From a virus: a stretch of DNA of 64,000 nt. The first letter of the stretch is position 1; every line of letters starts with the position of its first letter. Below are positions 1 through 64,000 of this stretch, in pieces. Position numbers and translations under genes: made by a program. The notes beneath the pieces are model-generated. The model had not been told where the DNA came from, ran no database searches, and saw only the letters and a program-made list of their open reading frames with translations. The stretch is taken from positions 1 to 64,000 of IMG/VR virus record IMGVR_UViG_3300045107_000159; one strand, written 5' to 3'.

Positions 1-10
1 CAATTTCGCA

Positions 11-277
11 ATGGTTTACGGGACTGGTGTGACCGTCCGCGTCGACCAGGTCAACCAGGCCGAAAGCACGGGCTCCGTGTGGCTCGTGACCGAAGACAAC
101 CGCATATACGAGGCGGTTTATTCGGGGCCCGCCCGCCCGCCCGTTCACGACTGGCAATTCGTCTTCGTCCTTCCCGGCGACCTCTTCGAGCGTTCGCGCG
201 GCGTCGAGGTCCGCCTTCGCGTTTGTCCGACCGGCGCCGAGTGCGTCGAAAGTTTACCTGCCATCTTGCAGCGGTAG
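11..277 (+). CDS. hypothetical protein, 88 aa
   Basis: ATG ORF co-oriented with neighbours, with G/C-rich third codon positions. No motif recognised. Upstream context is cut by the window edge. Confidence 0.4.
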   Translation: MVYGTGVTVRVDQVNQAESTGSVWLVTEDNRIYEAVYSGPARPPVHDWQFVFVLPGDLFERSRGVEVRLRVCPTGAECVESLPAILQR

Positions 278-320
278 CGCGCGCCGCCGCTGACTGCCCA
301 CAACAACGCAGGGGTAGTTT

Positions 321-827
321 ATGGGACTCTTTAACGTTCAACTCGGGGGCCTTACGGCGTCCGAGAAAGCTCAACTCAATCGAATAGAGGAGATTTTGAA
401 GCGCATGGAAAGCAATCAACCGAATTATCAAGTGGTAGCCGACCAAATCGCGGCCGTAAGTGACGCCGTTAAAACTGGTTTCCAGCAAGTCGGCGACACC
501 ATCGCCTCCAATTCGACCAAGGTGGTCGACGAGGTCGTTCAGACCGCGACGCTCGTGAAAGAGCTCCGCGACGAGCTGATGGCCGGCAACGTGAGCTCGA
601 AGAGTGTTCAGGATAAGCTCGACGGGTTTTCGACCAGCCTGCTCGCCGCCGCCCAAAGCGCGAGGGACGGAGCGCAAGCTGCTTCGGCCGCCATCGCCGC
701 CGCCGGCGACCAGATCGCCGCGAGCCTCGACGCCATTCAGAATCCGCCGACGACTCCGACCGATCCGACGACCCCGACCGACCCCACGGAGCCGACGGAG
801 CCGACAGAACCCACGCCCGCGCAGTAA
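321..827 (+). CDS. hypothetical protein with helical N-terminal part and PT-rich C-terminal repeat
   Basis: ATG preceded by purine-rich GGGGTAG. C-terminus is PTTPTDPTTPTDPTEPTEPTEPT, a short tandem peptide repeat also visible in the DNA at ~745-815. Confidence 0.6.
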   Translation: MGLFNVQLGGLTASEKAQLNRIEEILKRMESNQPNYQVVADQIAAVSDAVKTGFQQVGDTIASNSTKVVDEVVQTATLVKELRDELMAGNVSSKSVQDKLDGFSTSLLAAAQSARDGAQAASAAIAAAGDQIAASLDAIQNPPTTPTDPTTPTDPTEPTEPTEPTPAQ

Positions 828-946
828 GGGCCTAAGCTCCGGCCGCGAATTGCTCTTTGGGATGCAATCAACCTTTGCATTTCAACGAACATACGCTTGC
901 AGCGCGCGCGGCCGGATTACTTTTATCCCCCTTGCGAAAGGGTGAA

Positions 947-1225
947 ATGACAAAGGAACTGATGACTCAGCACGGCGATTTGGCGGTATCTATGGTGTTC
1001 GGATACGTTCTTTCGGTAGCGGGGCATTTTTATTCATTCTTCCTCGTCAACGTCGCGACGCCGGCTGAGCAGATCAAAACACAGCTTTTAGGCACTGGAC
1101 TTAGTTTAGTTCTTGGCTTCCTCCTCAAAAAACTGATGGGCTATCTCTGGTCGAAGGCCAGGGCCTACAGCGCCAGGAGGCAGGCCAAAAAGCTTCAGCC
1201 TCGACCCGGTCCTGCGAACAGATAG
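947..1225 (+). CDS. small two-TM membrane protein with basic C-terminal tail (holin-like topology, tentative)
   Basis: Internal ATG at 947 preceded by AAGGGTG. Two hydrophobic helices (AVSMVFGYVLSVAGHFYSFFLV and LLGTGLSLVLGFLL) followed by a K/R-rich tail. No endolysin gene is adjacent, so the holin call is weak. Confidence 0.4.
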   Translation: MTKELMTQHGDLAVSMVFGYVLSVAGHFYSFFLVNVATPAEQIKTQLLGTGLSLVLGFLLKKLMGYLWSKARAYSARRQAKKLQPRPGPANR

Positions 1226-1295
1226 ACGGGGCACACGCGCCGGACCGCCGGGGCTGAACACAATTAACGGGTGATCCTCCTCAGGGGGTCGAATC

Positions 1296-1340
1296 GCCGA
1301 CGAGATACGCGCGGCCCACGTGCGTCTCGTCGGCGTTTTT
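1296..1340 (+). terminator. intrinsic terminator-like hairpin
   Basis: Perfect 10-bp stem, GCCGACGAGA (1296-1305) with TCTCGTCGGC (1325-1334), followed by G then TTTTT (1336-1340). The ATG of the next ORF follows at 1344. Confidence 0.65.
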
Positions 1341-1343
1341 GTT

Positions 1344-1754
1344 ATGGCGAGACGTTTTAACAGTCGATATTTCATAGAGTTAGCCGAAGGCCAGGTCTTT
1401 AAAACCTCCTTCGGCGAGTTTTCGAAGGCGCTGCGCGGTCGCTGGATCGAGCGCGTCGAGGACGACAGCCGCACCGCCCGCCTTTCCGCCGGCGTCGTCG
1501 GCCGCATCCGTGGCAGCGTCCTCTGGCTGCGCGACAAGTTCCGCGAGTGCTATCTCCGGACGAGCTCCGCGGCGGTCGACAAACTAGCGCCGCGTGACGG
1601 TTGGCAGGCCGACGTCGAGCTCGATTACCACCCCAACGGCAAAGGCGTTGTAGAGCGCTTCGGTTGGGTCTACACGGGGTTTTTCGGAATGGGCGCGGAT
1701 CGTCTGCGCGAGCTCATCGAGGAGCGCAAGGCGGCCAAGTGTGGCGCGGATTGA
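1344..1754 (+). CDS. hypothetical protein, 136 aa
   Basis: The ORF track starts at GTG 1320, which lies inside the terminator hairpin. The in-frame ATG at 1344 directly after the T-run is more plausible. Third positions are G/C-rich. Confidence 0.5.
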   Translation: MARRFNSRYFIELAEGQVFKTSFGEFSKALRGRWIERVEDDSRTARLSAGVVGRIRGSVLWLRDKFRECYLRTSSAAVDKLAPRDGWQADVELDYHPNGKGVVERFGWVYTGFFGMGADRLRELIEERKAAKCGAD

Positions 1755-2106
1755 AGAGGCAGTCGACAAGGTCAGGCGTGAAACGTGCTGCGGCTGCAAG
1801 AGCCGTAAGCCGTGCTTTTTGTCTTACGACCGCGCGCGCGCCACGATTCGCAAACATCGCGGCCGCCGCAAGCTGTCGAGGCGTCCTCGCTGCTATGTCC
1901 GCGTTTACCGGTGCAAAAGCTGCCGGCATTGGCATGTCGGCACCAGCAACAAGACGCTCGACGGCCGCCGCAACCCCTTCAAGAAGTTTCTGGTCCGCTA
2001 CGAGCATGACCTGGCCCGCTGGAAAGAGAATTTAGACAGGGTCGACCGCATTATAGATGGCGAACGTTTGCAAAATTTGCAGCCACCCGCAGAAACTGGA
2101 GATTGA
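1741..2106 (+). CDS. basic Cys-rich (Zn-ribbon-like) protein
   Basis: GTG start overlaps the preceding stop. Cys pairs CCGCKSRKPC ... CYVRVYRCKSCRHWH. GC3-rich. The 3' end overlaps the terS start by ~50 nt. Confidence 0.45.
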   Translation: MARIEEAVDKVRRETCCGCKSRKPCFLSYDRARATIRKHRGRRKLSRRPRCYVRVYRCKSCRHWHVGTSNKTLDGRRNPFKKFLVRYEHDLARWKENLDRVDRIIDGERLQNLQPPAETGD

Positions 2107-2758
2107 TCGGCTAATCGCCGGCGGGAAACAATTACGCGCCATTGCGCGCCAGTTTTCGATTCATCATTCGTCCGTAACGCGCCACATTAACAAATGTATC
2201 CCCTTGATTCTCGAAGGGATGCGCGCGGAAGCCAAGAAAGAGCGCGCGATTGTCGTCGAGGCCGAGATAAATCGCGTTTTCGCCCGCTTGAACAAGCTGA
2301 TCGACGCGTGCGACGCCTGGCTGACCGACCCGGACGACCCCTCGATTTACACCCTAGACGCCCGGGCGACCGAGCTCCTCGTCATTTACGAAGACGGCAA
2401 CGACCTGAACGACAGGGGCGAGCCGAGGCGCAAGCGTGACAATCTCTCGAAACTCCTCACCCTCCTCAACAAGGAAGCGAAGGTCGACGCTCTCACCATC
2501 ACCACGAAAAGCGCCGACCCTCGCGACCTCATCGTGAAGACCGCCGGGCAGATCAAAGAGCAGCTTGAGCTCTTTGCCAGGCTCCAGGGCCTCTTCCAGC
2601 GCGACCGCGCGAACGAGTCCGACCGCGTCCACGACCGCGAGATGGCGGCGATCGTTAAGGCCGAGGTCGAGAAGCTGATTAAGTCCGGATGCACGAAGGA
2701 AGAGGCGCTCGGCATAATTACTGAGGTCGAGCCTGACGCGCTTAAATGGGTGGTCTAA
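2057..2758 (+). CDS. terS: terminase small subunit (putative)
   Basis: N-terminus MANVCKICSHPQKLEIDRLIAGGKQLRAIARQFSIHHSSVTRHINKC (CxxC plus HTH), as in many phage small terminases. Lies immediately upstream of, and overlapping, the large terminase ORF. Confidence 0.6.
   Translation: MANVCKICSHPQKLEIDRLIAGGKQLRAIARQFSIHHSSVTRHINKCIPLILEGMRAEAKKERAIVVEAEINRVFARLNKLIDACDAWLTDPDDPSIYTLDARATELLVIYEDGNDLNDRGEPRRKRDNLSKLLTLLNKEAKVDALTITTKSADPRDLIVKTAGQIKEQLELFARLQGLFQRDRANESDRVHDREMAAIVKAEVEKLIKSGCTKEEALGIITEVEPDALKWVV
2070..2080 (+). repeat. dispersed dyad 11-mer GCAAAATTTGC, copy 1
   Basis: Exact match read directly. Lies 13 nt into terS (read as CKIC) and is read as LQNLQ in the overlapping upstream ORF. 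Confidence 0.9.
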
Positions 2759-4833
2759 GCGTTATTGAAAGGGCGAAGGCCGTCCAGTCCTTCCGCTCGA
2801 AGCTCGCCGTCAAATTCCCGCGCCGCCGGCGCGGCGGAATCGGCCATGCGCTTCAGAGCGCGTTAGACGGCGCCATCGCCGCCCGCGAGATCATTCCCGA
2901 GGCGCAGCAACTCCTGCGCGAGCAGCCGTACCGCGACAACACGCCCGAGGAGCGCGCCGCCCGCGAGTACCAGATCGACCTGGTCGCATGGCAACTCAAC
3001 CGCGCCGCCGACGTCGCCGAGGAGCGTCTTCGCTACATCGAGGCGATTCAGACGCCGGAGCAGATCGAAGCGGAACACGCGAAATGCGCCAAAGGCGTCG
3101 AGGGGACTATCCACTGGTTCGAGTATTACGCCTGGGGTTACGACCCGCGAGAGGACGCGCCGCTCGCGATCATGCCTTTCGTGCTGTTCAAGTTTCAGGA
3201 GCGTTACGTACGGTGGGTGGAATCGCTGATCTTTGCGCAGAAGGCCTCTGGGATGGTCGAGAAAGCCCGCGATATGGGAGCCACGGTCGGCGCGATCAAT
3301 TTGATCGTTAAACAGTGGCGGTACCGCCCCGGGTTCTCGGCGATGCTGACGTCCGCGACCGAAGACTTGGTCGACAGTCAGAAGGATCCCGACACTTTGT
3401 TCGAAAAGGTTCGATTCCAGATCCGCCTCCTGCCGAACTGGATGTTGCCGAGCGGGCTGGACGTCGACAAAGGGCTGACCTACATGAACATCCCCAATCC
3501 CGAGAACGGGGCTGTCATCACCGGCCAGGCGCCGACGAAGAAGGTCGGCCGACAAAGGCGGCGCACCGTCGTTCTCTGCGACGAGTTTCAGGTTTACCCC
3601 CAAGGCGGCTATCCCCAATACACGTCGCTTTCGCAAACGACCCGTTCAATCCTCGTCCTCGGCACGCCCGAGGGCAAATTCAATAAATACGCCGAGCTCC
3701 GCCACTCCGGACACGCGAACGTGTTCGAGATGGATTGGAAAGAACACCCCTGGAAGGACAAGAGATGGTATGACTCTCTCCGACCTGGCTATTGCGGTCC
3801 TCCGATGACCGACCAGCAAATCGCGCAAGAGATCGAGCGGAATTACGACGCGAGTCAACCCGGCAAGGTTTTCCCGGGCTGGCGTGAGGAGTACACGCTC
3901 ATCACCTGGTCCGAGCTCGTCGCGTATTACAAGCGTTTCAAACTCGACCGCCACTTTCTCGCCGGCGACGGCTCATACCGCGTCCCGTACGATTGGACTT
4001 GGGGCCGAACTCACGACTACGGCCAGACCGATCAACACCCCTGGATTGTCACGCACGCGGCCAGGCCGCGCGAGAATTACCCGCTCCACGACAGCGTGTT
4101 CGTTTTCTCCTGTCACCGAATTACCCCGACGGCCGCCGCGGTGGGCGAGGCTCAGCCGCAGATTGATAAGGTCGAGCGCGGCCTCGGTTTCCGCGATTAC
4201 ACTGGAAAGATGGTCCACCGGTACGAGTTTTCCGAGAACTCGCATGAGGCGGAGGAGACGCGGAAGACCTTTCGGGACGAGTTCGGCGAATACTGGACGC
4301 CTTGGAACACCGATTACAACCTGGGCATCCCGCAAATCCAGGAATGGATTCGGCTGATTCAGCCGCAGATGCCGAACCCGATCCGGCCGGCGCTGAGCGG
4401 CCGCACACGCATTTATTTCGTCGCGCCTGACGATGAATACCGCCTGGTCCTCAACGAGAGCTCCGGCGGCTATTTCGTGACGCCGTCGAAGACCGACGCC
4501 GGGTTCAAGCTTTTACGCTTGGAAATGCCGGCCTATCACTACCCGCCGAGCGAGCAGGGCAAGGCCGTTAAGGACATGCGGCCGCTCAAGCTGCAAGACG
4601 ACACCATCGATACCATCCGCGCGTTCGCGACGCATTGGGGGCCCGGCCTGGCGCCGAAGACGGTCGACGAGCGCGTGAATGACGCGCTGCCCGAACACCT
4701 CCGCGACGAGAACGTCGGCGCAATGTCGCAGGGGCGCCGCCTGGCGCGCGAGATCGCGATCGCCGAGCAGCGCGCGATTATCGACAAGGAAGATGTGGGC
4801 GACTTCGGGAGCTTTTGGGATGGCACCTCGTAA
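2746..4833 (+). CDS. terL: terminase large subunit
   Basis: 695 aa. Deviant Walker A-like KARDMGATVGA (KxRxxGxT pattern of several terminase families) and Walker B-like TVVLCDEF. Start overlaps the terS stop. Confidence 0.75.
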   Translation: MGGLSVIERAKAVQSFRSKLAVKFPRRRRGGIGHALQSALDGAIAAREIIPEAQQLLREQPYRDNTPEERAAREYQIDLVAWQLNRAADVAEERLRYIEAIQTPEQIEAEHAKCAKGVEGTIHWFEYYAWGYDPREDAPLAIMPFVLFKFQERYVRWVESLIFAQKASGMVEKARDMGATVGAINLIVKQWRYRPGFSAMLTSATEDLVDSQKDPDTLFEKVRFQIRLLPNWMLPSGLDVDKGLTYMNIPNPENGAVITGQAPTKKVGRQRRRTVVLCDEFQVYPQGGYPQYTSLSQTTRSILVLGTPEGKFNKYAELRHSGHANVFEMDWKEHPWKDKRWYDSLRPGYCGPPMTDQQIAQEIERNYDASQPGKVFPGWREEYTLITWSELVAYYKRFKLDRHFLAGDGSYRVPYDWTWGRTHDYGQTDQHPWIVTHAARPRENYPLHDSVFVFSCHRITPTAAAVGEAQPQIDKVERGLGFRDYTGKMVHRYEFSENSHEAEETRKTFRDEFGEYWTPWNTDYNLGIPQIQEWIRLIQPQMPNPIRPALSGRTRIYFVAPDDEYRLVLNESSGGYFVTPSKTDAGFKLLRLEMPAYHYPPSEQGKAVKDMRPLKLQDDTIDTIRAFATHWGPGLAPKTVDERVNDALPEHLRDENVGAMSQGRRLAREIAIAEQRAIIDKEDVGDFGSFWDGTS

Positions 4834-5137
4834 GAAAAATCGCAGGGCGCCGTATCGCGCGCCGATCGCGCCCGCGCCAGTGTCGACGCCGGCGGCCGAC
4901 ATTCCGGCCCCGCCAGCTGACGCGCCGTCGCCGGGCGTCTGTTCCGCCTGCGAGGCGCTCCGGATCGAGTTGAAAGGTCTTTTGGAACGCGTCCTCACCC
5001 TTGAAAGCAGGGTCGATGCGCTGTCTACGGCGCCTCTCCCTTCCTCAGCCAACAAGCCGGAGCGCGACCAGGTTCCCGCCCCGGAATATATCGCTAACGC
5101 GCCGATCGACGGGGAAGGCCCGCCGTTCGGCGCTTAA
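4820..5137 (+). CDS. hypothetical protein, 105 aa (P/A-rich N-terminus, short coiled segment)
   Basis: Internal ATG at 4820 overlaps the terL end by 14 nt. The upstream part of the tracked ORF (4679-) lies inside terL and looks like a shadow frame. Confidence 0.45.
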   Translation: MAPRKKNRRAPYRAPIAPAPVSTPAADIPAPPADAPSPGVCSACEALRIELKGLLERVLTLESRVDALSTAPLPSSANKPERDQVPAPEYIANAPIDGEGPPFGA

Positions 5138-5151
5138 CTCATGGAGGGCTC

Positions 5152-5364
5152 ATGCCAGTTTCACGCGCTAGGAAGTCGGCCAAGAAGTCGAAGAAAGCAG
5201 CCGCGGCCAAGTCCAATAAAAAGCGCCAGCGGCGCAAAACCGTCGAGGGTCGAAGCGCCGTCAATGGTGAGTTCGTTCCGCTGGCCGATCTTGAAAAGTC
5301 TCCAGACACGACCGTCGCCGTGACTCGTCCGGTCAAAGTCGAGGATCCCGACCAGGAGTGCTGA
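5152..5364 (+). CDS. small basic protein, 70 aa
   Basis: ATG ORF with a K/R-rich N-terminus (SAKKSKKAAAAKSNKKRQRRK). Packed tightly between neighbouring ORFs. Confidence 0.4.
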   Translation: MPVSRARKSAKKSKKAAAAKSNKKRQRRKTVEGRSAVNGEFVPLADLEKSPDTTVAVTRPVKVEDPDQEC

Positions 5365-5591
5365 TGAATCTTCGCAGAATGAAGAATAGGAACGAGCGGG
5401 CGAGCTACGAGCCCCTCGTGGAGCGCAAAGCGGCGGAGCCGGGCGACCGAATCAGCTATGAGCCCCTCGTGGAGCGCAGGGAGAAAAAAGAAAGCTCGCC
5501 GATGAACTGGCAGACCAGCGGCTTTAGGGCGGCCTTCGCGGACGCCGCGTCGCGCGCCAGGTCGGCGAGGCTTAACGAAGAGGAGCAGTAA
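5364..5591 (+). CDS. hypothetical protein with internal SYEPLVER repeat
   Basis: ATG at 5364 overlaps the previous TGA (TGATG), with AGGAG 6-10 nt upstream. A 25-nt direct repeat occurs at 5403-5427 and 5454-5478. Confidence 0.4.
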   Translation: MNLRRMKNRNERASYEPLVERKAAEPGDRISYEPLVERREKKESSPMNWQTSGFRAAFADAASRARSARLNEEEQ

Positions 5592-5594
5592 ACC

Positions 5595-5966
5595 ATGTCT
5601 GACAAAATTATTTTGCCCGGGCCTGTCCAGATCGAGTGTGACACCAATTTCGTCAGCGACGGCTACCACACGTTCGGCGAGCTCTACGAGCATCGCTTCG
5701 AGTTGTTCATCGCGTTGATGCTGAGCCATCCGGAAATCTCTTTCCGGGCGCGCCTCAATTCTGATGGCAATCAATATCCGGGCTGGTTCGTCGCCGGCAT
5801 GAATCTGCCGAACGGGCAGATCAGTTACCACCTGCCGGAGGCGCACTGGATGCGCCTCGGCTCGCTGACTACTTTCGAGCGCTCACCGGGCTATGACGGC
5901 CACACTTCGCTCGACGTGGTCGACAGGCTGCGCGTCTTCTCGTCGGTTCACCTGGCCCAAATTTGA
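5595..5966 (+). CDS. conserved-looking phage hypothetical protein, 123 aa
   Basis: GAGGAG upstream of the ATG. Motifs DGYHTFGELYEHRFELF and GYDGHTSLDVV resemble a recurrent phage family that I cannot name with certainty. Confidence 0.55.
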   Translation: MSDKIILPGPVQIECDTNFVSDGYHTFGELYEHRFELFIALMLSHPEISFRARLNSDGNQYPGWFVAGMNLPNGQISYHLPEAHWMRLGSLTTFERSPGYDGHTSLDVVDRLRVFSSVHLAQI

Positions 5967-6058
5967 CGTTTAATTCCTAAATTCGTCCATTCCGCCTTTA
6001 TCGCCTTCATAACACAGCGTTTATCTGTGGACTACTTTTCCACTCATAGGAGTCATTT

Positions 6059-6403
6059 ATGCCGACCGTAACCGCTTACGACAATAACGCCTTGAGAGAG
6101 GCGGCTCACCTGGCGCTCAGCGCCTATAACTTTTTCCAGGTCACAGACGGCGAGCAGGCGCCGCTTTCTGGCCTGGCCGCGCTCCGCGCGCTGTTCGTCG
6201 CGCGCACCGGGCCGGACCAGGTCTACGTCGAGGAGCAACGAAAGTACCTGGAAGACTGGGATTTCGCCGTCGTCGTGCTTGCGCTCGTCGACGCGGACGT
6301 CTCCGGCTCCGACACCAACGCCGCGATGCAGGGCGTCTTCATCGCCTTCGACACGGCGTCTCTGAGCCTCGGGTATCTCTCGCAGGTCCATTACCAGCGG
6401 TGA
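6059..6403 (+). CDS. hypothetical protein, 114 aa
   Basis: TAGGAG RBS 7 nt upstream of the ATG. GC3-rich. Confidence 0.55.
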   Translation: MPTVTAYDNNALREAAHLALSAYNFFQVTDGEQAPLSGLAALRALFVARTGPDQVYVEEQRKYLEDWDFAVVVLALVDADVSGSDTNAAMQGVFIAFDTASLSLGYLSQVHYQR

Positions 6404-6816
6404 TCCTCTTTACGAAAACTCACGACGCGATCGTCGCGCTATACAAGGCGACCATCGCGGAGCAGAAGCAGCGGTACGAGTCGCGCCAGGCCGAGCTTGA
6501 GGCCGAGCGCGACTTTTACCGCAACGCCTGGCTCGAACGCCTGGGGGGCAAGTTCCCAATCCCCAAGCCGGCCGAGGTCACGGCCGTCGCGCCCGCCGCG
6601 CCCGTCCATGTCCCGGACGATCTCACTTACCGCAAGACGTTTCAGATCAGCCGCGCCAACTGGTCGGTCGACGACCATCAATTCTTCGAAGATTATTGGG
6701 CCAGACCGAGGCTCGCCGCCGGCGTCCCTCGTGAGGAGCTCGATTACTGGTACTATCAGGAATACGGCGAGGCCCTCCCGCTGAAAGTCTTCCTCGATCT
6801 CGCTTTTCCAGAATGA
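6400..6816 (+). CDS. hypothetical protein, 138 aa
   Basis: GTG start overlaps the previous stop (GTGA). The stop overlaps the next ATG (ATGA), suggesting translational coupling. Confidence 0.5.
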   Translation: MILFTKTHDAIVALYKATIAEQKQRYESRQAELEAERDFYRNAWLERLGGKFPIPKPAEVTAVAPAAPVHVPDDLTYRKTFQISRANWSVDDHQFFEDYWARPRLAAGVPREELDYWYYQEYGEALPLKVFLDLAFPE

Positions 6817-9221
6817 GCCAACTAGCCGCACAAGCGATAGGTCAGGTGATGAAGGCCGTCGACGCGCTGAGCTCCTCGGGCGTCAGCTTGGACCAGATGG
6901 CGCGCGACCGCGTTGAAGTCGTCGACTTCTACACGGAGTTTAAGAAGCGCAATGACGCGATGTATCAGCGCCAGATTGATTACTGGAAGGCGCTTTTCAA
7001 AAAGTGGCTCCGCCACGAGCTCTTTTACGACGGTCACCAGGCGCTGGTCCCGCGCGACGGCGGCTTCGACGTCCGACACATCCGCGAGCAACACCGCGTC
7101 TATGTGATCAACCGGTTGCAGCCGTATTCGGACGAGCAGACGTCGGCCTGGATGTCGATCAACCCGAAGATCGGCGTCAACCTTCTCACCGACGACCAGG
7201 AGACTATTCAGCGCAAGCGCGATGCGTTTCGCGACTTGTGCGACCACTTCGATTACCTCCACCACACTCCGGAGTTCTTGCAGCGCACGGCGAAGCACGC
7301 GCAGTTTTGCGGGCCCTATCACTGCGAAATCTGGTTCGACAAGGATAATCGCCGCGGCCAGGAGTTCAAGAAGTACTTCAAGTCCGTCTCTCAGCCTCCG
7401 AGCCAGTTAGGCGCCTGCGTGAATTGTTCCGGTCTTACGCCGCATCCCATGGACGCGGTTAACCCGACTTGTCAGCACTGCAACTCACCCTATCTGCAGA
7501 TGACGCCGCTACAAGGTTTCGATTTTCAGATGCCCGCCGGCGGAGGGTGGGAGCAGGCCGGAGACGTCGAGCTGATCTTCGACCCGACTTGGGCGGTCCG
7601 CTATTCGCTCACTGTCGGCGCCGATCTCTCGCCCTGGCTCTATCACGAGCGCGACGAGGTCCGTGAAACCGTCGAGTATGAGTACGGGCGCATGGCGGGC
7701 ACGGCCGAGGATAACTACTGGGCGCGTGACGAGATCATGCACCCCGGGCGCATCCTCCGCCGGGCGGAGCGCGACCGCGGCGTCGCCGTCGAGTTCGAGT
7801 CTGACAATGAGTGTGTGCTTATTCAGCGGTTCTATTACGAGCGGGAAATGCTGCATTTCATCGCGCTCGACAAGCCGACGCAACTCCCGAACGGCGAAGT
7901 CGTTCCCGCCAACACCCGGCTCAGTGAGGTTTTTCCGGACGGGATGTGTATCAAGGCCTCTCCCGGGCTCCCTTATTTCCTGGATGTCTGCCGCGAATCC
8001 CACAAGGACCGCTTCAAGCACGGCCATTACAACGTGTCCGCCGGCAAGGCGATTTCGCGCGGCAATGATGAGGCGCCGAACTACAACAAGTTTTTGAATG
8101 TGCTGATGTCTGGCGCGTTCGACCATACGTTGAAGACGCTCGCGCCGTCGACCGTTATCATCGACGAAATCTTCCCGGACGGCCGCCTGTTCAACCGCGA
8201 AGACCGCACCATCAAGGTCAAGCTCTCGCAGATCGCCGGGCTAGATGGGGGCCTCGACAAGGCCTTCCGCACCGCCGCGCCGCCGCAACTCACTCCCGCC
8301 GCTCAGGCGCTCATCGAAGCCTTTAGCGGCGAACTCCGCCGCGCGACGAAGTCGGAGAGCTATCTCAATTCCGAGGACGAAGGGGTCGATCCGAACACCG
8401 CGACGGCCGCCAGGATCGGCGAGGGCAGGAACGCTCGCGGAAACAGTCTTCAATTGTCGAGTTTTGCGAGCTACTTGAAGAAATGCCGCGAGCGGGCGCT
8501 GAAACTCGCGCAGGAGAATTACGGCGAAATGCGCCTCATCTCACGCTACGAGGAGGAGGAGCGCGAGCGCATTTCCGTCGTCGTGCGTAAGACCGACATC
8601 GACGTCGAGTTCGTATTGTGGGTCGAGAAGGACAGCTGGCTGACCGATCTGGAGGTCGAGAAGCGCGCGGCGTTCAAGGAAGGCCTAGAAGCGCTCGCCG
8701 CCGGACAGGAGGCAGGGCTACCGCTCCAGCCGTTAATTAGGTCTATCAACCGCTCGTACAACATCGACCTGGCGAGCGACAACCAGCTCAAACGCATCCG
8801 CAGTTGCGAAGAGACGCTCGACAAGCTCCGCGAAAACGTCCTCGGCGTGGTCGACGCCTATTCGCTGTACCAGCTCGCGCCGGTCAACCCGTACACCACG
8901 AACCATGAGGCCTGTTACCTCTGGTGGCGTGAGTGGCTCACCTGGAAGGGAAGTACAGCTCACCCGCTATTGCAGCAGGTCGCCATGATTTACATCCAGG
9001 TTCACGCGGCCGCCTGGCTCGGCGAGCGCGATTTCCTCTCTCTCGCGGCCAAGATCGGCCAGGGACTTATCGCCGCGCCGATTCAGGCCGGCATTACCGC
9101 AGAACAGCAGCAGGCGCCGAAACTGATCGCCGCGCCGGGCGCACAACCTGGCCAATCTGACCAGGCGGCGGCCGCCGGCGGGCAGGGCGCAGACGTTCAA
9201 ACTTCCAACCTGACAATGTGA
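6813..9221 (+). CDS. portal protein candidate (802 aa)
   Basis: Large ORF downstream of the terminase genes and upstream of the scaffold-like and capsid-like ORFs, so the assignment is by size and position only. Contains a CxxC...CxxC zinc-ribbon-like insert (7416-7481). Confidence 0.45.
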   Translation: MSQLAAQAIGQVMKAVDALSSSGVSLDQMARDRVEVVDFYTEFKKRNDAMYQRQIDYWKALFKKWLRHELFYDGHQALVPRDGGFDVRHIREQHRVYVINRLQPYSDEQTSAWMSINPKIGVNLLTDDQETIQRKRDAFRDLCDHFDYLHHTPEFLQRTAKHAQFCGPYHCEIWFDKDNRRGQEFKKYFKSVSQPPSQLGACVNCSGLTPHPMDAVNPTCQHCNSPYLQMTPLQGFDFQMPAGGGWEQAGDVELIFDPTWAVRYSLTVGADLSPWLYHERDEVRETVEYEYGRMAGTAEDNYWARDEIMHPGRILRRAERDRGVAVEFESDNECVLIQRFYYEREMLHFIALDKPTQLPNGEVVPANTRLSEVFPDGMCIKASPGLPYFLDVCRESHKDRFKHGHYNVSAGKAISRGNDEAPNYNKFLNVLMSGAFDHTLKTLAPSTVIIDEIFPDGRLFNREDRTIKVKLSQIAGLDGGLDKAFRTAAPPQLTPAAQALIEAFSGELRRATKSESYLNSEDEGVDPNTATAARIGEGRNARGNSLQLSSFASYLKKCRERALKLAQENYGEMRLISRYEEEERERISVVVRKTDIDVEFVLWVEKDSWLTDLEVEKRAAFKEGLEALAAGQEAGLPLQPLIRSINRSYNIDLASDNQLKRIRSCEETLDKLRENVLGVVDAYSLYQLAPVNPYTTNHEACYLWWREWLTWKGSTAHPLLQQVAMIYIQVHAAAWLGERDFLSLAAKIGQGLIAAPIQAGITAEQQQAPKLIAAPGAQPGQSDQAAAAGGQGADVQTSNLTM

Positions 9222-9228
9222 GGAGATT

Positions 9229-10011
9229 ATGGCGAGGTCAACGACCAACAAAACGACTGAAACCACCGCATCCCCGGCCGCCCCGCAGAATCCGGAGCAG
9301 GCCGAAGCCAACAACCAGCCCGGCCCGCTGAAAGAGCTCGAATCATTCCTGATCGCCTGCGGCCGTTCTCTCGCGCAAGGCACAGTTGCCTCCGCGATTT
9401 CCTACATCTCGCAGTTGATCGGCGAGCGCGACGACGCCTCGGATCTCGTCGCGAAGGTGCACGCGGCGGCTGTCGGCGAGTTCAGAGCGCCGAAGCGCGG
9501 CGTCGTCGAAGACGTCGAGGACGTACTCAAAGAGCTTCGGTACGAAGCGTCGGAGATGAAATCCAATTATGAGGGCGCTTGTAAAACTATCGCGCTGATG
9601 CATGCGGCGGCTGTAGGCGAGGTTACGGGACCGAAGCGCGGCGTCGTCGAGGACGTCCATGACGTCGTCAGCAACTACCGCGCGCAGCTAGCTCTTGCCC
9701 ATGAACAGATCGCCGCGTCGAAGGTCGACCCGCCGTCTTTCGTTCTGGGCCCCGACGAACCGCCCAACGAGGAGTATTTGCTCGACACACCCGCGACTCC
9801 GGTGGGCGGCTCGGCCACCGGTATCAGCACGGTTGAAATCGCGTACGATCGTTTCCGCTCCCGCCAGCCCGAAGGCGAGTACCCGGACTGGCCGGACCTG
9901 GACGGCCGCACGCAGGAGCTATACCGCGAAGCCTGGCAACACGTCGCCGAAGGCGGAGAGCCGCGCACCAACTACGAGCGCGCCGTGGCATCCGTACTCG
10001 CGCTCCCGTAG
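9229..10011 (+). CDS. hypothetical head-module protein with 47-aa internal duplication
   Basis: GAGGAG RBS. HAAAVGE..PKRGVVEDV..DV is repeated with a 141-nt period (9460-9666). Confidence 0.6.
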   Translation: MARSTTNKTTETTASPAAPQNPEQAEANNQPGPLKELESFLIACGRSLAQGTVASAISYISQLIGERDDASDLVAKVHAAAVGEFRAPKRGVVEDVEDVLKELRYEASEMKSNYEGACKTIALMHAAAVGEVTGPKRGVVEDVHDVVSNYRAQLALAHEQIAASKVDPPSFVLGPDEPPNEEYLLDTPATPVGGSATGISTVEIAYDRFRSRQPEGEYPDWPDLDGRTQELYREAWQHVAEGGEPRTNYERAVASVLALP

Positions 10012-10081
10012 CGCGCCGGTCGTTTCCGCCTCACGCCAGACGCCTTCCTAAAACTTTCCACGACAACCAAGGAGAATCGCA

Positions 10082-11395
10082 ATGGATGACACGACTTCAT
10101 TGGCGGACGCCCTATCCGCGCCCGCCCCCGCTCCAGCCGCCGCCCCCGACCCGCAACCCACGACCGCAAACACCGCAACACCCGCTCCTCAGCCAAACGG
10201 GGCGGCCCCGGCCCCTGCCCGCGACGTGAACCCTTACGTCCCGCAGGGCCAGCCTTCGCAAAATTTGCAACAGGGCGACCAGGGCAAACAGGGCGACCAG
10301 GTCAAGCAGGCGGTAAACGGACAGCCGGCGCAGCAGCAACAGGACCAACAGGCGCAGCGGCCGGACGTCCCGCAGGAGTACGCGGAGGCGTACCAGTGGC
10401 GCAATCAAATCGGCGAGGAGGCGAAGGCGTTCGGCGGGCTGCAAAACGTGCCGCAGGCGCTGAAGTGGAGCCGCATGCTTTTCGGCTTGGACCAGACGCC
10501 GGAGGGCATGACGCCGGCCGGCCACTTCTTGCAAAACCTGTTCGATTCCGACCGCGAAGTTTATGACGGTTTGTTGACTGACATCGCCACGACCCACGCG
10601 AAGCAACTTACTCCGCTTCTCGAAGAGAAGATCCTCGCGGCGAACGGGATCCCGAAAGAGCGCCTGGGCGAGGTCCGCGACTTTTTGAAGTACGGCCGCG
10701 TGAACGTCACGGAGTCGGCGCACCGCGATTTTGTCGGCCAGATCGCGCAAGACTGCCAGCAGATTTTCCCGAAGCTTTCCGAGTCGACGCGGAACTGGAT
10801 CGTCGACCAGGTCGACCGCGGGCTGATGACGTGGGAGTTCGCCGAGGAGCAGATCCGCGAAAAGGGCGTCCTCGTGGCGTTACAGGAGCGCGAACAGCAA
10901 CAAAAGCTCGACGTCGAGCAGCGCAAGACGGCCGAAGCCGAAATGCGGGCGCAGGGCGTCATTAACGAGTCCGTGCAGCGATACGAAGACGCCTTTGTGA
11001 ACGCGAAGGCGGCGCAGCTCGGCGTCGAGGCCGAGACCGTCCGCGACTGGGTCGCCCGGGCGGCGTCGGAGCTAGACCTGGCGGCGCAGCAGAACCCCAA
11101 ACACCCGGCCAGGCTCGCCTGGGACGAGTTGAGGACGGCCGCCAAGTCGGCGAACCCTCTCAGAGTCAACGCCGCAATGAACAGCGTCCAGGCCGTCTTC
11201 GAGGAACACTTTAACGCCATGCTCGCGCGGCGCAATGGCAAGGCTCCGGCGCAGAACGGCCAGCAGCCGAACGGCCAGCCCCCTTCGCTCAGACAGCCGC
11301 AGCAGCAGCAACAATTTGAGCCTGACAAGCCCGGCGGTGAGAACCTCGATAACGTCTCGCTTCAAGACTACCTGTTCGGCCGGGCCGGTGTGTAA
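10082..11395 (+). CDS. scaffolding-like protein (Q/A/P-rich, coiled-coil)
   Basis: AAGGAG RBS. Low-complexity P/A/Q N-terminus, long helical E/Q/A-rich body and Q-rich C-terminus. Lies directly upstream of the capsid candidate. Confidence 0.5.
   Translation: MDDTTSLADALSAPAPAPAAAPDPQPTTANTATPAPQPNGAAPAPARDVNPYVPQGQPSQNLQQGDQGKQGDQVKQAVNGQPAQQQQDQQAQRPDVPQEYAEAYQWRNQIGEEAKAFGGLQNVPQALKWSRMLFGLDQTPEGMTPAGHFLQNLFDSDREVYDGLLTDIATTHAKQLTPLLEEKILAANGIPKERLGEVRDFLKYGRVNVTESAHRDFVGQIAQDCQQIFPKLSESTRNWIVDQVDRGLMTWEFAEEQIREKGVLVALQEREQQQKLDVEQRKTAEAEMRAQGVINESVQRYEDAFVNAKAAQLGVEAETVRDWVARAASELDLAAQQNPKHPARLAWDELRTAAKSANPLRVNAAMNSVQAVFEEHFNAMLARRNGKAPAQNGQQPNGQPPSLRQPQQQQQFEPDKPGGENLDNVSLQDYLFGRAGV
10258..10268 (+). 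repeat. dispersed dyad 11-mer GCAAAATTTGC, copy 2
   Basis: Exact match. Read as SQNLQQ using the A/T-ending codons CAA AAT TTG. Confidence 0.9.
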
Positions 11396-11417
11396 CGAGT
11401 TTCTTTTTCCTTATTTC

Positions 11418-11460
11418 CCGCCATTCCGGCGCAAAAGTCGGGGTGGCGGTTTTCTTTTTT
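11418..11460 (+). terminator. intrinsic terminator
   Basis: 13-bp stem, CCGCCATTCCGGC with GTCGGGGTGGCGG (3 G-U pairs), and a 6-nt loop, followed by TTTTCTTTTTT. Lies 23 nt after the scaffold-like stop. Confidence 0.7.
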
Positions 11461-11494
11461 CCGATCATTCACAACCGCATTCATAGGAGCTTTT

Positions 11495-12826
11495 ATGGGT
11501 CAACCATTTGAGAATTTCTGGGACACAGACGTTAAGTTCACCGTCTACATCAAAAATAAGATGGGGAACATCACCAACCTTAACGCGCCCTTCCGCTCCT
11601 GGGTACAGAGCAAGGCGCGCAAAGAAACCTTCGGCCCGGCCGGCATCGAGAAACGCCACATCCAGGGGCACTCGGTCAACATCCGGATGGGGCGTCCCTA
11701 CATGGACTATCCCAACCGGTCGCAGTTCCAGGCCGGCCTCTACAAGCAAGTTCCGACCACGGTCGCGCTGACTTACGCGATTGACCAGGCGACGATGGAC
11801 GCGTACCGCTCCGCCGGCGCCGGCCAGGTCAACAACGAAAAGGGCGCGCTGATGCGGATGGACGACGAGCTGCAGATCCTGGCCAAGGGCCTCGGACACC
11901 GGCTCGACTTCTATCTGGCCACGTCGGACGTCTCCGGGAAGATCGCCACGGTCACCGGCGCGCCGACGACCACAAACGTCCCACTGACTACGACCTGGAA
12001 CGGCACACCCGCGAATGGCGTCGGCGCCTCTCAGATTTATCCGGAGGTCGATTATGACGTCGTCCGCCCGTCGACTCGCGCCGTTATCACTTCCTTCAAC
12101 ATTCCGTACGCGCGCCGCGCGGAAATCAACAAGTCCACGAACACTTTGTCGCTGACGGTGGCGCTGTCGGCCGCCCCCGCGGTCGGCGACATCATCGTCC
12201 CGTCGCAGTCGGCCTATAACGCGCCGTACGGGTTCCCGAAACTGTTCGCCGGCGGCAAGTCGGGCCTCTGGCAAGGGAAGATCGTGACGGGCTCCGTCGA
12301 GGACCAGACGATGGTGGTCGACGCGCAGTCCATCGCGATCAACAACGCGCTGATCGAGCGCGGACTCGGCAAGCGCAAGATCCGCAACATGACGACCGAA
12401 GTCCAGCCTTTCGAGCTGATTACTTCGATCGCGCAGAACATCGAGTACAAGTCGAGCGGGTGGGCGATTTTCCAGCTCAACAACGGCGGCGGCGGCACGT
12501 TGAACACGTCGATCGAGAAGGCGCGTTATCTGCAGTCCGATCTGATGGAGTTCCCGAACATCGACGCGGATTCGCTCTTTGGCGTCGACCTTTCCGACCT
12601 GTACTGCCTGGAGCAGTTCGGGCCGGGGGTGATCTCGCCGGATGGACTGGTGTGGCGCCAAGCGCAGGCGACGGGCGGCGGTTCCTTCGGCCGAGGCGTC
12701 TGGTACACGATCTACGGGTACATTCTCAACTACATGATTGAGAACCCGCAGAATCACTTCCGCCTCCTGAACCTGTACGTCAACCCCAACTACCCGACGT
12801 TGGCGACGTATTCCACGACCACCTAA
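11495..12826 (+). CDS. major capsid protein candidate (443 aa)
   Basis: TAGGAG RBS. Position after the scaffold-like gene and size are typical of HK97-fold capsid proteins. Bracketed by two strong terminators, consistent with a highly expressed gene. No motif-level proof. Confidence 0.5.
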   Translation: MGQPFENFWDTDVKFTVYIKNKMGNITNLNAPFRSWVQSKARKETFGPAGIEKRHIQGHSVNIRMGRPYMDYPNRSQFQAGLYKQVPTTVALTYAIDQATMDAYRSAGAGQVNNEKGALMRMDDELQILAKGLGHRLDFYLATSDVSGKIATVTGAPTTTNVPLTTTWNGTPANGVGASQIYPEVDYDVVRPSTRAVITSFNIPYARRAEINKSTNTLSLTVALSAAPAVGDIIVPSQSAYNAPYGFPKLFAGGKSGLWQGKIVTGSVEDQTMVVDAQSIAINNALIERGLGKRKIRNMTTEVQPFELITSIAQNIEYKSSGWAIFQLNNGGGGTLNTSIEKARYLQSDLMEFPNIDADSLFGVDLSDLYCLEQFGPGVISPDGLVWRQAQATGGGSFGRGVWYTIYGYILNYMIENPQNHFRLLNLYVNPNYPTLATYSTTT

Positions 12827-12852
12827 GACTTACCTCTCCTTCTCCTTATGAC

Positions 12853-12880
12853 GGGGGGCGCCAGGCGCCCCCCGCTTTTT
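12853..12880 (+). terminator. intrinsic terminator
   Basis: Perfect 9-bp G/C stem, GGGGGGCGC with GCGCCCCCC, and a 3-nt loop, followed by GCTTTTTCATTTT. Confidence 0.8.
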
Positions 12881-12899
12881 CATTTTCGGAGGCTTTTTT

Positions 12900-13178
12900 A
12901 TGGCGGTTACTTTTTCCCGCATCGTCGGCCCATTTGGAAACGACGTGCATTTTAGCGACGGCATGGCGAAGGTCGGTTACAAGGTCGTCGGCGACGGCGT
13001 CGGCGGCGCGATCAACCTGCCGTTCCACAAACTCGCGTCTGTCATCTCGGTCCTGGCGGACCAGATATACAACCCCGTCATAGACAACGCGAATAAACAA
13101 GTCACGTTGACGATTCCCGCAGCTTTAGCGAACGGAACCTTCGTGGAAGTTTGGCTGCAAGGCAAAGGCGGGCACTGA
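12900..13178 (+). CDS. small structural-module protein, 92 aa
   Basis: GGAGG RBS. Beta-rich looking sequence. Position after the capsid gene suggests a decoration or head-completion role, but this is unproven. Confidence 0.5.
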   Translation: MAVTFSRIVGPFGNDVHFSDGMAKVGYKVVGDGVGGAINLPFHKLASVISVLADQIYNPVIDNANKQVTLTIPAALANGTFVEVWLQGKGGH

Positions 13179-13957
13179 TGGACTACGGGAAGCTCAACTC
13201 GCACACCTGGGATGACCACATCCCGGCGCCGATGGGGCCAGGCGAGGCCGCGGCCTTCCAGCAAAAGCTCGACGAGCTCGCCGGCGTCGAGCCCGACGGA
13301 TCGCCACGCCTTCGCCTGGCCTGGGCTCCCGACTGCGAAGAGTGGAACGTCTATCTCAAAAAGCCCGCCACGCCGCAGTGGGCGCTCTGGCGCATCATTC
13401 GCGACGGCGTCGAGCAGGCCTCGCCCGGGTCGATCCTTCTCCAGCCGAAATTCAAACTCGTCGCCGCGCCGCGTTACGTGCTTCTCGGCCGCGTGACGGA
13501 GGCGTCCAGGATGGGCGACACGCGCGACCGTACGTTCTCCGAAGCGGACGGGACGTCCGTCGAGGAGCGGGAACAACCGGTCGTGTGGCGTAAGGTCCTC
13601 TGGATCTGGAAGCACACCGAGCAGGACGTCCAGGGTACGCCGCTTTGCTGTATGAACCGCCTGATGGAGCACCGCACCCGATGCTTCGGTGAATTCCGCA
13701 AGCCCGACGAATACGACTTGCAGTTCGTCGCCCGCCTCTTCCAGCAGTGGAGCGCCCAATACCAGGCGGCCGCACATGAACGTCTTACCGAGAAGGATAA
13801 GGCGCGGATCATCTCTGAAACCGGCGATTTTTACGCCGGCCAGCAGGCCGACGTTGACGCCGAGTCCGCATACATCAGCCGGTCCGAGGACAACAACGAC
13901 TGGTACAAACGCCCGAACGACAGCGTGAAGGGCAAATTCTCATTACCGGAGGGATAA
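13178..13957 (+). CDS. hypothetical structural-module protein, 259 aa
   Basis: ATG at 13178 overlaps the previous TGA (TGATG). The tracked TTG start at 13151 is less likely. Confidence 0.55.
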   Translation: MDYGKLNSHTWDDHIPAPMGPGEAAAFQQKLDELAGVEPDGSPRLRLAWAPDCEEWNVYLKKPATPQWALWRIIRDGVEQASPGSILLQPKFKLVAAPRYVLLGRVTEASRMGDTRDRTFSEADGTSVEEREQPVVWRKVLWIWKHTEQDVQGTPLCCMNRLMEHRTRCFGEFRKPDEYDLQFVARLFQQWSAQYQAAAHERLTEKDKARIISETGDFYAGQQADVDAESAYISRSEDNNDWYKRPNDSVKGKFSLPEG

Positions 13958-14887
13958 ATGAACGACCGATTTACTAATGTCGCCACGGCGCGCGCCGCGG
14001 CTCTCGAAGAGAGGATTAGGCAGCAGGTAGACCAGGCCTCTATCCGATACATCTTCGCGCCGATCTTCGACATGGTTTGCGATCCGCTTTCCACCGTCAT
14101 CGTAAAGGGCTCCATCGTCCCGATTTCGGAGCAGGGCCAGCCCGTCGGCGAGGTCTATCTGCAAACGCTGATCGGCCAAAATGAAACGATAGACCCCGCA
14201 AAGTACGACCTGAAAGACGGCATCGGCGAGATTTCGATCAACCCGGCGCCGATCGTCGACGCGTTGCTCTCTCAGTACGGACCGCAAGGCGCGGTTCAAA
14301 TAAAGAGCCTCTTCAATATGGAGATCGGCAAATTCCTCGAAGGCCGCTTCAACGAGATCATCTTCGGTGGGGAAGAGTTCAACACGGCCAAGGCCTACCA
14401 CGAGCGTTTCGCCCTCGTCCGGGAGCAGGTCGGCCGTTCGAATCTTGGTCCCGTGATCGGGCGGGTAATTTCCGAGCTCGAGGCCAGCGTTAGCGCCGCG
14501 TTCGCCTGGGGTAAGGCGAAGGCGGAGTGGAGCAACCAGGCGCTCAAGTCTGGCGACCTGAAGAAGTTCTCGCCGTACGAGTACAAGCTTTTCGACTTTA
14601 CCGGCGTCACGCCGATTGACGAAGCGATGAACCAGGTCGCGGTCAACCAGGGCGCGCTGGCGCAGGCGCTCCCGCAGGTCGTCACGGATTTGAAAGAGGC
14701 CGTGATCGAGTCCCGGCCCGACTGGAAGGAGATCGGCAAGTCGATTTCGGAGGGCGTCAAGGAAGGCGTGAAGGAAGCGATCATCGCCGTGCAGACGCAG
14801 CCCGCCGCGGCGGCCGCCAAAGAAGACGCTAAGACGCCGGCGCAGGCCGGCAATAACCGCCCGAACAAGACACCCAATGCCTCTTGA
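13958..14887 (+). CDS. hypothetical structural-module protein, 309 aa
   Basis: ATG immediately follows the previous TAA. GC3-rich. Confidence 0.6.
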   Translation: MNDRFTNVATARAAALEERIRQQVDQASIRYIFAPIFDMVCDPLSTVIVKGSIVPISEQGQPVGEVYLQTLIGQNETIDPAKYDLKDGIGEISINPAPIVDALLSQYGPQGAVQIKSLFNMEIGKFLEGRFNEIIFGGEEFNTAKAYHERFALVREQVGRSNLGPVIGRVISELEASVSAAFAWGKAKAEWSNQALKSGDLKKFSPYEYKLFDFTGVTPIDEAMNQVAVNQGALAQALPQVVTDLKEAVIESRPDWKEIGKSISEGVKEGVKEAIIAVQTQPAAAAAKEDAKTPAQAGNNRPNKTPNAS

Positions 14888-15635
14888 ATTTGATTACGAC
14901 CGGTTGATCGGTGAAGTGCGCCTCGACTGCAACGAGCCCGAGGCGCACCTCCCGAACGACGATTTGATCATGCAGAAGGCGGGCGACGTCGCGCAGCTCC
15001 TCGTCAACGAGCTCGCGAACGCGCCCCCGGGCTGGTCGCAGCGGTATTACGACTTCGACGTTCAACCGGGGAAGGCGTTTTACCCGATGCCGATCGACAA
15101 GGCCTTCTCGAAGCCGGTCCGGATTCACACGATCAACCAGGGCAACCCTTACCACGTCACGCGCAAGATCGACATGTGCGACCGTCAGAACGTGGACGAG
15201 TTCTATCGCGGGCCCCGCCAGGCGCTCCAGATCGTCGGCCACCACACGGCGCGCGTGATGATCATCTCCTGGGATTTGTCGGAGCCGCAGATCGAGATCG
15301 TCCCGGAGCCTGTCGAAGTAGCGCGTTACCGGGTCTGGTACAACACGGGCGTCATCGACGAACCGCTTCAGGCTCAGAAATCGCCCGTTCCGCTGGAATA
15401 TTTCCGCTACTGGCGGGTTAAGACTTCGCTGCTCGTCTTGCGCTATTGCTCATGGAAGGGGCGCGACCAGGAATCCCGTGCGGCGGAGGTCAAGCTCCTC
15501 GAACCGGTGCTGATCGGCCAGGTCACCGAATTTAGGGCGGCCTGGAACGAGTACAAACTCACCAACCGCGTACTCGGCTCGCAGGAGTCGAACGCGTACG
15601 GGGCTTGGTACATCGACGGCGACCCATACCTCTAA
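14877..15635 (+). CDS. hypothetical structural-module protein, 252 aa
   Basis: Overlaps the previous ORF by 11 nt. GC3-rich. Confidence 0.6.
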   Translation: MPLEFDYDRLIGEVRLDCNEPEAHLPNDDLIMQKAGDVAQLLVNELANAPPGWSQRYYDFDVQPGKAFYPMPIDKAFSKPVRIHTINQGNPYHVTRKIDMCDRQNVDEFYRGPRQALQIVGHHTARVMIISWDLSEPQIEIVPEPVEVARYRVWYNTGVIDEPLQAQKSPVPLEYFRYWRVKTSLLVLRYCSWKGRDQESRAAEVKLLEPVLIGQVTEFRAAWNEYKLTNRVLGSQESNAYGAWYIDGDPYL

Positions 15636-16397
15636 ATGGCCACCAATCCTTACTACTACCAGGTCGAGCGCGGCGTTTTAGGCCACGTTAACGCGCTGCG
15701 GTCGGATCTCGTCGCGACCGGTGAAACGAACTACCGGGCGAATGCGATGACGCCGGACACCGTTATCAAGAACCCGATGTTTCCGCCGACTCTCGTCCGC
15801 GTCGAGATCGTCAACATGGAGCGCGTGATCGCGGACCTGATTTGCTCGACCGATGGCCACCCGCGCCGGGTCGATTTTCTGGTCGTCGTGTCGGTAGCCA
15901 ATGGCGCGCCGTTGCCATCCTCGGTCGGCGGGATCGGCGCCGTTTACAGGCAAACCGAAACCGAGCCGCTTTACTACCTCAATCGGCCGATTGACGTGGT
16001 GCAGGCGATGCGCGCCGAGGACGAGCAGATTTTGGTAACCGCCGCTCCCGTACGGGAGGACCGTATTTGGGGATGGGACGGCGCGACCTTCTTCGCCACC
16101 ACTGACGACGTGCTAAAGATGGAAACGTTCGACTACGACGTTCCCTACAACACGTTTGCGGAGCTCGACATCTTCTTCGACCCGACGCGGCCGACGCCGC
16201 CCGGGCCGAACAGGTCGAAGCTCGCGCCGGAGTTTCAAGAGGCATGGGAGGCCGGAGCCGCGGCCGTTCTGGCGGCCAAGGTCGGGACTTTCCCGCGCGA
16301 GGCGTCCGACTACTGGCAGAAGTTTACGACCTTGATGCAGATGCAGGGCGTGCAGGTCTCCATCGACCTGGACCACGCTTCGAGGGAGTCCAAATAA
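15636..16397 (+). CDS. hypothetical structural-module protein, 253 aa
   Basis: ATG directly abuts the previous TAA. Confidence 0.6.
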   Translation: MATNPYYYQVERGVLGHVNALRSDLVATGETNYRANAMTPDTVIKNPMFPPTLVRVEIVNMERVIADLICSTDGHPRRVDFLVVVSVANGAPLPSSVGGIGAVYRQTETEPLYYLNRPIDVVQAMRAEDEQILVTAAPVREDRIWGWDGATFFATTDDVLKMETFDYDVPYNTFAELDIFFDPTRPTPPGPNRSKLAPEFQEAWEAGAAAVLAAKVGTFPREASDYWQKFTTLMQMQGVQVSIDLDHASRESK

Positions 16398-16991
16398 ATG
16401 CCGGGGATTACTTACGACCAGTTCCTTACGACTTCAACCCTCGCGCTCCAGCGCGGCGCAGGGGCGGCCGCCTCGGGCGTGCAGCGCGATTGGGTGAAAC
16501 AGTTCTTGCCTTCCACCCTCAACAAGCTCGCGGAGCAGGTCGCCGAGGATCCCGCGCGCCGGCCGCTGCTGATTAAGCAGATCGACGTCGGCATAACGAG
16601 GAAGGACAACGGGATTTCCGAGGGCGAGATTGACATCGACGCCATGCGGCAGATTCTGTTTACCGCCCTCGTCCATTCGAGCTGTTTCGACCCCGCCTCA
16701 ATCGTCGAAGACGGCAACCAGCCGCTCGAATTGCTCTACAAGCAAGACTGGCATCGCGTGGTGAACTCGGCGCGATACCTGAACCCGGCTTACGCGTATT
16801 ACAGCTTGCGGGGCAGTACGCTCGTCGCCAGGCCTTCGGCCGCGATCACCGACTTCGGCCCGACGCTGAAGCTCTACGTGCCCGCCATTCCCGACTTCGA
16901 CACGGTCCCACTTCCTTACGAGCTCGTCGACGACTCGCAGGCCATCTTGTGGTCGTTCGCGGGCCAATTCCTAACAGCAAAGGCGAAATAG
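16398..16991 (+). CDS. hypothetical structural-module protein, 197 aa
   Basis: ATG directly abuts the previous TAA. Confidence 0.6.
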   Translation: MPGITYDQFLTTSTLALQRGAGAAASGVQRDWVKQFLPSTLNKLAEQVAEDPARRPLLIKQIDVGITRKDNGISEGEIDIDAMRQILFTALVHSSCFDPASIVEDGNQPLELLYKQDWHRVVNSARYLNPAYAYYSLRGSTLVARPSAAITDFGPTLKLYVPAIPDFDTVPLPYELVDDSQAILWSFAGQFLTAKAK

Positions 16992-17315
16992 ATGGTTGCC
17001 GTTATTTTGTTTCTGAGGCTCGCCGTCGGGCATTTCCTCTGCGACTACCCGTTACAGGGAGATTTCCTGGCGCAGGCCAAAAACCACAAGCGGCCGATTC
17101 CGAACGTGCCCTTTTACCAGGCGCTCCTCGCGCACGCTGCGATCCAGGGCGGCGCGGTCTGGTTCCTGACGGGGTCAATCGCCTTCGGCGCGGTCGAATT
17201 TGTTTTGCACGCCGTTATCGATTACCTGAAAAACGAGGGCACGATCAACTACAACCAAGATCAAGCTCTCCATTTGGCGTGTAAAGCGATTTACTCAATC
17301 ACCTTCCTGGGATAA
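16992..17315 (+). CDS. small polytopic membrane protein, DUF3307-like (tentative)
   Basis: N-terminal LAVGHFLCDYPLQ resembles the H-x-L-x-D-[FY]-x-LQ signature I associate with DUF3307. Has 3 hydrophobic segments. Embedded in the tail-gene run. Confidence 0.4.
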   Translation: MVAVILFLRLAVGHFLCDYPLQGDFLAQAKNHKRPIPNVPFYQALLAHAAIQGGAVWFLTGSIAFGAVEFVLHAVIDYLKNEGTINYNQDQALHLACKAIYSITFLG

Positions 17316-17317
17316 CG

Positions 17318-19300
17318 ATGGGAATCACTTACACAGGCCAGGCCGGGTACATCTCCGCGCAGCCGAAAGTCGGTACCGGCATTGTCGACTCCGTCTTCGC
17401 CGGCGAGAACGCGATTCACGAGCCGAACGGCTGGCGCGCCTTCAACGGTTGGGGCGCGGCGGATTCCGCGCGCGCGCTCCCGACGATGGCTTACACCGCG
17501 ACTCTCACCGTCGGCGTCAACGTGGTCGTCCTTTCCGGAGGAGCCACGGCGAAGACCGATTTCCGCTTCGCGCAGCACATCTTGTTAGGGCGAAAGCTTT
17601 TCGTAATCGAGAAGATCATCGCGGATGACCGCCTGCAGGTTTCGCCGGCTCCGGACGCGAACTCCGTCGGCGTGGCGATCAAGAAAGTTCCCGCGCTCTC
17701 CGCGCTCAATCTCGACCGCGCGACCCTCCTCGCCGGAAACGCCGTCAGATTCCGCGAGCAGGCCATATTCGCTATTGGCGACGGGGATCTATACGTCAAC
17801 GGCGCCGCGATCTCCGCCACGCTCACCGCGTCCGAGGCGCTGAAGGTCGCCTATCCGATCCCCGCCGGCGGGTTCGATTCACGCCTGGCCGGCTTCACCA
17901 CGCCGCCGGCGCCGACCGTCGTCGAAGGCACGGCCGGGACGAAGAATCTTCCGACCGGCGCGTATTGGGTGGCCGTCTCGCGCAAGCGGAAGGGATTCTC
18001 GGGGCAGGGCAACCCGTCTGACCGTAGCCTGGTGACCATCACCGTCGCCGGCAACCGCATCAAGGTTTCGCTCGGCGCGTTCGACGCCACGCAGGGCCAG
18101 ACGGCATGGAACGTCTACGTCTCGCGCATCTCGGAGCGCGCGACCGAGCGGCCGGGCTTGTGGCTGTTCCAGGAATACGACGTCCAGTCCACTGACGTCG
18201 AGTTCGACTTCTTCGACGACGACCTGGTCGAACGCGCCGAGTATGACAACGACCCGCCGCCGAAGGCGCTTTTCGTCTTTACTCTCGGCAATCACCTGGC
18301 CATCGCGAGCTGCGGAGGCCCTCCGGACGGCACGGGCGCGAACACCACGCCAGGCGCGGAGGTCGCCGCGTCGAAGTACAACAACCCGGAGGCTTTCAGC
18401 CCCTTCGCGCACACTCCGACCGAGGGCGGCGAGGTTATCGCCGGCGTCGCGCTCGGCGAGTTGGTCGCCTACCTGATGACGCCGAATTCGCTCCAGGTGG
18501 TCTCTTTGACCGGTAACTCGATCAACCCTTTCGCCATCCGTAAACAGTGGGGCGCCGGCTTCGCGCATCAGTATTGCGGCGTCGTCCACAACGACCTTTT
18601 TTACGGGCTCACGAAGCGCGGCCTCTTCCGCACGATCGGGAAGGACGCCGACCAGGCCACGGACGATTTCGCGCGGGCCGTTCGGCCGGAACTGCAGGCC
18701 ATCGCGCCCGGGCGCAGTTTCATCGGCTCCGACATCGGAAAGAAGCAGGTGGTTGTGTTCTGGTCGAACGCTCGGCAGGGGGCGGGCGGCGGCTGGCAGA
18801 CGAAGGCCATGGTCTACAACACCGAGCAAGGCGCGTGGTCGGCCCCTGCCTGGCTCGGCGACGGGACAACGGATTTCATCGTCACGAGCTGCGCGACCAT
18901 CGGTAACGATCTGTACGTGACGACGGCGGACGGCGCCGTGTGGCGTTGGGACGACGAGGCGTCCGGACTGACGATCGCCGGGTTCCTCGGCTTCCCGTTC
19001 GTCGCCGGCGACAGCCGCTTCCTGAAGACAGTTCGCTCCTCCAAACTGACGGGCAACGCGAACGGCGAGCTCCGGATCTACACGCAGCTCGACCAGGTCG
19101 GCCTGGTGAACGGCGCCGCGGCGCCCGCGTTCGCGCTCCCCGGGGGCGGCACGGGCCAGTCCATCGAGCATCCCGAATGGGGTATGAATACGCTTTGTAA
19201 CTCCTTCGCGATGCGGCTCAGTTTCAGCTTGCCCGCGGGCGCGCCCGTCTTCGACGCGCTCGAAGTCGAATACCTCGAGCACGAAGGGTTTAGCCAATAA
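17318..19300 (+). CDS. large tail/baseplate-type structural protein candidate (660 aa)
   Basis: Size and position only. No tape-measure, tube or sheath signatures were recognised anywhere, so a short-tailed (podovirus-like) virion is possible. Confidence 0.4.
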   Translation: MGITYTGQAGYISAQPKVGTGIVDSVFAGENAIHEPNGWRAFNGWGAADSARALPTMAYTATLTVGVNVVVLSGGATAKTDFRFAQHILLGRKLFVIEKIIADDRLQVSPAPDANSVGVAIKKVPALSALNLDRATLLAGNAVRFREQAIFAIGDGDLYVNGAAISATLTASEALKVAYPIPAGGFDSRLAGFTTPPAPTVVEGTAGTKNLPTGAYWVAVSRKRKGFSGQGNPSDRSLVTITVAGNRIKVSLGAFDATQGQTAWNVYVSRISERATERPGLWLFQEYDVQSTDVEFDFFDDDLVERAEYDNDPPPKALFVFTLGNHLAIASCGGPPDGTGANTTPGAEVAASKYNNPEAFSPFAHTPTEGGEVIAGVALGELVAYLMTPNSLQVVSLTGNSINPFAIRKQWGAGFAHQYCGVVHNDLFYGLTKRGLFRTIGKDADQATDDFARAVRPELQAIAPGRSFIGSDIGKKQVVVFWSNARQGAGGGWQTKAMVYNTEQGAWSAPAWLGDGTTDFIVTSCATIGNDLYVTTADGAVWRWDDEASGLTIAGFLGFPFVAGDSRFLKTVRSSKLTGNANGELRIYTQLDQVGLVNGAAAPAFALPGGGTGQSIEHPEWGMNTLCNSFAMRLSFSLPAGAPVFDALEVEYLEHEGFSQ

Positions 19301-19338
19301 GGCTTAGGCGGAATTTGAAGTTTTTCTTTAAACTCAGT

Positions 19339-19596
19339 TTATCGTTTTTCACGTTTGAAGTAGTAGGCCAATTGGGTCGTGGTTCCCGCGCCCGTTACTG
19401 GAACTACTGAAATCAGTTCCCATCCCTCCGCTCCGATCTGAGTTAGCTTGACGGCATCTATTTGCGGGTCGGTACTATTTATCTGAAACAATTTGTATTC
19501 AAAATGTGGAGTAACACGTCGTTGATTACTCCATCCGAGCGTAAAGACAGAGCTGACTAGAACCAATAGAACGACCCAAAATATTTTCAATTTCAT
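19339..19596 (-). CDS. secreted small protein, DUF4177-like (moron candidate)
   Basis: The only antisense gene in the late block. Clearly lower GC than its surroundings. GGAGGA RBS. Signal-like N-terminus MKLKIFWVVLLVLVSSVFTLG. C-terminus LTQIGAEGWELISVV...AYYFKREK resembles DUF4177. Confidence 0.6.
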   Translation of the reverse strand: MKLKIFWVVLLVLVSSVFTLGWSNQRRVTPHFEYKLFQINSTDPQIDAVKLTQIGAEGWELISVVPVTGAGTTTQLAYYFKREKR

Positions 19597-19659
19597 GTCT
19601 AATCCTCCGGTTCGATTCGAAATCAGTTTTGTTAAGGCACTGCATTATTCCAGAAAAGT

Positions 19660-20052
19660 ATGCAATTTCGCGAGAAACTCCTTGGCCAAGAGGTCGTATT
19701 CCAGCAGTTTGAGAACGCCACGCCGCTGAACACGGTTCCGCAGGCGGCGCAGCCCGACGAGTCTCCGCTTACCGACGTCTCGTCCAACACGCTGGTAAGT
19801 GGCGGCAGGGTGGGCTCCGTCAAAAATCTCGAACTGCCGCAGCCGCTCGCCGTGGGCGACGACCCGACCTTTAACACAATCGACGTCGCGGACCCGTCCA
19901 CGACCCGCAACAACCTCGAAGCGGCCCGCCGCGCCACGCCCGCGATCGCCGGCGTGACCATACCGCTCGCTAAGATCACCGGCGGCGGGACGGACGGCAG
20001 TATCACCGTCAATTCCGAGGGGATCGTCACCGCCTACACCCTTCCGACGTGA
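19660..20052 (+). CDS. tail-fibre-associated protein candidate, 130 aa
   Basis: ATG ORF. The segment DPTFNTIDVADPSTTRNNLEAA resembles conserved fibre N-terminal or connector motifs. Weak. Confidence 0.4.
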   Translation: MQFREKLLGQEVVFQQFENATPLNTVPQAAQPDESPLTDVSSNTLVSGGRVGSVKNLELPQPLAVGDDPTFNTIDVADPSTTRNNLEAARRATPAIAGVTIPLAKITGGGTDGSITVNSEGIVTAYTLPT

Positions 20053-20546
20053 ACGAGCTGCGAGGCGACTACGTCCGGCGCGTCGACCACACGGAGGAGG
20101 GCGACCGCGCATTACTCCGCCGAGTCTTCCTGTGGGCGGCCTGCGCGCCGGCGCTTTATCTGGACGGCGGCGGCTACCACAGCGTCGAAGACTTCCTCGC
20201 GCCGCCCCTGAACTCCTTCGAGTATTTCGTCTTCATCGACGACCGCCCCGCCGCGCTCCTGACACTCATGCGCCTCGGCTCATACCGCAAGGTTTACCAG
20301 GTCGGCCTCATCACCGACCCCGACGCGAGTCTCCGCAAAATTTGCAAACTCCTACTCGGCTTTATGGGCGCCGTCTTCGAAGTGATCGCGGACGCCCTCT
20401 TCGTCGATCTCCCGGACTCTCCGGACTTCGCGGCGACCAGAAAGCTCGCCAGATTCTTCGGGTTAGCGCCCGTTTCTCAAACCAATTTCATCCTTTTCAA
20501 GAGTCAATATGGGATCAAGAAACCAACCAGCGACCCTCAAAAATGA
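20049..20546 (+). CDS. hypothetical protein, 165 aa
   Basis: GTG start overlaps the previous TGA (GTGA). GC3-rich. Confidence 0.5.
   Translation: MNELRGDYVRRVDHTEEGDRALLRRVFLWAACAPALYLDGGGYHSVEDFLAPPLNSFEYFVFIDDRPAALLTLMRLGSYRKVYQVGLITDPDASLRKICKLLLGFMGAVFEVIADALFVDLPDSPDFAATRKLARFFGLAPVSQTNFILFKSQYGIKKPTSDPQK
20335..20345 (+). repeat. dispersed dyad 11-mer GCAAAATTTGC, copy 3
   Basis: Exact match. Read as RKICK here, a different frame from copies 2, 4, 5 and 6. Confidence 0.9.
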
Positions 20547-20568
20547 GACGAATTACGAAGGCTCGTTC

Positions 20569-20967
20569 ATGTCGCACGACCTTACGCCCGAGGAGAAGAC
20601 GCTCGAATCCTGGCAGCCGAACCAGACGTTGCTGAACTCCGGGCAGGCGGCGAGCTATGGCGCGGCGAGGCAGGGAATTGTCGAGGGGACCGGCGGCTAT
20701 TCGGGAGTAACCAACCCCGTGTTGGCGGCCCGTATGCAGCAAATCGGCCTCCAGGAGCTCGCGGACAAAGAGGCTTCCGCCAAGGCGGACGCGAACCTCG
20801 CGAACAACCAGCTCGACATTCAGAACAAGCAATTCGTCGCCGGGCTGCGCGCCCCGCAGTACATCACCACGAAAACCTACGGGTACGGCCAGCAGCAGGC
20901 GCAAAACAGCGGACTCTTAAATTCTATCGTCGGCGGAGGCCTCGGCCTGGCCGCCGCTTTCGCTTAA
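20569..20967 (+). CDS. hypothetical protein with Gly-rich hydrophobic C-terminus, 132 aa
   Basis: ATG at 20569 follows GAAGG. The alternative upstream ATG at 20509 would overlap the previous ORF by 38 nt. C-terminus is LLNSIVGGGLGLAAAFA. Confidence 0.5.
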   Translation: MSHDLTPEEKTLESWQPNQTLLNSGQAASYGAARQGIVEGTGGYSGVTNPVLAARMQQIGLQELADKEASAKADANLANNQLDIQNKQFVAGLRAPQYITTKTYGYGQQQAQNSGLLNSIVGGGLGLAAAFA

Positions 20968-20976
20968 GGAGCTTTT

Positions 20977-21303
20977 ATGCCGGCTAATGTCGTCGAAATT
21001 CCGATCAATCTCACCGAACTAACCACCGCGCCGAACCGCAGCGCGATTTTTCCGCTCAATAACGCGCAGCGCGCGACGTTGATCGTTCAGACAGGGCCGA
21101 CTCCGACCGCCGGCTCCTGGGTGCTGAAGACGCTCGCCGGCAACGACTCCTCTGTCGGCGGCCAGGCGCTTATCACGACCAATTTCCCGCCGTCCGGGCG
21201 CGTCAACTCGGCTTCGGCCGACGTCTGCCATCAATACGGCTATGTCGAACAGGTCACCCCCTGCGACGTGGCGCTTCAAAAGGTGTCGGTATACCTGCGA
21301 TGA
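20977..21303 (+). CDS. hypothetical protein, 108 aa
   Basis: AAGGAG RBS 6 nt upstream of the ATG. Confidence 0.6.
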   Translation: MPANVVEIPINLTELTTAPNRSAIFPLNNAQRATLIVQTGPTPTAGSWVLKTLAGNDSSVGGQALITTNFPPSGRVNSASADVCHQYGYVEQVTPCDVALQKVSVYLR

Positions 21304-21803
21304 CCGCCATTAAGCCTTATTTGGCCGTGTTCTTTTCGTGGGCGCTCACCATGGCGGTTTACCTGACCGCCGGCGCGCGGCTGATTCGGCGCGAGAACCT
21401 GGTCGTGTACCGGTTCGCGCCGAAGGACCGCGAGTACGTCTTTCTGAATTTGCTTTGGTGGGCGGTTCCGCTGACCTGGCTGATCGCGCCGGCGCTCCCG
21501 TTCGGGCCTGGTTGGAGTGTCGGCCTCGGCTTGTTCGTCGGCGGCTCGACGCTCGTCATTTGGGCGCGCCGCGCGAACCCCTTCTTTTATCCGACGATCC
21601 GCAGGCCTCCGCGGCTCATCACCGCCGGCCCGTACCGCCGGCTCCGTCATCCGGGCTACATCGGGTTTACCGCGATGTCGCTCGGCTCGATCTTAATGCT
21701 CGGTCATCCTCTCGGATTTTTCCCGTTCGGCTGTTACGTCGGGCTCCTTATTTCCAGGGCCCACCGCGAAAACAATCTGCTCCGCGCTCATAAGCTCGTA
21801 TGA
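21300..21803 (+). CDS. ICMT/PEMT-family membrane methyltransferase-like protein
   Basis: Polytopic membrane protein. LITAGPYRRLRHPGYIGFTAMSLGSILMLG matches the conserved G-x-Y-x-x-x-RHP-x-Y core of isoprenylcysteine carboxyl / phospholipid methyltransferase families. ATGA overlaps at both ends. Confidence 0.6.
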   Translation: MTAIKPYLAVFFSWALTMAVYLTAGARLIRRENLVVYRFAPKDREYVFLNLLWWAVPLTWLIAPALPFGPGWSVGLGLFVGGSTLVIWARRANPFFYPTIRRPPRLITAGPYRRLRHPGYIGFTAMSLGSILMLGHPLGFFPFGCYVGLLISRAHRENNLLRAHKLV

Positions 21804-24800
21804 AAAAGCTTTTCCTTCTCGTCTTCTTGTTGCTCGCGCTCGCCGCGCCCGCGTTGGCTACCGACGTCACCGTCGCGGCCAGCCAAATGCCGGACTTCAA
21901 CGCTTCCAACATCGGAAGCGACGTCACCATTACGGGCGTCATCGCCACGAACGGCTCGACCATTCTCATCAGTTCGGGGAAGTGGCGGCCGAATTGGGTC
22001 GGGATCGGTGGATTCCGCATCACAATCGACTTTGTCGATTACACCGTCGCGTACGTCACGGATTCCAACTTCCTGATGCTCACGACGCCTTACGCCGGGA
22101 CCACTACCAGCGCCGCGACTGTCGTCTGGCACAAGTACGCGGAGCTGCGTTTTTACGTGTCCTCTCCGTTCAGGCCCCTCGGCAAGGACTATATCGTGCA
22201 GAGCGGCACGCCGGGCAGCGGCGCCTGGTACAAGCGCGTCGCGGCGTCCGTTCTGACAGTGGCCGGGGTGAACACCCTCTTTATTCCGCAGGTAGTTCTC
22301 GACGCGACGACGGATTCGCCGACGGACAACACCGCGCAATACCAGGCGGCCTTTTACACGGCCGCCGGGGCGGAGATCCAGCGCTTCGACTGTTTCCGGC
22401 AATTCGGCCTCCCGCCGATCACGCCGACGAATTGGGCGGACGTCTGCACCTACAACTCCTCGCCGATCAACGCGCGCAACGTCAACGCCTACACGCAAGA
22501 CCAGTCCGACGCCATGCACCCGTCGTGCGCGCAGGACCAGCTCGCCTATTACGCGACCACCGGGCGCGCGCAGAAGTGTCTGAGCCTCGGCTCCAATCTG
22601 TCGATCGTCAACGGCGTCATAAACTCGACCGGCGGCGGAGGATCGTCGAACGGCGTTCGCCAGGCGCTAAACGCCGTGACCGACTTCGACGCCCCGATCA
22701 ACGGGACTGACGACGCGACCGCCGCGATTCAGGCATGCATCAACGCGTCGACCACTGGCAAGCAGTGTCAGATTCCGGGCCTGGCCGCCGGTTACTCCGT
22801 TACCGGGCTCAACCTGCCGGACAACGCTTATGTGGTCGGCGACGGCGGGCGCAATGGCCGGACGACGCTGAAGGGGACATCCCCGAGCACTCCGATTTTT
22901 AGTGTCCTTAACACCGCCGCCAACGCCACGATTGTCGGTATTAAGATCACCGGCCTTCCTGTCGGCTCCGGGCAGTACGGGATCGTGCTGGATGGGACGG
23001 GCGATTACGCGGGCGTCGTGCTGGACGATGTGTCGATCGGCCAGGTCGGCGCGGACGGGCTTTACATCAGAAAGGCGTTCTCGTCGAAGTTCAGCAACCT
23101 TTCGTTCGACCTTGTCACCGGCGTCAGTCTCGTCTACGACGGCGCCAATAAGCCGTCGAACCTATTCGAAAACGTCTACGTCCACCGCCTCGGCTCCGCT
23201 CAGAGCGTGGCCTATTGGATCAAGTCTGGTGAGTTCGTCTGCGACGGCTGCAACGGGATCGACACCTTCCGCCCGGACACGGTTACGATGGAGGTCGGCT
23301 CCAGCGTGGCGTCCCATGGCGTCGACTCCACCGGTTACGCGGTACTCAGGAACAGCAACCTCGAAGGCTTTGGCTTGTATGGGACGCATTTCTACTTCAA
23401 CTCGAAGGCCGATTTCCTGCACGGGACGACGCTTATCCAGGCGGTTTTCTCGACGCAGCTGACTTCGACCATCTCGAACGCTCAGACAACCATTCCGGTC
23501 GGCTCGACCACTGACTTCCTGCCCACGGCGAACGTGCTTCGCATTCAGAATGAGATTCTCGAATGCGCCGGCAAGACGTCGAACAGCTTTACGGGCTGCA
23601 CGCGCGGCGCTCAGGGCAGCACGGCCGCCATTCACGCCGGGGCGAGCTTCGTGGAGAATCACAACGCAGTGCCGATCCTTTATGAGGTCGAGCCGAGTCT
23701 GTTTCCGGACTTCTTCCCGCCCGGAAAGATGGATGACACGGTCTCGTTCGGCGGCGGTCCCGAAACCGAGTTCAACCGCTCCCATGCCGTGTGGTCCATC
23801 GGGGGCGTGCCTCCGCTGCAGATGGACGGCCAGGGCGGCAGCATCAGCCCCGGTAACGCCGCGTATCCGCTCGCGACCTACTGGAACGTCACGAAGTCCG
23901 CCAGCTATATGCTCAAACGCGCGGACGGCGGGGGCCAGTGGCTGACCGTGACGGGGTCCACCAACATTGACAGCGTCGGCGTCAATCTCATCAAGGCTAA
24001 CTGCTCGGCCCCTTGCACAATCCGTCTGCCTTGGCCCGGCTGGTATCTGACGTCTCATCCGATCGTCATCAAGGACGTTTCCGGGAACGCTTCGGCCAAC
24101 AACATCACGCTCACGGCGGGCTCGGGCGGCACGGTCAACGGCGGCTCCTACGTCATCAACCAAAATGGCGGCTCGGTTACGCTGTGGGGCGAGAACACTT
24201 CGGCCGATTACAAGGTAGTCGCGGCCTACCCGATCACGGGCGGCTCGGCCGTCAACATTCGGCAGGCGTTCAACCTGGTCAGCGACTACGGCGCCGACCC
24301 GACCGGGACGGCGGACGTCTCGGCCGCGCTCGGGAACTGCCTGGCGGCATCCGCCGCGGCGGGCGGGAAAAACTGTTACGCGCCGGCGGGGACGTTCAAG
24401 CTCACGGCGCAGGCGACCGCCCCGGCCGGCTCGACGCTCGTAGGCGACGGTGACAACACCGTCTTTACCGGCTCCTTCGTCGGGGATTTGATCAACGTCG
24501 GCGGCTCGAACGTCGAGCTCTCTTACTTCAAAACCGCCGGCGCTCACCGTCGGGGCGTGATCGTCGCTTCGGGCGCGACTAACGTCCGGGTGCATCATGT
24601 AAATTTCACCGGCGCGACCGCGCACACGAACGGCTTACCTACCGCCGCCTTCCTGGCCAGCGGGCAGAACAATGATCTTTTCATCACCGACAGTAGGTTC
24701 GCGGGCAATGGCAATCTGAGCAATACCGACGACGGCGCCGACATTTTCATCGCGGCGACCACGAGCCCCTTTAACAACAGGGTTCGCATCAGCCGGAACA

Positions 24801-27800
24801 CGATCAGCGGCGGGAGCTCGCGCTTCAGCGTCGTTTGCTACGATTGCTTCGACTCGGAGGCCTCCGACAACACAATCGACCAGAACAACCAGATGGCCAG
24901 CAGCACGCCGGCCAATATCTCGGGTTACGGGATTCTTTTCTACTCGGGCGGCACGTCGAGCGGGGTGATTCAGAGGAACAGGATCACCAACAATCATGTC
25001 AGCAACACCGCCGGCTCGGGAATTTATCTCGTCAATTCCTGGGGGAGCCTGGTCGCCAACAACACCGTTTTCGATACTACCAAGCAGCAAATCGACGGGA
25101 CGCTCCCGGTAGGCGGTATCACGTTAAATGGTAGCGAGCAGGGGACCGTCACCGGGAACACGGTCAAGCGCACCACTCAGGGAAATGGAATCGCGGTCTT
25201 GGGCAACGCCAGTACGACAACCCTGTCCGGCGGCATCAGCTCCGGGACGACGTCCTTGACGGTCGCTTCCACTCTGGTTTTCGGCGCGGTCGGGGACAAG
25301 GTCACCGTCACAATCGGGACCGAGAAGATCATTTGTACGATCTCTTCCGCGACTTCCTGGACGGCTTGCGCGCGCGGCCAGTACGGCACGTCGGCCGCAA
25401 GCCATTCAAACGGCGACACAATCTCTTTCTCCTCGATGACCGGAACGGTCGTCGCGAACAACACCATCATCGCGGCCGGAGGGACGGCGTCGATCAACCT
25501 CCGCAATTTTTGCAACGGGTGTGTGGTCGACTCGAACGCGATTAGCGGCGGCTCGATCGGCATCGCGAATACCACCGGGACCGTAATCAACGACGCGAGA
25601 ATCTCGAACAATACGATCGACAACGCCGGCGGGCAGGGAATCAACATCGAGACCGCCAACAACTCGGCCTTCGTCGGGAATCGCATCAACCAGGCGGCCG
25701 CGCAGGGAATCCTGATTCAGGGGGGGAATAATAACCAGGTAGTTTCCAACACGGTCACGAACGCCGGCGCCGCGGCGCTGGACATGCGCGCGACCCGCAC
25801 GGTGGTCTATCTCAACGAGGTGACTCAGAACCCCACCGGGATTAGCGACACGGGCGTCTTTAACATCTATCGGGGAAATAAAGTATTTGGCAACACTACA
25901 AATTCCTCGATAAGCACGGCCTCGCAGCAAATCACCATCACCAGCGGGGCCACTCCGGACGTCTCGGAAGCCAGCGAATTCAATCTAACCTACGGCTCAC
26001 CGACGACCATCACGAATTTCCTCGGCGGCAGCCCGCTCGACCCGATCAAGGTGTTCCGCGCGACCAACTCGAACGTCACGCTCCAAGGCGGGGGCGCTCT
26101 CTCGTTGAATGGAAACAACGGTTTCCAGATGGCGACGAATGACACCATCATTTTCTACTGGAGCAACGGCTGGTACGAGATCGGAAGGAAGTCCGCCACA
26201 AATCCTTACGTCGTGGGACGGCTCATCATCGGCCCTGACAGCTTCGGCAACGCCATCGACGTCACGCAGGCCTCCGCCGCGGCCTCCCCGGTCCGCGCCT
26301 CGGTGAAGAACTCGACGGCGTCGGGATGGGCCGGGCTTACGCTCTACAACGACGCGCACAACGGCGGACTCGAGATCACGGGCACGGGTTACTCCGGCTC
26401 ATTCCTCGGGGGCTCGGGCGCGCCTTCCGGCGAGGCGGTAAACCTCTACAGCTCCGCCAATTTCCCCGTCGTTTTCGGCTCCAACAATTCGGCGAGGGGC
26501 TATATCACCGGCTCCGGCGATTGGGCGCTCGGCCTGGGCGGACTCGCGACCAACGCGACCGGGCCTTTCGTCTACATGCCCTCGATGGCGGGCACTCCGA
26601 CCGGCGTCCCCGCGACGTCCATCTCCGGAATGGTGCCGTTCGTCTTCGACGTCTTGGCCTCGAAAATTTGGGTCTATACGGCCGGCAGTTGGGCCGCCTT
26701 CGGCTCAGGCGGCGGCGGCGGCGGCGGCCTGGCGGATCCGGGCGCGAACGGCGTCGTCATCAGGACCGCCTTAAACACCACGACGGCGCGAACGCTCACC
26801 GGGACGACGAATCAAATCCTCATAGCCAACGGCGACGGCGTGAGCGGCGCTCCGACCATCTCCACGCCACAAAATCTGGACACTGCGGCGCTTTTCCAGG
26901 TCGGCGCGCTCGGCGTCGGGACGCCCGCGCCCTCCGCCGGCGGAATTGATTTGATCGGCATCCCGATCAACACGAACGCCGGGAACACGGTCGCGATGTT
27001 CAACGGCTTCCACCAGTTGATTAAGAACAGCGCGCTCACGCGCACCTATTACGGCGTTTTTTTGAAGCCGCAAATCAACACGGGCGTCTCGAACACCAGC
27101 ACGACTTACAACCTCTTTGCGATCGACACGACGAACACTTCGACAACCGGCGTCACCACGAATCTCATCAACGTGAAGTACGGCGGCTCGCTGGTCTTCA
27201 ACGTCGACCAGGCCGGACTCCTGACGCTCGCCGACGGATCCACCTTCGCCACGTCGGGCAACCATGCGATCACGCTGACGACGACGGGAACGACAGGCTT
27301 AACCCTGCCGACGACGGGCACGCTCGCCACCTTGGCGGGGACTGAGACTTTCACGAACAAGACGATTAACGGGGGCACACACACGGGAATTACGTCGCTC
27401 GGGATTCGCTCGACCGGCTCCGGCGCGTTCGACCTGACTCTGGCCAACACCGAGAACCTGACGGCCGGTCGGACGCTGACGATCACCCTTAATGACGCCG
27501 CGAGGACGCTCAATCTCGGCGGAAATCTCACCCTTGCGGCGGCCTTCTCGACGTCCGGGTCGAACGCCCTCACGCTGACGACGACGGGGTCGACAAACGT
27601 GACCCTGCCGACGACGGGCACGCTCGCCACCTTGGCGGGGACTGAGACTTTCACAAACAAGACGATCACCGGCGGCGCGCATACCGCGATCACTTCGCTC
27701 GGCATCCGATCCACAGGGACCGGCGCGTTCGATCTGACGCTCGCGAACACCGAGAACCTGACGGCCGGCCGGACGCTGACGATTACGCTCAACGACGCGG

Positions 27801-29854
27801 CCCGTTCGCTCATCCTCGGCGGCAACCTGACGCTCGCGGCCGCGTTTTCGACGTCGGGCGCGAACGCGCTCACGCTGACGACAACCGGTTCGACGAACGT
27901 GACGCTCCCGACTAGCGGGACGCTCGCCACCAGGGCCGGCTCCGAGACGTTCAGCAATAAGACGCTCGACAACACGAACGCCTTCAACGGCTACTTCGAC
28001 GTCGCCAAGATTTCGGCGCCGTCGAACCCGGCCGCCGGAAACTTCCGCGTCTTCGCCAACACGACGACCGGCAAGCTCGCCTGTCTGGACAGCGCCGGCG
28101 CCGACTGTATGCCCGCGGGCGGCGGCGGAGGCCTCGGCGACCCGGGGGGCAACGGGATCGTCGTCAGAACCGCCTTAAACACGACGACCGCGCGCACCAT
28201 CAGCCTCTCGTCGAATCTGTCGGGGTCGAACCTCGACGGCGTGAGCGGCAACCCCTCGATCGACACGGTCCAGGGCATCCAGATTACTTCGACGCCACAG
28301 TTCGCGGCGCTCGGCCTGGGGGCGGCCGCCCCGACCGCCGGGCAGACGATCGTCGGACTTACCCTTTCGACGCAGGCGACTAACACGGTCGCCGCGCAAA
28401 ACCTCTCCTTTTCGCTGACGAAGAATAACGCGAGCTCCCGCACGTTTTACGGGCAGCTGATTAAGCCGACGCTCGCCGTCGGCGGCTCCAACAGCAACAC
28501 GGTCATGGTCGTGCGCGGTGTCGACACCGTGAACACGTCCCTTACGGGAACGACTGTCTTGCTCGACCAGTGGAATTTTGGCGGCTCCGAAGTCGCGAGG
28601 ATGGCGAGCAGCGGCGTTTTGACCACAGTCTTGAATATCACCGGCGGCGAGCAGGTTTCGCAGACTCCTTCGAGCTCTCCGCCGTTTGTCGGCCCTCTGA
28701 GCAAGCTGGCCGTGTTCGCGATCGACGACGAAACAGTCTATTGGAACTACGGCCTTACGAACGCGGCCGCGCCGTCGAATTGGGGCGCGCAAGTCCAGAA
28801 CTCCGGCGATCTAATCATCGCGAATTTCACCACGGGCGGGACCGGGCAAAGTTTGGTCACGTTCCCGGCCGCCGGCGGGATAATGCTGAGTCCGGATGAC
28901 GGCTCCACGACACCGTTTAAGGTCAATTCGGGCGGGGTCTTCTACAACAAGGACGCGCTAGGAACGACTTCGACCGACGGATTTACTCTGCTCAATAACA
29001 CGGCGGCCGCCGCGGGCGCGCAGCAGATTTCACCGCGCCTTCGTTTCACCGGCCAGGGTTGGAAGACCGCCGCGACGGCCAGCTCGCAGACGGTCGACTT
29101 CGTCGTCGAGGCCTTGCCGGTCCAGGGCACGGCCAACCCGAGCGTTACTTTAAATTTCAGCAGCCAGGTCAACGGCGGCGGCTACACTCAGCGCGCGTCG
29201 CTGACCAGCGCCGGGCTTTTCACCGCGACGTCTCTCGCCGGCGACGGCTCGGCGATCACCAACCTGAACGCGTCGAACCTGGCGACGGGCTCCGTCGCGA
29301 ACGCCCGCCTGTCCGCGCAGGTCGTTTTGACGAATCAGGCGAACACCTGGTCGACCGGCGCGCAGGACATGGGCTCGGCCTCCTCGCTGAAGGTGCCGAC
29401 GTCGGGCGGCGCAGCGCCGACCACCGAGGGCCAGGTCGCGGTCGATTCCACTTCGCACGAAGGCAAAGTCGCCATCAACGGCGCGACGGTCTCTTTTACC
29501 TCGTACGACCTTTCCGGCTCCGTGACGTCGAAGCCCGGCTCGTCGCAGGTCGTGCTGCGCGTGGTGCTGGCTCGCGCCGTACAGCTGTTCACCGGGACGA
29601 TCTCGAACGGAACAAACGCCCCGGTTAAGGCGGGCACCGCGGCGACGGCTCAAACCGATTTCACGGTCGCGAAAGTGGGCACGGGCACAATTTGCACGCT
29701 CCGTTTCGCGGCGTCGGGCACGCAGGCGACTTATCAGTCTTGCACGTCGACGAGCTTTTCCGCCGGCGACGTGTTGACGATCACCGCCCCGTCGTCTCAG
29801 GACAGCACGCTTGCGGACATCGGCTTCACAATTCCCGGGAGGTTGGGTAACTGA
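21800..29854 (+). CDS. giant (2,684 aa) beta-helix fibre / depolymerase-like protein with Sec-type signal peptide
   Basis: N-terminus MKKLFLLVFLLLALAAPALA-TD. Two pectate-lyase/tailspike-type N-caps (VTDFDAPINGTDDATAAIQACI, and VSDYGADPTGTADVSAALGNCL followed by CYAPAGTF). Parallel beta-helix repeats (ISNNTIDNAGGQGINIE, NRINQAAAQGILIQGGNNN). Two poly-Gly hinges followed by DPGxNG[IV]V[IV]RTALNTTTART. A 100-aa tandem repeat. Confidence 0.7.
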   Translation: MKKLFLLVFLLLALAAPALATDVTVAASQMPDFNASNIGSDVTITGVIATNGSTILISSGKWRPNWVGIGGFRITIDFVDYTVAYVTDSNFLMLTTPYAGTTTSAATVVWHKYAELRFYVSSPFRPLGKDYIVQSGTPGSGAWYKRVAASVLTVAGVNTLFIPQVVLDATTDSPTDNTAQYQAAFYTAAGAEIQRFDCFRQFGLPPITPTNWADVCTYNSSPINARNVNAYTQDQSDAMHPSCAQDQLAYYATTGRAQKCLSLGSNLSIVNGVINSTGGGGSSNGVRQALNAVTDFDAPINGTDDATAAIQACINASTTGKQCQIPGLAAGYSVTGLNLPDNAYVVGDGGRNGRTTLKGTSPSTPIFSVLNTAANATIVGIKITGLPVGSGQYGIVLDGTGDYAGVVLDDVSIGQVGADGLYIRKAFSSKFSNLSFDLVTGVSLVYDGANKPSNLFENVYVHRLGSAQSVAYWIKSGEFVCDGCNGIDTFRPDTVTMEVGSSVASHGVDSTGYAVLRNSNLEGFGLYGTHFYFNSKADFLHGTTLIQAVFSTQLTSTISNAQTTIPVGSTTDFLPTANVLRIQNEILECAGKTSNSFTGCTRGAQGSTAAIHAGASFVENHNAVPILYEVEPSLFPDFFPPGKMDDTVSFGGGPETEFNRSHAVWSIGGVPPLQMDGQGGSISPGNAAYPLATYWNVTKSASYMLKRADGGGQWLTVTGSTNIDSVGVNLIKANCSAPCTIRLPWPGWYLTSHPIVIKDVSGNASANNITLTAGSGGTVNGGSYVINQNGGSVTLWGENTSADYKVVAAYPITGGSAVNIRQAFNLVSDYGADPTGTADVSAALGNCLAASAAAGGKNCYAPAGTFKLTAQATAPAGSTLVGDGDNTVFTGSFVGDLINVGGSNVELSYFKTAGAHRRGVIVASGATNVRVHHVNFTGATAHTNGLPTAAFLASGQNNDLFITDSRFAGNGNLSNTDDGADIFIAATTSPFNNRVRISRNTISGGSSRFSVVCYDCFDSEASDNTIDQNNQMASSTPANISGYGILFYSGGTSSGVIQRNRITNNHVSNTAGSGIYLVNSWGSLVANNTVFDTTKQQIDGTLPVGGITLNGSEQGTVTGNTVKRTTQGNGIAVLGNASTTTLSGGISSGTTSLTVASTLVFGAVGDKVTVTIGTEKIICTISSATSWTACARGQYGTSAASHSNGDTISFSSMTGTVVANNTIIAAGGTASINLRNFCNGCVVDSNAISGGSIGIANTTGTVINDARISNNTIDNAGGQGINIETANNSAFVGNRINQAAAQGILIQGGNNNQVVSNTVTNAGAAALDMRATRTVVYLNEVTQNPTGISDTGVFNIYRGNKVFGNTTNSSISTASQQITITSGATPDVSEASEFNLTYGSPTTITNFLGGSPLDPIKVFRATNSNVTLQGGGALSLNGNNGFQMATNDTIIFYWSNGWYEIGRKSATNPYVVGRLIIGPDSFGNAIDVTQASAAASPVRASVKNSTASGWAGLTLYNDAHNGGLEITGTGYSGSFLGGSGAPSGEAVNLYSSANFPVVFGSNNSARGYITGSGDWALGLGGLATNATGPFVYMPSMAGTPTGVPATSISGMVPFVFDVLASKIWVYTAGSWAAFGSGGGGGGGLADPGANGVVIRTALNTTTARTLTGTTNQILIANGDGVSGAPTISTPQNLDTAALFQVGALGVGTPAPSAGGIDLIGIPINTNAGNTVAMFNGFHQLIKNSALTRTYYGVFLKPQINTGVSNTSTTYNLFAIDTTNTSTTGVTTNLINVKYGGSLVFNVDQAGLLTLADGSTFATSGNHAITLTTTGTTGLTLPTTGTLATLAGTETFTNKTINGGTHTGITSLGIRSTGSGAFDLTLANTENLTAGRTLTITLNDAARTLNLGGNLTLAAAFSTSGSNALTLTTTGSTNVTLPTTGTLATLAGTETFTNKTITGGAHTAITSLGIRSTGTGAFDLTLANTENLTAGRTLTITLNDAARSLILGGNLTLAAAFSTSGANALTLTTTGSTNVTLPTSGTLATRAGSETFSNKTLDNTNAFNGYFDVAKISAPSNPAAGNFRVFANTTTGKLACLDSAGADCMPAGGGGGLGDPGGNGIVVRTALNTTTARTISLSSNLSGSNLDGVSGNPSIDTVQGIQITSTPQFAALGLGAAAPTAGQTIVGLTLSTQATNTVAAQNLSFSLTKNNASSRTFYGQLIKPTLAVGGSNSNTVMVVRGVDTVNTSLTGTTVLLDQWNFGGSEVARMASSGVLTTVLNITGGEQVSQTPSSSPPFVGPLSKLAVFAIDDETVYWNYGLTNAAAPSNWGAQVQNSGDLIIANFTTGGTGQSLVTFPAAGGIMLSPDDGSTTPFKVNSGGVFYNKDALGTTSTDGFTLLNNTAAAAGAQQISPRLRFTGQGWKTAATASSQTVDFVVEALPVQGTANPSVTLNFSSQVNGGGYTQRASLTSAGLFTATSLAGDGSAITNLNASNLATGSVANARLSAQVVLTNQANTWSTGAQDMGSASSLKVPTSGGAAPTTEGQVAVDSTSHEGKVAINGATVSFTSYDLSGSVTSKPGSSQVVLRVVLARAVQLFTGTISNGTNAPVKAGTAATAQTDFTVAKVGTGTICTLRFAASGTQATYQSCTSTSFSAGDVLTITAPSSQDSTLADIGFTIPGRLGN
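27240..27970 (+). repeat. in-frame 300-bp tandem repeat, ~2.4 copies
   Basis: 27301-27600 and 27601-27900 align almost base for base (CTGCCGACGACGGGCACGCTCGCCACCTTGGCGGGGACTGAGACTTTCAC...), with partial copies on both sides. The encoded unit is a T/L/G-rich 100-aa module. Confidence 0.9.
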
Positions 29855-30627
29855 TGACCAGAATATTTTCTTGTTTACTCGCCTGGATTCTAGTTTTCAC
29901 TGCCACGGTGGCCCCGGTCAGGCCGCAGCGCGGCGGTAATTCCTCGGCCGCGCAGAGTCTCTATCAAGGGCTCCAGGTTTATTACAACCTGGACGAGGCC
30001 AGTGGTGGCCGCTCGGCCGCTTTCCAAAACGCCAGCCTCAGTCTGACCGACAACAACACCGTCACGTCGACCACCGGCAAGCTCGGCCTGGCCGCGCAGT
30101 TCACCCGCGCGAATCAGGAGTCTTTGACGGTCGCGGACAACGCTTCCTTGAGTTTTGGGAGCAATACCAATTTCACGATCAGCTGTTGGGTGAACTTCAC
30201 CAGCCTGACAGGGGGCGAGGCGTTGATAGGGAAGTGGAACGTGTTCGGCTCAGGCCAGCGAGAATACGAAATCCTTTACCTCGCCGGCGGGACACAGCGG
30301 TTTCAATTCTCGGTCACCACCAACGGCACGACCATTACGACGGTCACCGCCAATAACTTCGGCGCCGCGTCGACGTCGACCTGGTATTTCGTCGTCGCCA
30401 GTTACGACGGGTCGAACATTTCGATCAACGTCAACAACGGCACGGCGAACACCGCGACTTTTACGGCGGGCGTCTTCGACGGGAGCTCGAACTTCGCGAT
30501 CGGCAACGACTCTGACGGCGATTTTATGGACGGCCTGATTGACATGGTGGCTGTCTGGAAGCGGACTCTGTCGGCCGCCGAGCTCGCCTACCTTTACAAC
30601 TCCGGCAACGGCCGCGCGCCGTTGTAA
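29854..30627 (+). CDS. LamG/concanavalin-A-like lectin domain protein with signal-like N-terminus
   Basis: ATG overlaps the previous TGA. C-terminus GLIDMVAVWKRTLSAAELAYLYNSGNG is the characteristic end of the LamG_3-type domain. Hydrophobic N-terminus MTRIFSCLLAWILVFTATVAP. Confidence 0.6.
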   Translation: MTRIFSCLLAWILVFTATVAPVRPQRGGNSSAAQSLYQGLQVYYNLDEASGGRSAAFQNASLSLTDNNTVTSTTGKLGLAAQFTRANQESLTVADNASLSFGSNTNFTISCWVNFTSLTGGEALIGKWNVFGSGQREYEILYLAGGTQRFQFSVTTNGTTITTVTANNFGAASTSTWYFVVASYDGSNISINVNNGTANTATFTAGVFDGSSNFAIGNDSDGDFMDGLIDMVAVWKRTLSAAELAYLYNSGNGRAPL

Positions 30628-30654
30628 TTCTTCACCCATTTAACGAGGACAAAC

Positions 30655-31080
30655 ATGAAGTCGGTTATTTTACTTCTCGTCGTCGCGGCGTGCGCGGCGA
30701 CCGCCCACGCGCAGAAACCTCCGAAACAGGCGCCGGCGCCGGCTTCGGCCGAAGCAAAGCAGGACGCCCCGCCGGTCCCGCTCACCGAGGACGAATCCAA
30801 GCAGATCACGGCGATGGAAAAGGAGTTTCAGCAGCTCCTGGGCGAAGAGACGCTCACGCGGCAGGACTCGCTGAAACTGGCGGCGAGCGACAAGGGCGGG
30901 TACGAGGCCCTCGGCCGCCGCGTGCAACAGATCGCGCTGTCGATGGAGCTCTCGCGCGGGTCGTACAACCATTGGCTTGAGAGCGTCAGGAAGCGCACCG
31001 GCTGCGCCGACTGCTATTGGGATGGCAAGGCGCTGATAAAGCCTCCTCCCGCGCCGGCCGCGCCCGCGGCGGCGAAATAG
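30655..31080 (+). CDS. small secreted protein, 141 aa
   Basis: Canonical signal peptide MKSVILLLVVAACAATAHA-Q. Helical body with two Cys (CADCYW). Confidence 0.55.
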   Translation: MKSVILLLVVAACAATAHAQKPPKQAPAPASAEAKQDAPPVPLTEDESKQITAMEKEFQQLLGEETLTRQDSLKLAASDKGGYEALGRRVQQIALSMELSRGSYNHWLESVRKRTGCADCYWDGKALIKPPPAPAAPAAAK

Positions 31081-31100
31081 CGCGAAATCAACGGTCATTC

Positions 31101-31131
31101 GGGCGGCGGATTCTCGCCGCCCAAACTTTTT
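31101..31131 (+). terminator. terminator-like hairpin
   Basis: 8-bp stem, GGGCGGCG with CGCCGCCC, and a 6-nt loop, followed by AAAC and TTTTT. Confidence 0.55.
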
Positions 31132-31142
31132 GAGGGCTAACT

Positions 31143-32540
31143 ATGTTTGGTTTTCTATCGAGTCTCGGCTCAGGCATCAGCAATTTAGGATCTTCCATGG
31201 CGCGCGGAGTCCAAAAATTGGGCGGCGCCGCCAAACGCGTCGGCGACCCGGACGAGACATCGCCGAACCCGATTGAGTCCCCGGCTAACCTGGCGCGGCC
31301 TGACGTCCGGACGCTCGAAGACTCCGTCGCCAACGCCGAAAAGGGCGCGGCGGTCGACTTCGGCGCCGATCGCGGGGCGTTCTCCTCGCCCGGCATCCAG
31401 CCGGACGTGAACCTTCCGCGCTCGCCGGCGCTCTACAACGTCCCCGACCCGCCGCCCGGGCCGACGATGGCCGCGACCAGGTCGCCCTTACTTATCCCGC
31501 CGGCGATGCGCTCTCCCGACATGTCGGCCGCGGCGGTCACCCCGCCTTTCGCCCCCTCGGGCGCGATGGCGCCGGCGGCGGTCGACCGGTCGGAAGTTCC
31601 GATTCCCGCGCTTCCCGGCCAGGCTGGCGGCCCCTCCGCGTACGACCCGGTCAAGGCCGCGCGATATGACTATGTGATGCAGGGCGCGCGCCATGGCGAG
31701 GACGGCAGCCTCCTCACCAAGGACCATGGCGGGGGATTCGACCGCAATTGGAAGAACGTCGCGCAGAATCTCTTGATCGGCGCTTCCAGGGCCGCCGCGG
31801 CTAACCCGCACGACCCTATTGGCGCGGCGATCGGCGGCGCCGGCGCCGGCGCGCTCGGGACGATCATCAACCCCGAGAAAGGGCGCGAATTCACCTTCGA
31901 TTCCGTCCAAGGTCCGCGGATGGAGCGGGAACAGGAAAAGGCGCGCAGGGAACGTCAGCAGGCGGGCGAAGAGGCCTTATCGAGGGCCAAGATTGATCAG
32001 ATCATCACGGAGAACGGCCTGAATCGCGCCAGGACGGCCGCCACCGTCGCCGGCATGAAGGATTCCGACTTGCAGAGGCGCAGGTCGGAGGCGGAGATCG
32101 ATCTCTTCAACGCCCGGGCGGAAGCCGCGCGCACCGGCAAGCCGACTTACAAGGACATCGCGGGTCCCGACGGCAAAATCCAGACCGTCGCGGTCTACGC
32201 AAACGGCGACCAGATCCCGGTCGGCGGCTCCGGAGCGGCCGCGATGCAGCGCGACCGCATTGCGGCGCAGGATAAGCGCGCGGACGACCGAAACGCGGCC
32301 GCGCTCGAGCGGACGAAGGCTCACGAGGCCGGCGCGGACGCCCGTACAGACAAGACGATCGCCGGCGCCAAAGAGCGCGCGGAAATTCAGGAGCGCGGGC
32401 GCGACGCCAGGTCTCAACGCGCGCCCGGCAGACTCACCCGGCCCGGCCTGAGCAATTCCGGTACGTCCTCCGGATCGGGGCTGACGCGGAAGATCGATCC
32501 CAAGCGTTACCCGTCGGGCACGCTTAACTTCGATTATTGA
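31143..32540 (+). CDS. internal virion / ejection protein candidate, 465 aa
   Basis: GAGGG RBS. P/A-rich low-complexity N-terminal half and a charged helical C-terminal half. Lies directly upstream of the giant SLT-containing ORF. Function is inferred from position only. Confidence 0.4.
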   Translation: MFGFLSSLGSGISNLGSSMARGVQKLGGAAKRVGDPDETSPNPIESPANLARPDVRTLEDSVANAEKGAAVDFGADRGAFSSPGIQPDVNLPRSPALYNVPDPPPGPTMAATRSPLLIPPAMRSPDMSAAAVTPPFAPSGAMAPAAVDRSEVPIPALPGQAGGPSAYDPVKAARYDYVMQGARHGEDGSLLTKDHGGGFDRNWKNVAQNLLIGASRAAAANPHDPIGAAIGGAGAGALGTIINPEKGREFTFDSVQGPRMEREQEKARRERQQAGEEALSRAKIDQIITENGLNRARTAATVAGMKDSDLQRRRSEAEIDLFNARAEAARTGKPTYKDIAGPDGKIQTVAVYANGDQIPVGGSGAAAMQRDRIAAQDKRADDRNAAALERTKAHEAGADARTDKTIAGAKERAEIQERGRDARSQRAPGRLTRPGLSNSGTSSGSGLTRKIDPKRYPSGTLNFDY

Positions 32541-32588
32541 TTCTCTCTTTCCCACCACTCGTTACTGTCCACTGACCACTGACAAGCT

Positions 32589-35500
32589 ATGCCGTTTGAT
32601 GAACTAGACGATCAGGAACAGTCTGGAGGCCAAACTCCGTCCGGAGGCCAGCCCGAACAGCAAGAAATGACCCTCGACCAGTTCGAGGACCATTACGCCA
32701 AGGTGTTCAAGATCCCGAAATACCTGCGCCAGGCGATGAAGGAGCAGGAATCCGGGGCCGACGACACGAAGGCCTTGTCGAAAAAGGGCGCCGTCGGCCG
32801 CTGGCAGGTCATGCCGGACACGGCGGCGAAGTACGGTCTCGACACGAACGACCCGTTCGACAACGCTTACGCGGGGATGCGCTATCTCCGCGAGAAGTAC
32901 GACCAGGTCGACTCCAAAATCACCGAACCCGGCGCGCGCTGGCAGGCGGCGCTCGCCGGATACCACGGCGGCGAGCGGCAGATTAACCACATCAACAAGA
33001 CCGGGGAGATCGCGCCGGGTAACGACGGGAACATCGAGACCGGCAACTACGCCGACAACATCATGCGGCGCTGGCAGCAGCTCAGTTCGGGCGACCATTC
33101 GACCGGCCTCAACAAGGTGGAGATGGGCGCCGGCGACACGATGGACCTCGGCACGGGCAAGATTACGAAGCCCGCGCCGGCTCAGCCCGCGACCAAGCCG
33201 AAAGACGTTCTCGACGGCGTCCCCGTCGACCCGTCGAACCCGTTCGAGTTCCGCGCGCCGCTGGCCAAACTGCCGGCGGAGCAGCCCTCGCGCCTCCCGG
33301 GCGGCCCGATTCGCGCCGACGTCTTCGCCGGCGGGACGCCCCCGCAAAATTTGCAAACCCCTCAGCGGGCGCGGCTGGAGCGCCCGACGAGACAGCTCGA
33401 GCAGCCGAGCCCCTTCGACTTTCGGGGCCCGCTCGCGCAAGTCCCCGAGGGCATGGGCCAGGGGCCGCAACCTGGCGCGACGGTCAAGGTCGACGTCGGC
33501 CAGCCGGCCAACGTCGCGCCGACCAGCCTCCGCGTGATGCGCGAGGACGCGCGAGCCCGCGAGCTCGCCCGGGCGAAAGCCCCGCACGACCATTCCGGCC
33601 CGACCTGGCGCGACCTGCCGCAGGAAACCCGGAACATGCTCGAAAACCCGCAGGCCGCCGCGGCGCTCACCCCGGACGCGCGGGATTACCTCGAATCGCT
33701 GCGGGCCGCGGACGCGCAGGCGCAAGCGGCGTACGAGCGCGATACCGACATCCAAAACGCCCCTTGGTATCCGGAGCAGCTCGCCAACCGCGCGGCGCGT
33801 GGATTCAGCGGCACAATCGACAGCTCCGTTAAAGGTCTCTCGCTTCTTCACCCGGACATCGAGAACCGTCTCCGGCAGAGTTTTATCATGGGCACGACGG
33901 AGGAGGATCAACAGATTCTCCGCCGGCGCTTCCCGGTCGACCCTACCGACGATAGCTATCTGGCGAAAGCGGCGGAGGCCGCGGGTTCGGCCGTCCCGTT
34001 CGCGGCCACGTCCGCCATGGGCGGATTCCTGGGCTTTCCCGAGTTCCTTATCCCGTCCGTGATGGGCGCGGCGTCCAACGCCGGCCAGACCTACGACGAG
34101 GCGATTGCGGCCGGCCAGAATCCGGACCAGGCGAAGCGCGCGGCCGTGATCGGCGCGTTCATCGGCCTGAGTGAAGGGTTCGGCGTCGGGAGCCTCGGCG
34201 CGCCGGCGGAACACGCGGCGACGCACGGCCTTTTGCGCTCCATCGGCGACGAGGCGATGGAAGAGTTCCTGCAGGAAGGCTTTTCGCAGGTGATGAACAA
34301 CATCAACGCGAAGGAGCTCTCCGGCTACGACACGAAGCGCGCCATTACCGAGGGGGTCGCGGAGTCCGCGCTCCTTGGCGGCCTGGTCGGCGGCGGGTTC
34401 GGCGGCGCTCACCACGTCGTCGGCGCCGCCGCCGGCTCCCTCGCCGATCGCGCGGACAGGCAGGCGGGCGCGCGGGCGGTACAGAACGAAGGATTCGCGC
34501 CGCTCAACCTCACGCCGACCACCATGGGGCCGACGCAGCTGACCAGCTTGCGCCAGGCCGCGCAGCCCGAATACCGCAAACGCCTTCAGGAAGCGGCCGC
34601 GCCGGCGCAGGCGCAGACACAGGGCGCCGAAGCCGCGGCGGCCGCCGGGGCGACGCCGGCGGCCGAATCGGCGCCGGCCGCCCCGTTGACCGGACGCGCC
34701 CGCCTCGACGCCGCGGTTCAGCGGCTCCAGTCACTACAACAGCCGAAGAAGGGCGAGAAGCCGACGACGGCGCAAACCCTCGCGGACCTCGAAACCAAGG
34801 GCCAACAGCTCGCCACGTTCGCCATCCAGCGCGCGGACGCAGACCCCGACACCGCCAACCTGGCGTTAAGCCAGTCCATCGGCCACTACCAACGGGCGAT
34901 AAACACCCTCAAGGGCTCGCCCGAATACCAGGCCGAATTGATGTCCATCGCCGGCGGCCAGGCGGCCGAAACGCCGCTGCGCGACAAAATGCTCGAGCTC
35001 GACAAGACGCTCAAAGGCCTCCAGTCATTTTCCGAGCGGGACGCGCGCGCCGAAGCGGACCGAGTGAAGGCGCAGAAGGAAGCCGAGAAAAAGGCGGCGC
35101 AGGACGAAAAAGAGCGCAAGGCGGCCGAAGTGAAGGCGCAGCGCGAGGCCGACGAACGCGCCCGCGTCGATGCGCGCAACAAGAAGGTGGCGGACGCCGA
35201 GCGCAACCGCGCGGAGCAGGAGGCCAAACGGAACGCGGCCGAGGCGCAAAAGACGCTCGACCGCCGGCAGGCCGAAGAGTCGAGGATCCGCGAGCGCGAC
35301 GAAGCCGAACGCGCCAAGGCGGACCAGGCCAGCACGCGCGAGGCCGAGGGCGAGATCAGGCGCATGCGCCTCTTCGACGAGTCGAACGCGGCGGCCGACA
35401 GGGCGGCGGCCGACTCCAGATCCCGCGAGGAGTCCGGCGACTACTCGGGCGCGATCGGCGCGCTCCGGACGCAGCAGGACGCGCTACAGACCGCGCTGCG

Positions 35501-38500
35501 GTACCTTCCGCAGACTCCGGAGGCGGTTAAGACCCGTGCCGCGCACGTCGAGCGAATCCAGGAGATCGCCAACCGGATTCCCGATCTCCGCCGGCGGGCG
35601 GCCGCCGCTCCGCAAAATTTGCGACGGTTCCCGGCCGGCGCCGGCGTCGGGACTGAGAACGGCCCGGAAAGCCGGCTTTTCCGCTCGGTCACGAACCCGG
35701 AGGGCGGCGTACCGCAGACCGAAAGTGGCTATTCGCCGGGGGCCGGTTTCGAGCGCCTGGCCGAGAAGTCGCGCGGGCCGGTCGAAGACCAGACTTCGCT
35801 GCTCACCGCCATTCGGCGTATGGGCGGGATTAGCGACGACGGCGACACGTCGGGCGAACTCCGCCGGATCGGACTGAAGGAAGCCGGTACGACCGGCCTG
35901 GCGCGTCGCGACGGCCATTCCCCGGACACCATGCGCGAAATGCTGGCGTCCGAAGGCTACCTGCCGAAGGATTCGACCGTCAGCGACATGTATGACGCGA
36001 TCGAGGGCGAGCTGCGCGGCCGCGGGTCGAGCCGCGAATCTTCCGAGGAGGACCTCTCGCGCCATTACGAGGAAGAAGCCGAGCGCGAAAAGGCGCTCGG
36101 CGACATCGATCTGCGCCTCCGGACCGGAGAAATCGACCAATTCGACGCCACGCGCGAGCGTAACAAACTGGTCCGCCCGCAATACACGCCGGCGGAAACC
36201 GGTACCGAGCCTATCGAGAGTTACAGCCGTAGCCCTCATCTAGCGGGCGGGACGATTGAGCTCGACGGCGCGACGTACCTTGTCAGAAACGAGCAGGGCG
36301 ACGTCCTGGGCGCCAACGCGAATAAGATGGCGGCCGTTCGTAACGCGGAAGACCGCGCCAGTGGTAGCGGCGACTTCGCGATCAATGAGGAGGGGCGCTC
36401 CGTTTACGCCCCTCAATCTGAAGAGAAAAACGTCACGCCGAGACTCGTCCGGCCGACTGAGCGCGAATCCGTTCCCAAAGCCACGGCCGAAAATATTGAC
36501 GAGCTGCGGCGCAGACGTGATGTATTATCCCGCCTCCGCGCTGACCGGGGCGGGGAGATGTCCGACGACCTCGAAGACGAGTACAAAGAGCTCGGGGCGC
36601 AGATCATCCCCTACGAGGACTCGCAGAGGACGCCGGAGGAGAAGCGCGCGTTAGAGCAGGCGCCCCCCTGGGCTGACACCCGACCGTGGCGGCCGCCGAC
36701 GCGCAAAGAAACGCTCCGCGCGGTCGAAACCGCCGAGCGCGAAGTCGACGAAGAGATCGCCGAGGCCGTCGAAAGCGCTGACCCTGAAGAGGCCGAACTC
36801 CTCGAAAACGCCGCGCAACTTGTTGACGGACTTCTCGGCAGAGTGAACGCGGACGTCGACACCGCGGAACTGCTTGAACTTGCCATAGGAGGCGATGCCG
36901 ATGCTGAAGCGACCCTTACCCGATACGCCGAGCGAAAGCTCAACGCCGGCGCTGACGCCGTTCGAGACCTTATCGAGGCCGGACGATCTGAGCGAGAGCG
37001 AGAGCGAACAGCCGAGCGACCAGACGAGCGACCAGACGAGCGGCGAGACGAACGACCAGGAGCTGAAGAACGCGAAAGCGAGAGTCGCGATGAAACGGGC
37101 GCTCCTGTCGCAGCACCGGAGGAGCGGCCTCAAGAGCCAGGCGCACCGAGCCGCCCGGCGTCCGCGCAGACACTAGACCTTCTTTCCGTCGACCCGGCGA
37201 CCGTGGCGGTCGCCGACTTCGACACCTACCTCGGATCCCTCGAACAACTCAGAAACGATCAGCTGGTCGGCAAGGTGGAGCTCGAAGATTGGGCTAACCG
37301 ACAGCTCCGGGCTAAGCTGAAGCGCGCCAACGAAGTCCGCGTGAAGCTCCGCAAGGAAGGCAAGCTCGGGCCGAAGAACCCACCCCGCCAAGGTAAACAG
37401 AAGCAGCTGAAGAAAGACGAGCTCGGCCGTCGCCTGATGGCGGAGCAAGGCCTTGGCGCTCGCCTCGAAGAAGCCATCGCCGGGTACGGGCGCGGTCTCG
37501 TTTCCATTTCCGATCTGCGCTCGCAATTCCCGGACGTCGGCAAAGAAGCCTTCGACCGCGAAATCGGCAAACTTCACGACCAGCAGCGAGTCGCGCTGCA
37601 TGAGCATGACTGGCCAGCCGGCATGACCGAGGACGCGCGCAACGCCCTCGTCGAAAGGCCGGCCCGGGATGCGCGGACGGGCCAGCCCGGCAAGGCTTAT
37701 TACAACGGCGTCACGCTGCGTGAAGGCGTTAAGCCTGGCGAGGAGGTAAAGCCGAAGGAAGGCCCGACGCTCTACCACGGCTCGCACGAGGCGCTCACCG
37801 CGCTCGGCGTCCGGACGCCGAAAACCTTCGACAGCTTCGGCACCTGGTTTACGAGCGATCCGGAGCTCGCCGGCCATTACGGCGCGAACGTGTACGAGTC
37901 CAAACTGCCGGCGGATTTGAACCTGATCGAGTACGAGGGTAACGGCCAGACCGGAGACCCGACCGCCGACATCAACCGGAAAATCCTCGCCAGCCCCGAT
38001 GTGGCCAGGCGGAGCGGCTTTGAGAAAGAGGCCGCCATCCTCGAAAAGACGCAACCGGACACGCCCCGCCTGAACGAGCTCACGCGCAAGTTGGAACATT
38101 CCGGCCAGCCGCTGACGCCGGCGGAGCAGAAAGAGCTCCGGCAATTGCGGGAAGCCGCGGACGCCTCGCGGACACTCGGCAAAAGCCAGCGTTACATGCA
38201 GACGTTGCGCCAACAGACTGAGGCCGCCGGCTATGACGGCATTGTCTGGCGGAACGTGATGTACGACGTCTCCGACAGGCCGCACGACGTTTACGTGATC
38301 TTCAACAAAGAAGATTTACCGGTCACGAAGCGCCAGGCCGCCGCGCCGAAGGCGAAGCCCGTCGAAGCGGCGAAGCCGGCCGCCGCCGCGGAGATGACGC
38401 CGGAGGAGATGATCGCCGAGGACGAGCGGCGCGAAGTCGCGCGCGTGAAGCGCATCGACGACTTTATCAACGACCATAACGAAACGCCCTTCCAGGCGCC

Positions 38501-41500
38501 GTTACGCGACGGCAAGTCGCTGATCGTCCACCGCTCCGTTAAGCCGGAGTACAAGGACAAGTGGCAGGTCACATGGCTCGACAAGGACGGCGAGCCCTTC
38601 AGAGACACCGCGTTCAAAGACTTCCGCGAGACGCTGGACGAGCTCACGCGCTTTTACGGACTCGACCTCGACCAGGCCTCGGTCGCGCCGGCCGCACAGG
38701 CGCAGCCGCAGGCCTCCGCGCCGGCGGAGTTCGGCGCCGAGAACAAAGTCTTCACGCGCGACCGCGCCGACAAAGCGCGCGACCTCCTGAAGAAGAAATT
38801 CGCCGAGATGTCGCGGCAGACGAACGCCGGCGTCCCGATCGATCCGGAGATGATCCAAGCCGGCGTGGACCTGGTCGGTTATTACGTCGAGGGCGGCGCG
38901 CGCACGTTTGCGGACCTGACCAAGCGCATCATTGGCGACTTGGGCGAGTCCGCCCGGCCGTACGTGAAGTCTTGGTATCTGGCCGTGCGGAATTATCCGG
39001 GCTTCGATAAGAGCGGGATGGAATCGGAAGCCGATCTCGACCGCCTCGAATCCGGCGAAGAACAGCCGACGCTCACTCATCGGGATCCCGAACTTGACCG
39101 CAAGCCGATACTCGCCGAGACGAAAGACGGCCGCAAGATCGTCGCCAACCCCGCGAACGAGAGCGGGGTGTCCGTAGTAAAGGACCGCTCAGAGGACATG
39201 GGCGGATACTCGTCTAGTTCGACGCAGGTCGACCTGCCGAAAGACATCGCGGACCAGGTCGTCGCGTTTGGTAAGAAAATCCCCGACTCCGCGCTGACGG
39301 GAGACGGTCGCGAGAAGCGGCCGCATGTCACGATCCTCTATGGCCTACATGGTTTCGACCCGAAGTTCGTCCAGGCGGCGCTGGAAGGCGAGCGGCCTGT
39401 CAAAGTCACGTTTGGTAAGGTGTCACTCTTCGAAAACGACGAGAGGGACGTGGTCAAAGTCGATGTAACGAGTCCGGATTTGCACCGCCTCTATGCAAAA
39501 GTTCTCAAGTCTCAGCCGAACACACAAACCTTCCCCGAGTACAAGCCGCACGCGACGATCGCCTATGTGCGAAAAGGCCAGGGCGCGAAGTACGTCGGCG
39601 ACAACTTCCTCGAAGGGAAGTCCATCACGCTCGACAAGGTCGTTTTCTCCGGGCGCGACGGCGAGGAGACGGAGATCCAGTTAAACGGCAAGCCGGCCGA
39701 GCAGTTGGACGAAACTCAGGCGGCCGAACCCGTGGAAGCGCCGGCGGAGCAGCCCGCGGCCCGCGACTACGGCACGCCGGCGGAGCCGAACATTCCTGAC
39801 CTGGCGGCCGCGTTCTCTGAAAAATTTGCAAAAGGCGAGGGCTTCCGCACGACGGCCGAGGCGCGCGCGTACGCTGCCGAGCTCCTTGGCGGCGAAGTCG
39901 GGGCCGGATCGCCGGCGGCGAAGCAGATCGACGAGGCGGTTGAACTCGGCGCCGTGCGCGCCGGGCGCGACTTGGCCGCCAAGGGACTTTCGTCGGCGGA
40001 GACTTACGCCGGCATGCTGAAGATCCTCGACGCTCAGCCGACGCTCAACGAACGCACGTCCACGTCCATCGCGAACCAGGCCTTTTCTACGCCGGTACCG
40101 CTGGCTTTCGCCGCGCAGCAGCTCGCCGGCGTCGACGAAAAAACGACGGTCTACGAGCCGACGGCGGGCAACGGCGCGCTCGTGATGGCGGCGAAGCCCG
40201 AGAACATTACGGCGAACGAGCTCAATCCGGAGCGCGCGGCCAACCTGCGCGAATCGATCGACGCGGCCGAAGTCTCGAACGCCGACGCCACGCAGTTCGA
40301 CCCGGGCAAAAAGTTCGACGTCGTGATCGCGAATCCCCCATTCGGCCCGGTTCGGACCGAGAACGGGTCAAAGCGGTTCCAGACGCCATTCGGCGAGACC
40401 ACGGAAATCGACCACGCGATCGCGTTCAAGGCGTTAGAGTCGATGAAGGACGACGGGAGCGCGGTTTTGATCGTCGGCGGAATCTCGCCCCTGGCCAAGT
40501 CGGAGGAGGCGCGATCGGACGCGTACAACACCTCAGCGAAAAGACGCTTCTATTTTTACTTGTACCAAAATTATAATGTTGTCGACCATTTCACGGCCGC
40601 CGGTTCCATGTACAAAAAGCAGGGCGCGGGCTGGCCTGTAGACGTGATCGTAATTAAGGGGCGCGGAAAGTCGGGGCTGGAGCTCCCGGCCGTCGAAGTT
40701 CCGCGGATCATCAGCAACTATGACGAACTCGGCAATCTTATCGAGAACCCCCGCCAGCCAGCCGCAAGGCCGGCCTCAAATCGTGTATTGGAGTCCGGGG
40801 AACGCGGAGCTCGGAGTGATCAAGGCGGCGGTAGACATGCCGATCAGCCACGCGGATTACGTCGACCTTCTGTGTCAACGGCTGGAGGAGAGGCTCAAGC
40901 GGGAGGAAAATCCGGAGCAAGTCCTGGCGGACGCCCGCGAACAACTCCGAAGCTCGTTCGGGAGCCTAACTTATTTGAAGACGCCGACCGAGTGGATTCT
41001 GGAAAACCCGCAGATACAGGAGAGACTCAACTCCCTGCGCGTGAGCCCGCCCAAGGGCTTCCGGATGAAACCAGGTCCGGACCAGCAGCGGCTGCGGGAG
41101 GCTTACGAACAGACCAGTCTGCTCCAGTGGGTGGACGAACTGACGTGGGGGCTCGACGAACACCTGTCGTAGCCGAAACCGAGTCACATTCCCCTTACAA
41201 ACCGCTTAGCAAAGCCAACAGCCTGAACGTCGCAGTCCCTAGGAATATGAGCGGGGCGACGGAAAAGGCTCTCTCCGACTTCGAGGAGCGCCACGGCTCC
41301 CCGGACGAATACCTGGCCGAAAAACTCGGCTACGACGTCAAAGACATCCCGAAATATTTCGGCGCCGAACAGGTCGACGCTGTCGCGCTGGCCGTCTCGA
41401 ACATCGAGGCGGGTAAGGGTTTCGTGATCGGAGACCAGACCGGAATCGGCAAAGGGCGCACGAATGCGGCGATAATCCGCTACGCGATCAAGAACGGGAA

Positions 41501-44500
41501 GACGCCGATCTTCGTGACGCAGAAGCCCGCGCTCTACGCCGACATGATTCGCGACCTGTCGGACATCGGTATGCCGAACGCGCGCGTCCTCATCACCAAC
41601 GGCGGCGAGTCGATCCCGCTCAACGACGCCGGCACGGAATGGATGCAGGCGGTTAAGGACGCCAAGGACAAGGACCAAAAGGCGCCGCCGAAACCCTCCG
41701 ACGCGAAAGTCTTCCGCGCGAAACCCGACCACGATCAAATGCTCGAGCGCTTGGCGCAGTCCGGCAAACTCGCCGGCTATGACGTTGTCTTCACGACCTA
41801 CGACCAGATGAACCCGCAGGGCGGCAAGTTCGACCGACCGCGACATGGGGCCGTGTCTAGGTTGGGTGACGGTGGCGTAGTAATTCTGGACGAGTCCCAC
41901 ACCGCCGGCGGGACGGAGCCGGGCGCGCGGAGCAATCCGAACCAGCAGACGCGAAGTAAGTTTTTCCGCCAGCTTGTCAATAAGGCGGGGTCGGTTTTCT
42001 ACAGCTCGGCGACGTATGCCAAGCGTCCCGACGTGATGGATTTATATTCGAAAACCGACCTCGGCCAACTCGGCGGCAACAAGACGAGCCTGGCCGACCT
42101 CTTCCACCGCGGCGGCGTCGCGCTCCAGCAGGTCGTGGCGTCGAAACTGGCCGAGGCCGGCCAATATCTCCGGCGCGAGCGCACCTTCGACGGCATCCGC
42201 TACGACCCGCAGGTCGTCAAGGTCGAGAAGGAGCAGGCCGAACACGTTAGCCGCGCCATGGCGGTTATCGCCGCTTTCGACGAGGCGAAGAAGGGCGCGA
42301 TCAAGGCTCTCGACAAAGAGGCCAAGCGCGAGGGCAAGTCGCTGAGCGGCGACGGCTCGACCGGATCGGCGGGAGCCGATTCCACGAACTTTACGTCGTT
42401 GATGCACAACGTCGTCGACCAGATGCTGCTCGGACTGAAGGCGGAGCCGGCCGCGCAGCAGGCCATCGAGGCGATTAAGCGCGGCGAAAAGCCCGTCTTG
42501 ACGGTCTCGAACACGATGGAGTCCTTCTTGAAAGAGGCGGGGCTCTCGCCGGGCGACCCCGTCGATCTGTCCTTCCGGGACATCCTTCTGCGATACCTGA
42601 ATCGAAGCCGCGACGTTACCATTCGGGACCGCGACGGTAAACGATCGCGGCGGCCGCTGAGCGACGACGAACTCGCCCGGGGCGGCGCGCTCAGCGCCTT
42701 CGAGGCGGCCGAAGACTTCATCCGCGACGCCGATTTCGCGGACATTCCAATCTCGCCGATCGACTACGTCCGCCAAAAAATTCAGGCGGCCGGCTATTCG
42801 GTGGACGAGATCACCGGCCGCGGGACGCAGGTCGATTACACCGGCAAAATGCCGATCTTGAAAGCCAGGTCGTCGGCCGATACGAAGGTCGCCGGACGCC
42901 GGCGCGTCATTCAGCAGTTCAATAACGGCAAGCTCGACGCGCTGATTCTTAACCAGGCCGGATCCACCGGTATCAGCCTGCACGCCTCCGAAAAGGTTGA
43001 GGACAAGAACGTGCGGCACATGATCATCTGGCAGCCCGAGAAGAACATTGACACTCACATGCAGATGCTCGGGCGCGTCAACAGGACCGGCCAGGTCGTC
43101 GTCCCTCGCTACACGCAGATGATCGCGGACGTCCCCGCCGAGAAGCGGCCGGCCGCCGTGCTTCTGAAGAAAATGGCTTCGCTCAACGCCAACACGACCG
43201 CCTCCCGCAAGTCGGCCGTCCAGACCGAAGGCGTTACGGACTTTATGAACGAGCTCGGCGACGAAGTGATCGCGCGGTTGATGGCGACCGAGGGCGACAT
43301 CCACCGCAAGCTCGGCAGTCCGCTCGATTACGACGGCGATTCGATGGCTTCGGCCGAAGCGGCGCGCCGCGTGACCGGCCGCATTCCCCTCCTGCCGATC
43401 GCGGAGCAGGAGGCGCTATACGACCGCATCGAGCAGGAATACAAGGATTATCTCGAACAGCGCGACGCGATGGGCGACAATCCGCTCGAAGCGAAGACGA
43501 TGGACTTTCGCGCGGAAACCCTCAAAAAAGATTTGCTCGTCGAGGGCACGCCGGGCAGTCCGTTCAGCGAGCCGGCGTACCTGGAGCGCGTTAAAATCCA
43601 GGTTCCCGTCAAACCGTACACGCAGGCCGAAGTAATGGGGATGCTGCGCGATAACCTCGGCCTCGGCGAGTCGGCCGAGCTCGGCGAACTGCAGCAGGCA
43701 GGGAAGCGCCAGGTCAAGGAACTCCGCGACCAGGTGCGGGCCCGCGTCGACGATTTCAAGGACAACATGGCGTCGGAGTACGACAGCGACGCCACCCTAC
43801 AGGCGCAGCGGCAGAAGGCCGACCAGACGTTCTTGCGGTGGAACGCGATCGCGAATCTCGTCACCCCGGGGTCGACCGTCACGGTCGAGACGCCGTCCGG
43901 GAGCGTGTCCGGCGTAGTTATCAGCCTGCAGGAGCGCGGGAAGCCGAAGAACCCGGCCGCCTTCGGCGCCTGGCAGGCGCGCCTTGCCGTCCTCGACGGC
44001 CGCGAGCTCCGCTTTAGCTTCAACGACTTGGTCGACAAGGGCGGCCAGCCGCGCGTGAAGTTCACCGACGAAGTTCAACGCTTCAACCAGGAGACGGGGC
44101 TTTTCGAGTATCGGCCGATGCTCCCCGAGTTCGACGATTCGCAGGGGCTGAAGAAGCAGACGCGTTACATGGTGACCGGCAACATCGTTTCCGGTTATTC
44201 GAAGATCCCCAAGGGGCAAATCCTCAACTACACGGACGCCGACGGCGTGGTGCGCCAGGGCGTGCTTATGCCGGCGAATTTCGACGCGGACAAGGCGATG
44301 CAGGAAATGCCTGTGGAGTTCAAATCCGCGGACCACGTCCTCCAATTCATCGACAAGTCTGGCGCCGTGACGCTCTCCGACCCGCAACCGGCTTTCAGAA
44401 TTTCGCGCGGCAAGAATGGCAAGGTTTTGATGGCGGCCTCCGGGCAAAAGGCGAACGCCGGAAAAATCATCCTCAGTCCGGCCTTGCGAGACATGGGCAT

Positions 44501-47500
44501 CGAGTTTTCCGGCAACCGCACGCGCATGACGGCGCAAATGGACCAGGAGACCGCCCGCCGCGCGATTTGGGGCATCCTCTCGGGCGAGGTAACCGGGGAG
44601 CCTGAAACGCTTCAGGCCGAAAACCTGCGCGACGTGGCGAAAGGGATCGTCAGCAGCGGCTCCGGGCCGGCGCGAGAGCGGTCGCGGGATTGGCAGACGA
44701 AATCGGTCGCGATGGCCGAATCGCTGGCCGACATCGCCGAAAATACTCGAATCCGCGTTCCGAAGTCTCCGTCCCGCGCCAACATGATCTATGGCAATGA
44801 GCAGGCTCACGCCTGGGTCGATAAGGCTGATACGCGCATTCATGGCGTACGGGAGCCCTTCAACGGGATGAACCTGTCGAAGCAGGAGGCCAAGCAGATG
44901 GCGGAGGAAATCCGCCGCGAGAAGTACTGGTGGAGAGACGAGGCCCCGGACGTCAAACGCCGGGCCGACGCCGCGATCGACAAGCTGGCCGACGCCTTCG
45001 ACAACGCCGCGGACAAGTTCGACCGCGTGATCTACGTTCGCGCGCAGGGGCGCGGGTTCCGCAATCTGCGCGGCACTGTATATCACGAGCTCACGCACAA
45101 CGCGGAGCGGACGTACCGCTCGGTCAAGGGCTGGTTCGCGGCGCAACCGGTCTTTGAGAAGATCAAGGCGGCGCTCGAAGACAAGGGTTACAAGCCCCAC
45201 GAGATGATTTCCGAGTCGGTGGCGCACATCCTCGGTGGACAGCGCCGCCAGTTAGGCTTATCGTTGAAGGAGGCGGTGGATTACCTCGACAGTTATTTTG
45301 CAAATATTTCATTCGCGAACGGTCGCGAATCCGTCAACTCGTTTAATCCGATGAACGCCGCGCCGGAAATGCGCCAGGCGCTGCGCGAAGCAAAGGAGAA
45401 ACATGGGCCAAGAGAACCAGTTAGAATTGATGAAGAGGCGATTCAGCGAGCGATACGGCGACGCTCCGGAGGCGACGGAGAATCCGGAGAGCGGGACCGA
45501 CCTTTACGACGACCTCAGCCAGGCGAAGGAGGCTTGGCAGACGCGGGGCAAAGACGGCTTGAAAGACCTACTGGAGTCGCGAGAGAACGAGTCGCGGCCG
45601 ACGAAGACGACGAGCTGACGCCGCACGAGAAGCTTGTCGAGGATTTCGGGAAAGACCGCGATTACATTTCCGATTTCTTTTACGACGACCTTCCCGGCAA
45701 ATTCGACCCGAAAAAACTGATCACCGACCAGTCGCGCGCCATTTGGGACGCTTACCATAAGCGCCTGAGCGACTTCGTCGAGGACTTCTCAGGCCAGCCC
45801 GCCAAAATGGCCGCTCAAATTAAAGCCGCGCAGGCCGAACTCAGCCAGGGCGAGAGCGAGTACCAACGGCTTAATGACCGTTATTACGCACTCCCCGAGG
45901 ATTCCGCCGAAGAGGCCGAAGTCATGGAGAAGATGGAGGCCCTCGAAGCCTCGAACGCGCAGCTCGAAGAAAAAATCGACTACCTCCAAGACGAGCATGG
46001 CTATCTGAAGAACGATGTCCGGGAGTTTAAGCGTCTGGTCGAGCGCAACACCCGTTATGATGAGGCGGACATCGAAAGCGACCTCGGGCGCGAGGCCAAC
46101 CACAAAATCTTCCAGATCGAAAACGAGCGCGACGACGCAATGCGGAAGGCCTTGTCCGATTTACAGAATCCGCCGGCGTCGAAGCCGGATTTCGTCGTCG
46201 AGGCCGAGCAGCGTCTGCGTGAGGCGGCCGCCGGCCAGCTGGCGGGGTCCGGGACGAGGCAGCTCGCCGACCTGGCGATCGTCACTGGCTGGCGCGTCTA
46301 CGAGAAAGGCATGTCCTTCGCGCAGTGGGCGCGCGAGGTCGTCGCAAACCATGGCGACAAGATTCGCCCGTACCTGCAAGGGGCTTGGCGCAAGGTCCGG
46401 AGCGCGAAGGCCGATCAGAAAGTCGGCCGGTCCATCGAACGTCTCTCGGATGAGTATGACTCTCTTACGGACAGGCAGGGCGATCTTCGCAAGGCGATGT
46501 TTGGCCACGCCGACGCCGTCGAAGCGGCGACCAATGAGCGGTACTCGATCGACGAAGACGTCCGCCGGCTGAACGAGCAGCTTAAAAACTCGGTCGCGAA
46601 CACCAGGGCGGCGCAGGCGGCTATCCGCCGTTTGGCCATCGACTCCGAAAGCCCGGAGATCACGAAAGAGAAGGCGCGGCTCGATCGGCAGATCGTCGAA
46701 GGCCGCAAGAATATCGAGCGCCTAAAAGCCCGCCTCGACCGTATCCGCGACGAACGCGACCACATAGGCGACGAGCTGGAGACCTTCGAGGCATGGGACC
46801 AGCCGCGGCTCGACCCCAAAATGGAGGATTGGGCGAAACGCGTCTCAGAAATCCGGAAAGAGCGGCACGCGGAGCAGGCGAAGAAACGCCCCCCGGGGAC
46901 TTACATGGGCGCCGGTTTCGGTTCGTTGCAGGCGCTTTTCGACAGCAAGCCGGCGCCGAAAACGACGCCGCTGCGCGAAGTCGTGAACAAACTCGGTCAC
47001 GAGCCGCTAGGCGTCGACCCGGCGCAGGTCGCGAAGGCCACTCAGGAGCAGTTCATTGAAGCGCTCTCGAAGGGCAAGAACGGCACGTTGCCCGGCGCGC
47101 GCGCGCAGTATTGGGCCGAGAAGCTCGGCGCGAAGAAGACCGCCGACCGCCTGGCCGAGAAACAGGCCAAATTCATCGAAGACGGCGTCGACCTAGTCGC
47201 CAAGATCGCGGACGCGACCGAGCGCATGGCGAAAGCGCAGCGGGGAAGCGCCGAGTACGAAAAGGCCAAATCCGACCAGGACCGCGCCCGGATCAAGCTG
47301 GCGAATCAGTTCTCGAAGGCGGGCGAGTACACCCACCCGTTCGACTACGCCGCGAAAGCGTACAAGGCCTCACTGCTGAGCGCGCTGCACATCCCCTATT
47401 TCAACATCGTGGCGCAGGTCGCGCAGTTCCCCTTCCATGAGGCTCAAAAGGCGGCGGACTGGCTCGTCCCTCAATCCGTGTTCAAAAAGTGGGGCATCCC

Positions 47501-49481
47501 GTACGAAAAACAGCTCTCGGCCGACGTCCGCACCTGGGGCCCGGCGATGTGGCGCGAGCTCGGCGCGCTGAAGAAGGGCGCGGGATCGATCTTCGGCGAC
47601 GTCGCCGACATGATGTATTACGGGACCACCACCCTCGGACAGAATGTCGAGATGGCGGGCGAGGTTCACAAGAAACGCATGGCGGCTAAGCAAGGCGAGC
47701 GCGAGAAGATTACCGGCGGCACGGACAAGTACGAGCTCGGGAATCGGCCGAAAATGATCCCCGGGGTCGACCAGGCGCTGATGACGGTCGGCCGCGTTCA
47801 GGGCGCCGCCGACGTTCCGTTCTTTAACGTGATGTTCGCGACGGCGCTGGCGGCCGAGGCCGACGCCACGGCGAAGAAGATCGCCCGCGAGAATCCCGAA
47901 CTCGAGTTCACGGCCGAAGAGGTGAAGGCGCTCGCGCGCGACCTGGCGCATGAGCCGTCGCCGGCGATGATCGTTCACGCCGCGGACGAGGCCAACCGGT
48001 TCAAATTGGATTATCCGACCTGGGGTTACGAGCAATTGCAAAAGTTGCGCAACTCGGAGCGCATCAAACAGGGCGGCCGCCACGTCGAGGCCGCTTGGAA
48101 GGCCGCGCTCGATTTCGTTGTTCCGTTCTCGAAAATCCCCTTGGCCGCGGTGGATATGGCGCTTTTCCGTTACAGCCCTGTCGGGTTCGGCCGCGTCGGC
48201 TCCCGCCTGGTGAAGGCGGGCAGGGAATTGAACGAGGCGAAACGGACGGCGGAGCGCCAGGGCCGCAAGCTCGGCGCGACCGAAGGCCGGCAATCGGAGG
48301 CCTTCGCGCGCGACACGGCCGAACTCTACCGCCAGGCGATCGTCGGCTCGATCTCCTGGGCGGCGCTCGGCCTCCTGGGCGCGCTCGGATACGCCTCATT
48401 CACCGGTGGCGACGACGACAAGGACAGGAAGGGCGCCGCGGCGAAAGAGGCCCTCGGCGAGAAGTACACGCCGGAAATGATCGTGGGGGATTACGCCGTC
48501 GACGTGGGCAAGCTCGGGCCGGTCGGCCAGGCCGCCGCGCTCGGCGGCCGCATCGCCGCGGCCTCCCGCCGGCGGTACGAGGAGAAGCGCGAAGATTACG
48601 AGCCGGAATCGAAGCGGCTCGACAGGACGTTCGGCGCGATCGGCAAGGGCGCGTTCTTGGACAACCCCCTCGGCCAGGGCGCGAAGGACGTTATCGACGC
48701 CTTCGATTCCGGCAGCCCGGGCGCCGGCGCCGCGAAGTTCCTCGGCGGTAAGGCCGGCGCGATCGTCCCCGGGGCGCTGCGCGACGTCGCCAAAATGACC
48801 ACACCAACGAAGGTCATGCCGGACGACAATTCCGGCCTCGGTAGGATCCGCGGCGATCTCCGCTCCGCCGTGCCGTCCCTCCGGGCGCAAATGCAACCGC
48901 GCCTCGACGCGCTCGGCCGGCCGGTCGACCAGCCGAATCCGTTCGCGTTCGTCCGTTCGCTGCGCCACAACGACCAGGTCGAAGACACTCTCCGCGTCGG
49001 CTCCGGACTTCCGAAGCCCGCGCGCGACCAGGGCGAGCCCGCGGCAGAGTACAACCGGCGGCTGCAGCGCAACGCCGGCAACCTGAACGACACAATGCGG
49101 AGCCTGCGGCGCGATCCGGAGATGCAGACGGCCTCGCCGCTCGCGCGCCGGGCGATCTATGAGCAGGCCTTCAACTCGAAACAGATGGAGCGCGCCGGCA
49201 AGCTTTCGGAAGAGTCCGTCCAGGCGGAGCGCCACATCGAGGGGTTGAAGGCCGACGCCTTCGCGGCGCTGGCCGGCTCCGCCGAGTACCAGGCGCTCAA
49301 CGAGAAGGATAAGGCGGCCGCCCGTAAGCTCATTACAGAGGAGCTGAAGCGCTACCGCGCCCGGGTGGGCAGCGTCGACAGGGCAGGGAGGCCGCGCGCC
49401 GAGAAGCCGGCCGAGATCCCTGATTGGACGCCGGGCAACTTGGCTAGGGCGGCTTTGCAAAATTTGCGGGCCGGCCGGTGA
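32589..49481 (+). CDS. giant polyvalent virion protein (5,630 aa): SLT, ART-like, 2H phosphoesterase, N6-MTase, Sno/SNF2-like helicase, HExxH peptidase
   Basis: Uninterrupted 16,893-nt frame with the catalytic signatures listed as separate domain features. The MTase-plus-helicase core resembles phage P1 DarB and plasmid methylase-helicase fusions. See the findings on two internal stretches whose coding signature is out of frame. Confidence 0.7.
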   Translation: MPFDELDDQEQSGGQTPSGGQPEQQEMTLDQFEDHYAKVFKIPKYLRQAMKEQESGADDTKALSKKGAVGRWQVMPDTAAKYGLDTNDPFDNAYAGMRYLREKYDQVDSKITEPGARWQAALAGYHGGERQINHINKTGEIAPGNDGNIETGNYADNIMRRWQQLSSGDHSTGLNKVEMGAGDTMDLGTGKITKPAPAQPATKPKDVLDGVPVDPSNPFEFRAPLAKLPAEQPSRLPGGPIRADVFAGGTPPQNLQTPQRARLERPTRQLEQPSPFDFRGPLAQVPEGMGQGPQPGATVKVDVGQPANVAPTSLRVMREDARARELARAKAPHDHSGPTWRDLPQETRNMLENPQAAAALTPDARDYLESLRAADAQAQAAYERDTDIQNAPWYPEQLANRAARGFSGTIDSSVKGLSLLHPDIENRLRQSFIMGTTEEDQQILRRRFPVDPTDDSYLAKAAEAAGSAVPFAATSAMGGFLGFPEFLIPSVMGAASNAGQTYDEAIAAGQNPDQAKRAAVIGAFIGLSEGFGVGSLGAPAEHAATHGLLRSIGDEAMEEFLQEGFSQVMNNINAKELSGYDTKRAITEGVAESALLGGLVGGGFGGAHHVVGAAAGSLADRADRQAGARAVQNEGFAPLNLTPTTMGPTQLTSLRQAAQPEYRKRLQEAAAPAQAQTQGAEAAAAAGATPAAESAPAAPLTGRARLDAAVQRLQSLQQPKKGEKPTTAQTLADLETKGQQLATFAIQRADADPDTANLALSQSIGHYQRAINTLKGSPEYQAELMSIAGGQAAETPLRDKMLELDKTLKGLQSFSERDARAEADRVKAQKEAEKKAAQDEKERKAAEVKAQREADERARVDARNKKVADAERNRAEQEAKRNAAEAQKTLDRRQAEESRIRERDEAERAKADQASTREAEGEIRRMRLFDESNAAADRAAADSRSREESGDYSGAIGALRTQQDALQTALRYLPQTPEAVKTRAAHVERIQEIANRIPDLRRRAAAAPQNLRRFPAGAGVGTENGPESRLFRSVTNPEGGVPQTESGYSPGAGFERLAEKSRGPVEDQTSLLTAIRRMGGISDDGDTSGELRRIGLKEAGTTGLARRDGHSPDTMREMLASEGYLPKDSTVSDMYDAIEGELRGRGSSRESSEEDLSRHYEEEAEREKALGDIDLRLRTGEIDQFDATRERNKLVRPQYTPAETGTEPIESYSRSPHLAGGTIELDGATYLVRNEQGDVLGANANKMAAVRNAEDRASGSGDFAINEEGRSVYAPQSEEKNVTPRLVRPTERESVPKATAENIDELRRRRDVLSRLRADRGGEMSDDLEDEYKELGAQIIPYEDSQRTPEEKRALEQAPPWADTRPWRPPTRKETLRAVETAEREVDEEIAEAVESADPEEAELLENAAQLVDGLLGRVNADVDTAELLELAIGGDADAEATLTRYAERKLNAGADAVRDLIEAGRSERERERTAERPDERPDERRDERPGAEERESESRDETGAPVAAPEERPQEPGAPSRPASAQTLDLLSVDPATVAVADFDTYLGSLEQLRNDQLVGKVELEDWANRQLRAKLKRANEVRVKLRKEGKLGPKNPPRQGKQKQLKKDELGRRLMAEQGLGARLEEAIAGYGRGLVSISDLRSQFPDVGKEAFDREIGKLHDQQRVALHEHDWPAGMTEDARNALVERPARDARTGQPGKAYYNGVTLREGVKPGEEVKPKEGPTLYHGSHEALTALGVRTPKTFDSFGTWFTSDPELAGHYGANVYESKLPADLNLIEYEGNGQTGDPTADINRKILASPDVARRSGFEKEAAILEKTQPDTPRLNELTRKLEHSGQPLTPAEQKELRQLREAADASRTLGKSQRYMQTLRQQTEAAGYDGIVWRNVMYDVSDRPHDVYVIFNKEDLPVTKRQAAAPKAKPVEAAKPAAAAEMTPEEMIAEDERREVARVKRIDDFINDHNETPFQAPLRDGKSLIVHRSVKPEYKDKWQVTWLDKDGEPFRDTAFKDFRETLDELTRFYGLDLDQASVAPAAQAQPQASAPAEFGAENKVFTRDRADKARDLLKKKFAEMSRQTNAGVPIDPEMIQAGVDLVGYYVEGGARTFADLTKRIIGDLGESARPYVKSWYLAVRNYPGFDKSGMESEADLDRLESGEEQPTLTHRDPELDRKPILAETKDGRKIVANPANESGVSVVKDRSEDMGGYSSSSTQVDLPKDIADQVVAFGKKIPDSALTGDGREKRPHVTILYGLHGFDPKFVQAALEGERPVKVTFGKVSLFENDERDVVKVDVTSPDLHRLYAKVLKSQPNTQTFPEYKPHATIAYVRKGQGAKYVGDNFLEGKSITLDKVVFSGRDGEETEIQLNGKPAEQLDETQAAEPVEAPAEQPAARDYGTPAEPNIPDLAAAFSEKFAKGEGFRTTAEARAYAAELLGGEVGAGSPAAKQIDEAVELGAVRAGRDLAAKGLSSAETYAGMLKILDAQPTLNERTSTSIANQAFSTPVPLAFAAQQLAGVDEKTTVYEPTAGNGALVMAAKPENITANELNPERAANLRESIDAAEVSNADATQFDPGKKFDVVIANPPFGPVRTENGSKRFQTPFGETTEIDHAIAFKALESMKDDGSAVLIVGGISPLAKSEEARSDAYNTSAKRRFYFYLYQNYNVVDHFTAAGSMYKKQGAGWPVDVIVIKGRGKSGLELPAVEVPRIISNYDELGNLIENPRQPAARPASNRVLESGERGARSDQGGGRHADQPRGLRRPSVSTAGGEAQAGGKSGASPGGRPRTTPKLVREPNLFEDADRVDSGKPADTGETQLPAREPAQGLPDETRSGPAAAAGGLRTDQSAPVGGRTDVGARRTPVVAETESHSPYKPLSKANSLNVAVPRNMSGATEKALSDFEERHGSPDEYLAEKLGYDVKDIPKYFGAEQVDAVALAVSNIEAGKGFVIGDQTGIGKGRTNAAIIRYAIKNGKTPIFVTQKPALYADMIRDLSDIGMPNARVLITNGGESIPLNDAGTEWMQAVKDAKDKDQKAPPKPSDAKVFRAKPDHDQMLERLAQSGKLAGYDVVFTTYDQMNPQGGKFDRPRHGAVSRLGDGGVVILDESHTAGGTEPGARSNPNQQTRSKFFRQLVNKAGSVFYSSATYAKRPDVMDLYSKTDLGQLGGNKTSLADLFHRGGVALQQVVASKLAEAGQYLRRERTFDGIRYDPQVVKVEKEQAEHVSRAMAVIAAFDEAKKGAIKALDKEAKREGKSLSGDGSTGSAGADSTNFTSLMHNVVDQMLLGLKAEPAAQQAIEAIKRGEKPVLTVSNTMESFLKEAGLSPGDPVDLSFRDILLRYLNRSRDVTIRDRDGKRSRRPLSDDELARGGALSAFEAAEDFIRDADFADIPISPIDYVRQKIQAAGYSVDEITGRGTQVDYTGKMPILKARSSADTKVAGRRRVIQQFNNGKLDALILNQAGSTGISLHASEKVEDKNVRHMIIWQPEKNIDTHMQMLGRVNRTGQVVVPRYTQMIADVPAEKRPAAVLLKKMASLNANTTASRKSAVQTEGVTDFMNELGDEVIARLMATEGDIHRKLGSPLDYDGDSMASAEAARRVTGRIPLLPIAEQEALYDRIEQEYKDYLEQRDAMGDNPLEAKTMDFRAETLKKDLLVEGTPGSPFSEPAYLERVKIQVPVKPYTQAEVMGMLRDNLGLGESAELGELQQAGKRQVKELRDQVRARVDDFKDNMASEYDSDATLQAQRQKADQTFLRWNAIANLVTPGSTVTVETPSGSVSGVVISLQERGKPKNPAAFGAWQARLAVLDGRELRFSFNDLVDKGGQPRVKFTDEVQRFNQETGLFEYRPMLPEFDDSQGLKKQTRYMVTGNIVSGYSKIPKGQILNYTDADGVVRQGVLMPANFDADKAMQEMPVEFKSADHVLQFIDKSGAVTLSDPQPAFRISRGKNGKVLMAASGQKANAGKIILSPALRDMGIEFSGNRTRMTAQMDQETARRAIWGILSGEVTGEPETLQAENLRDVAKGIVSSGSGPARERSRDWQTKSVAMAESLADIAENTRIRVPKSPSRANMIYGNEQAHAWVDKADTRIHGVREPFNGMNLSKQEAKQMAEEIRREKYWWRDEAPDVKRRADAAIDKLADAFDNAADKFDRVIYVRAQGRGFRNLRGTVYHELTHNAERTYRSVKGWFAAQPVFEKIKAALEDKGYKPHEMISESVAHILGGQRRQLGLSLKEAVDYLDSYFANISFANGRESVNSFNPMNAAPEMRQALREAKEKHGPREPVRIDEEAIQRAIRRRSGGDGESGERDRPLRRPQPGEGGLADAGQRRLERPTGVARERVAADEDDELTPHEKLVEDFGKDRDYISDFFYDDLPGKFDPKKLITDQSRAIWDAYHKRLSDFVEDFSGQPAKMAAQIKAAQAELSQGESEYQRLNDRYYALPEDSAEEAEVMEKMEALEASNAQLEEKIDYLQDEHGYLKNDVREFKRLVERNTRYDEADIESDLGREANHKIFQIENERDDAMRKALSDLQNPPASKPDFVVEAEQRLREAAAGQLAGSGTRQLADLAIVTGWRVYEKGMSFAQWAREVVANHGDKIRPYLQGAWRKVRSAKADQKVGRSIERLSDEYDSLTDRQGDLRKAMFGHADAVEAATNERYSIDEDVRRLNEQLKNSVANTRAAQAAIRRLAIDSESPEITKEKARLDRQIVEGRKNIERLKARLDRIRDERDHIGDELETFEAWDQPRLDPKMEDWAKRVSEIRKERHAEQAKKRPPGTYMGAGFGSLQALFDSKPAPKTTPLREVVNKLGHEPLGVDPAQVAKATQEQFIEALSKGKNGTLPGARAQYWAEKLGAKKTADRLAEKQAKFIEDGVDLVAKIADATERMAKAQRGSAEYEKAKSDQDRARIKLANQFSKAGEYTHPFDYAAKAYKASLLSALHIPYFNIVAQVAQFPFHEAQKAADWLVPQSVFKKWGIPYEKQLSADVRTWGPAMWRELGALKKGAGSIFGDVADMMYYGTTTLGQNVEMAGEVHKKRMAAKQGEREKITGGTDKYELGNRPKMIPGVDQALMTVGRVQGAADVPFFNVMFATALAAEADATAKKIARENPELEFTAEEVKALARDLAHEPSPAMIVHAADEANRFKLDYPTWGYEQLQKLRNSERIKQGGRHVEAAWKAALDFVVPFSKIPLAAVDMALFRYSPVGFGRVGSRLVKAGRELNEAKRTAERQGRKLGATEGRQSEAFARDTAELYRQAIVGSISWAALGLLGALGYASFTGGDDDKDRKGAAAKEALGEKYTPEMIVGDYAVDVGKLGPVGQAAALGGRIAAASRRRYEEKREDYEPESKRLDRTFGAIGKGAFLDNPLGQGAKDVIDAFDSGSPGAGAAKFLGGKAGAIVPGALRDVAKMTTPTKVMPDDNSGLGRIRGDLRSAVPSLRAQMQPRLDALGRPVDQPNPFAFVRSLRHNDQVEDTLRVGSGLPKPARDQGEPAAEYNRRLQRNAGNLNDTMRSLRRDPEMQTASPLARRAIYEQAFNSKQMERAGKLSEESVQAERHIEGLKADAFAALAGSAEYQALNEKDKAAARKLITEELKRYRARVGSVDRAGRPRAEKPAEIPDWTPGNLARAALQNLRAGR
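32691..33083 (+). other. lytic transglycosylase (SLT) domain of giant ORF
   Basis: KEQESGADDTKALSKKGAVGRWQVMPDTAAKYGL ... AYAGMRYL ... LAGYHGG matches the ES ... GLMQ ... AYNAG pattern of the SLT family. Confidence 0.75.
33344..33354 (+). repeat. dispersed dyad 11-mer GCAAAATTTGC, copy 4
   Basis: Exact match. Read as PQNLQT. Confidence 0.9.
35612..35622 (+). repeat. dispersed dyad 11-mer GCAAAATTTGC, copy 5
   Basis: Exact match. Read as PQNLRR. Confidence 0.9.
37761..38320 (+). other. ADP-ribosyltransferase-like (ART-PolyVal-type) domain, tentative
   Basis: GPTLYHGS (YHGS at 37773-37784) ... FGTWFTSDPELAGHYG ... VYESKL ... GYDGIVWRNV ... DVYVIF. This is an H...[FY]-x-[ST]...E-like arrangement seen in ART domains of polyvalent proteins. 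My recognition is weak. Confidence 0.35.
39205..39690 (+). other. 2H phosphoesterase (LigT / 2-prime-5-prime RNA ligase-like) domain
   Basis: Two H-x-T motifs in hydrophobic context at the typical ~75-aa spacing: RPHVTILYG (HVT at 39324-39332) and KPHATIAYV (HAT at 39549-39557). Confidence 0.65.
39990..40710 (+). other. N6-adenine DNA methyltransferase domain
   Basis: SAM-binding motif I VYEPTAGNGAL (~40149-40178) and catalytic motif IV NPPF (40332-40343, in DVVIANPPFG). Confidence 0.8.
40720..41172 (+). CDS. embedded +1-frame coding-like segment (150-aa ORF) inside giant ORF
   Basis: Hand-counted GC3 is ~77% in this frame versus ~41% in the giant-ORF frame over the same nucleotides. The translated peptide is globular-looking (W, Y, C and amphipathic helices), whereas the giant frame here reads R/G/P/A-rich. 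The +1 frame is open from 40654. No good SD precedes ATG 40720. Confidence 0.4.
   Translation: MTNSAILSRTPASQPQGRPQIVYWSPGNAELGVIKAAVDMPISHADYVDLLCQRLEERLKREENPEQVLADAREQLRSSFGSLTYLKTPTEWILENPQIQERLNSLRVSPPKGFRMKPGPDQQRLREAYEQTSLLQWVDELTWGLDEHLS
41330..43230 (+). other. Sno (strawberry-notch)/SNF2-like helicase domain
   Basis: Motif I GDQTGIGKGRT (41430-41462), DExH box VILDESH (DESH at 41889-41900), C-terminal lobe LILNQAGSTGISLHA, and motif VI QMLGRVNRTGQ. Confidence 0.8.
45084..45098 (+). other. HExxH zinc-metallopeptidase motif of giant ORF
   Basis: RGTVYHELTHNAE (HELTH), with a downstream E/H (ESVAHILGG). Matches metallopeptidase modules of polyvalent proteins. Confidence 0.55.
45403..45618 (+). 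CDS. embedded +1-frame coding-like segment (71-aa ORF) inside giant ORF
   Basis: AAGGAG (45393-45398) lies 4 nt upstream of the ATG. Hand-counted GC3 is ~81% in this frame versus ~38% in the giant-ORF frame. The peptide is acidic and helical-looking, while the giant frame reads R/G/E-rich. Confidence 0.4.
   Translation: MGQENQLELMKRRFSERYGDAPEATENPESGTDLYDDLSQAKEAWQTRGKDGLKDLLESRENESRPTKTTS
49457..49467 (+). repeat. dispersed dyad 11-mer GCAAAATTTGC, copy 6
   Basis: Exact match 12 nt before the giant-ORF stop. Read as LQNLRA. Confidence 0.9.
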
Positions 49482-49502
49482 GGGGGTCTGCGCTACATAT
49501 GG

Positions 49503-49553
49503 TGGACCACTTTTGGGAATAGTCCATGGACTTGTCCAAAAAGTGGTCCATTT
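49503..49553 (+). terminator. long nested palindrome / terminator-like hairpin after giant ORF
   Basis: TGGACCACTTTTGG (49503-49516) pairs with CCAAAAAGTGGTCCA (49536-49550), giving 14 bp with one bulge. It encloses the 12-bp palindrome AGTCCATGGACT (49521-49532) and is followed by TTTGATT. Begins 22 nt after the stop. Confidence 0.5.
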
Positions 49554-49611
49554 GATTAAAGCCTGTCTCGCGTTTCGCTGCTCGTTACGTAGATAAAACG
49601 CTGATTTATTC

Positions 49612-49642
49612 TTAGCACAAGGGCGGGGATTGCTGGTATACT
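49612..49642 (+). promoter_or_regulatory. sigma70-like promoter with extended -10 (candidate)
   Basis: TTAGCA (49612-49617), a 19-nt spacer, then TGGTATACT (extended -10, with TATACT at 49637-49642). The host sigma specificity is unknown. Confidence 0.35.
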
Positions 49643-49648
49643 CCGCTC

Positions 49649-49767
49649 AATTGGCGGCGGTAAATTCTGAATGGCTGAGGACGCCGCCGAATCGACGTTA
49701 GGAAACTGACGTCTGGCGTTTAACGAGCAAAAAGGCCGACCGGAACAGCGTCCCGGTCGGCCTTTTT
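49649..49767 (+). ncRNA. candidate ~120-nt small RNA (promoter, two hairpins, intrinsic terminator)
   Basis: No credible ORF. Hairpin 1: TTGGCGGCG (49651-49659) with CGCCGCCGA (49682-49690), 21-nt loop. Hairpin 2: GACGTTA (49694-49700) with TGACGTC (49707-49713). Ends in the GC-rich terminator 49734-49767. Confidence 0.35.
49729..49767. terminator. bidirectional intrinsic terminator between convergent arms
   Basis: AAAAA, then GGCCGACCGG (49734-49743), a 9-nt loop, CCGGTCGGCC (49753-49762), then TTTTT. The A-run and T-run allow function on both strands. Lies 20 nt beyond the stop of the minus-strand gene at 49787. Confidence 0.8.
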
Positions 49768-49786
49768 GCTTACTTATCGACCGCGC

Positions 49787-50755
49787 TTAGGCGCAGAGCG
49801 TAAAGTCCGGATGCCACACCCTCAACTGACAGCAAGGGCAGGGGTCACTCGTGTTTATATTTCCGCCGATCGTGTGATAGCACGTGTCCGACATTTGGAC
49901 GCGATTCCAACCCTCAGTGTCTCCGTTCAGAATCGGCTTACCGTATGCGCACCCTACGCATTCAGGGATGGCGGGCATTGTGGCCGGCGGGACCACCGTT
50001 CCATCAGTGCATAGAACGGGTGTGCTGAGTGGCTGCGGGTACTCGGGAATTTTCCAGCATTGCGGACTCGGGACATAGCTGGCTTTCAGCATCGTCGCGG
50101 AGCCGTTGGCGCGCGCTTGCTTCTTGAATAGGTACGGCCTTGCCGGGTCTGCGGCCCAACCGTTTGCCGTCCGTATCGCGAAGCCTGGCGCGGACCACCC
50201 TTTATCGATGTCCTCAAAGACCACTACCCCTAGTGAAATTCTCCCCCTCGCTGGAAGCGTCGCTTGATGCTGGTTGTGAATGTGTTTTATGAACCGTTCG
50301 TAGAGATCCGGCTTGTTCTGATTGAACCCGAACATCGCTACGGCGCCGGGCGCCAGCGCGACGTCGGGGGCCTGGTCGTCGAAGGGCGTTCTGGAGTTGA
50401 AATAATCTCGTCCATATCGCATTTCCACCCGGCGAATCCCGATCCGCTCATCCCCGGTGGGGAGGTCCAGATTAAGCACGACCTGTTTAATCGTTTCAGT
50501 CGATACGTTCTTAATCATTACCCTGAGTTCCGGCAACCAGTGCTCGCCGGCCGGAAAATCCTCGCCTGACTTTACCTCTTTCGACCCCATATAGAGTCCC
50601 GTGATTTTTATGGGCTCTTTGTCCTGGAAGGCCTCCTTAAAGTCTTCGATTCTGATGTTTCCGCCCGCGGGCGTCTGTTTCGCGTAATGCGCGCGCGCGA
50701 CGCCTATAGAGCACAGCAGGATCGCGGCGAAACTGATGAAGATGGTTTTTTTCAT
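49787..50755 (-). CDS. secreted Cys-rich protein, 322 aa (accessory / lysogenic-conversion candidate)
   Basis: Internal ATG at 50755 with AAGGAA upstream gives the signal peptide MKKTIFISFAAILLCSIGVARA. The C-terminal ~90 aa carry about 10 Cys. GC is lower than in the late block. Confidence 0.6.
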   Translation of the reverse strand: MKKTIFISFAAILLCSIGVARAHYAKQTPAGGNIRIEDFKEAFQDKEPIKITGLYMGSKEVKSGEDFPAGEHWLPELRVMIKNVSTETIKQVVLNLDLPTGDERIGIRRVEMRYGRDYFNSRTPFDDQAPDVALAPGAVAMFGFNQNKPDLYERFIKHIHNQHQATLPARGRISLGVVVFEDIDKGWSAPGFAIRTANGWAADPARPYLFKKQARANGSATMLKASYVPSPQCWKIPEYPQPLSTPVLCTDGTVVPPATMPAIPECVGCAYGKPILNGDTEGWNRVQMSDTCYHTIGGNINTSDPCPCCQLRVWHPDFTLCA

Positions 50756-51054
50756 GGATTCCTTTTCGTGGTTAAGGGAGACGAACCTCCGGCGACTGAT
50801 TTGGCTCCGGCATGCTATCAGAGACCCGTGTGAACTCATGTGTTCCCCACCCGGGCCCGTTTGTCGGGGCGTCACAAAGGAGCGGGAGATTCTCCGGTTG
50901 AGGTTTGGCAGCGCATATACTAGCGCCGCAGACTCGGACATGCCAGCGTCGGGGCTCGAACCCGGCTAAAAACGCCTCCGGTCCGCGCGTCGGGTAGCTA
51001 AGGCCTGGTCATGACTCAGGCGCGCCGGCGCGCGTGGCGCTATGCTGGCGCAGG

Positions 51055-51414
51055 CTATTCGACAGGGAAGCCGAGCGCCTTGCGCGCGTTGAGACACTTT
51101 TCCCCGCCCGGCTCGAACGCCCGGCAGGTTTCGGGGCGGTACTCGTAAATCGAACAGCGGCAATCCCCGATTTGCCCTTCGAGCGCCTTGCACTGGTATC
51201 GGTCGCCGACCTTGCGGCCGCGCAGCCAACGGTCAAAGTCGATATCGAGGTCGTACTCCACGACCAGGCCGCGGCGGATCTTGACCGGAATCTGGTCGAC
51301 CCGGTCGTTGTTGATAAACAGCCCCTTGCCTCTGCGACCGATGTCGATTAGCTCCTCGGTGAAGAAGTAAGAGCAGCAGGCGCCACACTTGGTGCAGTCG
51401 TCATTCGTAATCAT
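51055..51414 (-). CDS. YkgJ-family Cys-cluster (CxxCxxCC Zn/Fe-chelating) protein
   Basis: CTKCGACCS near the N-terminus and C-terminal CKALEGQIGDCRCSIYEYRPETCRAF match the YkgJ/UPF0153 pattern. GGAGGAG RBS. Confidence 0.65.
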   Translation of the reverse strand: MITNDDCTKCGACCSYFFTEELIDIGRRGKGLFINNDRVDQIPVKIRRGLVVEYDLDIDFDRWLRGRKVGDRYQCKALEGQIGDCRCSIYEYRPETCRAFEPGGEKCLNARKALGFPVE

Positions 51415-51426
51415 TCGATTCTCCTC

Positions 51427-51696
51427 CTAGCACTCCCTCATTGCCCTTACTTTCGCGAGGACCTTCCGCACGAAACTCTCGGCCTCCGGGTGAGCCAAGA
51501 AGCCGCGCTGGCAGTCTTTTGAGCAAACGACGATCATGGCGGAGTCTCCGCTTCCGTCGTTTAGGGCGATGTCGGCCGACCGCCAGCCCTCTGCCTTTGC
51601 CTCGATGGCGCAGTTGGCGCATTTCAGCGTCGGCGCGTCCCCTTCAATCTTGTTGAACACCAAATGATTCAGTTTGAATCTCTTCACTCCGTCCAT
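51427..51696 (-). CDS. small Cys-containing protein, 89 aa
   Basis: ATG ORF with CANC ... CSKDC (Zn-ribbon-like). Tightly linked to the YkgJ-like gene. Confidence 0.45.
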   Translation of the reverse strand: MDGVKRFKLNHLVFNKIEGDAPTLKCANCAIEAKAEGWRSADIALNDGSGDSAMIVVCSKDCQRGFLAHPEAESFVRKVLAKVRAMREC

Positions 51697-52087
51697 ATCT
51701 TGAGCTCCTGGGTTTTTGCCTTTGTTGCTGGTCTTTTTCGTACAACTCCATTAAGTCGTTGATGGCGTCGACGCAGCGCGTCTTATTGACAGGCGCCTGT
51801 GTGATTCGCGTTATCGACTCCGCCGGCAGCTTCGCGAGAAGGCCGGACTTATAGAGCACTATCCAGCGCAACTCGCGGCAGTAGTTGGCGTCAGCCTCTT
51901 CCATGAATTTGCCCGTGAGAGCCTTTTCGGCTCTTAGTTCGCGTTGCCATTTCAGCGCGAGATAGCCGGAGGTCACCGAACTGACCGAGGCGCACATAAA
52001 AAGCGCTAGAAAGAAACGATCCCAATTCAACTTGCTCCTCCTTTTGAGTTTGTTGACCCTCTCGGGCGTGGGTGGTAGCTTATACAT
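51644..52087 (-). CDS. single-pass membrane protein, 147 aa
   Basis: TM segment FFLALFMCASVSSVTSGYLAL. The 3' end overlaps the next ORF by 53 nt. Confidence 0.45.
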   Translation of the reverse strand: MYKLPPTPERVNKLKRRSKLNWDRFFLALFMCASVSSVTSGYLALKWQRELRAEKALTGKFMEEADANYCRELRWIVLYKSGLLAKLPAESITRITQAPVNKTRCVDAINDLMELYEKDQQQRQKPRSSRYGRSEEIQTESFGVQQD

Positions 52088-52267
52088 AATTACCGTTTGA
52101 ACCGATTAGTGGTTTGAGTTCAGGCAGGAAGGGCCGGCGCATTTGTGTCCGGCCCTTTTTCCTGTCGGTCACCGGGGAATTCCTTTCGGTTATAAATCCG
52201 CCCATACTTATTGCGTCCGATAATAAACCTTATGTATCGACATCCGATAGGAGGGAACTCGCCGGCG

Positions 52268-52549
52268 TCAGCCAGGCGCGTCTATCGGCTGCAGGAAGCG
52301 ATGCTCGACGGCCTCGCGCAGTCGGTTCATTTCCCGCTGCGTGTCGAACGCTTCGACCATTTCCGCCCCGATTTCGAGCGTGCGCATCATCCTCAGGTAA
52401 AACTGGTGGCTCAGCATGACGGCAACCGGTTCGCCCTCGGCCTGAATCACCACGACCTGGTCGCCGAGCTCGCGCAGCGCGCCGGCGTCCTCTTTGTGCA
52501 GCGCGTTTACATCGACGTAGCGCACGGCGCCCCCGTTCGGTTCGTTCAT
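52268..52549 (-). CDS. small protein with Phd/YefM-antitoxin-like N-terminal pattern (tentative), 93 aa
   Basis: ATG at 52549 forms an ATGA overlap with the upstream stop. VVVIQAEGEPVAVMLSHQFYLRMM resembles the beta-strand/helix core of Phd/YefM antitoxins. No recognisable toxin partner is nearby. Confidence 0.3.
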   Translation of the reverse strand: MNEPNGGAVRYVDVNALHKEDAGALRELGDQVVVIQAEGEPVAVMLSHQFYLRMMRTLEIGAEMVEAFDTQREMNRLREAVEHRFLQPIDAPG

Positions 52550-53043
52550 TTTCTCCCTCCCTCGTCTTTCTGTTTTGTCTGAAGTCGTTCGTTCAATTTG
52601 TCGATCAATCCGAACAAATAGGATCGGCCGAGGAATTCTTTTTCTTTTTTGGCCAAGGCGACGATGCAATCGCCGAGCTGGTGGATCATTGTTAATCGGA
52701 CTGCTCTCGTCTCGCGCTTCTCGGCCAGGCTGTCTAGGTTAAAAAGCGCGATTTCCGCAAAGGCGCGCGTTTCCTCTGGCGCGTTGGCGTAGTACCCGGC
52801 GTCAGCCAGTCGTCGGACTTCTCTTTTCCAGCCCTCGCAGACCGTCCAGCCCGCGGCGAACGCTTCACGCTTCGACTTAGGCCACTGCTCCGAATTTCGC
52901 CAGGGCTTGCCGTGGTGGCATAGAAACGGGATCGGGCCGAGCGCGCAGATTCGCCCCTTTAGACTTGAGACCGTTTCAACGTTGGCGGCCGCGCCGGGCG
53001 TGAAGGCGCACCCCTCGCATGGTTTATTACAGTTCACATCCAT
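52546..53043 (-). CDS. Cys/His-rich hypothetical protein, 165 aa
   Basis: N-terminus CNKPCEGCAF ... C ... FLCHH ... C suggests metal binding. Helical C-terminal half. Confidence 0.5.
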   Translation of the reverse strand: MDVNCNKPCEGCAFTPGAAANVETVSSLKGRICALGPIPFLCHHGKPWRNSEQWPKSKREAFAAGWTVCEGWKREVRRLADAGYYANAPEETRAFAEIALFNLDSLAEKRETRAVRLTMIHQLGDCIVALAKKEKEFLGRSYLFGLIDKLNERLQTKQKDEGGRK

Positions 53044-53669
53044 CCCCTCATCTCCCGGATTCGATTTCTTGCAGCCAGCGCGGCCTGGAAGTCGCCCACG
53101 TTCCCGTTCCCGGTGTCGCTGTGTGTTTTCCTGAGCGCGTCTGCCGCCACTCTCTCGAACAGTTCCCTACTCGCGAGAAGCTCCACCGGCGTACATTCGA
53201 AAAGCGCGAATTTGATCAACTCCTTCGCTCTCTCGGCGGCCTCATCGTGCAGAGATGCCGGCTTCAGTTTTAACCATCCGGTGTACTGCTCCTGTCTCTC
53301 GGAGGTCGCCCCGTAGCGTTTTACGGCGCGCAGGCATTCGAGCGTGAGCGCGATCGCGCGCACGTTCGCCTCCCAATGCGTGTAGGTGTCGCACGGCATG
53401 ACCATCCGCCCCTGCTTCGTATCGAAGCTGACGATCACCCCCGGCTGAGTCGGCCTGGCTCCGGATTTCGGCCAGCCGTCATTTCTAATATCGCCGAGGC
53501 TGAAGAACCCTTCGATGGCTATCGACCCCGCGTCTAGGTGGTTGAGCTCGGCCTCCAGCAAGTCGAGCGTCTTCTGCCAGCCCGATTTAAACGGGCTCCT
53601 TTTTCGCTGTTCGCCTGGCGTGGGCTTCGACGGCCAGGCGTTGATGGGTTTGAATCGGCAATCAATCAT
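53034..53669 (-). CDS. conserved phage protein with degenerate J-domain-like C-terminus (tentative), 211 aa
   Basis: Start MIDCRFKPINAWP... matches an N-terminal pattern I recall from alpha-proteobacterial prophage proteins annotated as DnaJ-like. The C-terminus DALRKTHSDTGNGNVGDFQAALAARNRI resembles a J-domain with HSD in place of HPD. Confidence 0.4.
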   Translation of the reverse strand: MIDCRFKPINAWPSKPTPGEQRKRSPFKSGWQKTLDLLEAELNHLDAGSIAIEGFFSLGDIRNDGWPKSGARPTQPGVIVSFDTKQGRMVMPCDTYTHWEANVRAIALTLECLRAVKRYGATSERQEQYTGWLKLKPASLHDEAAERAKELIKFALFECTPVELLASRELFERVAADALRKTHSDTGNGNVGDFQAALAARNRIREMRGWM

Positions 53670-53976
53670 CGTTCCCTTTTGCCTCCTGCGTGCTATCGGG
53701 CGTGCTAGTACCAGCAATAGCGAGAGTGCTGGTACTAGCAGAATTCAATAAATGCGCCGCGTTCATCAATTTGGCGTAAAGCTCCTGGGTCATTCGGGCT
53801 TCGAGCGCGTCGTTGATTTGGTTGGCGGCCGCTATTAAACGCCCCCGGGCGTCGGGGTCCGGATGTGTCTGCGCGTCAGCTCGGATCTGAGCCAGTTCGG
53901 CCAGTAGCACGACGGCCAGATAAGTCGCGTTTGGGTGCGCGTTTGGCGCGCTGCTTTTTTTTGCTCTTGCTGCCAT
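53662..53976 (-). CDS. hypothetical protein, 104 aa
   Basis: GGAGAG RBS 5 nt upstream of ATG 53976. The C-terminus is encoded across the palindrome pair 53703-53740 (ASTSTLAIAGTST). Confidence 0.5.
   Translation of the reverse strand: MAARAKKSSAPNAHPNATYLAVVLLAELAQIRADAQTHPDPDARGRLIAAANQINDALEARMTQELYAKLMNAAHLLNSASTSTLAIAGTSTPDSTQEAKGNDD
53703..53740. repeat. pair of 14-bp palindromes TGCTAGTACCAGCA / TGCTGGTACTAGCA separated by 10 bp
   Basis: Read directly. The two sites are reverse complements of each other and one mismatch from the perfect palindrome TGCTAGTACTAGCA. Confidence 0.9.
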
Positions 53977-54505
53977 ATTTGCTCTCCAAGTCTGCTATCG
54001 CCTGGTTGGTGTAATGACCGGCGTAACCGCCGTCGCTCCGGCGGGTGAGGGTCCACCCGCCGCTGTGGTCCTGGAAGTAATGTCCGGGCGCCGTGACCTT
54101 CGGGTACTTCGGGTTCTTCTCGAACAGCTTCGGCCGCCAGACGATCTCCTCCGCGATTCCCCAAAGGCCGTCGAACTCGCCGAGCTCGCCGAAAGTGCTA
54201 GTACTAGCAATCGGCGCTGGCGGCGCGGTCGGTTGGGGCGTTGGGAAGAAGTAAACATTCGATTTCTGCTCCAGTTTTAGAGCCAGCGCGCCGGCCGTTT
54301 GTGGCTCCTCTGCCCTCATTTCTGACTCGGCCAAGGCGCTCGGTATAACTTGTTGTGTCGTCGCCGGTTTCGGAATTGTGCTAGTACTAGCAATCGGCTC
54401 CATGCTGGTACTAGCAACCGGGTCGACCGGATCTCTCGCCGCCGTGATCTCGTGCGATGGAGCCGGAGGGCTCGAACTCGGCGCCTCCGGCTCCGCACAT
54501 CCCAC
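53876..54505 (-). CDS. P/T/A-rich hypothetical protein (start uncertain: GTG 54505 or ATG 54403)
   Basis: Only the 3' ~200 codons of the tracked 355-aa ORF look protein-like (GLWGIAEEIVWRPKLFEKNPKYPKVTAPGHYFQDHSGGW). The 5' part overlaps the better gene 54514-55317. The last ~100 nt overlap the next gene. Confidence 0.35.
   Translation of the reverse strand: MGCAEPEAPSSSPPAPSHEITAARDPVDPVASTSMEPIASTSTIPKPATTQQVIPSALAESEMRAEEPQTAGALALKLEQKSNVYFFPTPQPTAPPAPIASTSTFGELGEFDGLWGIAEEIVWRPKLFEKNPKYPKVTAPGHYFQDHSGGWTLTRRSDGGYAGHYTNQAIADLESKYGSKSKKKQRAKRAPKRDLSGRRATGRTGSDPS
54195..54208. repeat. perfect 14-bp palindrome TGCTAGTACTAGCA
   Basis: Read directly. Extended identity GCCGATTGCTAGTACTAGCAC (minus strand) is shared with the copy at 54379. 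Confidence 0.9.
54379..54416. repeat. pair of 14-bp palindromes TGCTAGTACTAGCA / TGCTGGTACTAGCA separated by 10 bp
   Basis: Read directly. Same pair architecture (24-bp centre-to-centre) as at 53703-53740. Confidence 0.9.
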
Positions 54506-54513
54506 CTCGGCGG

Positions 54514-55317
54514 CTACATTTTTCCCGGCGTGGTCTTCGGCCAGGCGTCCGGCTTCTGCTGCCCGGTACGGGTCGTGTGGCCGAGGGCGCGCGCCACTTC
54601 CTCGCGTAGCGCCTCGTCGGGAATCTCCTCGACCATCTGCCGCTCTTTTTGTTGCAGGTCGAGGAAGGAGCCGAGTTTCTGCAGGTAGCGCCCTTTGAGT
54701 TCGATCCGCTCTTCGAGGTGCGTTAATTTTTCCCGGTCGAGCTGTGACTCGGCGCGCATTGCATGCGATTCGGCGACCATCTGCGCCTTTCTGGTTTCGA
54801 TCTCCACCATTGTTCTCGCTTGCTCCTGGGTCACCTTTTGACTGAAGTGCGTCAGGTAGATCGCGAGTGACCCGACGAAGAGCAGCGCGAACAGGAGTGG
54901 GAAGGCGACGTTTTGCGAATAGGCCTCGATCGTGTGCTGCCACTTCGCGTTTCGCTCCACTTTGAAAAAGCTCAGAGTCGCGTGGGTGAAAGAGAAGACC
55001 GTCAGGACCGCGCCGGTAATTCCGAGCGTGGTCTTATGCAGGTCCGCCGATCTGACGAAGTTGATGATGCAATACATCGCCAGCGCTTCGAGGCCGAGCG
55101 CGAACAGCGCCGTCAGGTAGGCCTCCCACCCAGGAATGGTGGTCAGGAACAACTTGACGTTGTAATAGCCGAACAGCGCAAAGAGAGCGAATTTCAGGTA
55201 GTAGGGCAGGCCTTTCGCGGGCGCCAATTTGAAGCCCTTGGCCGCGCGCTCCTGCCTTTGCGCCTGGCGTGCCGCCGCGCCGTCGCGGTCCAAAAAGTCA
55301 TGGATTCTTTCGAACAT
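54514..55317 (-). CDS. polytopic membrane protein with C-terminal coiled coil, 267 aa
   Basis: 4-5 hydrophobic helices (YLKFALFALFGYYNVKLFL, LTALFALGLEALAMYCIINF, ITGAVLTVFSFTHATL, FPLLFALLFVGSLAIYL) followed by a charged heptad region. Confidence 0.6.
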   Translation of the reverse strand: MFERIHDFLDRDGAAARQAQRQERAAKGFKLAPAKGLPYYLKFALFALFGYYNVKLFLTTIPGWEAYLTALFALGLEALAMYCIINFVRSADLHKTTLGITGAVLTVFSFTHATLSFFKVERNAKWQHTIEAYSQNVAFPLLFALLFVGSLAIYLTHFSQKVTQEQARTMVEIETRKAQMVAESHAMRAESQLDREKLTHLEERIELKGRYLQKLGSFLDLQQKERQMVEEIPDEALREEVARALGHTTRTGQQKPDAWPKTTPGKM

Positions 55318-55736
55318 GGTTTCTCCCTTCAGGTTGGGAGTCGTAGACGTGACAATTCACATTGGCTAGGTGTAAATTGCGACCGCCTCACGACATCGCG
55401 TTAAGTCTTTGTCGTTGAGGTTCAACGCCCTGTGCGAGTGTCGAAGCTCACGCGCAGGGCGCAATTTTTTAAGGGATGAATTGGTAGGCGGAAATGAAGC
55501 GCGGGCAGTATAGCACGAGCTCGCGATTTGCTATGAAATTTTCCCCGCGCGGACCGAAAATGGACATAGGTTTTCGCCGCGTATTGACCTTAAACGAGTT
55601 AAAGAGTGAACCACATGCCGAGGCGAGGTCATTCGTATTCATTTTGCTATCCCCTTCCCTATTGGATTTAAAGCGCTTACGGCATAGCACGCGCGGCGAA
55701 ATCCGCGAAAAATGCGCCGGTTTTGGCGATGGCTGG

Positions 55737-56951
55737 TCAAATTTTGGTACTGGCTTCCTTCGTCTCCTCACCGTCTTTTTCCCCGTCATTTTTGATCGCT
55801 AATGTTTCGAGAGCGGCGGCGGCGCGCGCGACCGAGCCGGGGTGCATGTGGGAATAATGCGCGATCAGATGTTTCGCCCGGTGACCGGTTATTAGTCCGA
55901 TGGTGTCGTAGTCGAGGCCGGATTCGACTAGCCTGGTCGTGACCGTGTGACGCGCTGTGTGAAGCACCAGGCCGTCTTCCAGGTTCTTACCGTACGGGAT
56001 GCCCAACTGCTGACAGGCCCGCCCGAGAATCACGTAAAAACTCTGCGTGATCCCTCCCTTCTTCGAAAAGATGTATTTCCCCTTCCAGGTTTTCTTTCGC
56101 TCGTTGAGCAGTCTCTCAATCGGCGGAATTAGCGGGATCTCTTTCGGCGTTAAGGTCTTGGTCTGGTAAATGTAAATTTTCCTTCGCTCCCAATCCACGT
56201 CAGTCCATTTGATCGCCGTAATCTCGCTGTGCCGCGCCGCGCTCATCATGGCGAACTCGAATATTTGCGCGACCCTAAGACGGCCCCGGTAATTTATCGT
56301 CCGAGTTCTTTTCATTTCCCCTTCGTCTTCGCCCGGCGGCCGCCGCAAGTGGGCGATGATCCGCCTGTGCTCCTCTTCAGTGACGATCCTTTCCCGGCGC
56401 GATTTTACGACCTTTAGTCTCGGCACCTTCGGCGCTTTCCACTGCTCGAGCTCCGCGAAATAGTCGCCGGCCTGGTTGAGAGTCGAGGCGATGACCGTCA
56501 ACTCTCGGTTAATGGTCGAGTTCGCGACTCCGTCCGCCAGGCGTTGGTCCACGTACATGCGTAGGTGGTGGGTCTTCATTTCGTCGACCCTCACGGAGCA
56601 TCGGTACTTGTCGGTTGGCGTGAAGTCTTCCGCTAGTTTCAAATGCGGGTCAATGAGCCTGAGCCATGTATACAAGACGCGCCGGGATCGGCTTCGCTCG
56701 ACCTGCTCCTGTATCGCGCGAAGTTTCTTCTCGATCAGTTCTTGCAGTTTCGGGCGGTTGATCGCCAGCGTAATGCCGTATTTCGCGTCCCGCTCCGCCC
56801 GCCGGATGCCGCTGACGACCTGCTCAGCCTGGTCGCGCGTCTCGAACTCGTAACGCCTAATTCGCTTCGAGCCGCCGCGGCCGTTGTTCACTCGGATGTC
56901 GTAGCCCCACATTTTTCGGCCGTGCTTCTCCGAATAACGTTTGCTGATCAT
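55737..56951 (-). CDS. int: tyrosine recombinase (phage integrase)
   Basis: 404 aa. Box I ARHSEITAIKWTDVD, box II LHTARHT (HxxR), and ITGHRAKHLIAHYSH (catalytic Tyr region). Confidence 0.85.
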   Translation of the reverse strand: MISKRYSEKHGRKMWGYDIRVNNGRGGSKRIRRYEFETRDQAEQVVSGIRRAERDAKYGITLAINRPKLQELIEKKLRAIQEQVERSRSRRVLYTWLRLIDPHLKLAEDFTPTDKYRCSVRVDEMKTHHLRMYVDQRLADGVANSTINRELTVIASTLNQAGDYFAELEQWKAPKVPRLKVVKSRRERIVTEEEHRRIIAHLRRPPGEDEGEMKRTRTINYRGRLRVAQIFEFAMMSAARHSEITAIKWTDVDWERRKIYIYQTKTLTPKEIPLIPPIERLLNERKKTWKGKYIFSKKGGITQSFYVILGRACQQLGIPYGKNLEDGLVLHTARHTVTTRLVESGLDYDTIGLITGHRAKHLIAHYSHMHPGSVARAAAALETLAIKNDGEKDGEETKEASTKI

Positions 56952-56954
56952 CGT

Positions 56955-57413
56955 TCACGCCTCCGGTGTCTCGGCAGGTTTCTTCTTGTAGTTGAGATGG
57001 ATGGCTAGGATTGAGGGAATCCCGAGGACGAGAAGGTATTTAAGCCCGTGTTCGTTCCTTTCCTGCTCCGTCGGCTCGAAGTCGACGACCACTTCGCCCC
57101 CGCCGCCTCTTAACGGATCGTCGTCTTCGACGTGCGTCCCGTAGGTGGCGCGCAGCCCGTACGCCAAAAGAGCGGTGATGACGATGGAGTAAAAGTAGGC
57201 CAGGGATCTCCCTTTTTTCGAGTTCCAGCGCCTCAAGTCGCGGTTCTTCGAATTGTTTCTGGCGTCGTCGAGCAAAAATCGTGTGAGATGGAAGGCTCCG
57301 GCCACGATCAGCCAGGAGCCGAGAGTTTTTGAAACTTCAATAATGACGTGTCCGAAGTTCATATCAGTGGCTGACGGTGGGGCGCGGAAGAGACCAACAA
57401 ACCGCGCTTCCAC
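56955..57413 (-). CDS. membrane protein upstream of int (start uncertain: GTG 57413 or ATG 57362)
   Basis: Three hydrophobic segments. The stop lies 3 nt before the int ATG, implying co-transcription. A superinfection-exclusion role is speculation. Confidence 0.5.
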   Translation of the reverse strand: MEARFVGLFRAPPSATDMNFGHVIIEVSKTLGSWLIVAGAFHLTRFLLDDARNNSKNRDLRRWNSKKGRSLAYFYSIVITALLAYGLRATYGTHVEDDDPLRGGGGEVVVDFEPTEQERNEHGLKYLLVLGIPSILAIHLNYKKKPAETPEA

Positions 57414-57443
57414 CCGACTGAGGGTATCCTTCTGTTGATGGCG

Positions 57444-57686
57444 TTAGGAGCTCACCTGTTTATATAAAATTCTCGGTTGATACTGGCGGACTTCCCTTAT
57501 CACTCCGAGGTTAGCCTGGCCGCAATATTCTTCGACCAGGATGTTTTTTGAATCGTCCAACTCGACACCAACCAACTCTCCTATTTCGGGGATCGCCTCG
57601 GAGTCGAGCTCGACATAAACGTCTTCGTATTCGAGTTCGATGAAATACAGGCGCGCCGGCTGGCGCGTGGGCGAACGAGACTTCAT
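57444..57686 (-). CDS. small acidic hypothetical protein, 80 aa
   Basis: AAGGAG RBS 6 nt upstream of the ATG. Confidence 0.55.
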   Translation of the reverse strand: MKSRSPTRQPARLYFIELEYEDVYVELDSEAIPEIGELVGVELDDSKNILVEEYCGQANLGVIREVRQYQPRILYKQVSS

Positions 57687-57992
57687 TCGGGACTCCTTTT
57701 CGGGGCACAGGCACAGACAAATACACGAATCAGGGGAAGATTGCTGGCCCGTTTACTTGAAGTCGTTCCCACCACAGCGCGTACTCCACCGACACCTCTT
57801 TCATGCATGGGGTTTTTTGCCGAAATGGCTTAGAGAGAAGTCGAGCCGCTGGCCGGTCAGCGCCTCATTGCCGAGCCCTGCTTGTCGCTTTACACACCGA
57901 GAACTGAGAACGAGCTTGCCAGGAGTTGAAAAAAAACTCGGTGCGTCCGTGTGTCAGTAGTTTGCTTGGGGAACCTGCGCCTACCCTTGCGT

Positions 57993-58307
57993 CTACCCTT
58001 GGCCTTTTTTCGCGGTCACAGGTCGGCCGATCTTACCCTTTAACCGGCTCGATTCTTTTTTTGCTGATGGGAGACCTTCATCGAATATTCCGAAGGGAGC
58101 CAGGAGCGGCGCCTCTTCTTCGTTTTCATCCAGCTTGCCGTCACGCAGATAAGCCGCGATCCCCCTTATCAGGAGTTTTCGCGCGAGTTGGCTTCGCGAG
58201 CGGTCGAGCGCCGAATGCATGCGCTCAATCCAATCTGCGACGGCAGGAGGCACTTTGCATGGAACTTCCACGAGCACCTCGCCCGGTTCTTTCTTGGGTC
58301 TTCCCAT
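57993..58307 (-). CDS. ribbon-helix-helix (Arc/CopG-type) transcriptional regulator
   Basis: LVEVPCKVPPAVADWIERMHSALDRSRSQLARKLLIRGIAAYL fits the beta-strand / helix / helix RHH pattern. First gene of the leftward arm and divergent from a second RHH gene. Confidence 0.6.
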   Translation of the reverse strand: MGRPKKEPGEVLVEVPCKVPPAVADWIERMHSALDRSRSQLARKLLIRGIAAYLRDGKLDENEEEAPLLAPFGIFDEGLPSAKKESSRLKGKIGRPVTAKKGQG

Positions 58308-58396
58308 GGCTAGCGGTATACACTAAAAATATTTTCAATAGTATTAACTCTTTAAACTTGTAAAACTATTTAAGCTAGCTTATATTCCCCTCCGCG
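58308..58396. promoter_or_regulatory. AT-rich divergent promoter/operator region (genetic switch)
   Basis: The most AT-rich 89 bp in the window. Rightward promoter: TTGTAA (58358-58363), 17 nt, TATATT (58381-58386), only ~10 nt before ATG 58397, so the mRNA would be near-leaderless. The 10-bp palindrome AAGCTAGCTT (58372-58381) lies in the spacer. Leftward candidates: TTTAAA, 17 nt, AATATT on the minus strand. Confidence 0.55.
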
Positions 58397-58648
58397 ATGG
58401 AACACACAACAACTGAAACCGCTGAGAAACGTCCCAATAAAGTCGTATGTGGCGCTACGGTCGACCCGGCGGAAGTGGAAGAGGTTGTCGGTCTTGCCCG
58501 ACGGCGCACTTGGAGCAAAGCCCAAACTGCAGGGTACTTGATCAGACTCGGCCTTTTTGCGCTGAAAAACGGGCTAGATGTGGAACTAGATCGGCAGGAC
58601 GCGGAGGCGTCCGCCACGAGTACTGAGGGGCTGTTTTTACAATCTTAA
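58397..58648 (+). CDS. ribbon-helix-helix regulator (Cro/Mnt-like role, tentative)
   Basis: VVCGATVDPAEVEEVVGLARRRTWSKAQTAGYLIRLGLFAL fits the RHH pattern. No SD. The promoter -10 sits just upstream. Confidence 0.5.
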   Translation: MEHTTTETAEKRPNKVVCGATVDPAEVEEVVGLARRRTWSKAQTAGYLIRLGLFALKNGLDVELDRQDAEASATSTEGLFLQS

Positions 58649-58771
58649 ATTTCGAAATCCCCGCAAGCGCGGGGTGGGCTGGTAGGCAGGCGGAATGAAG
58701 CAACGTCGCTGACCAGTATCGGCGTGGGCGAGCCTCGTGCCTCGATCTCGCCCACGCCCAAAACGATTCTA

Positions 58772-59101
58772 ATGGAGCCGACCGAGAGACAACAAGACGA
58801 ATGGATGGATTATCGGGACGCGGCGCTCTTGATGCACCGCCCCGCCTCGTACTTCCGCCGGCGGAACGAACTCGGCGAGTACGAGTACTTTCCATCCATC
58901 GAACGTTGGCAGCCGGGCGGGCGCGGGACGCGGCTTTACGTGAAACGCGAACACGTCGAAGCCTGGATCGCCGCCAGCCGCACCCCGGCTCCGTGCCCGA
59001 TCCCGAGCTTCGAGCGGCCAGTCGGCTACGAGAGTATGCGCGACGAGCTGATTCGGCTCGGCGCGTTCGGGACGATGAAATCTCTCGGTTTGAGTTCTTG
59101 A
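58772..59101 (+). CDS. excisionase-like HTH DNA-binding protein (tentative)
   Basis: ATG at 58772 is preferred over GTG at 58724. WMDYRDAALLMHRPASYFRRR ... RLYVKREHVEAWI resembles the excisionase / MerR-type HTH_17 pattern. Confidence 0.4.
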   Translation: MEPTERQQDEWMDYRDAALLMHRPASYFRRRNELGEYEYFPSIERWQPGGRGTRLYVKREHVEAWIAASRTPAPCPIPSFERPVGYESMRDELIRLGAFGTMKSLGLSS

Positions 59102-59195
59102 GTGGCTGACGGCGCATGGGGCGCCGTCGGGCCGGGGCTTGACTCAGCAGGGGCAGGCCCCCGACTGAAACCGGGGCGCGCATATGACGACTCCC

Positions 59196-59223
59196 GCCAG
59201 GAGGGTGCGCGCCTCGGCTTTTT
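59196..59223 (+). terminator. weak terminator-like hairpin
   Basis: GCC-(AG)-GAGG, loop GTGCGCG, CCTC-GGC (7 bp with a 2-nt bulge), followed by TTTTT. Abuts the reverse-oriented 11-mer copy. Confidence 0.35.
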
Positions 59224-59234
59224 GCAAATTTTGC
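59224..59234 (-). repeat. dispersed dyad 11-mer, copy 7 (GCAAATTTTGC on + strand, i.e. reverse orientation)
   Basis: Exact reverse complement. The only intergenic copy. The 14-mer 59222-59235 is the exact reverse complement of CGCAAAATTTGCAA. Followed by the perfect tandem GTCGGTAGAA GTCGGTAGAA (59235-59254). Confidence 0.9.
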
Positions 59235-59455
59235 GTCGGTAGAAGTCGGTAGAAAGACAAGTAGCCCCCTCACGCCCGCCAAACCCGCATGGGCCCGCTC
59301 ATCCCACTGAGCGTGCGAGTAGGACGGACGACAGGACGATGACGAGGAGCTCGCAACCTCGCCCGAAGAAAATTCAACAACGATCCCCCTCAACACCGGC
59401 GCTAGCCGCGCCTGGCCGTACTGCGTGTACGTGAGGGGCCTCATGGGAACGAACT

Positions 59456-59689
59456 ATGCACACGACGGAGGGAAAAGCGGCGAGCGCGGAAGAGAGCGGT
59501 TTCGCCGTCGATTACGAAAAATTTGTCACCGTGGTTAACGGCGTCATTGTCGGGTTTATCGACGGCGTCGTCGGCCAGCCGATTGGCGGCGCGCTCCTCG
59601 GAGTCGCGCGGGACGCGATTCGGCGCCGGGTAAAGGTTTCGCGCGAAGAGACTCGCGCAACGGAACACGCCGCAAGCGCGGCGTTGTAG
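59456..59689 (+). CDS. small hypothetical protein, 77 aa
   Basis: ATG ORF with hand-counted GC3 of ~73%. Weak RBS. Preferred over the antisense ORF 59441-59830. Confidence 0.4.
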   Translation: MHTTEGKAASAEESGFAVDYEKFVTVVNGVIVGFIDGVVGQPIGGALLGVARDAIRRRVKVSREETRATEHAASAAL

Positions 59690-59822
59690 CGGCCGGCTTA
59701 CTTGGAAGGGCCAATGCCACCGGCCGCTTTCTCTCACTTCACTCATCGGGGGCGGGTTCGCCCGCTCCCGAATTTTCAACCTAGAACCGCCGCTAGTAGC
59801 CGGCGGAAACGAAAGGAGCCTT

Positions 59823-60254
59823 ATGGGCAACAGCGCGAACGCGAAGAAGGAGCCGATGAAATTCGATTCCGAAAACAGGCCGTCCTATCGGCGGCCGCAG
59901 GCCGAAATCCTCTGCGATCTTCGCAGGGAAATCCCGGCGTCTCTTTTGAAGACGAAGACGATCAAGGGGACGGCGATTACGTACATTCCGTGGCACAAGG
60001 TCGTGGACATCCTCGACTGGTTCGCGCCGGGCTGGTCGCTGGAAGTTCGCGGGATTCACGGCTCGGGCGCGCAGACGATCATCACAATGCGTCTGACGAT
60101 CCCCGCGGCCGAAGGCGACATTCACCGCGAGGCGACCGGGATCGAAACAGAAGAAGTGACGGGCTACGGCGACACGTCGTCCAACGCCTCGGCGATGGCG
60201 CTCCGGCGCTGCGCGGCGATGTTCGGCGTCGGCAAATATCTCTACAACAAGTGA
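59823..60254 (+). CDS. Rad52/Sak-type single-strand annealing protein (tentative)
   Basis: AAAGGAG RBS. ITYIPWHKVVDILD ... SNASAMALRRCAAMFGVGKYLY resembles the Rad52/Rad22 (DUF1071-like) core ending in G-[LV]-G-[RK]-YLY. Lies immediately upstream of ssb. Confidence 0.55.
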   Translation: MGNSANAKKEPMKFDSENRPSYRRPQAEILCDLRREIPASLLKTKTIKGTAITYIPWHKVVDILDWFAPGWSLEVRGIHGSGAQTIITMRLTIPAAEGDIHREATGIETEEVTGYGDTSSNASAMALRRCAAMFGVGKYLYNK

Positions 60255-60261
60255 GGGGCGC

Positions 60262-60702
60262 ATGGCTTCGTTCAACAAGATCATCGTGGTCGGCTACCTG
60301 GTGCGCGCCCCGGAGCTCCGCTTCACGCCCGCCGGCAACCCGGTTTGCTCTTTCAATATCGCCAGCACTGAGAAGCAGGGCGACAAGGAGTACACGACCT
60401 GGTTCAAGGTCGCGGTGTGGGGCCGGCTAGCCGAAATCTGCAACGAGCGGCTTCGCAAGGGCGACCAGGTCTTCGTCGACGGCCGCTTGCGGCATGAGAC
60501 GTACACGCGCCGCGACGGCGAACCGGGCTGCACGCTCACACTCCAGGCCCAAAAAGTCGAGTTCATCGTTTTACGTGCGCGCCCGGAGGAGGACGGGCAG
60601 CGCGCGAGCGACGAGGGCGAAAGGTCGTCACCCACGCGACCTTCGCCCGGAGGCGAGTCGCGCCAGCGCAGCTTCGAGGAAGAGGACGACATCCCGTTTT
60701 AG
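60262..60702 (+). CDS. ssb: single-stranded DNA-binding protein
   Basis: OB-fold SSB signature MASFNKIIVVGYLVRAPELRFTPAGNPVCSFNIAS ... WFKVAVWGRLAE, and an acidic C-terminal tip EEEDDIPF. Confidence 0.9.
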   Translation: MASFNKIIVVGYLVRAPELRFTPAGNPVCSFNIASTEKQGDKEYTTWFKVAVWGRLAEICNERLRKGDQVFVDGRLRHETYTRRDGEPGCTLTLQAQKVEFIVLRARPEEDGQRASDEGERSSPTRPSPGGESRQRSFEEEDDIPF

Positions 60703-60943
60703 CTTTTCGAGTTCCGCGTTGATGTTCTTTCAAAATACTTCCCACTTCCGTAAGGGAGACGTTCGCGCCGTGACGAGAACCACGGCCTGGACGCGGAACT
60801 CGATGCAATCTCTCGGCCGGGCGCTTTGTGCGTTTCGGCTCGGCCGACGGCAGTTGAAATGCACACCTGATAGAAAAGCGCTTGTTACGGGGGCGGGAGA
60901 AATACCCGCTCCCGCTTTTTCCATTCTCAGAGGAGGTAATCAA

Positions 60944-61474
60944 ATGGCACAGGAGTACGCCGAAGCTCCCGTCGAGGTTGTGGAGCTGGCGAACCGCCTC
61001 ATCAACTCCCACCACACACACCTGGAGCCAATTCGAATCGAGTACCTGTTTTTGTCCGAGCCGATTTTAGAAAGGGGGAAAGACGTATGGGGGCGCGCCC
61101 GTAAGGTGACGGGGCTTAACGCGTACCTGGCCGCGAGAGAAAGGCCTCAAGAGGCCATCGAGCCGCGCGGATTCTTCGTGGTCGAGCTGGTCAAGAACAT
61201 CTGGAACCAGTTGGACTCAAAGTCGAAGGACGCCCTCATGGATCACGAACTAAGTCACTGTTGGGTGAACGATGACGGCTCGCTCGCGATCAAACCGCAC
61301 GACCTTGAGGAATTCAATTCAATCGTCCGACGTCACGGCCTGTGGCGCGCGGACATCGAATCCTTCCTTAACGCGGCGCGCGAACAGCGCTCCTTGTTTA
61401 CCGACAACGAAGATTACGAGGACGACGACGAGGCGGAGCGCGAGCCCCGCAGATCGCGTGAAGCCAATGCCTAA
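60944..61474 (+). CDS. phage metallopeptidase-domain protein (HExxH)
   Basis: AGGAGG RBS (60931-60936) before ATG 60944. LMDHELSHCWVNDDGSLAIKPHDLEEFNSIVRRHGLW matches the putative phage metallopeptidase family pattern. Acidic C-terminus. Confidence 0.6.
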   Translation: MAQEYAEAPVEVVELANRLINSHHTHLEPIRIEYLFLSEPILERGKDVWGRARKVTGLNAYLAARERPQEAIEPRGFFVVELVKNIWNQLDSKSKDALMDHELSHCWVNDDGSLAIKPHDLEEFNSIVRRHGLWRADIESFLNAAREQRSLFTDNEDYEDDDEAEREPRRSREANA

Positions 61475-61736
61475 CGATCAACAAGACGAGGAGGAATATT
61501 TCATCATGATCAAACCAGCCGTACCGCCAACGTTCATGCCGGCGCCGCAAGACACTCGCGCGGCGCTCAGAGCCGCCGAATCTGTTCTTGCTAAGTATGG
61601 CGCCAGCCTGTCGCCACATCAGCTTGGAGCCTTCACCGGAGCGGTGGCGCGCACAATCGCGCCTGCGGCCATCGACACGCCGACAACGCGCGCGGCCACG
61701 CCGAAAAGAGGGAAAGGAGGCGCGCAGGCCGCATGA
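61467..61736 (+). CDS. hypothetical protein, 89 aa (alternative start 61506)
   Basis: ATG overlaps the previous stop (ATGCCTAA). GC3-rich. Confidence 0.45.
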   Translation: MPNDQQDEEEYFIMIKPAVPPTFMPAPQDTRAALRAAESVLAKYGASLSPHQLGAFTGAVARTIAPAAIDTPTTRAATPKRGKGGAQAA

Positions 61737-62095
61737 GCGATCAGACCAACGTTCAACCCGACCCGGCCGCGCCGTCTCCGGACGGCCTCACCGACGCGCA
61801 GCGGCGTCTCGTGGCGCTCGATCTCCGCAAGAAGGAGATCACCGCGTATTACGAGGAGCTCGACCAGGTTCTTCCGCTCGTCGTGGCCGAGGTCGGCATC
61901 AACGGCTATTTCCAGGCGCCAGACGGCACCGTCTACAAGCTCCTGAAAGCGGAAGGAAAATTCGTCACATTCAAAGACTTCGATTTCCATCGCACGAAAC
62001 GCGAGGGGGAGTCGCGAGGAACTCTTTCCAAAGATGAAGCCGAAAAAGCCAAAGCAAACGGATTCAAACCGCTCGCCACGGCAACCAAAGTCTAA
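61733..62095 (+). CDS. hypothetical protein, 120 aa
   Basis: ATGA overlap with the previous ORF. GC3-rich. Confidence 0.55.
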   Translation: MSDQTNVQPDPAAPSPDGLTDAQRRLVALDLRKKEITAYYEELDQVLPLVVAEVGINGYFQAPDGTVYKLLKAEGKFVTFKDFDFHRTKREGESRGTLSKDEAEKAKANGFKPLATATKV

Positions 62096-62310
62096 AGGGT
62101 TCAGGCAAGGCTCGGCCGGATGGTGGCTCCAACAACGCGGTTGGGTTCCCGTTCGGCCGAAGCGCAAGAAGGGTGAGCCTTTCTTGCGTTTTCCCCTTTG
62201 GGCGATGGCAGGCCAAGGACATGCGCCGATCACCATGTCGGCCGCGATCGGCGTCGAGTGGGCGCGCATAAACAGGCAGTTCGAGAAAACAGTTAGCTGA
62301 AAGGGTGCCA

Positions 62311-63507
62311 ATGTCAGGGAAGATTGCAGGCGGAGTATGGGATTTGGCTATTCCACATCAACACGCTTGGGTGTTGATGGCCTTATCCGACCACGCCGAC
62401 CACGAGGGGAACAACGCCTATCCGGGCGTCGATCTGCTCGCGTGGAAAACGAACTATTCGGAGCGCCAAGTCCGCCGCATATTGGAATGGCTTGAGAAGA
62501 AAGAAATCATCGTGCGCGAGGGCGGCGGCCTCGGGCGCGGCAACATGGTTTCGTACCAGATCCTCCTCCAGAACGCCCCCAAAAAGCCCCCGCGCCAGCC
62601 CCGGAAAAAGTCGAAAAAAGCGCGCCAGGCGGAAAGAAAAAAAGTGGACAAAATGTCCACCTTTTCCGCGCCGGGTCAGGGGAAGCCCGGGCCGAAAAAA
62701 GCGGACATTTTGACCACCTTTCCCGCCGAGAAAAAAGTGGACATCCCGCCGAAAGAAAAGCGGACATTTTCGGCCGAAAATTCCGAAAAAGTGGACATTT
62801 CGGACAGTCCGCATGATAAGGACCGCGCGCGTATTAACCGTCCTAATGAACCGTCCATAGAACCGTCAGTAGAAGAAGCTCCTTCCACTCCCTTCGACAA
62901 CTTCGACGACCCGCTTTCCGCCCTCGCGCTCGCTATCGCCAGGGTGATGGGCTACGCCTCGGTTCCCGACGGCGTTGGCGGCGACCAGATCAACGCCCTG
63001 GCGGAGCTTTTCCTGGCGGCAGGCGTGACGCCGCAAGACGTGATTGACTTCGATGACGAATGGCACCGGAGGAAGGCCGGGAAGGGGCAGCGCTACGTGA
63101 TGACAATCCCGATTCTCCAGTCCGACGTTCCGACCTGGGTGCGCTCCCGGCGCAAGCAAAACGAAGCCGCGAGGCCGCGCCAGGCCGCGCCCGCCGCGCC
63201 GCTCCCCGACGTGCCTCCGCGCGCCAGGACTGGCAAGTGGGGGCAGGCGCTCGACCTTCTCGACGCGATGATCGGCCCCTTGAACGTCGCGTCGTGGATT
63301 GAGCCGCTCGACTTTCGAGGCGTCGAAAACTCTCAAGTCCGTTTGCACGCGGTCGATACGGTCTTTCGGGACTGGATCGGCCAAAACTACTCAACCCAAC
63401 TCTCCGACGCGCTGCGCGAGGCAGGCCTCGGGGACAAATTCGAAATCATCGTAGGAGGTTTAAATGGAAACTCAATTGCAACTGGCTCCGACGGGGCCGG
63501 CCGATGA
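62311..63507 (+). CDS. replication initiator: N-terminal winged-HTH, iteron-bearing linker, DnaA-N-like C-terminal domain
   Basis: N-terminus WVLMALSDHADHEGNNAYPGVDLLAWKTNYSERQVRRILEWLEKKEII is typical of phage/plasmid replication wHTH domains. C-terminus WGQALDLLDAMIGPLNVASWIEPL...LHAVDTVFRDWIGQNY resembles DnaA domain I. Start is ATG 62311 or GTG 62305. Confidence 0.6.
   Translation: MSGKIAGGVWDLAIPHQHAWVLMALSDHADHEGNNAYPGVDLLAWKTNYSERQVRRILEWLEKKEIIVREGGGLGRGNMVSYQILLQNAPKKPPRQPRKKSKKARQAERKKVDKMSTFSAPGQGKPGPKKADILTTFPAEKKVDIPPKEKRTFSAENSEKVDISDSPHDKDRARINRPNEPSIEPSVEEAPSTPFDNFDDPLSALALAIARVMGYASVPDGVGGDQINALAELFLAAGVTPQDVIDFDDEWHRRKAGKGQRYVMTIPILQSDVPTWVRSRRKQNEAARPRQAAPAAPLPDVPPRARTGKWGQALDLLDAMIGPLNVASWIEPLDFRGVENSQVRLHAVDTVFRDWIGQNYSTQLSDALREAGLGDKFEIIVGGLNGNSIATGSDGAGR
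62635..62867 (+). repeat. iteron cluster (candidate ori) inside the initiator gene
   Basis: Five AAAAG[TC]GGACA repeats with cores at 62644, 62701, 62737, 62760 and 62791. The first is part of the inverted repeat GTGGACA-AAA-TGTCCAC. These are followed by three AACCGTC repeats at 62836, 62849 and 62861. Confidence 0.65.
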
Positions 63508-64000
63508 CGTCCACGAAGCCGAGGTCGTCCCGGAGCTCGTCGCGCAGCGCCCGCTGTTCGACTATTCGTTCCTCGACGTGGATTCACAGATCAAGATTCG
63601 CCTGCTGACGAGCGAGATTAATTCCATCGCCAAACGAATGGCGAGCGATGTGGTCGAGATTGGAGGCAAGCTCGCCGAAGTGAAGGATCGCCTTGGCTCC
63701 GGCGACCGTTTCAAGGCGTATCTGGAGGCCGAACTCGGTTGGAGCGAGAGGCAGGCGTACAACTTCATGGCAGTTTGGCAGAAGTTCGCAAACGCAAATT
63801 TTTCAATCCAAAACATCGCGACGTCCGCGCTGTATTTGCTCGCAGCAGCGTCGACGCCGGCGTCCGCAGTCGAGAACGTGAAACAGCTCGTGGCCGAAGG
63901 CCACCACGTTTCGCACGACGAGGCGAAGACGATCATCGAAATACACAAGCAGGCAGAGGCCGAACAATCGCCGCCGCTTTTCGAGCCGCTCGACGAAGAA
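63464..64000 (+). CDS. DUF3102-like protein (partial, runs off the window end)
   Basis: AGGAGG RBS (63453-63458) before ATG 63464. Not in the ORF track because there is no stop in the window. My translation, ...EIGGKLAEVKDRLGSGDRFKAYLEAELGWSERQAYNFMAVWQKF..., resembles DUF3102 of phages and plasmids. Confidence 0.5.
   Translation, partial: METQLQLAPTGPADDVHEAEVVPELVAQRPLFDYSFLDVDSQIKIRLLTSEINSIAKRMASDVVEIGGKLAEVKDRLGSGDRFKAYLEAELGWSERQAYNFMAVWQKFANANFSIQNIATSALYLLAAASTPASAVENVKQLVAEGHHVSHDEAKTIIEIHKQAEAEQSPPLFEPLDEE

Follow-up and report, generated by a model that had tools for sequence, protein, structure and literature searches.

The Rz1 gene of phage lambda lies entirely within Rz in the +1 frame, the two being embedded spanin genes, and its product is a lipoprotein with a signal sequence and a lipobox that overlaps a structured part of Rz. 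Polymorphic toxin systems pair a toxin domain with a downstream immunity gene, which is separate and is not overlapped by the toxin ORF. A hidden gene of another kind is found in the ShiLan domain, an insertion in mycobacteriophage DNA methylase genes that conceals an HNH endonuclease read in a different frame (Arsenault, Gosselin and Gogarten 2025, PMC11855218). This hidden gene, which codes for an HNH homing endonuclease, has a GTG start and no detectable ribosome-binding site, and the element that carries it is sporadic, acting as a selfish homing insertion (PMC11855218). The zincin-like MPTase domains of polyvalent proteins, of which 12 clades have been recognised, carry HExxH on a helix, followed downstream by a Glu that is conserved, and their sheet has three strands and is flanked by helices (Iyer, Burroughs, Anand, de Souza and Aravind 2017, PMC5512222). 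In the text of that survey the words 'overlapping' and 'frameshift' occur zero times (PMC5512222). The window analysed here, a 64,000-nucleotide stretch of viral DNA (positions 1 to 64,000 of IMG/VR record IMGVR_UViG_3300045107_000159), contains a giant polyvalent-protein gene in which an HExxH module is followed by a nested ORF that, from comparison with relatives, is apparently a real overlapping gene not annotated before.

The giant ORF and its HExxH module

The host ORF extends over 32589..49481 on the + strand (5,630 codons). According to the ORF list and to Pfam matches it encodes a polyvalent protein with an SLT lytic transglycosylase, an ART-PolyVal domain, a 2H/Acb1-like phosphoesterase and an N6 methyltransferase, and continues with a Sno-type AAA_34/Helicase_C_4 helicase, the HExxH module and a C-terminal region. 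Its overall GC3 is 0.80, and homologous giant ORFs are carried by loci L001-L096. The module, a zincin-like metallopeptidase-type domain, occupies 44706..45410 (+ strand, frame 0, residues 4040-4274), with the sequence HELTH at 45084-45098 (+ strand), an invariant downstream Glu within SESVAHILGG at 45210-45239 (+ strand) and a C-terminal end that reads ...REAKEKHG. In the alignment of module sequences E128, H131 and E170 are invariant or nearly so, while H127 is kept in at least 90% of sequences, EExxH replacing HExxH in some relatives. The AF2 model of the module (pLDDT 90.2) comprises three strands (27-30, 54-58 and 107-112) together with helices, among them the HExxH helix (118-134) and a Glu-bearing helix (164-176). 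The features of a zincin-like MPTase can be recognised in it: one helix carries HExxH, the next conserved helix carries the third-ligand Glu, and helices flank a three-stranded sheet. The module has neither a Pfam match nor a PDB sequence match, Foldseek of the model against PDB returned no match at E <= 0.001 and only chance-level similarities, and in phage and plasmid collections the module likewise found no match by tblastn. Most of 97 helicase-anchored phages are without this HExxH module.

A second reading of the same bases

At the end of the module an ATG at 45403 opens a +1-frame ORF of 71 codons, closed by a TGA at 45616-45618, and the whole of this ORF (45403..45618, + strand) lies inside 32589-49481. 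Its start codon is preceded at a distance of 4 nt by the Shine-Dalgarno (SD) sequence AAGGAG (45393..45398, + strand), and the encoded peptide is MGQENQLELMKRRFSERYGDAPEATENPESGTDLYDDLSQAKEAWQTRGKDGLKDLLESRENESRPTKTTS. A preliminary description of the window had reported these same coordinates, frame and length, all of them correctly, and had proposed a coding-like island with its own SD and ATG, a proposal now supported by the retention of the overlap in relatives. Its hand-counted GC3 values of about 81% in +1 and 38% in frame 0 compare with computed values of 0.82 and 0.44 (0.81-0.82 and 0.44-0.45 over the nested ORF; 0.39 for frame 0 over 45403-45590). The islands of ten relatives have a GC3 of 0.65-0.75 in +1 versus 0.33-0.47 in frame 0, with gene-wide values of 0.49-0.67. 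With the giant ORF as its training set, a log-likelihood scan of codon usage found 45384-45626 to be +1-like by 26 nats; the +1 codon usage of the nested ORF agrees with that of the genome, whereas that of frame 0 does not. An open +1 frame was rejected as evidence by itself, as re-encoding the frame-0 peptide of the window synonymously leaves +1 open in 70% of trials. Chance is exceeded instead by the bias in codon usage, by an SD and an ATG that are both conserved, and by the extent to which relatives conserve the amino acids of the +1 product.

The nested product is acidic, with a mass of 8.1 kDa and a pI of 4.7. Two alignments identify in it a conserved motif, LSQAKEAWQTRGKDGLKDLLES (45514..45579, + strand), in which a GG turn separates two helices, and the family conforms to the pattern L-x2-A-x2-A-[WFY]-x3-G-G-x2-G-L-K-x2-L. 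For the nested protein AF2 predicts helices at residues 3-18, 28-48 and 50-64, the model of the peptide alone being moderately confident (mean pLDDT 65, pTM 0.36) and the motif reaching pLDDT 82-84. Searches of Pfam, PHROG, NCBIfam and PDB produced no match, and a hit of the small-protein profile to the designed protein 6mrr (E 0.013) was discarded as meaningless. Neither the three-helix, 71-residue model nor the database searches revealed an HNH or other nuclease signature, and the peptide, which has no Cys and no hydrophobic N-terminus, does not have the lipobox or signal of an Rz1-like protein. Read in frame 0, the same region yields a 63-residue stretch, GPREPVRIDEEAIQRAIRRRSGGDGESGERDRPLRRPQPGEGGLADAGQRRLERPTGVARERV (45405..45593, + strand), that has the composition of a linker (15 Arg, 10 Gly and 14% hydrophobic residues). 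As judged across the relatives, this linker is non-conserved, yet kept free of stops.

The codon-usage scan also marks 40734-41213, the first island of the giant ORF, as +1-like in a similar manner to 45384-45626. The suggestion that two islands, both in +1, are non-random was right, though with a mechanical reason: the host frame reads nested positions in the order (3,1,2), so that a host stop needs T at the nested third position, and this makes +1 the easiest configuration to keep open. For the same reason the nested ORFs are depleted in T at third positions (T3). A candidate third island at 36889-37176 scores as +1-like, but was set aside as an acidic low-complexity segment with no cross-lineage +1 conservation, and other +1-biased segments of the window and its relatives likewise showed no cross-lineage conservation. 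A second, larger nested gene lies upstream of the helicase and is conserved in 69 of 97 related loci.

Conservation in relatives

An exhaustive protein search identified 18 proteins with the HExxH module. The DNA was examined for nine of these, plus L002 and L081, and a module HMM run over the DNA examined found 14 non-redundant modules; the relatives are all uncultured metagenomic sequences. Every one of the 14 modules is followed by a +1 ORF of 51-91 codons, the ATG of which is at the module's end in 13 copies. The preliminary description had pointed to relatives as a means of distinguishing compensated frameshifts, where the island would be in frame with its flanks, from a nested gene, where the overlap would be kept: the overlap is kept in 14/14 and the island is in frame in 0/14. 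A 15th module copy (L111), a variant with a 35-nt deletion, also has its small ORF intact. The settings in which the module is met are diverse (the middle of a giant protein, the N-terminus of proteins of 764-789 residues, a duplication within one protein and a truncated remnant) and in each of them the small ORF begins at, or a few nt from, the module's last codons. In L102 the module is truncated and the small ORF intact. Gene callers have independently predicted members of the family (P0019, P0020, P0021 and P0022-24), for example as an 82-residue gene upstream of P0005 in L102 and L103. The small ORF is present wherever the module is present (14/14 copies), which establishes, at the level of sequence, a strict linkage between the two among the copies examined. 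The closest relative, L081, is missing the block corresponding to nt 44700-46182 at this site and has its own variant module and nested ORF at another place, a distribution that fits a movable cassette. Wider searches added little: a hybrid query joining the frame-0 flanks to the +1 island had no match in a word-indexed protein search or in IMG/VR, blastn of 44400-46600 had none in phage and plasmid collections, profile-guided locus scans of viral and metagenome collections returned only contig L099, and tblastn of the island peptides in either frame gave no significant match to the 97 helicase-anchored loci.

The start signals are retained throughout the family. An ATG is found in 13/13 of the homologous nested starts tested, always arising where a G-initial codon comes directly after a frame-0 NAT codon (His, Tyr or Asn; 13/13), although NAT accounts for only 26-57% of such codons gene-wide; the product of the per-lineage fractions is approximately 3e-5. 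An SD core (GGAG, GAGG or AGGA) is present at -18..-4 in 13/13 nested starts, whereas among the remaining out-of-frame ATGs of these genes the frequency is 13.7% (binomial P 6e-12, for lineages that are not fully independent). These cores stand in different registers relative to frame 0. The conserved K-E-K-H/Y-G at the end of the module may be partly kept for frame-0 reasons, by which the SD and ATG statistics would be inflated.

Leave-one-out HMMs of the +1 peptides recover 6/12 instances. The window scores 24.0 bits (E 7.6e-9, at 45472-45600), with the best background match below 0 bits, and the other five score 20.1, 15.2, 14.1, 14.1 and 9.6 bits against a background of at most 2.3 bits. 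L002, L102, L105, L108 and L109 were not recovered and L110a reached only 1.1 bits; the first five of these still share position, ATG, SD, length and codon bias with the family, which is demonstrably homologous, as far as these profiles detect, only in its core. The equivalent HMMs of the frame-0 peptides recovered 0/12, the best scoring 0.9 bits. The preliminary description had envisaged that homologues might conserve only the frame-0 peptide; the opposite was found, with the +1 peptide conserved and frame 0 not. Invariant Leu residues of the +1 product are encoded by synonymous codons (TTG, CTG, CTC and CTA), as are invariant Gly and Ala, and over those bases the residue read in frame 0 changes. 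A pairwise local alignment of the window with L002 scored 33 in +1 and 38 in frame 0, and does not separate the frames. When the +1 peptide is resampled with synonymous codons, the probability that frame 0 is open is 0.13 for the window and 0.003-0.025 in 11 relatives, the combined product being 1e-21.6, which argues that frame 0 is kept open by selection across the overlap. Collectively, these comparisons establish the overlap, its start signals and selection on both frames.

Origin of the overlap and relation to known systems

The region 45403-45618 probably codes for a protein of its own, as a genuine gene nested within the giant polyvalent-protein gene in frame +1, and the other explanations have to be weighed against this reading. 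One is that the +1 ORF is a compositional by-product of a disordered Arg/Gly/Glu/Pro linker, stop-free and with period-3 GC, from which nothing functional is translated. The reverse of the resampling test above is in keeping with it, as with the frame-0 peptide resampled +1 is still open in 60-100% of trials for most lineages, and the product is only 1e-4; the +1-like signal at 36889-37176 shows that a similar pattern can be compositional and unconserved, and within the motif block nucleotide divergence has reached saturation (0.64/0.59/0.58 by position), so that position-specific rates are uninformative and do not discriminate. However, a plain linker does not explain the fall of frame-0 GC3 to 0.33-0.47 in every lineage, compared with 0.49-0.80 gene-wide. 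Nor does it account for amino-acid conservation in +1 and none in frame 0, for synonymous changes at invariant +1 residues, or for the ATG and SD core in 13/13, and the strong avoidance of T3 is needed only with a constrained +1 peptide. A by-product is in our judgement improbable. A similarly small place has to be given to programmed +1 frameshifting near 45400, with AAGGAG as a prfB-like stimulator and not a ribosome-binding site; a fraction of the ribosomes would then leave frame 0 and terminate at 45616-45618, the product being a truncated polyprotein that breaks off behind the peptidase module and carries the +1 peptide as a C-terminal tail. The SD-like element does stand 3 nt upstream of the codon CAT, a geometry that we take to be reminiscent of prfB, and conservation of the +1 peptide alone cannot separate initiation from frameshifting. 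But the junctions (AAA CAT GGG, AGA AAT GAA, CGT TAT GGC, CAA CAT GCC and others) share no slippery or hungry-codon motif, an ATG at the homologous point in 13/13 is not needed by frameshifting, and in L104, L105, L109, L102 and L108 a +1 stop precedes the ATG by only 2-6 codons, leaving almost no room for a shift. A truncated module, too, has a member of the family downstream of it, and gene calling yields an independent gene of 82 residues, all of which makes frameshifting quite unlikely.

A selfish read-through insertion of the ShiLan type, a tolerated stop-free loop hiding an out-of-frame gene for the element's own spread, would match the published design of an in-frame, stop-free insertion with a hidden out-of-frame ORF (PMC11855218) and would be consistent with the missing block 44700-46182 in the nearest relative. 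The hidden ORF here, though, is a small helical acidic protein devoid of an HNH or nuclease signature or of any match in the four databases searched, and it is probably not sporadic within an otherwise conserved gene but tied to the HExxH module in every copy examined; we consider this origin very unlikely. It might finally be supposed that compensated frameshifts or assembly indels near 45400 and 45600 have displaced a part of the giant protein itself, frame 0 being open by luck. In a genome of 62% GC the (3,1,2) frame of a coding segment is fairly often open, and for the window alone the probability of 0.13 would be no obstacle. Yet the same offset recurs across 14 independent copies of the module, which differ in sample, assembler and GC content (GC3 0.49-0.80); none is in frame, each opens with an ATG at the point of entry and closes with a stop where it leaves, and the luck required of frame 0 over all lineages is the 1e-21.6 given above. 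On these comparisons a compensated frameshift or assembly error is effectively refuted.

If the nested ORF is a gene with its own start, ribosomes in frame 0 would read the island as an Arg/Gly/Glu/Pro-rich, hydrophobic-poor linker that leads from the HExxH module to the next domain, while other ribosomes would start internally at AAGGAG-N4-ATG and produce a 71-residue, acidic, three-helix protein with a conserved C-terminal helix-GG-helix. The small gene and the module would form one cassette, and by reading through the small gene out of frame the giant ORF could accommodate the module without the loss of its companion. Because the +1 codon usage is that of the genome and the +1 product is conserved, we infer that the small gene is the older reading of the two. 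Its co-location with the module, by analogy with an immunity gene after a toxin domain, raises the possibility that the small protein has the module as its target or partner and serves the peptidase as inhibitor, regulator or chaperone, a role that we put forward only tentatively. A wider reading, speculative when taken as a whole, is that a mobile two-gene cassette of an enzyme and its cognate inhibitor or regulator is involved, and that polyvalent proteins are partly built by out-of-frame read-through fusion across small genes. The small gene would survive overlapped, its alternative reading becoming the interdomain linker, and the larger nested gene upstream of the helicase would have arisen in this way as well.

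Long same-strand overlaps are forbidden by gene callers, and for this reason such nested genes escape the annotation of phages and metagenomes. In the present case one giant injected polyprotein would have two unrelated nested genes in its linkers, each conserved across many divergent phages. Were the small protein to control the peptidase that is thought to process polyvalent proteins, it would supply a missing regulatory component and would explain how a self-cleaving polyprotein stays intact until delivery. The arrangement also suggests a route by which multi-domain polyvalent proteins may grow without losing intervening genes. Arg/Gly-rich, low-GC3 linkers with an SD-ATG in the +1 frame provide a simple screen for further hidden genes. 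If the reading as a cassette fused by read-through is correct, unannotated genes would be hidden systematically in the 'junk' linkers between the domains of giant proteins of phages and plasmids.

Comparison with the described systems brings out both kinship and divergence. As in ShiLan, a segment of a phage gene is read stop-free in the host frame as a tolerated loop or linker, and the same bases hold, in another frame, a full ORF that has a start and a stop of its own and that annotation pipelines miss; in contrast to ShiLan, the product is a 71-residue helical protein of no known family, its start has a strong SD and an ATG, and it is tied to an HExxH module and not to a homing site. With Rz/Rz1 the locus shares a same-strand gene that lies wholly inside a phage gene in its +1 frame and, here probably, is initiated on its own, and possibly also a functional coupling of the products, which for the present pair is suggested by inference only. 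The difference is that the product here has neither signal peptide nor Cys, and overlaps a non-conserved linker of a 5,630-residue polyprotein. The upstream module shows the features of the polyvalent MPTase domains and occurs in the same context of SLT, ART, methylase and SWI2/SNF2-type helicase domains in one giant phage protein, although it is likened to them by these features and has no Pfam or PDB match. The resemblance to toxin-immunity systems, an analogy, would lie in an enzymatic module followed by a small cognate gene, in a cassette shuffled between loci and in remnant or orphan copies such as that of L102; unlike an immunity gene, the small gene here is overlapped by the giant ORF, and its partnership with the module is one that the shared location suggests.

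A nested reading frame at the edge of the HExxH module

The giant ORF (32589-49481, + strand; 5,630 codons in the ORF list) encodes a polyvalent protein in which a Pfam search identifies SLT, ART-PolyVal, 2H/Acb1-like, N6 methyltransferase and Sno-type helicase domains; these are followed by the HExxH module and, last, a long C-terminal stretch. PHROG matches are almost absent among the window ORFs. The window is a divergent (pro)phage, and a weak terminase large-subunit match (2746-4833, +), a tyrosine integrase (55737-56951, -) and a second very large ORF (21800-29854, +), whose 2,684-aa product has a C-terminus resembling a tail fibre, give it the look of an integrated or temperate phage.

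The HExxH module, a zincin-like peptidase-type domain, occupies aa 4040-4274 of the giant ORF (+ strand; HELTH at 45084-45098), and the island lies exactly at its 3' edge. Here a Shine-Dalgarno sequence, AAGGAG (45393-45398, +), precedes by 4 nt the ATG at 45403, which opens a +1 ORF of 71 codons (45403-45618, +; TGA at 45616-45618); these coordinates were accurately reported in the preliminary description. The GC3 bias noted there also holds on recomputation, at 0.82 for +1 vs 0.44 for frame 0 (0.80 for the whole giant ORF), and a codon-usage likelihood scan with the giant ORF as its own training set favours +1 by 26 nats over 45384-45626. A third stretch with +1-like codon usage (36889-37176, +; 16-22 nats) reads in frame 0 as an acidic low-complexity repeat of the ERPDERPDE type. 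The +1 peptides at equivalent stretches in relatives are not conserved, and the signal there is probably compositional.

Conservation and variation of the arrangement

Used as query, the island and its flanks gave no match in four sources: a word-indexed protein database, IMG/VR, the phage collection and the plasmid collection. A helicase-anchored search recovered 97 related loci, the closest being L081 (64% identity over 1,656 aa), and an exhaustive HMMER search, queried with a hybrid sequence, yielded 18 proteins that bear the module. DNA was obtained for nine of these; all relatives compared are uncultured. Across all the DNA collected for these loci and proteins a module HMM identifies 14 non-redundant modules, and a nested ORF follows every one: at the homologous point an ATG opens a +1 ORF of 51-91 codons, and frame 0 runs on as an Arg/Gly-rich segment. 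Locus L002, for example, has the module and, right behind it, AAGGAG-N6-ATG in the +1 frame; the 64-codon ORF that begins there has a GC3 of 0.70 vs 0.34 in frame 0. The preliminary description had envisaged relatives in which the island shares the frame of its flanks or, alternatively, those that keep the overlap. No relative has it in frame and all 14 modules keep the overlap, so that compensated frameshifts and assembly errors are excluded as its source.

The linkage extends to duplicated, truncated and variant modules. The 1,377-aa protein P0016 (locus L110) has two module copies, each with its own nested +1 ORF bearing the family motif (1933-2088 and 3586-3756). In L102/L103, positions 1-1000 contain a remnant of the C-terminal half of a module, upstream of the 764-aa full-module protein P0005; the truncated module is followed by an intact 82-aa member of the nested family (P0022, 494-742) that gene callers annotate. 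The host frame stays open across P0022, and P0013, from a relative, represents this frame-0 reading; the layout of truncated module and intact small ORF resembles the orphan cassettes of polymorphic toxin loci. L081 carries elsewhere in its giant ORF (~14440-15320) a variant module in which REERFHQW (EExxH) replaces HExxH, followed by AAAAGGAG-N9-ATG and a 76-codon +1 ORF (MSEKSLES...RRAWAEGFKAGGEEEAKRRM). EExxH modules also occur in L109 and L110; such a module, possibly inactive as a peptidase, nonetheless retains its nested ORF. L111 is ~97-99% identical to L104 but lacks 35 nt immediately ahead of the nested start (L111 2172-2474 vs L104 1746-2084). The deletion fragments the large ORF but spares the 91-codon small one, which was annotated as a gene (P0019); L111 may represent natural variation, a pseudogene or a misassembly. 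Finally, a block of aa 4037-4532 (window 44700-46182), comprising the module, the island and ~200 more residues, is missing at this site in L081 (13400-13450), which is otherwise collinear with the window (55-64% identity in the helicase and C-terminal segments on either side). This comparison of sequences suggests that a cassette was gained or lost within the polyprotein.

Selection on the two frames and the route of translation

Selection acts on both overlapping readings, the signals for starting translation are conserved, and the small ORF shows strict linkage to the module. The openness of +1 is itself uninformative: when the hydrophobic-poor frame-0 peptides are re-encoded with synonymous codons, +1 stays open more often than not. 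Profile HMMs were built from the +1 peptides in a leave-one-out scheme and run on the three forward-frame translations of each left-out gene. The island is the top match in the window (24.0 bits, E 7.6e-9) and in L104 (20.1 bits), L098 (15.2), L099 (14.1), L110b (14.1) and L101 (9.6), over a background of at most 2.3 bits. The same procedure applied to frame-0 peptides recovered no island (best 0.9 bits), the opposite of the outcome that the preliminary description had set against a nested gene, namely conservation of the frame-0 peptide only. Homology within the nested family is demonstrable for its core only. The invariant +1 Leu is encoded by TTG, CTG, CTC or CTA across relatives; the invariant Gly and Ala vary in their third base, and the frame-0 residue at those bases changes freely. 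Frame-0 GC3 over the island drops to 0.33-0.47 in every lineage.

The nested ATG is present in 13/13 cases, always from a frame-0 NAT codon, a minority or parity choice gene-wide. All 13 also have a Shine-Dalgarno core at -18 to -4, vs 13.7% of other out-of-frame ATGs, although binomial values for these start signals overstate significance, given the non-independence of the lineages. The position of the Shine-Dalgarno core in the frame-0 register varies from lineage to lineage. When the +1 peptide is fixed and its synonymous codons are resampled, frame 0 closes in 87-99.7% of the trials for each lineage (combined probability of staying open, 1e-21.6), and nested ORFs avoid T at third codon positions. 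Frame 0 is therefore also maintained, but only as an open, non-conserved linker. The invariable +1 geometry follows because the host frame reads nested positions in the order (3,1,2), so that host stops require a third-position T, which is avoidable at little cost in nested codons.

The nested ORF could in principle be entered by a prfB-like +1 ribosomal shift. However, no shift-prone motif common to the lineages is found at the nested start, five lineages have a +1 stop only 2-6 codons upstream of the ATG, and the family also follows a truncated module as a separately called gene. These features leave ribosomal shifting a minor alternative and favour internal initiation as the probable route of translation.

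Predicted products, a second family and known systems

The module is modelled by AF2 with confidence (pLDDT 90.2) as three strands, a helix with HExxH and another that bears the Glu. This agrees with how zincin-like MPTases are described in the polyvalent-protein survey (Iyer et al. 2017, PMC5512222), which makes no mention of overlapping ORFs. The module has no match in Pfam, PDB sequences or Foldseek, and the nested protein (8.1 kDa, pI 4.7) none in Pfam, PHROGs, NCBIfam or PDB. The latter is predicted by AF2, with low overall confidence, to form three helices, the conserved helix-GG-helix motif reaching pLDDT 82-84. Its co-location with the peptidase module raises the tentative idea of a partner, be it inhibitor, regulator or chaperone. 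The last frame-0 helix of the module (window 45360-45404, APEMRQALREAKEKH) is similar to a motif at the N-terminus of some nested proteins, and MAFFT aligns it with the nested N-termini of L104/L102 (NFQEALKEYLSRH, ELKAALEGYF). The similarity may be coincidental, or may reflect duplication or frame slippage at the junction.

The small gene, with its genome-like codon usage and conserved product, would be the older of the two readings. On this view the giant ORF reads across it out of frame, allowing module and companion to fit as a cassette inside the polyprotein.

The first island, a 150-codon +1 ATG ORF between methylase and helicase (40720-41172, +), belongs to a separate and much larger family of 130-150-codon +1 ORFs just upstream of the helicase domain. 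By tblastn, homologues occur in 69 of the 97 helicase-anchored loci, always in +1 and within the giant ORF (e.g., L081 9471-9917; L021 9498-9896), including phages of 39-43% GC. An ATG occurs in 66 of the 69; in 42 it comes immediately after a +1 stop codon, so that entry into this ORF by frameshifting is excluded. Close to the N-terminus the family has a conserved motif, (I/V)AW(S/Y)P, and it gives no Pfam match; the frame-0 peptide of the region is not conserved among relatives.

Nested genes as such are already known, and what is new here is the family and its setting. Lambda Rz/Rz1, in which Rz1 is a lipoprotein, is the classical case of a gene pair embedded in +1; unlike Rz1, the product nested behind the HExxH module has neither a signal sequence nor Cys. 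Among published designs, the ShiLan insertion found in methylases of mycobacteriophages comes closest (Arsenault, Gosselin and Gogarten 2025, PMC11855218). Unlike that case, the hidden gene here is no nuclease, has a canonical Shine-Dalgarno sequence and ATG, and is tied to a domain instead of a homing site.
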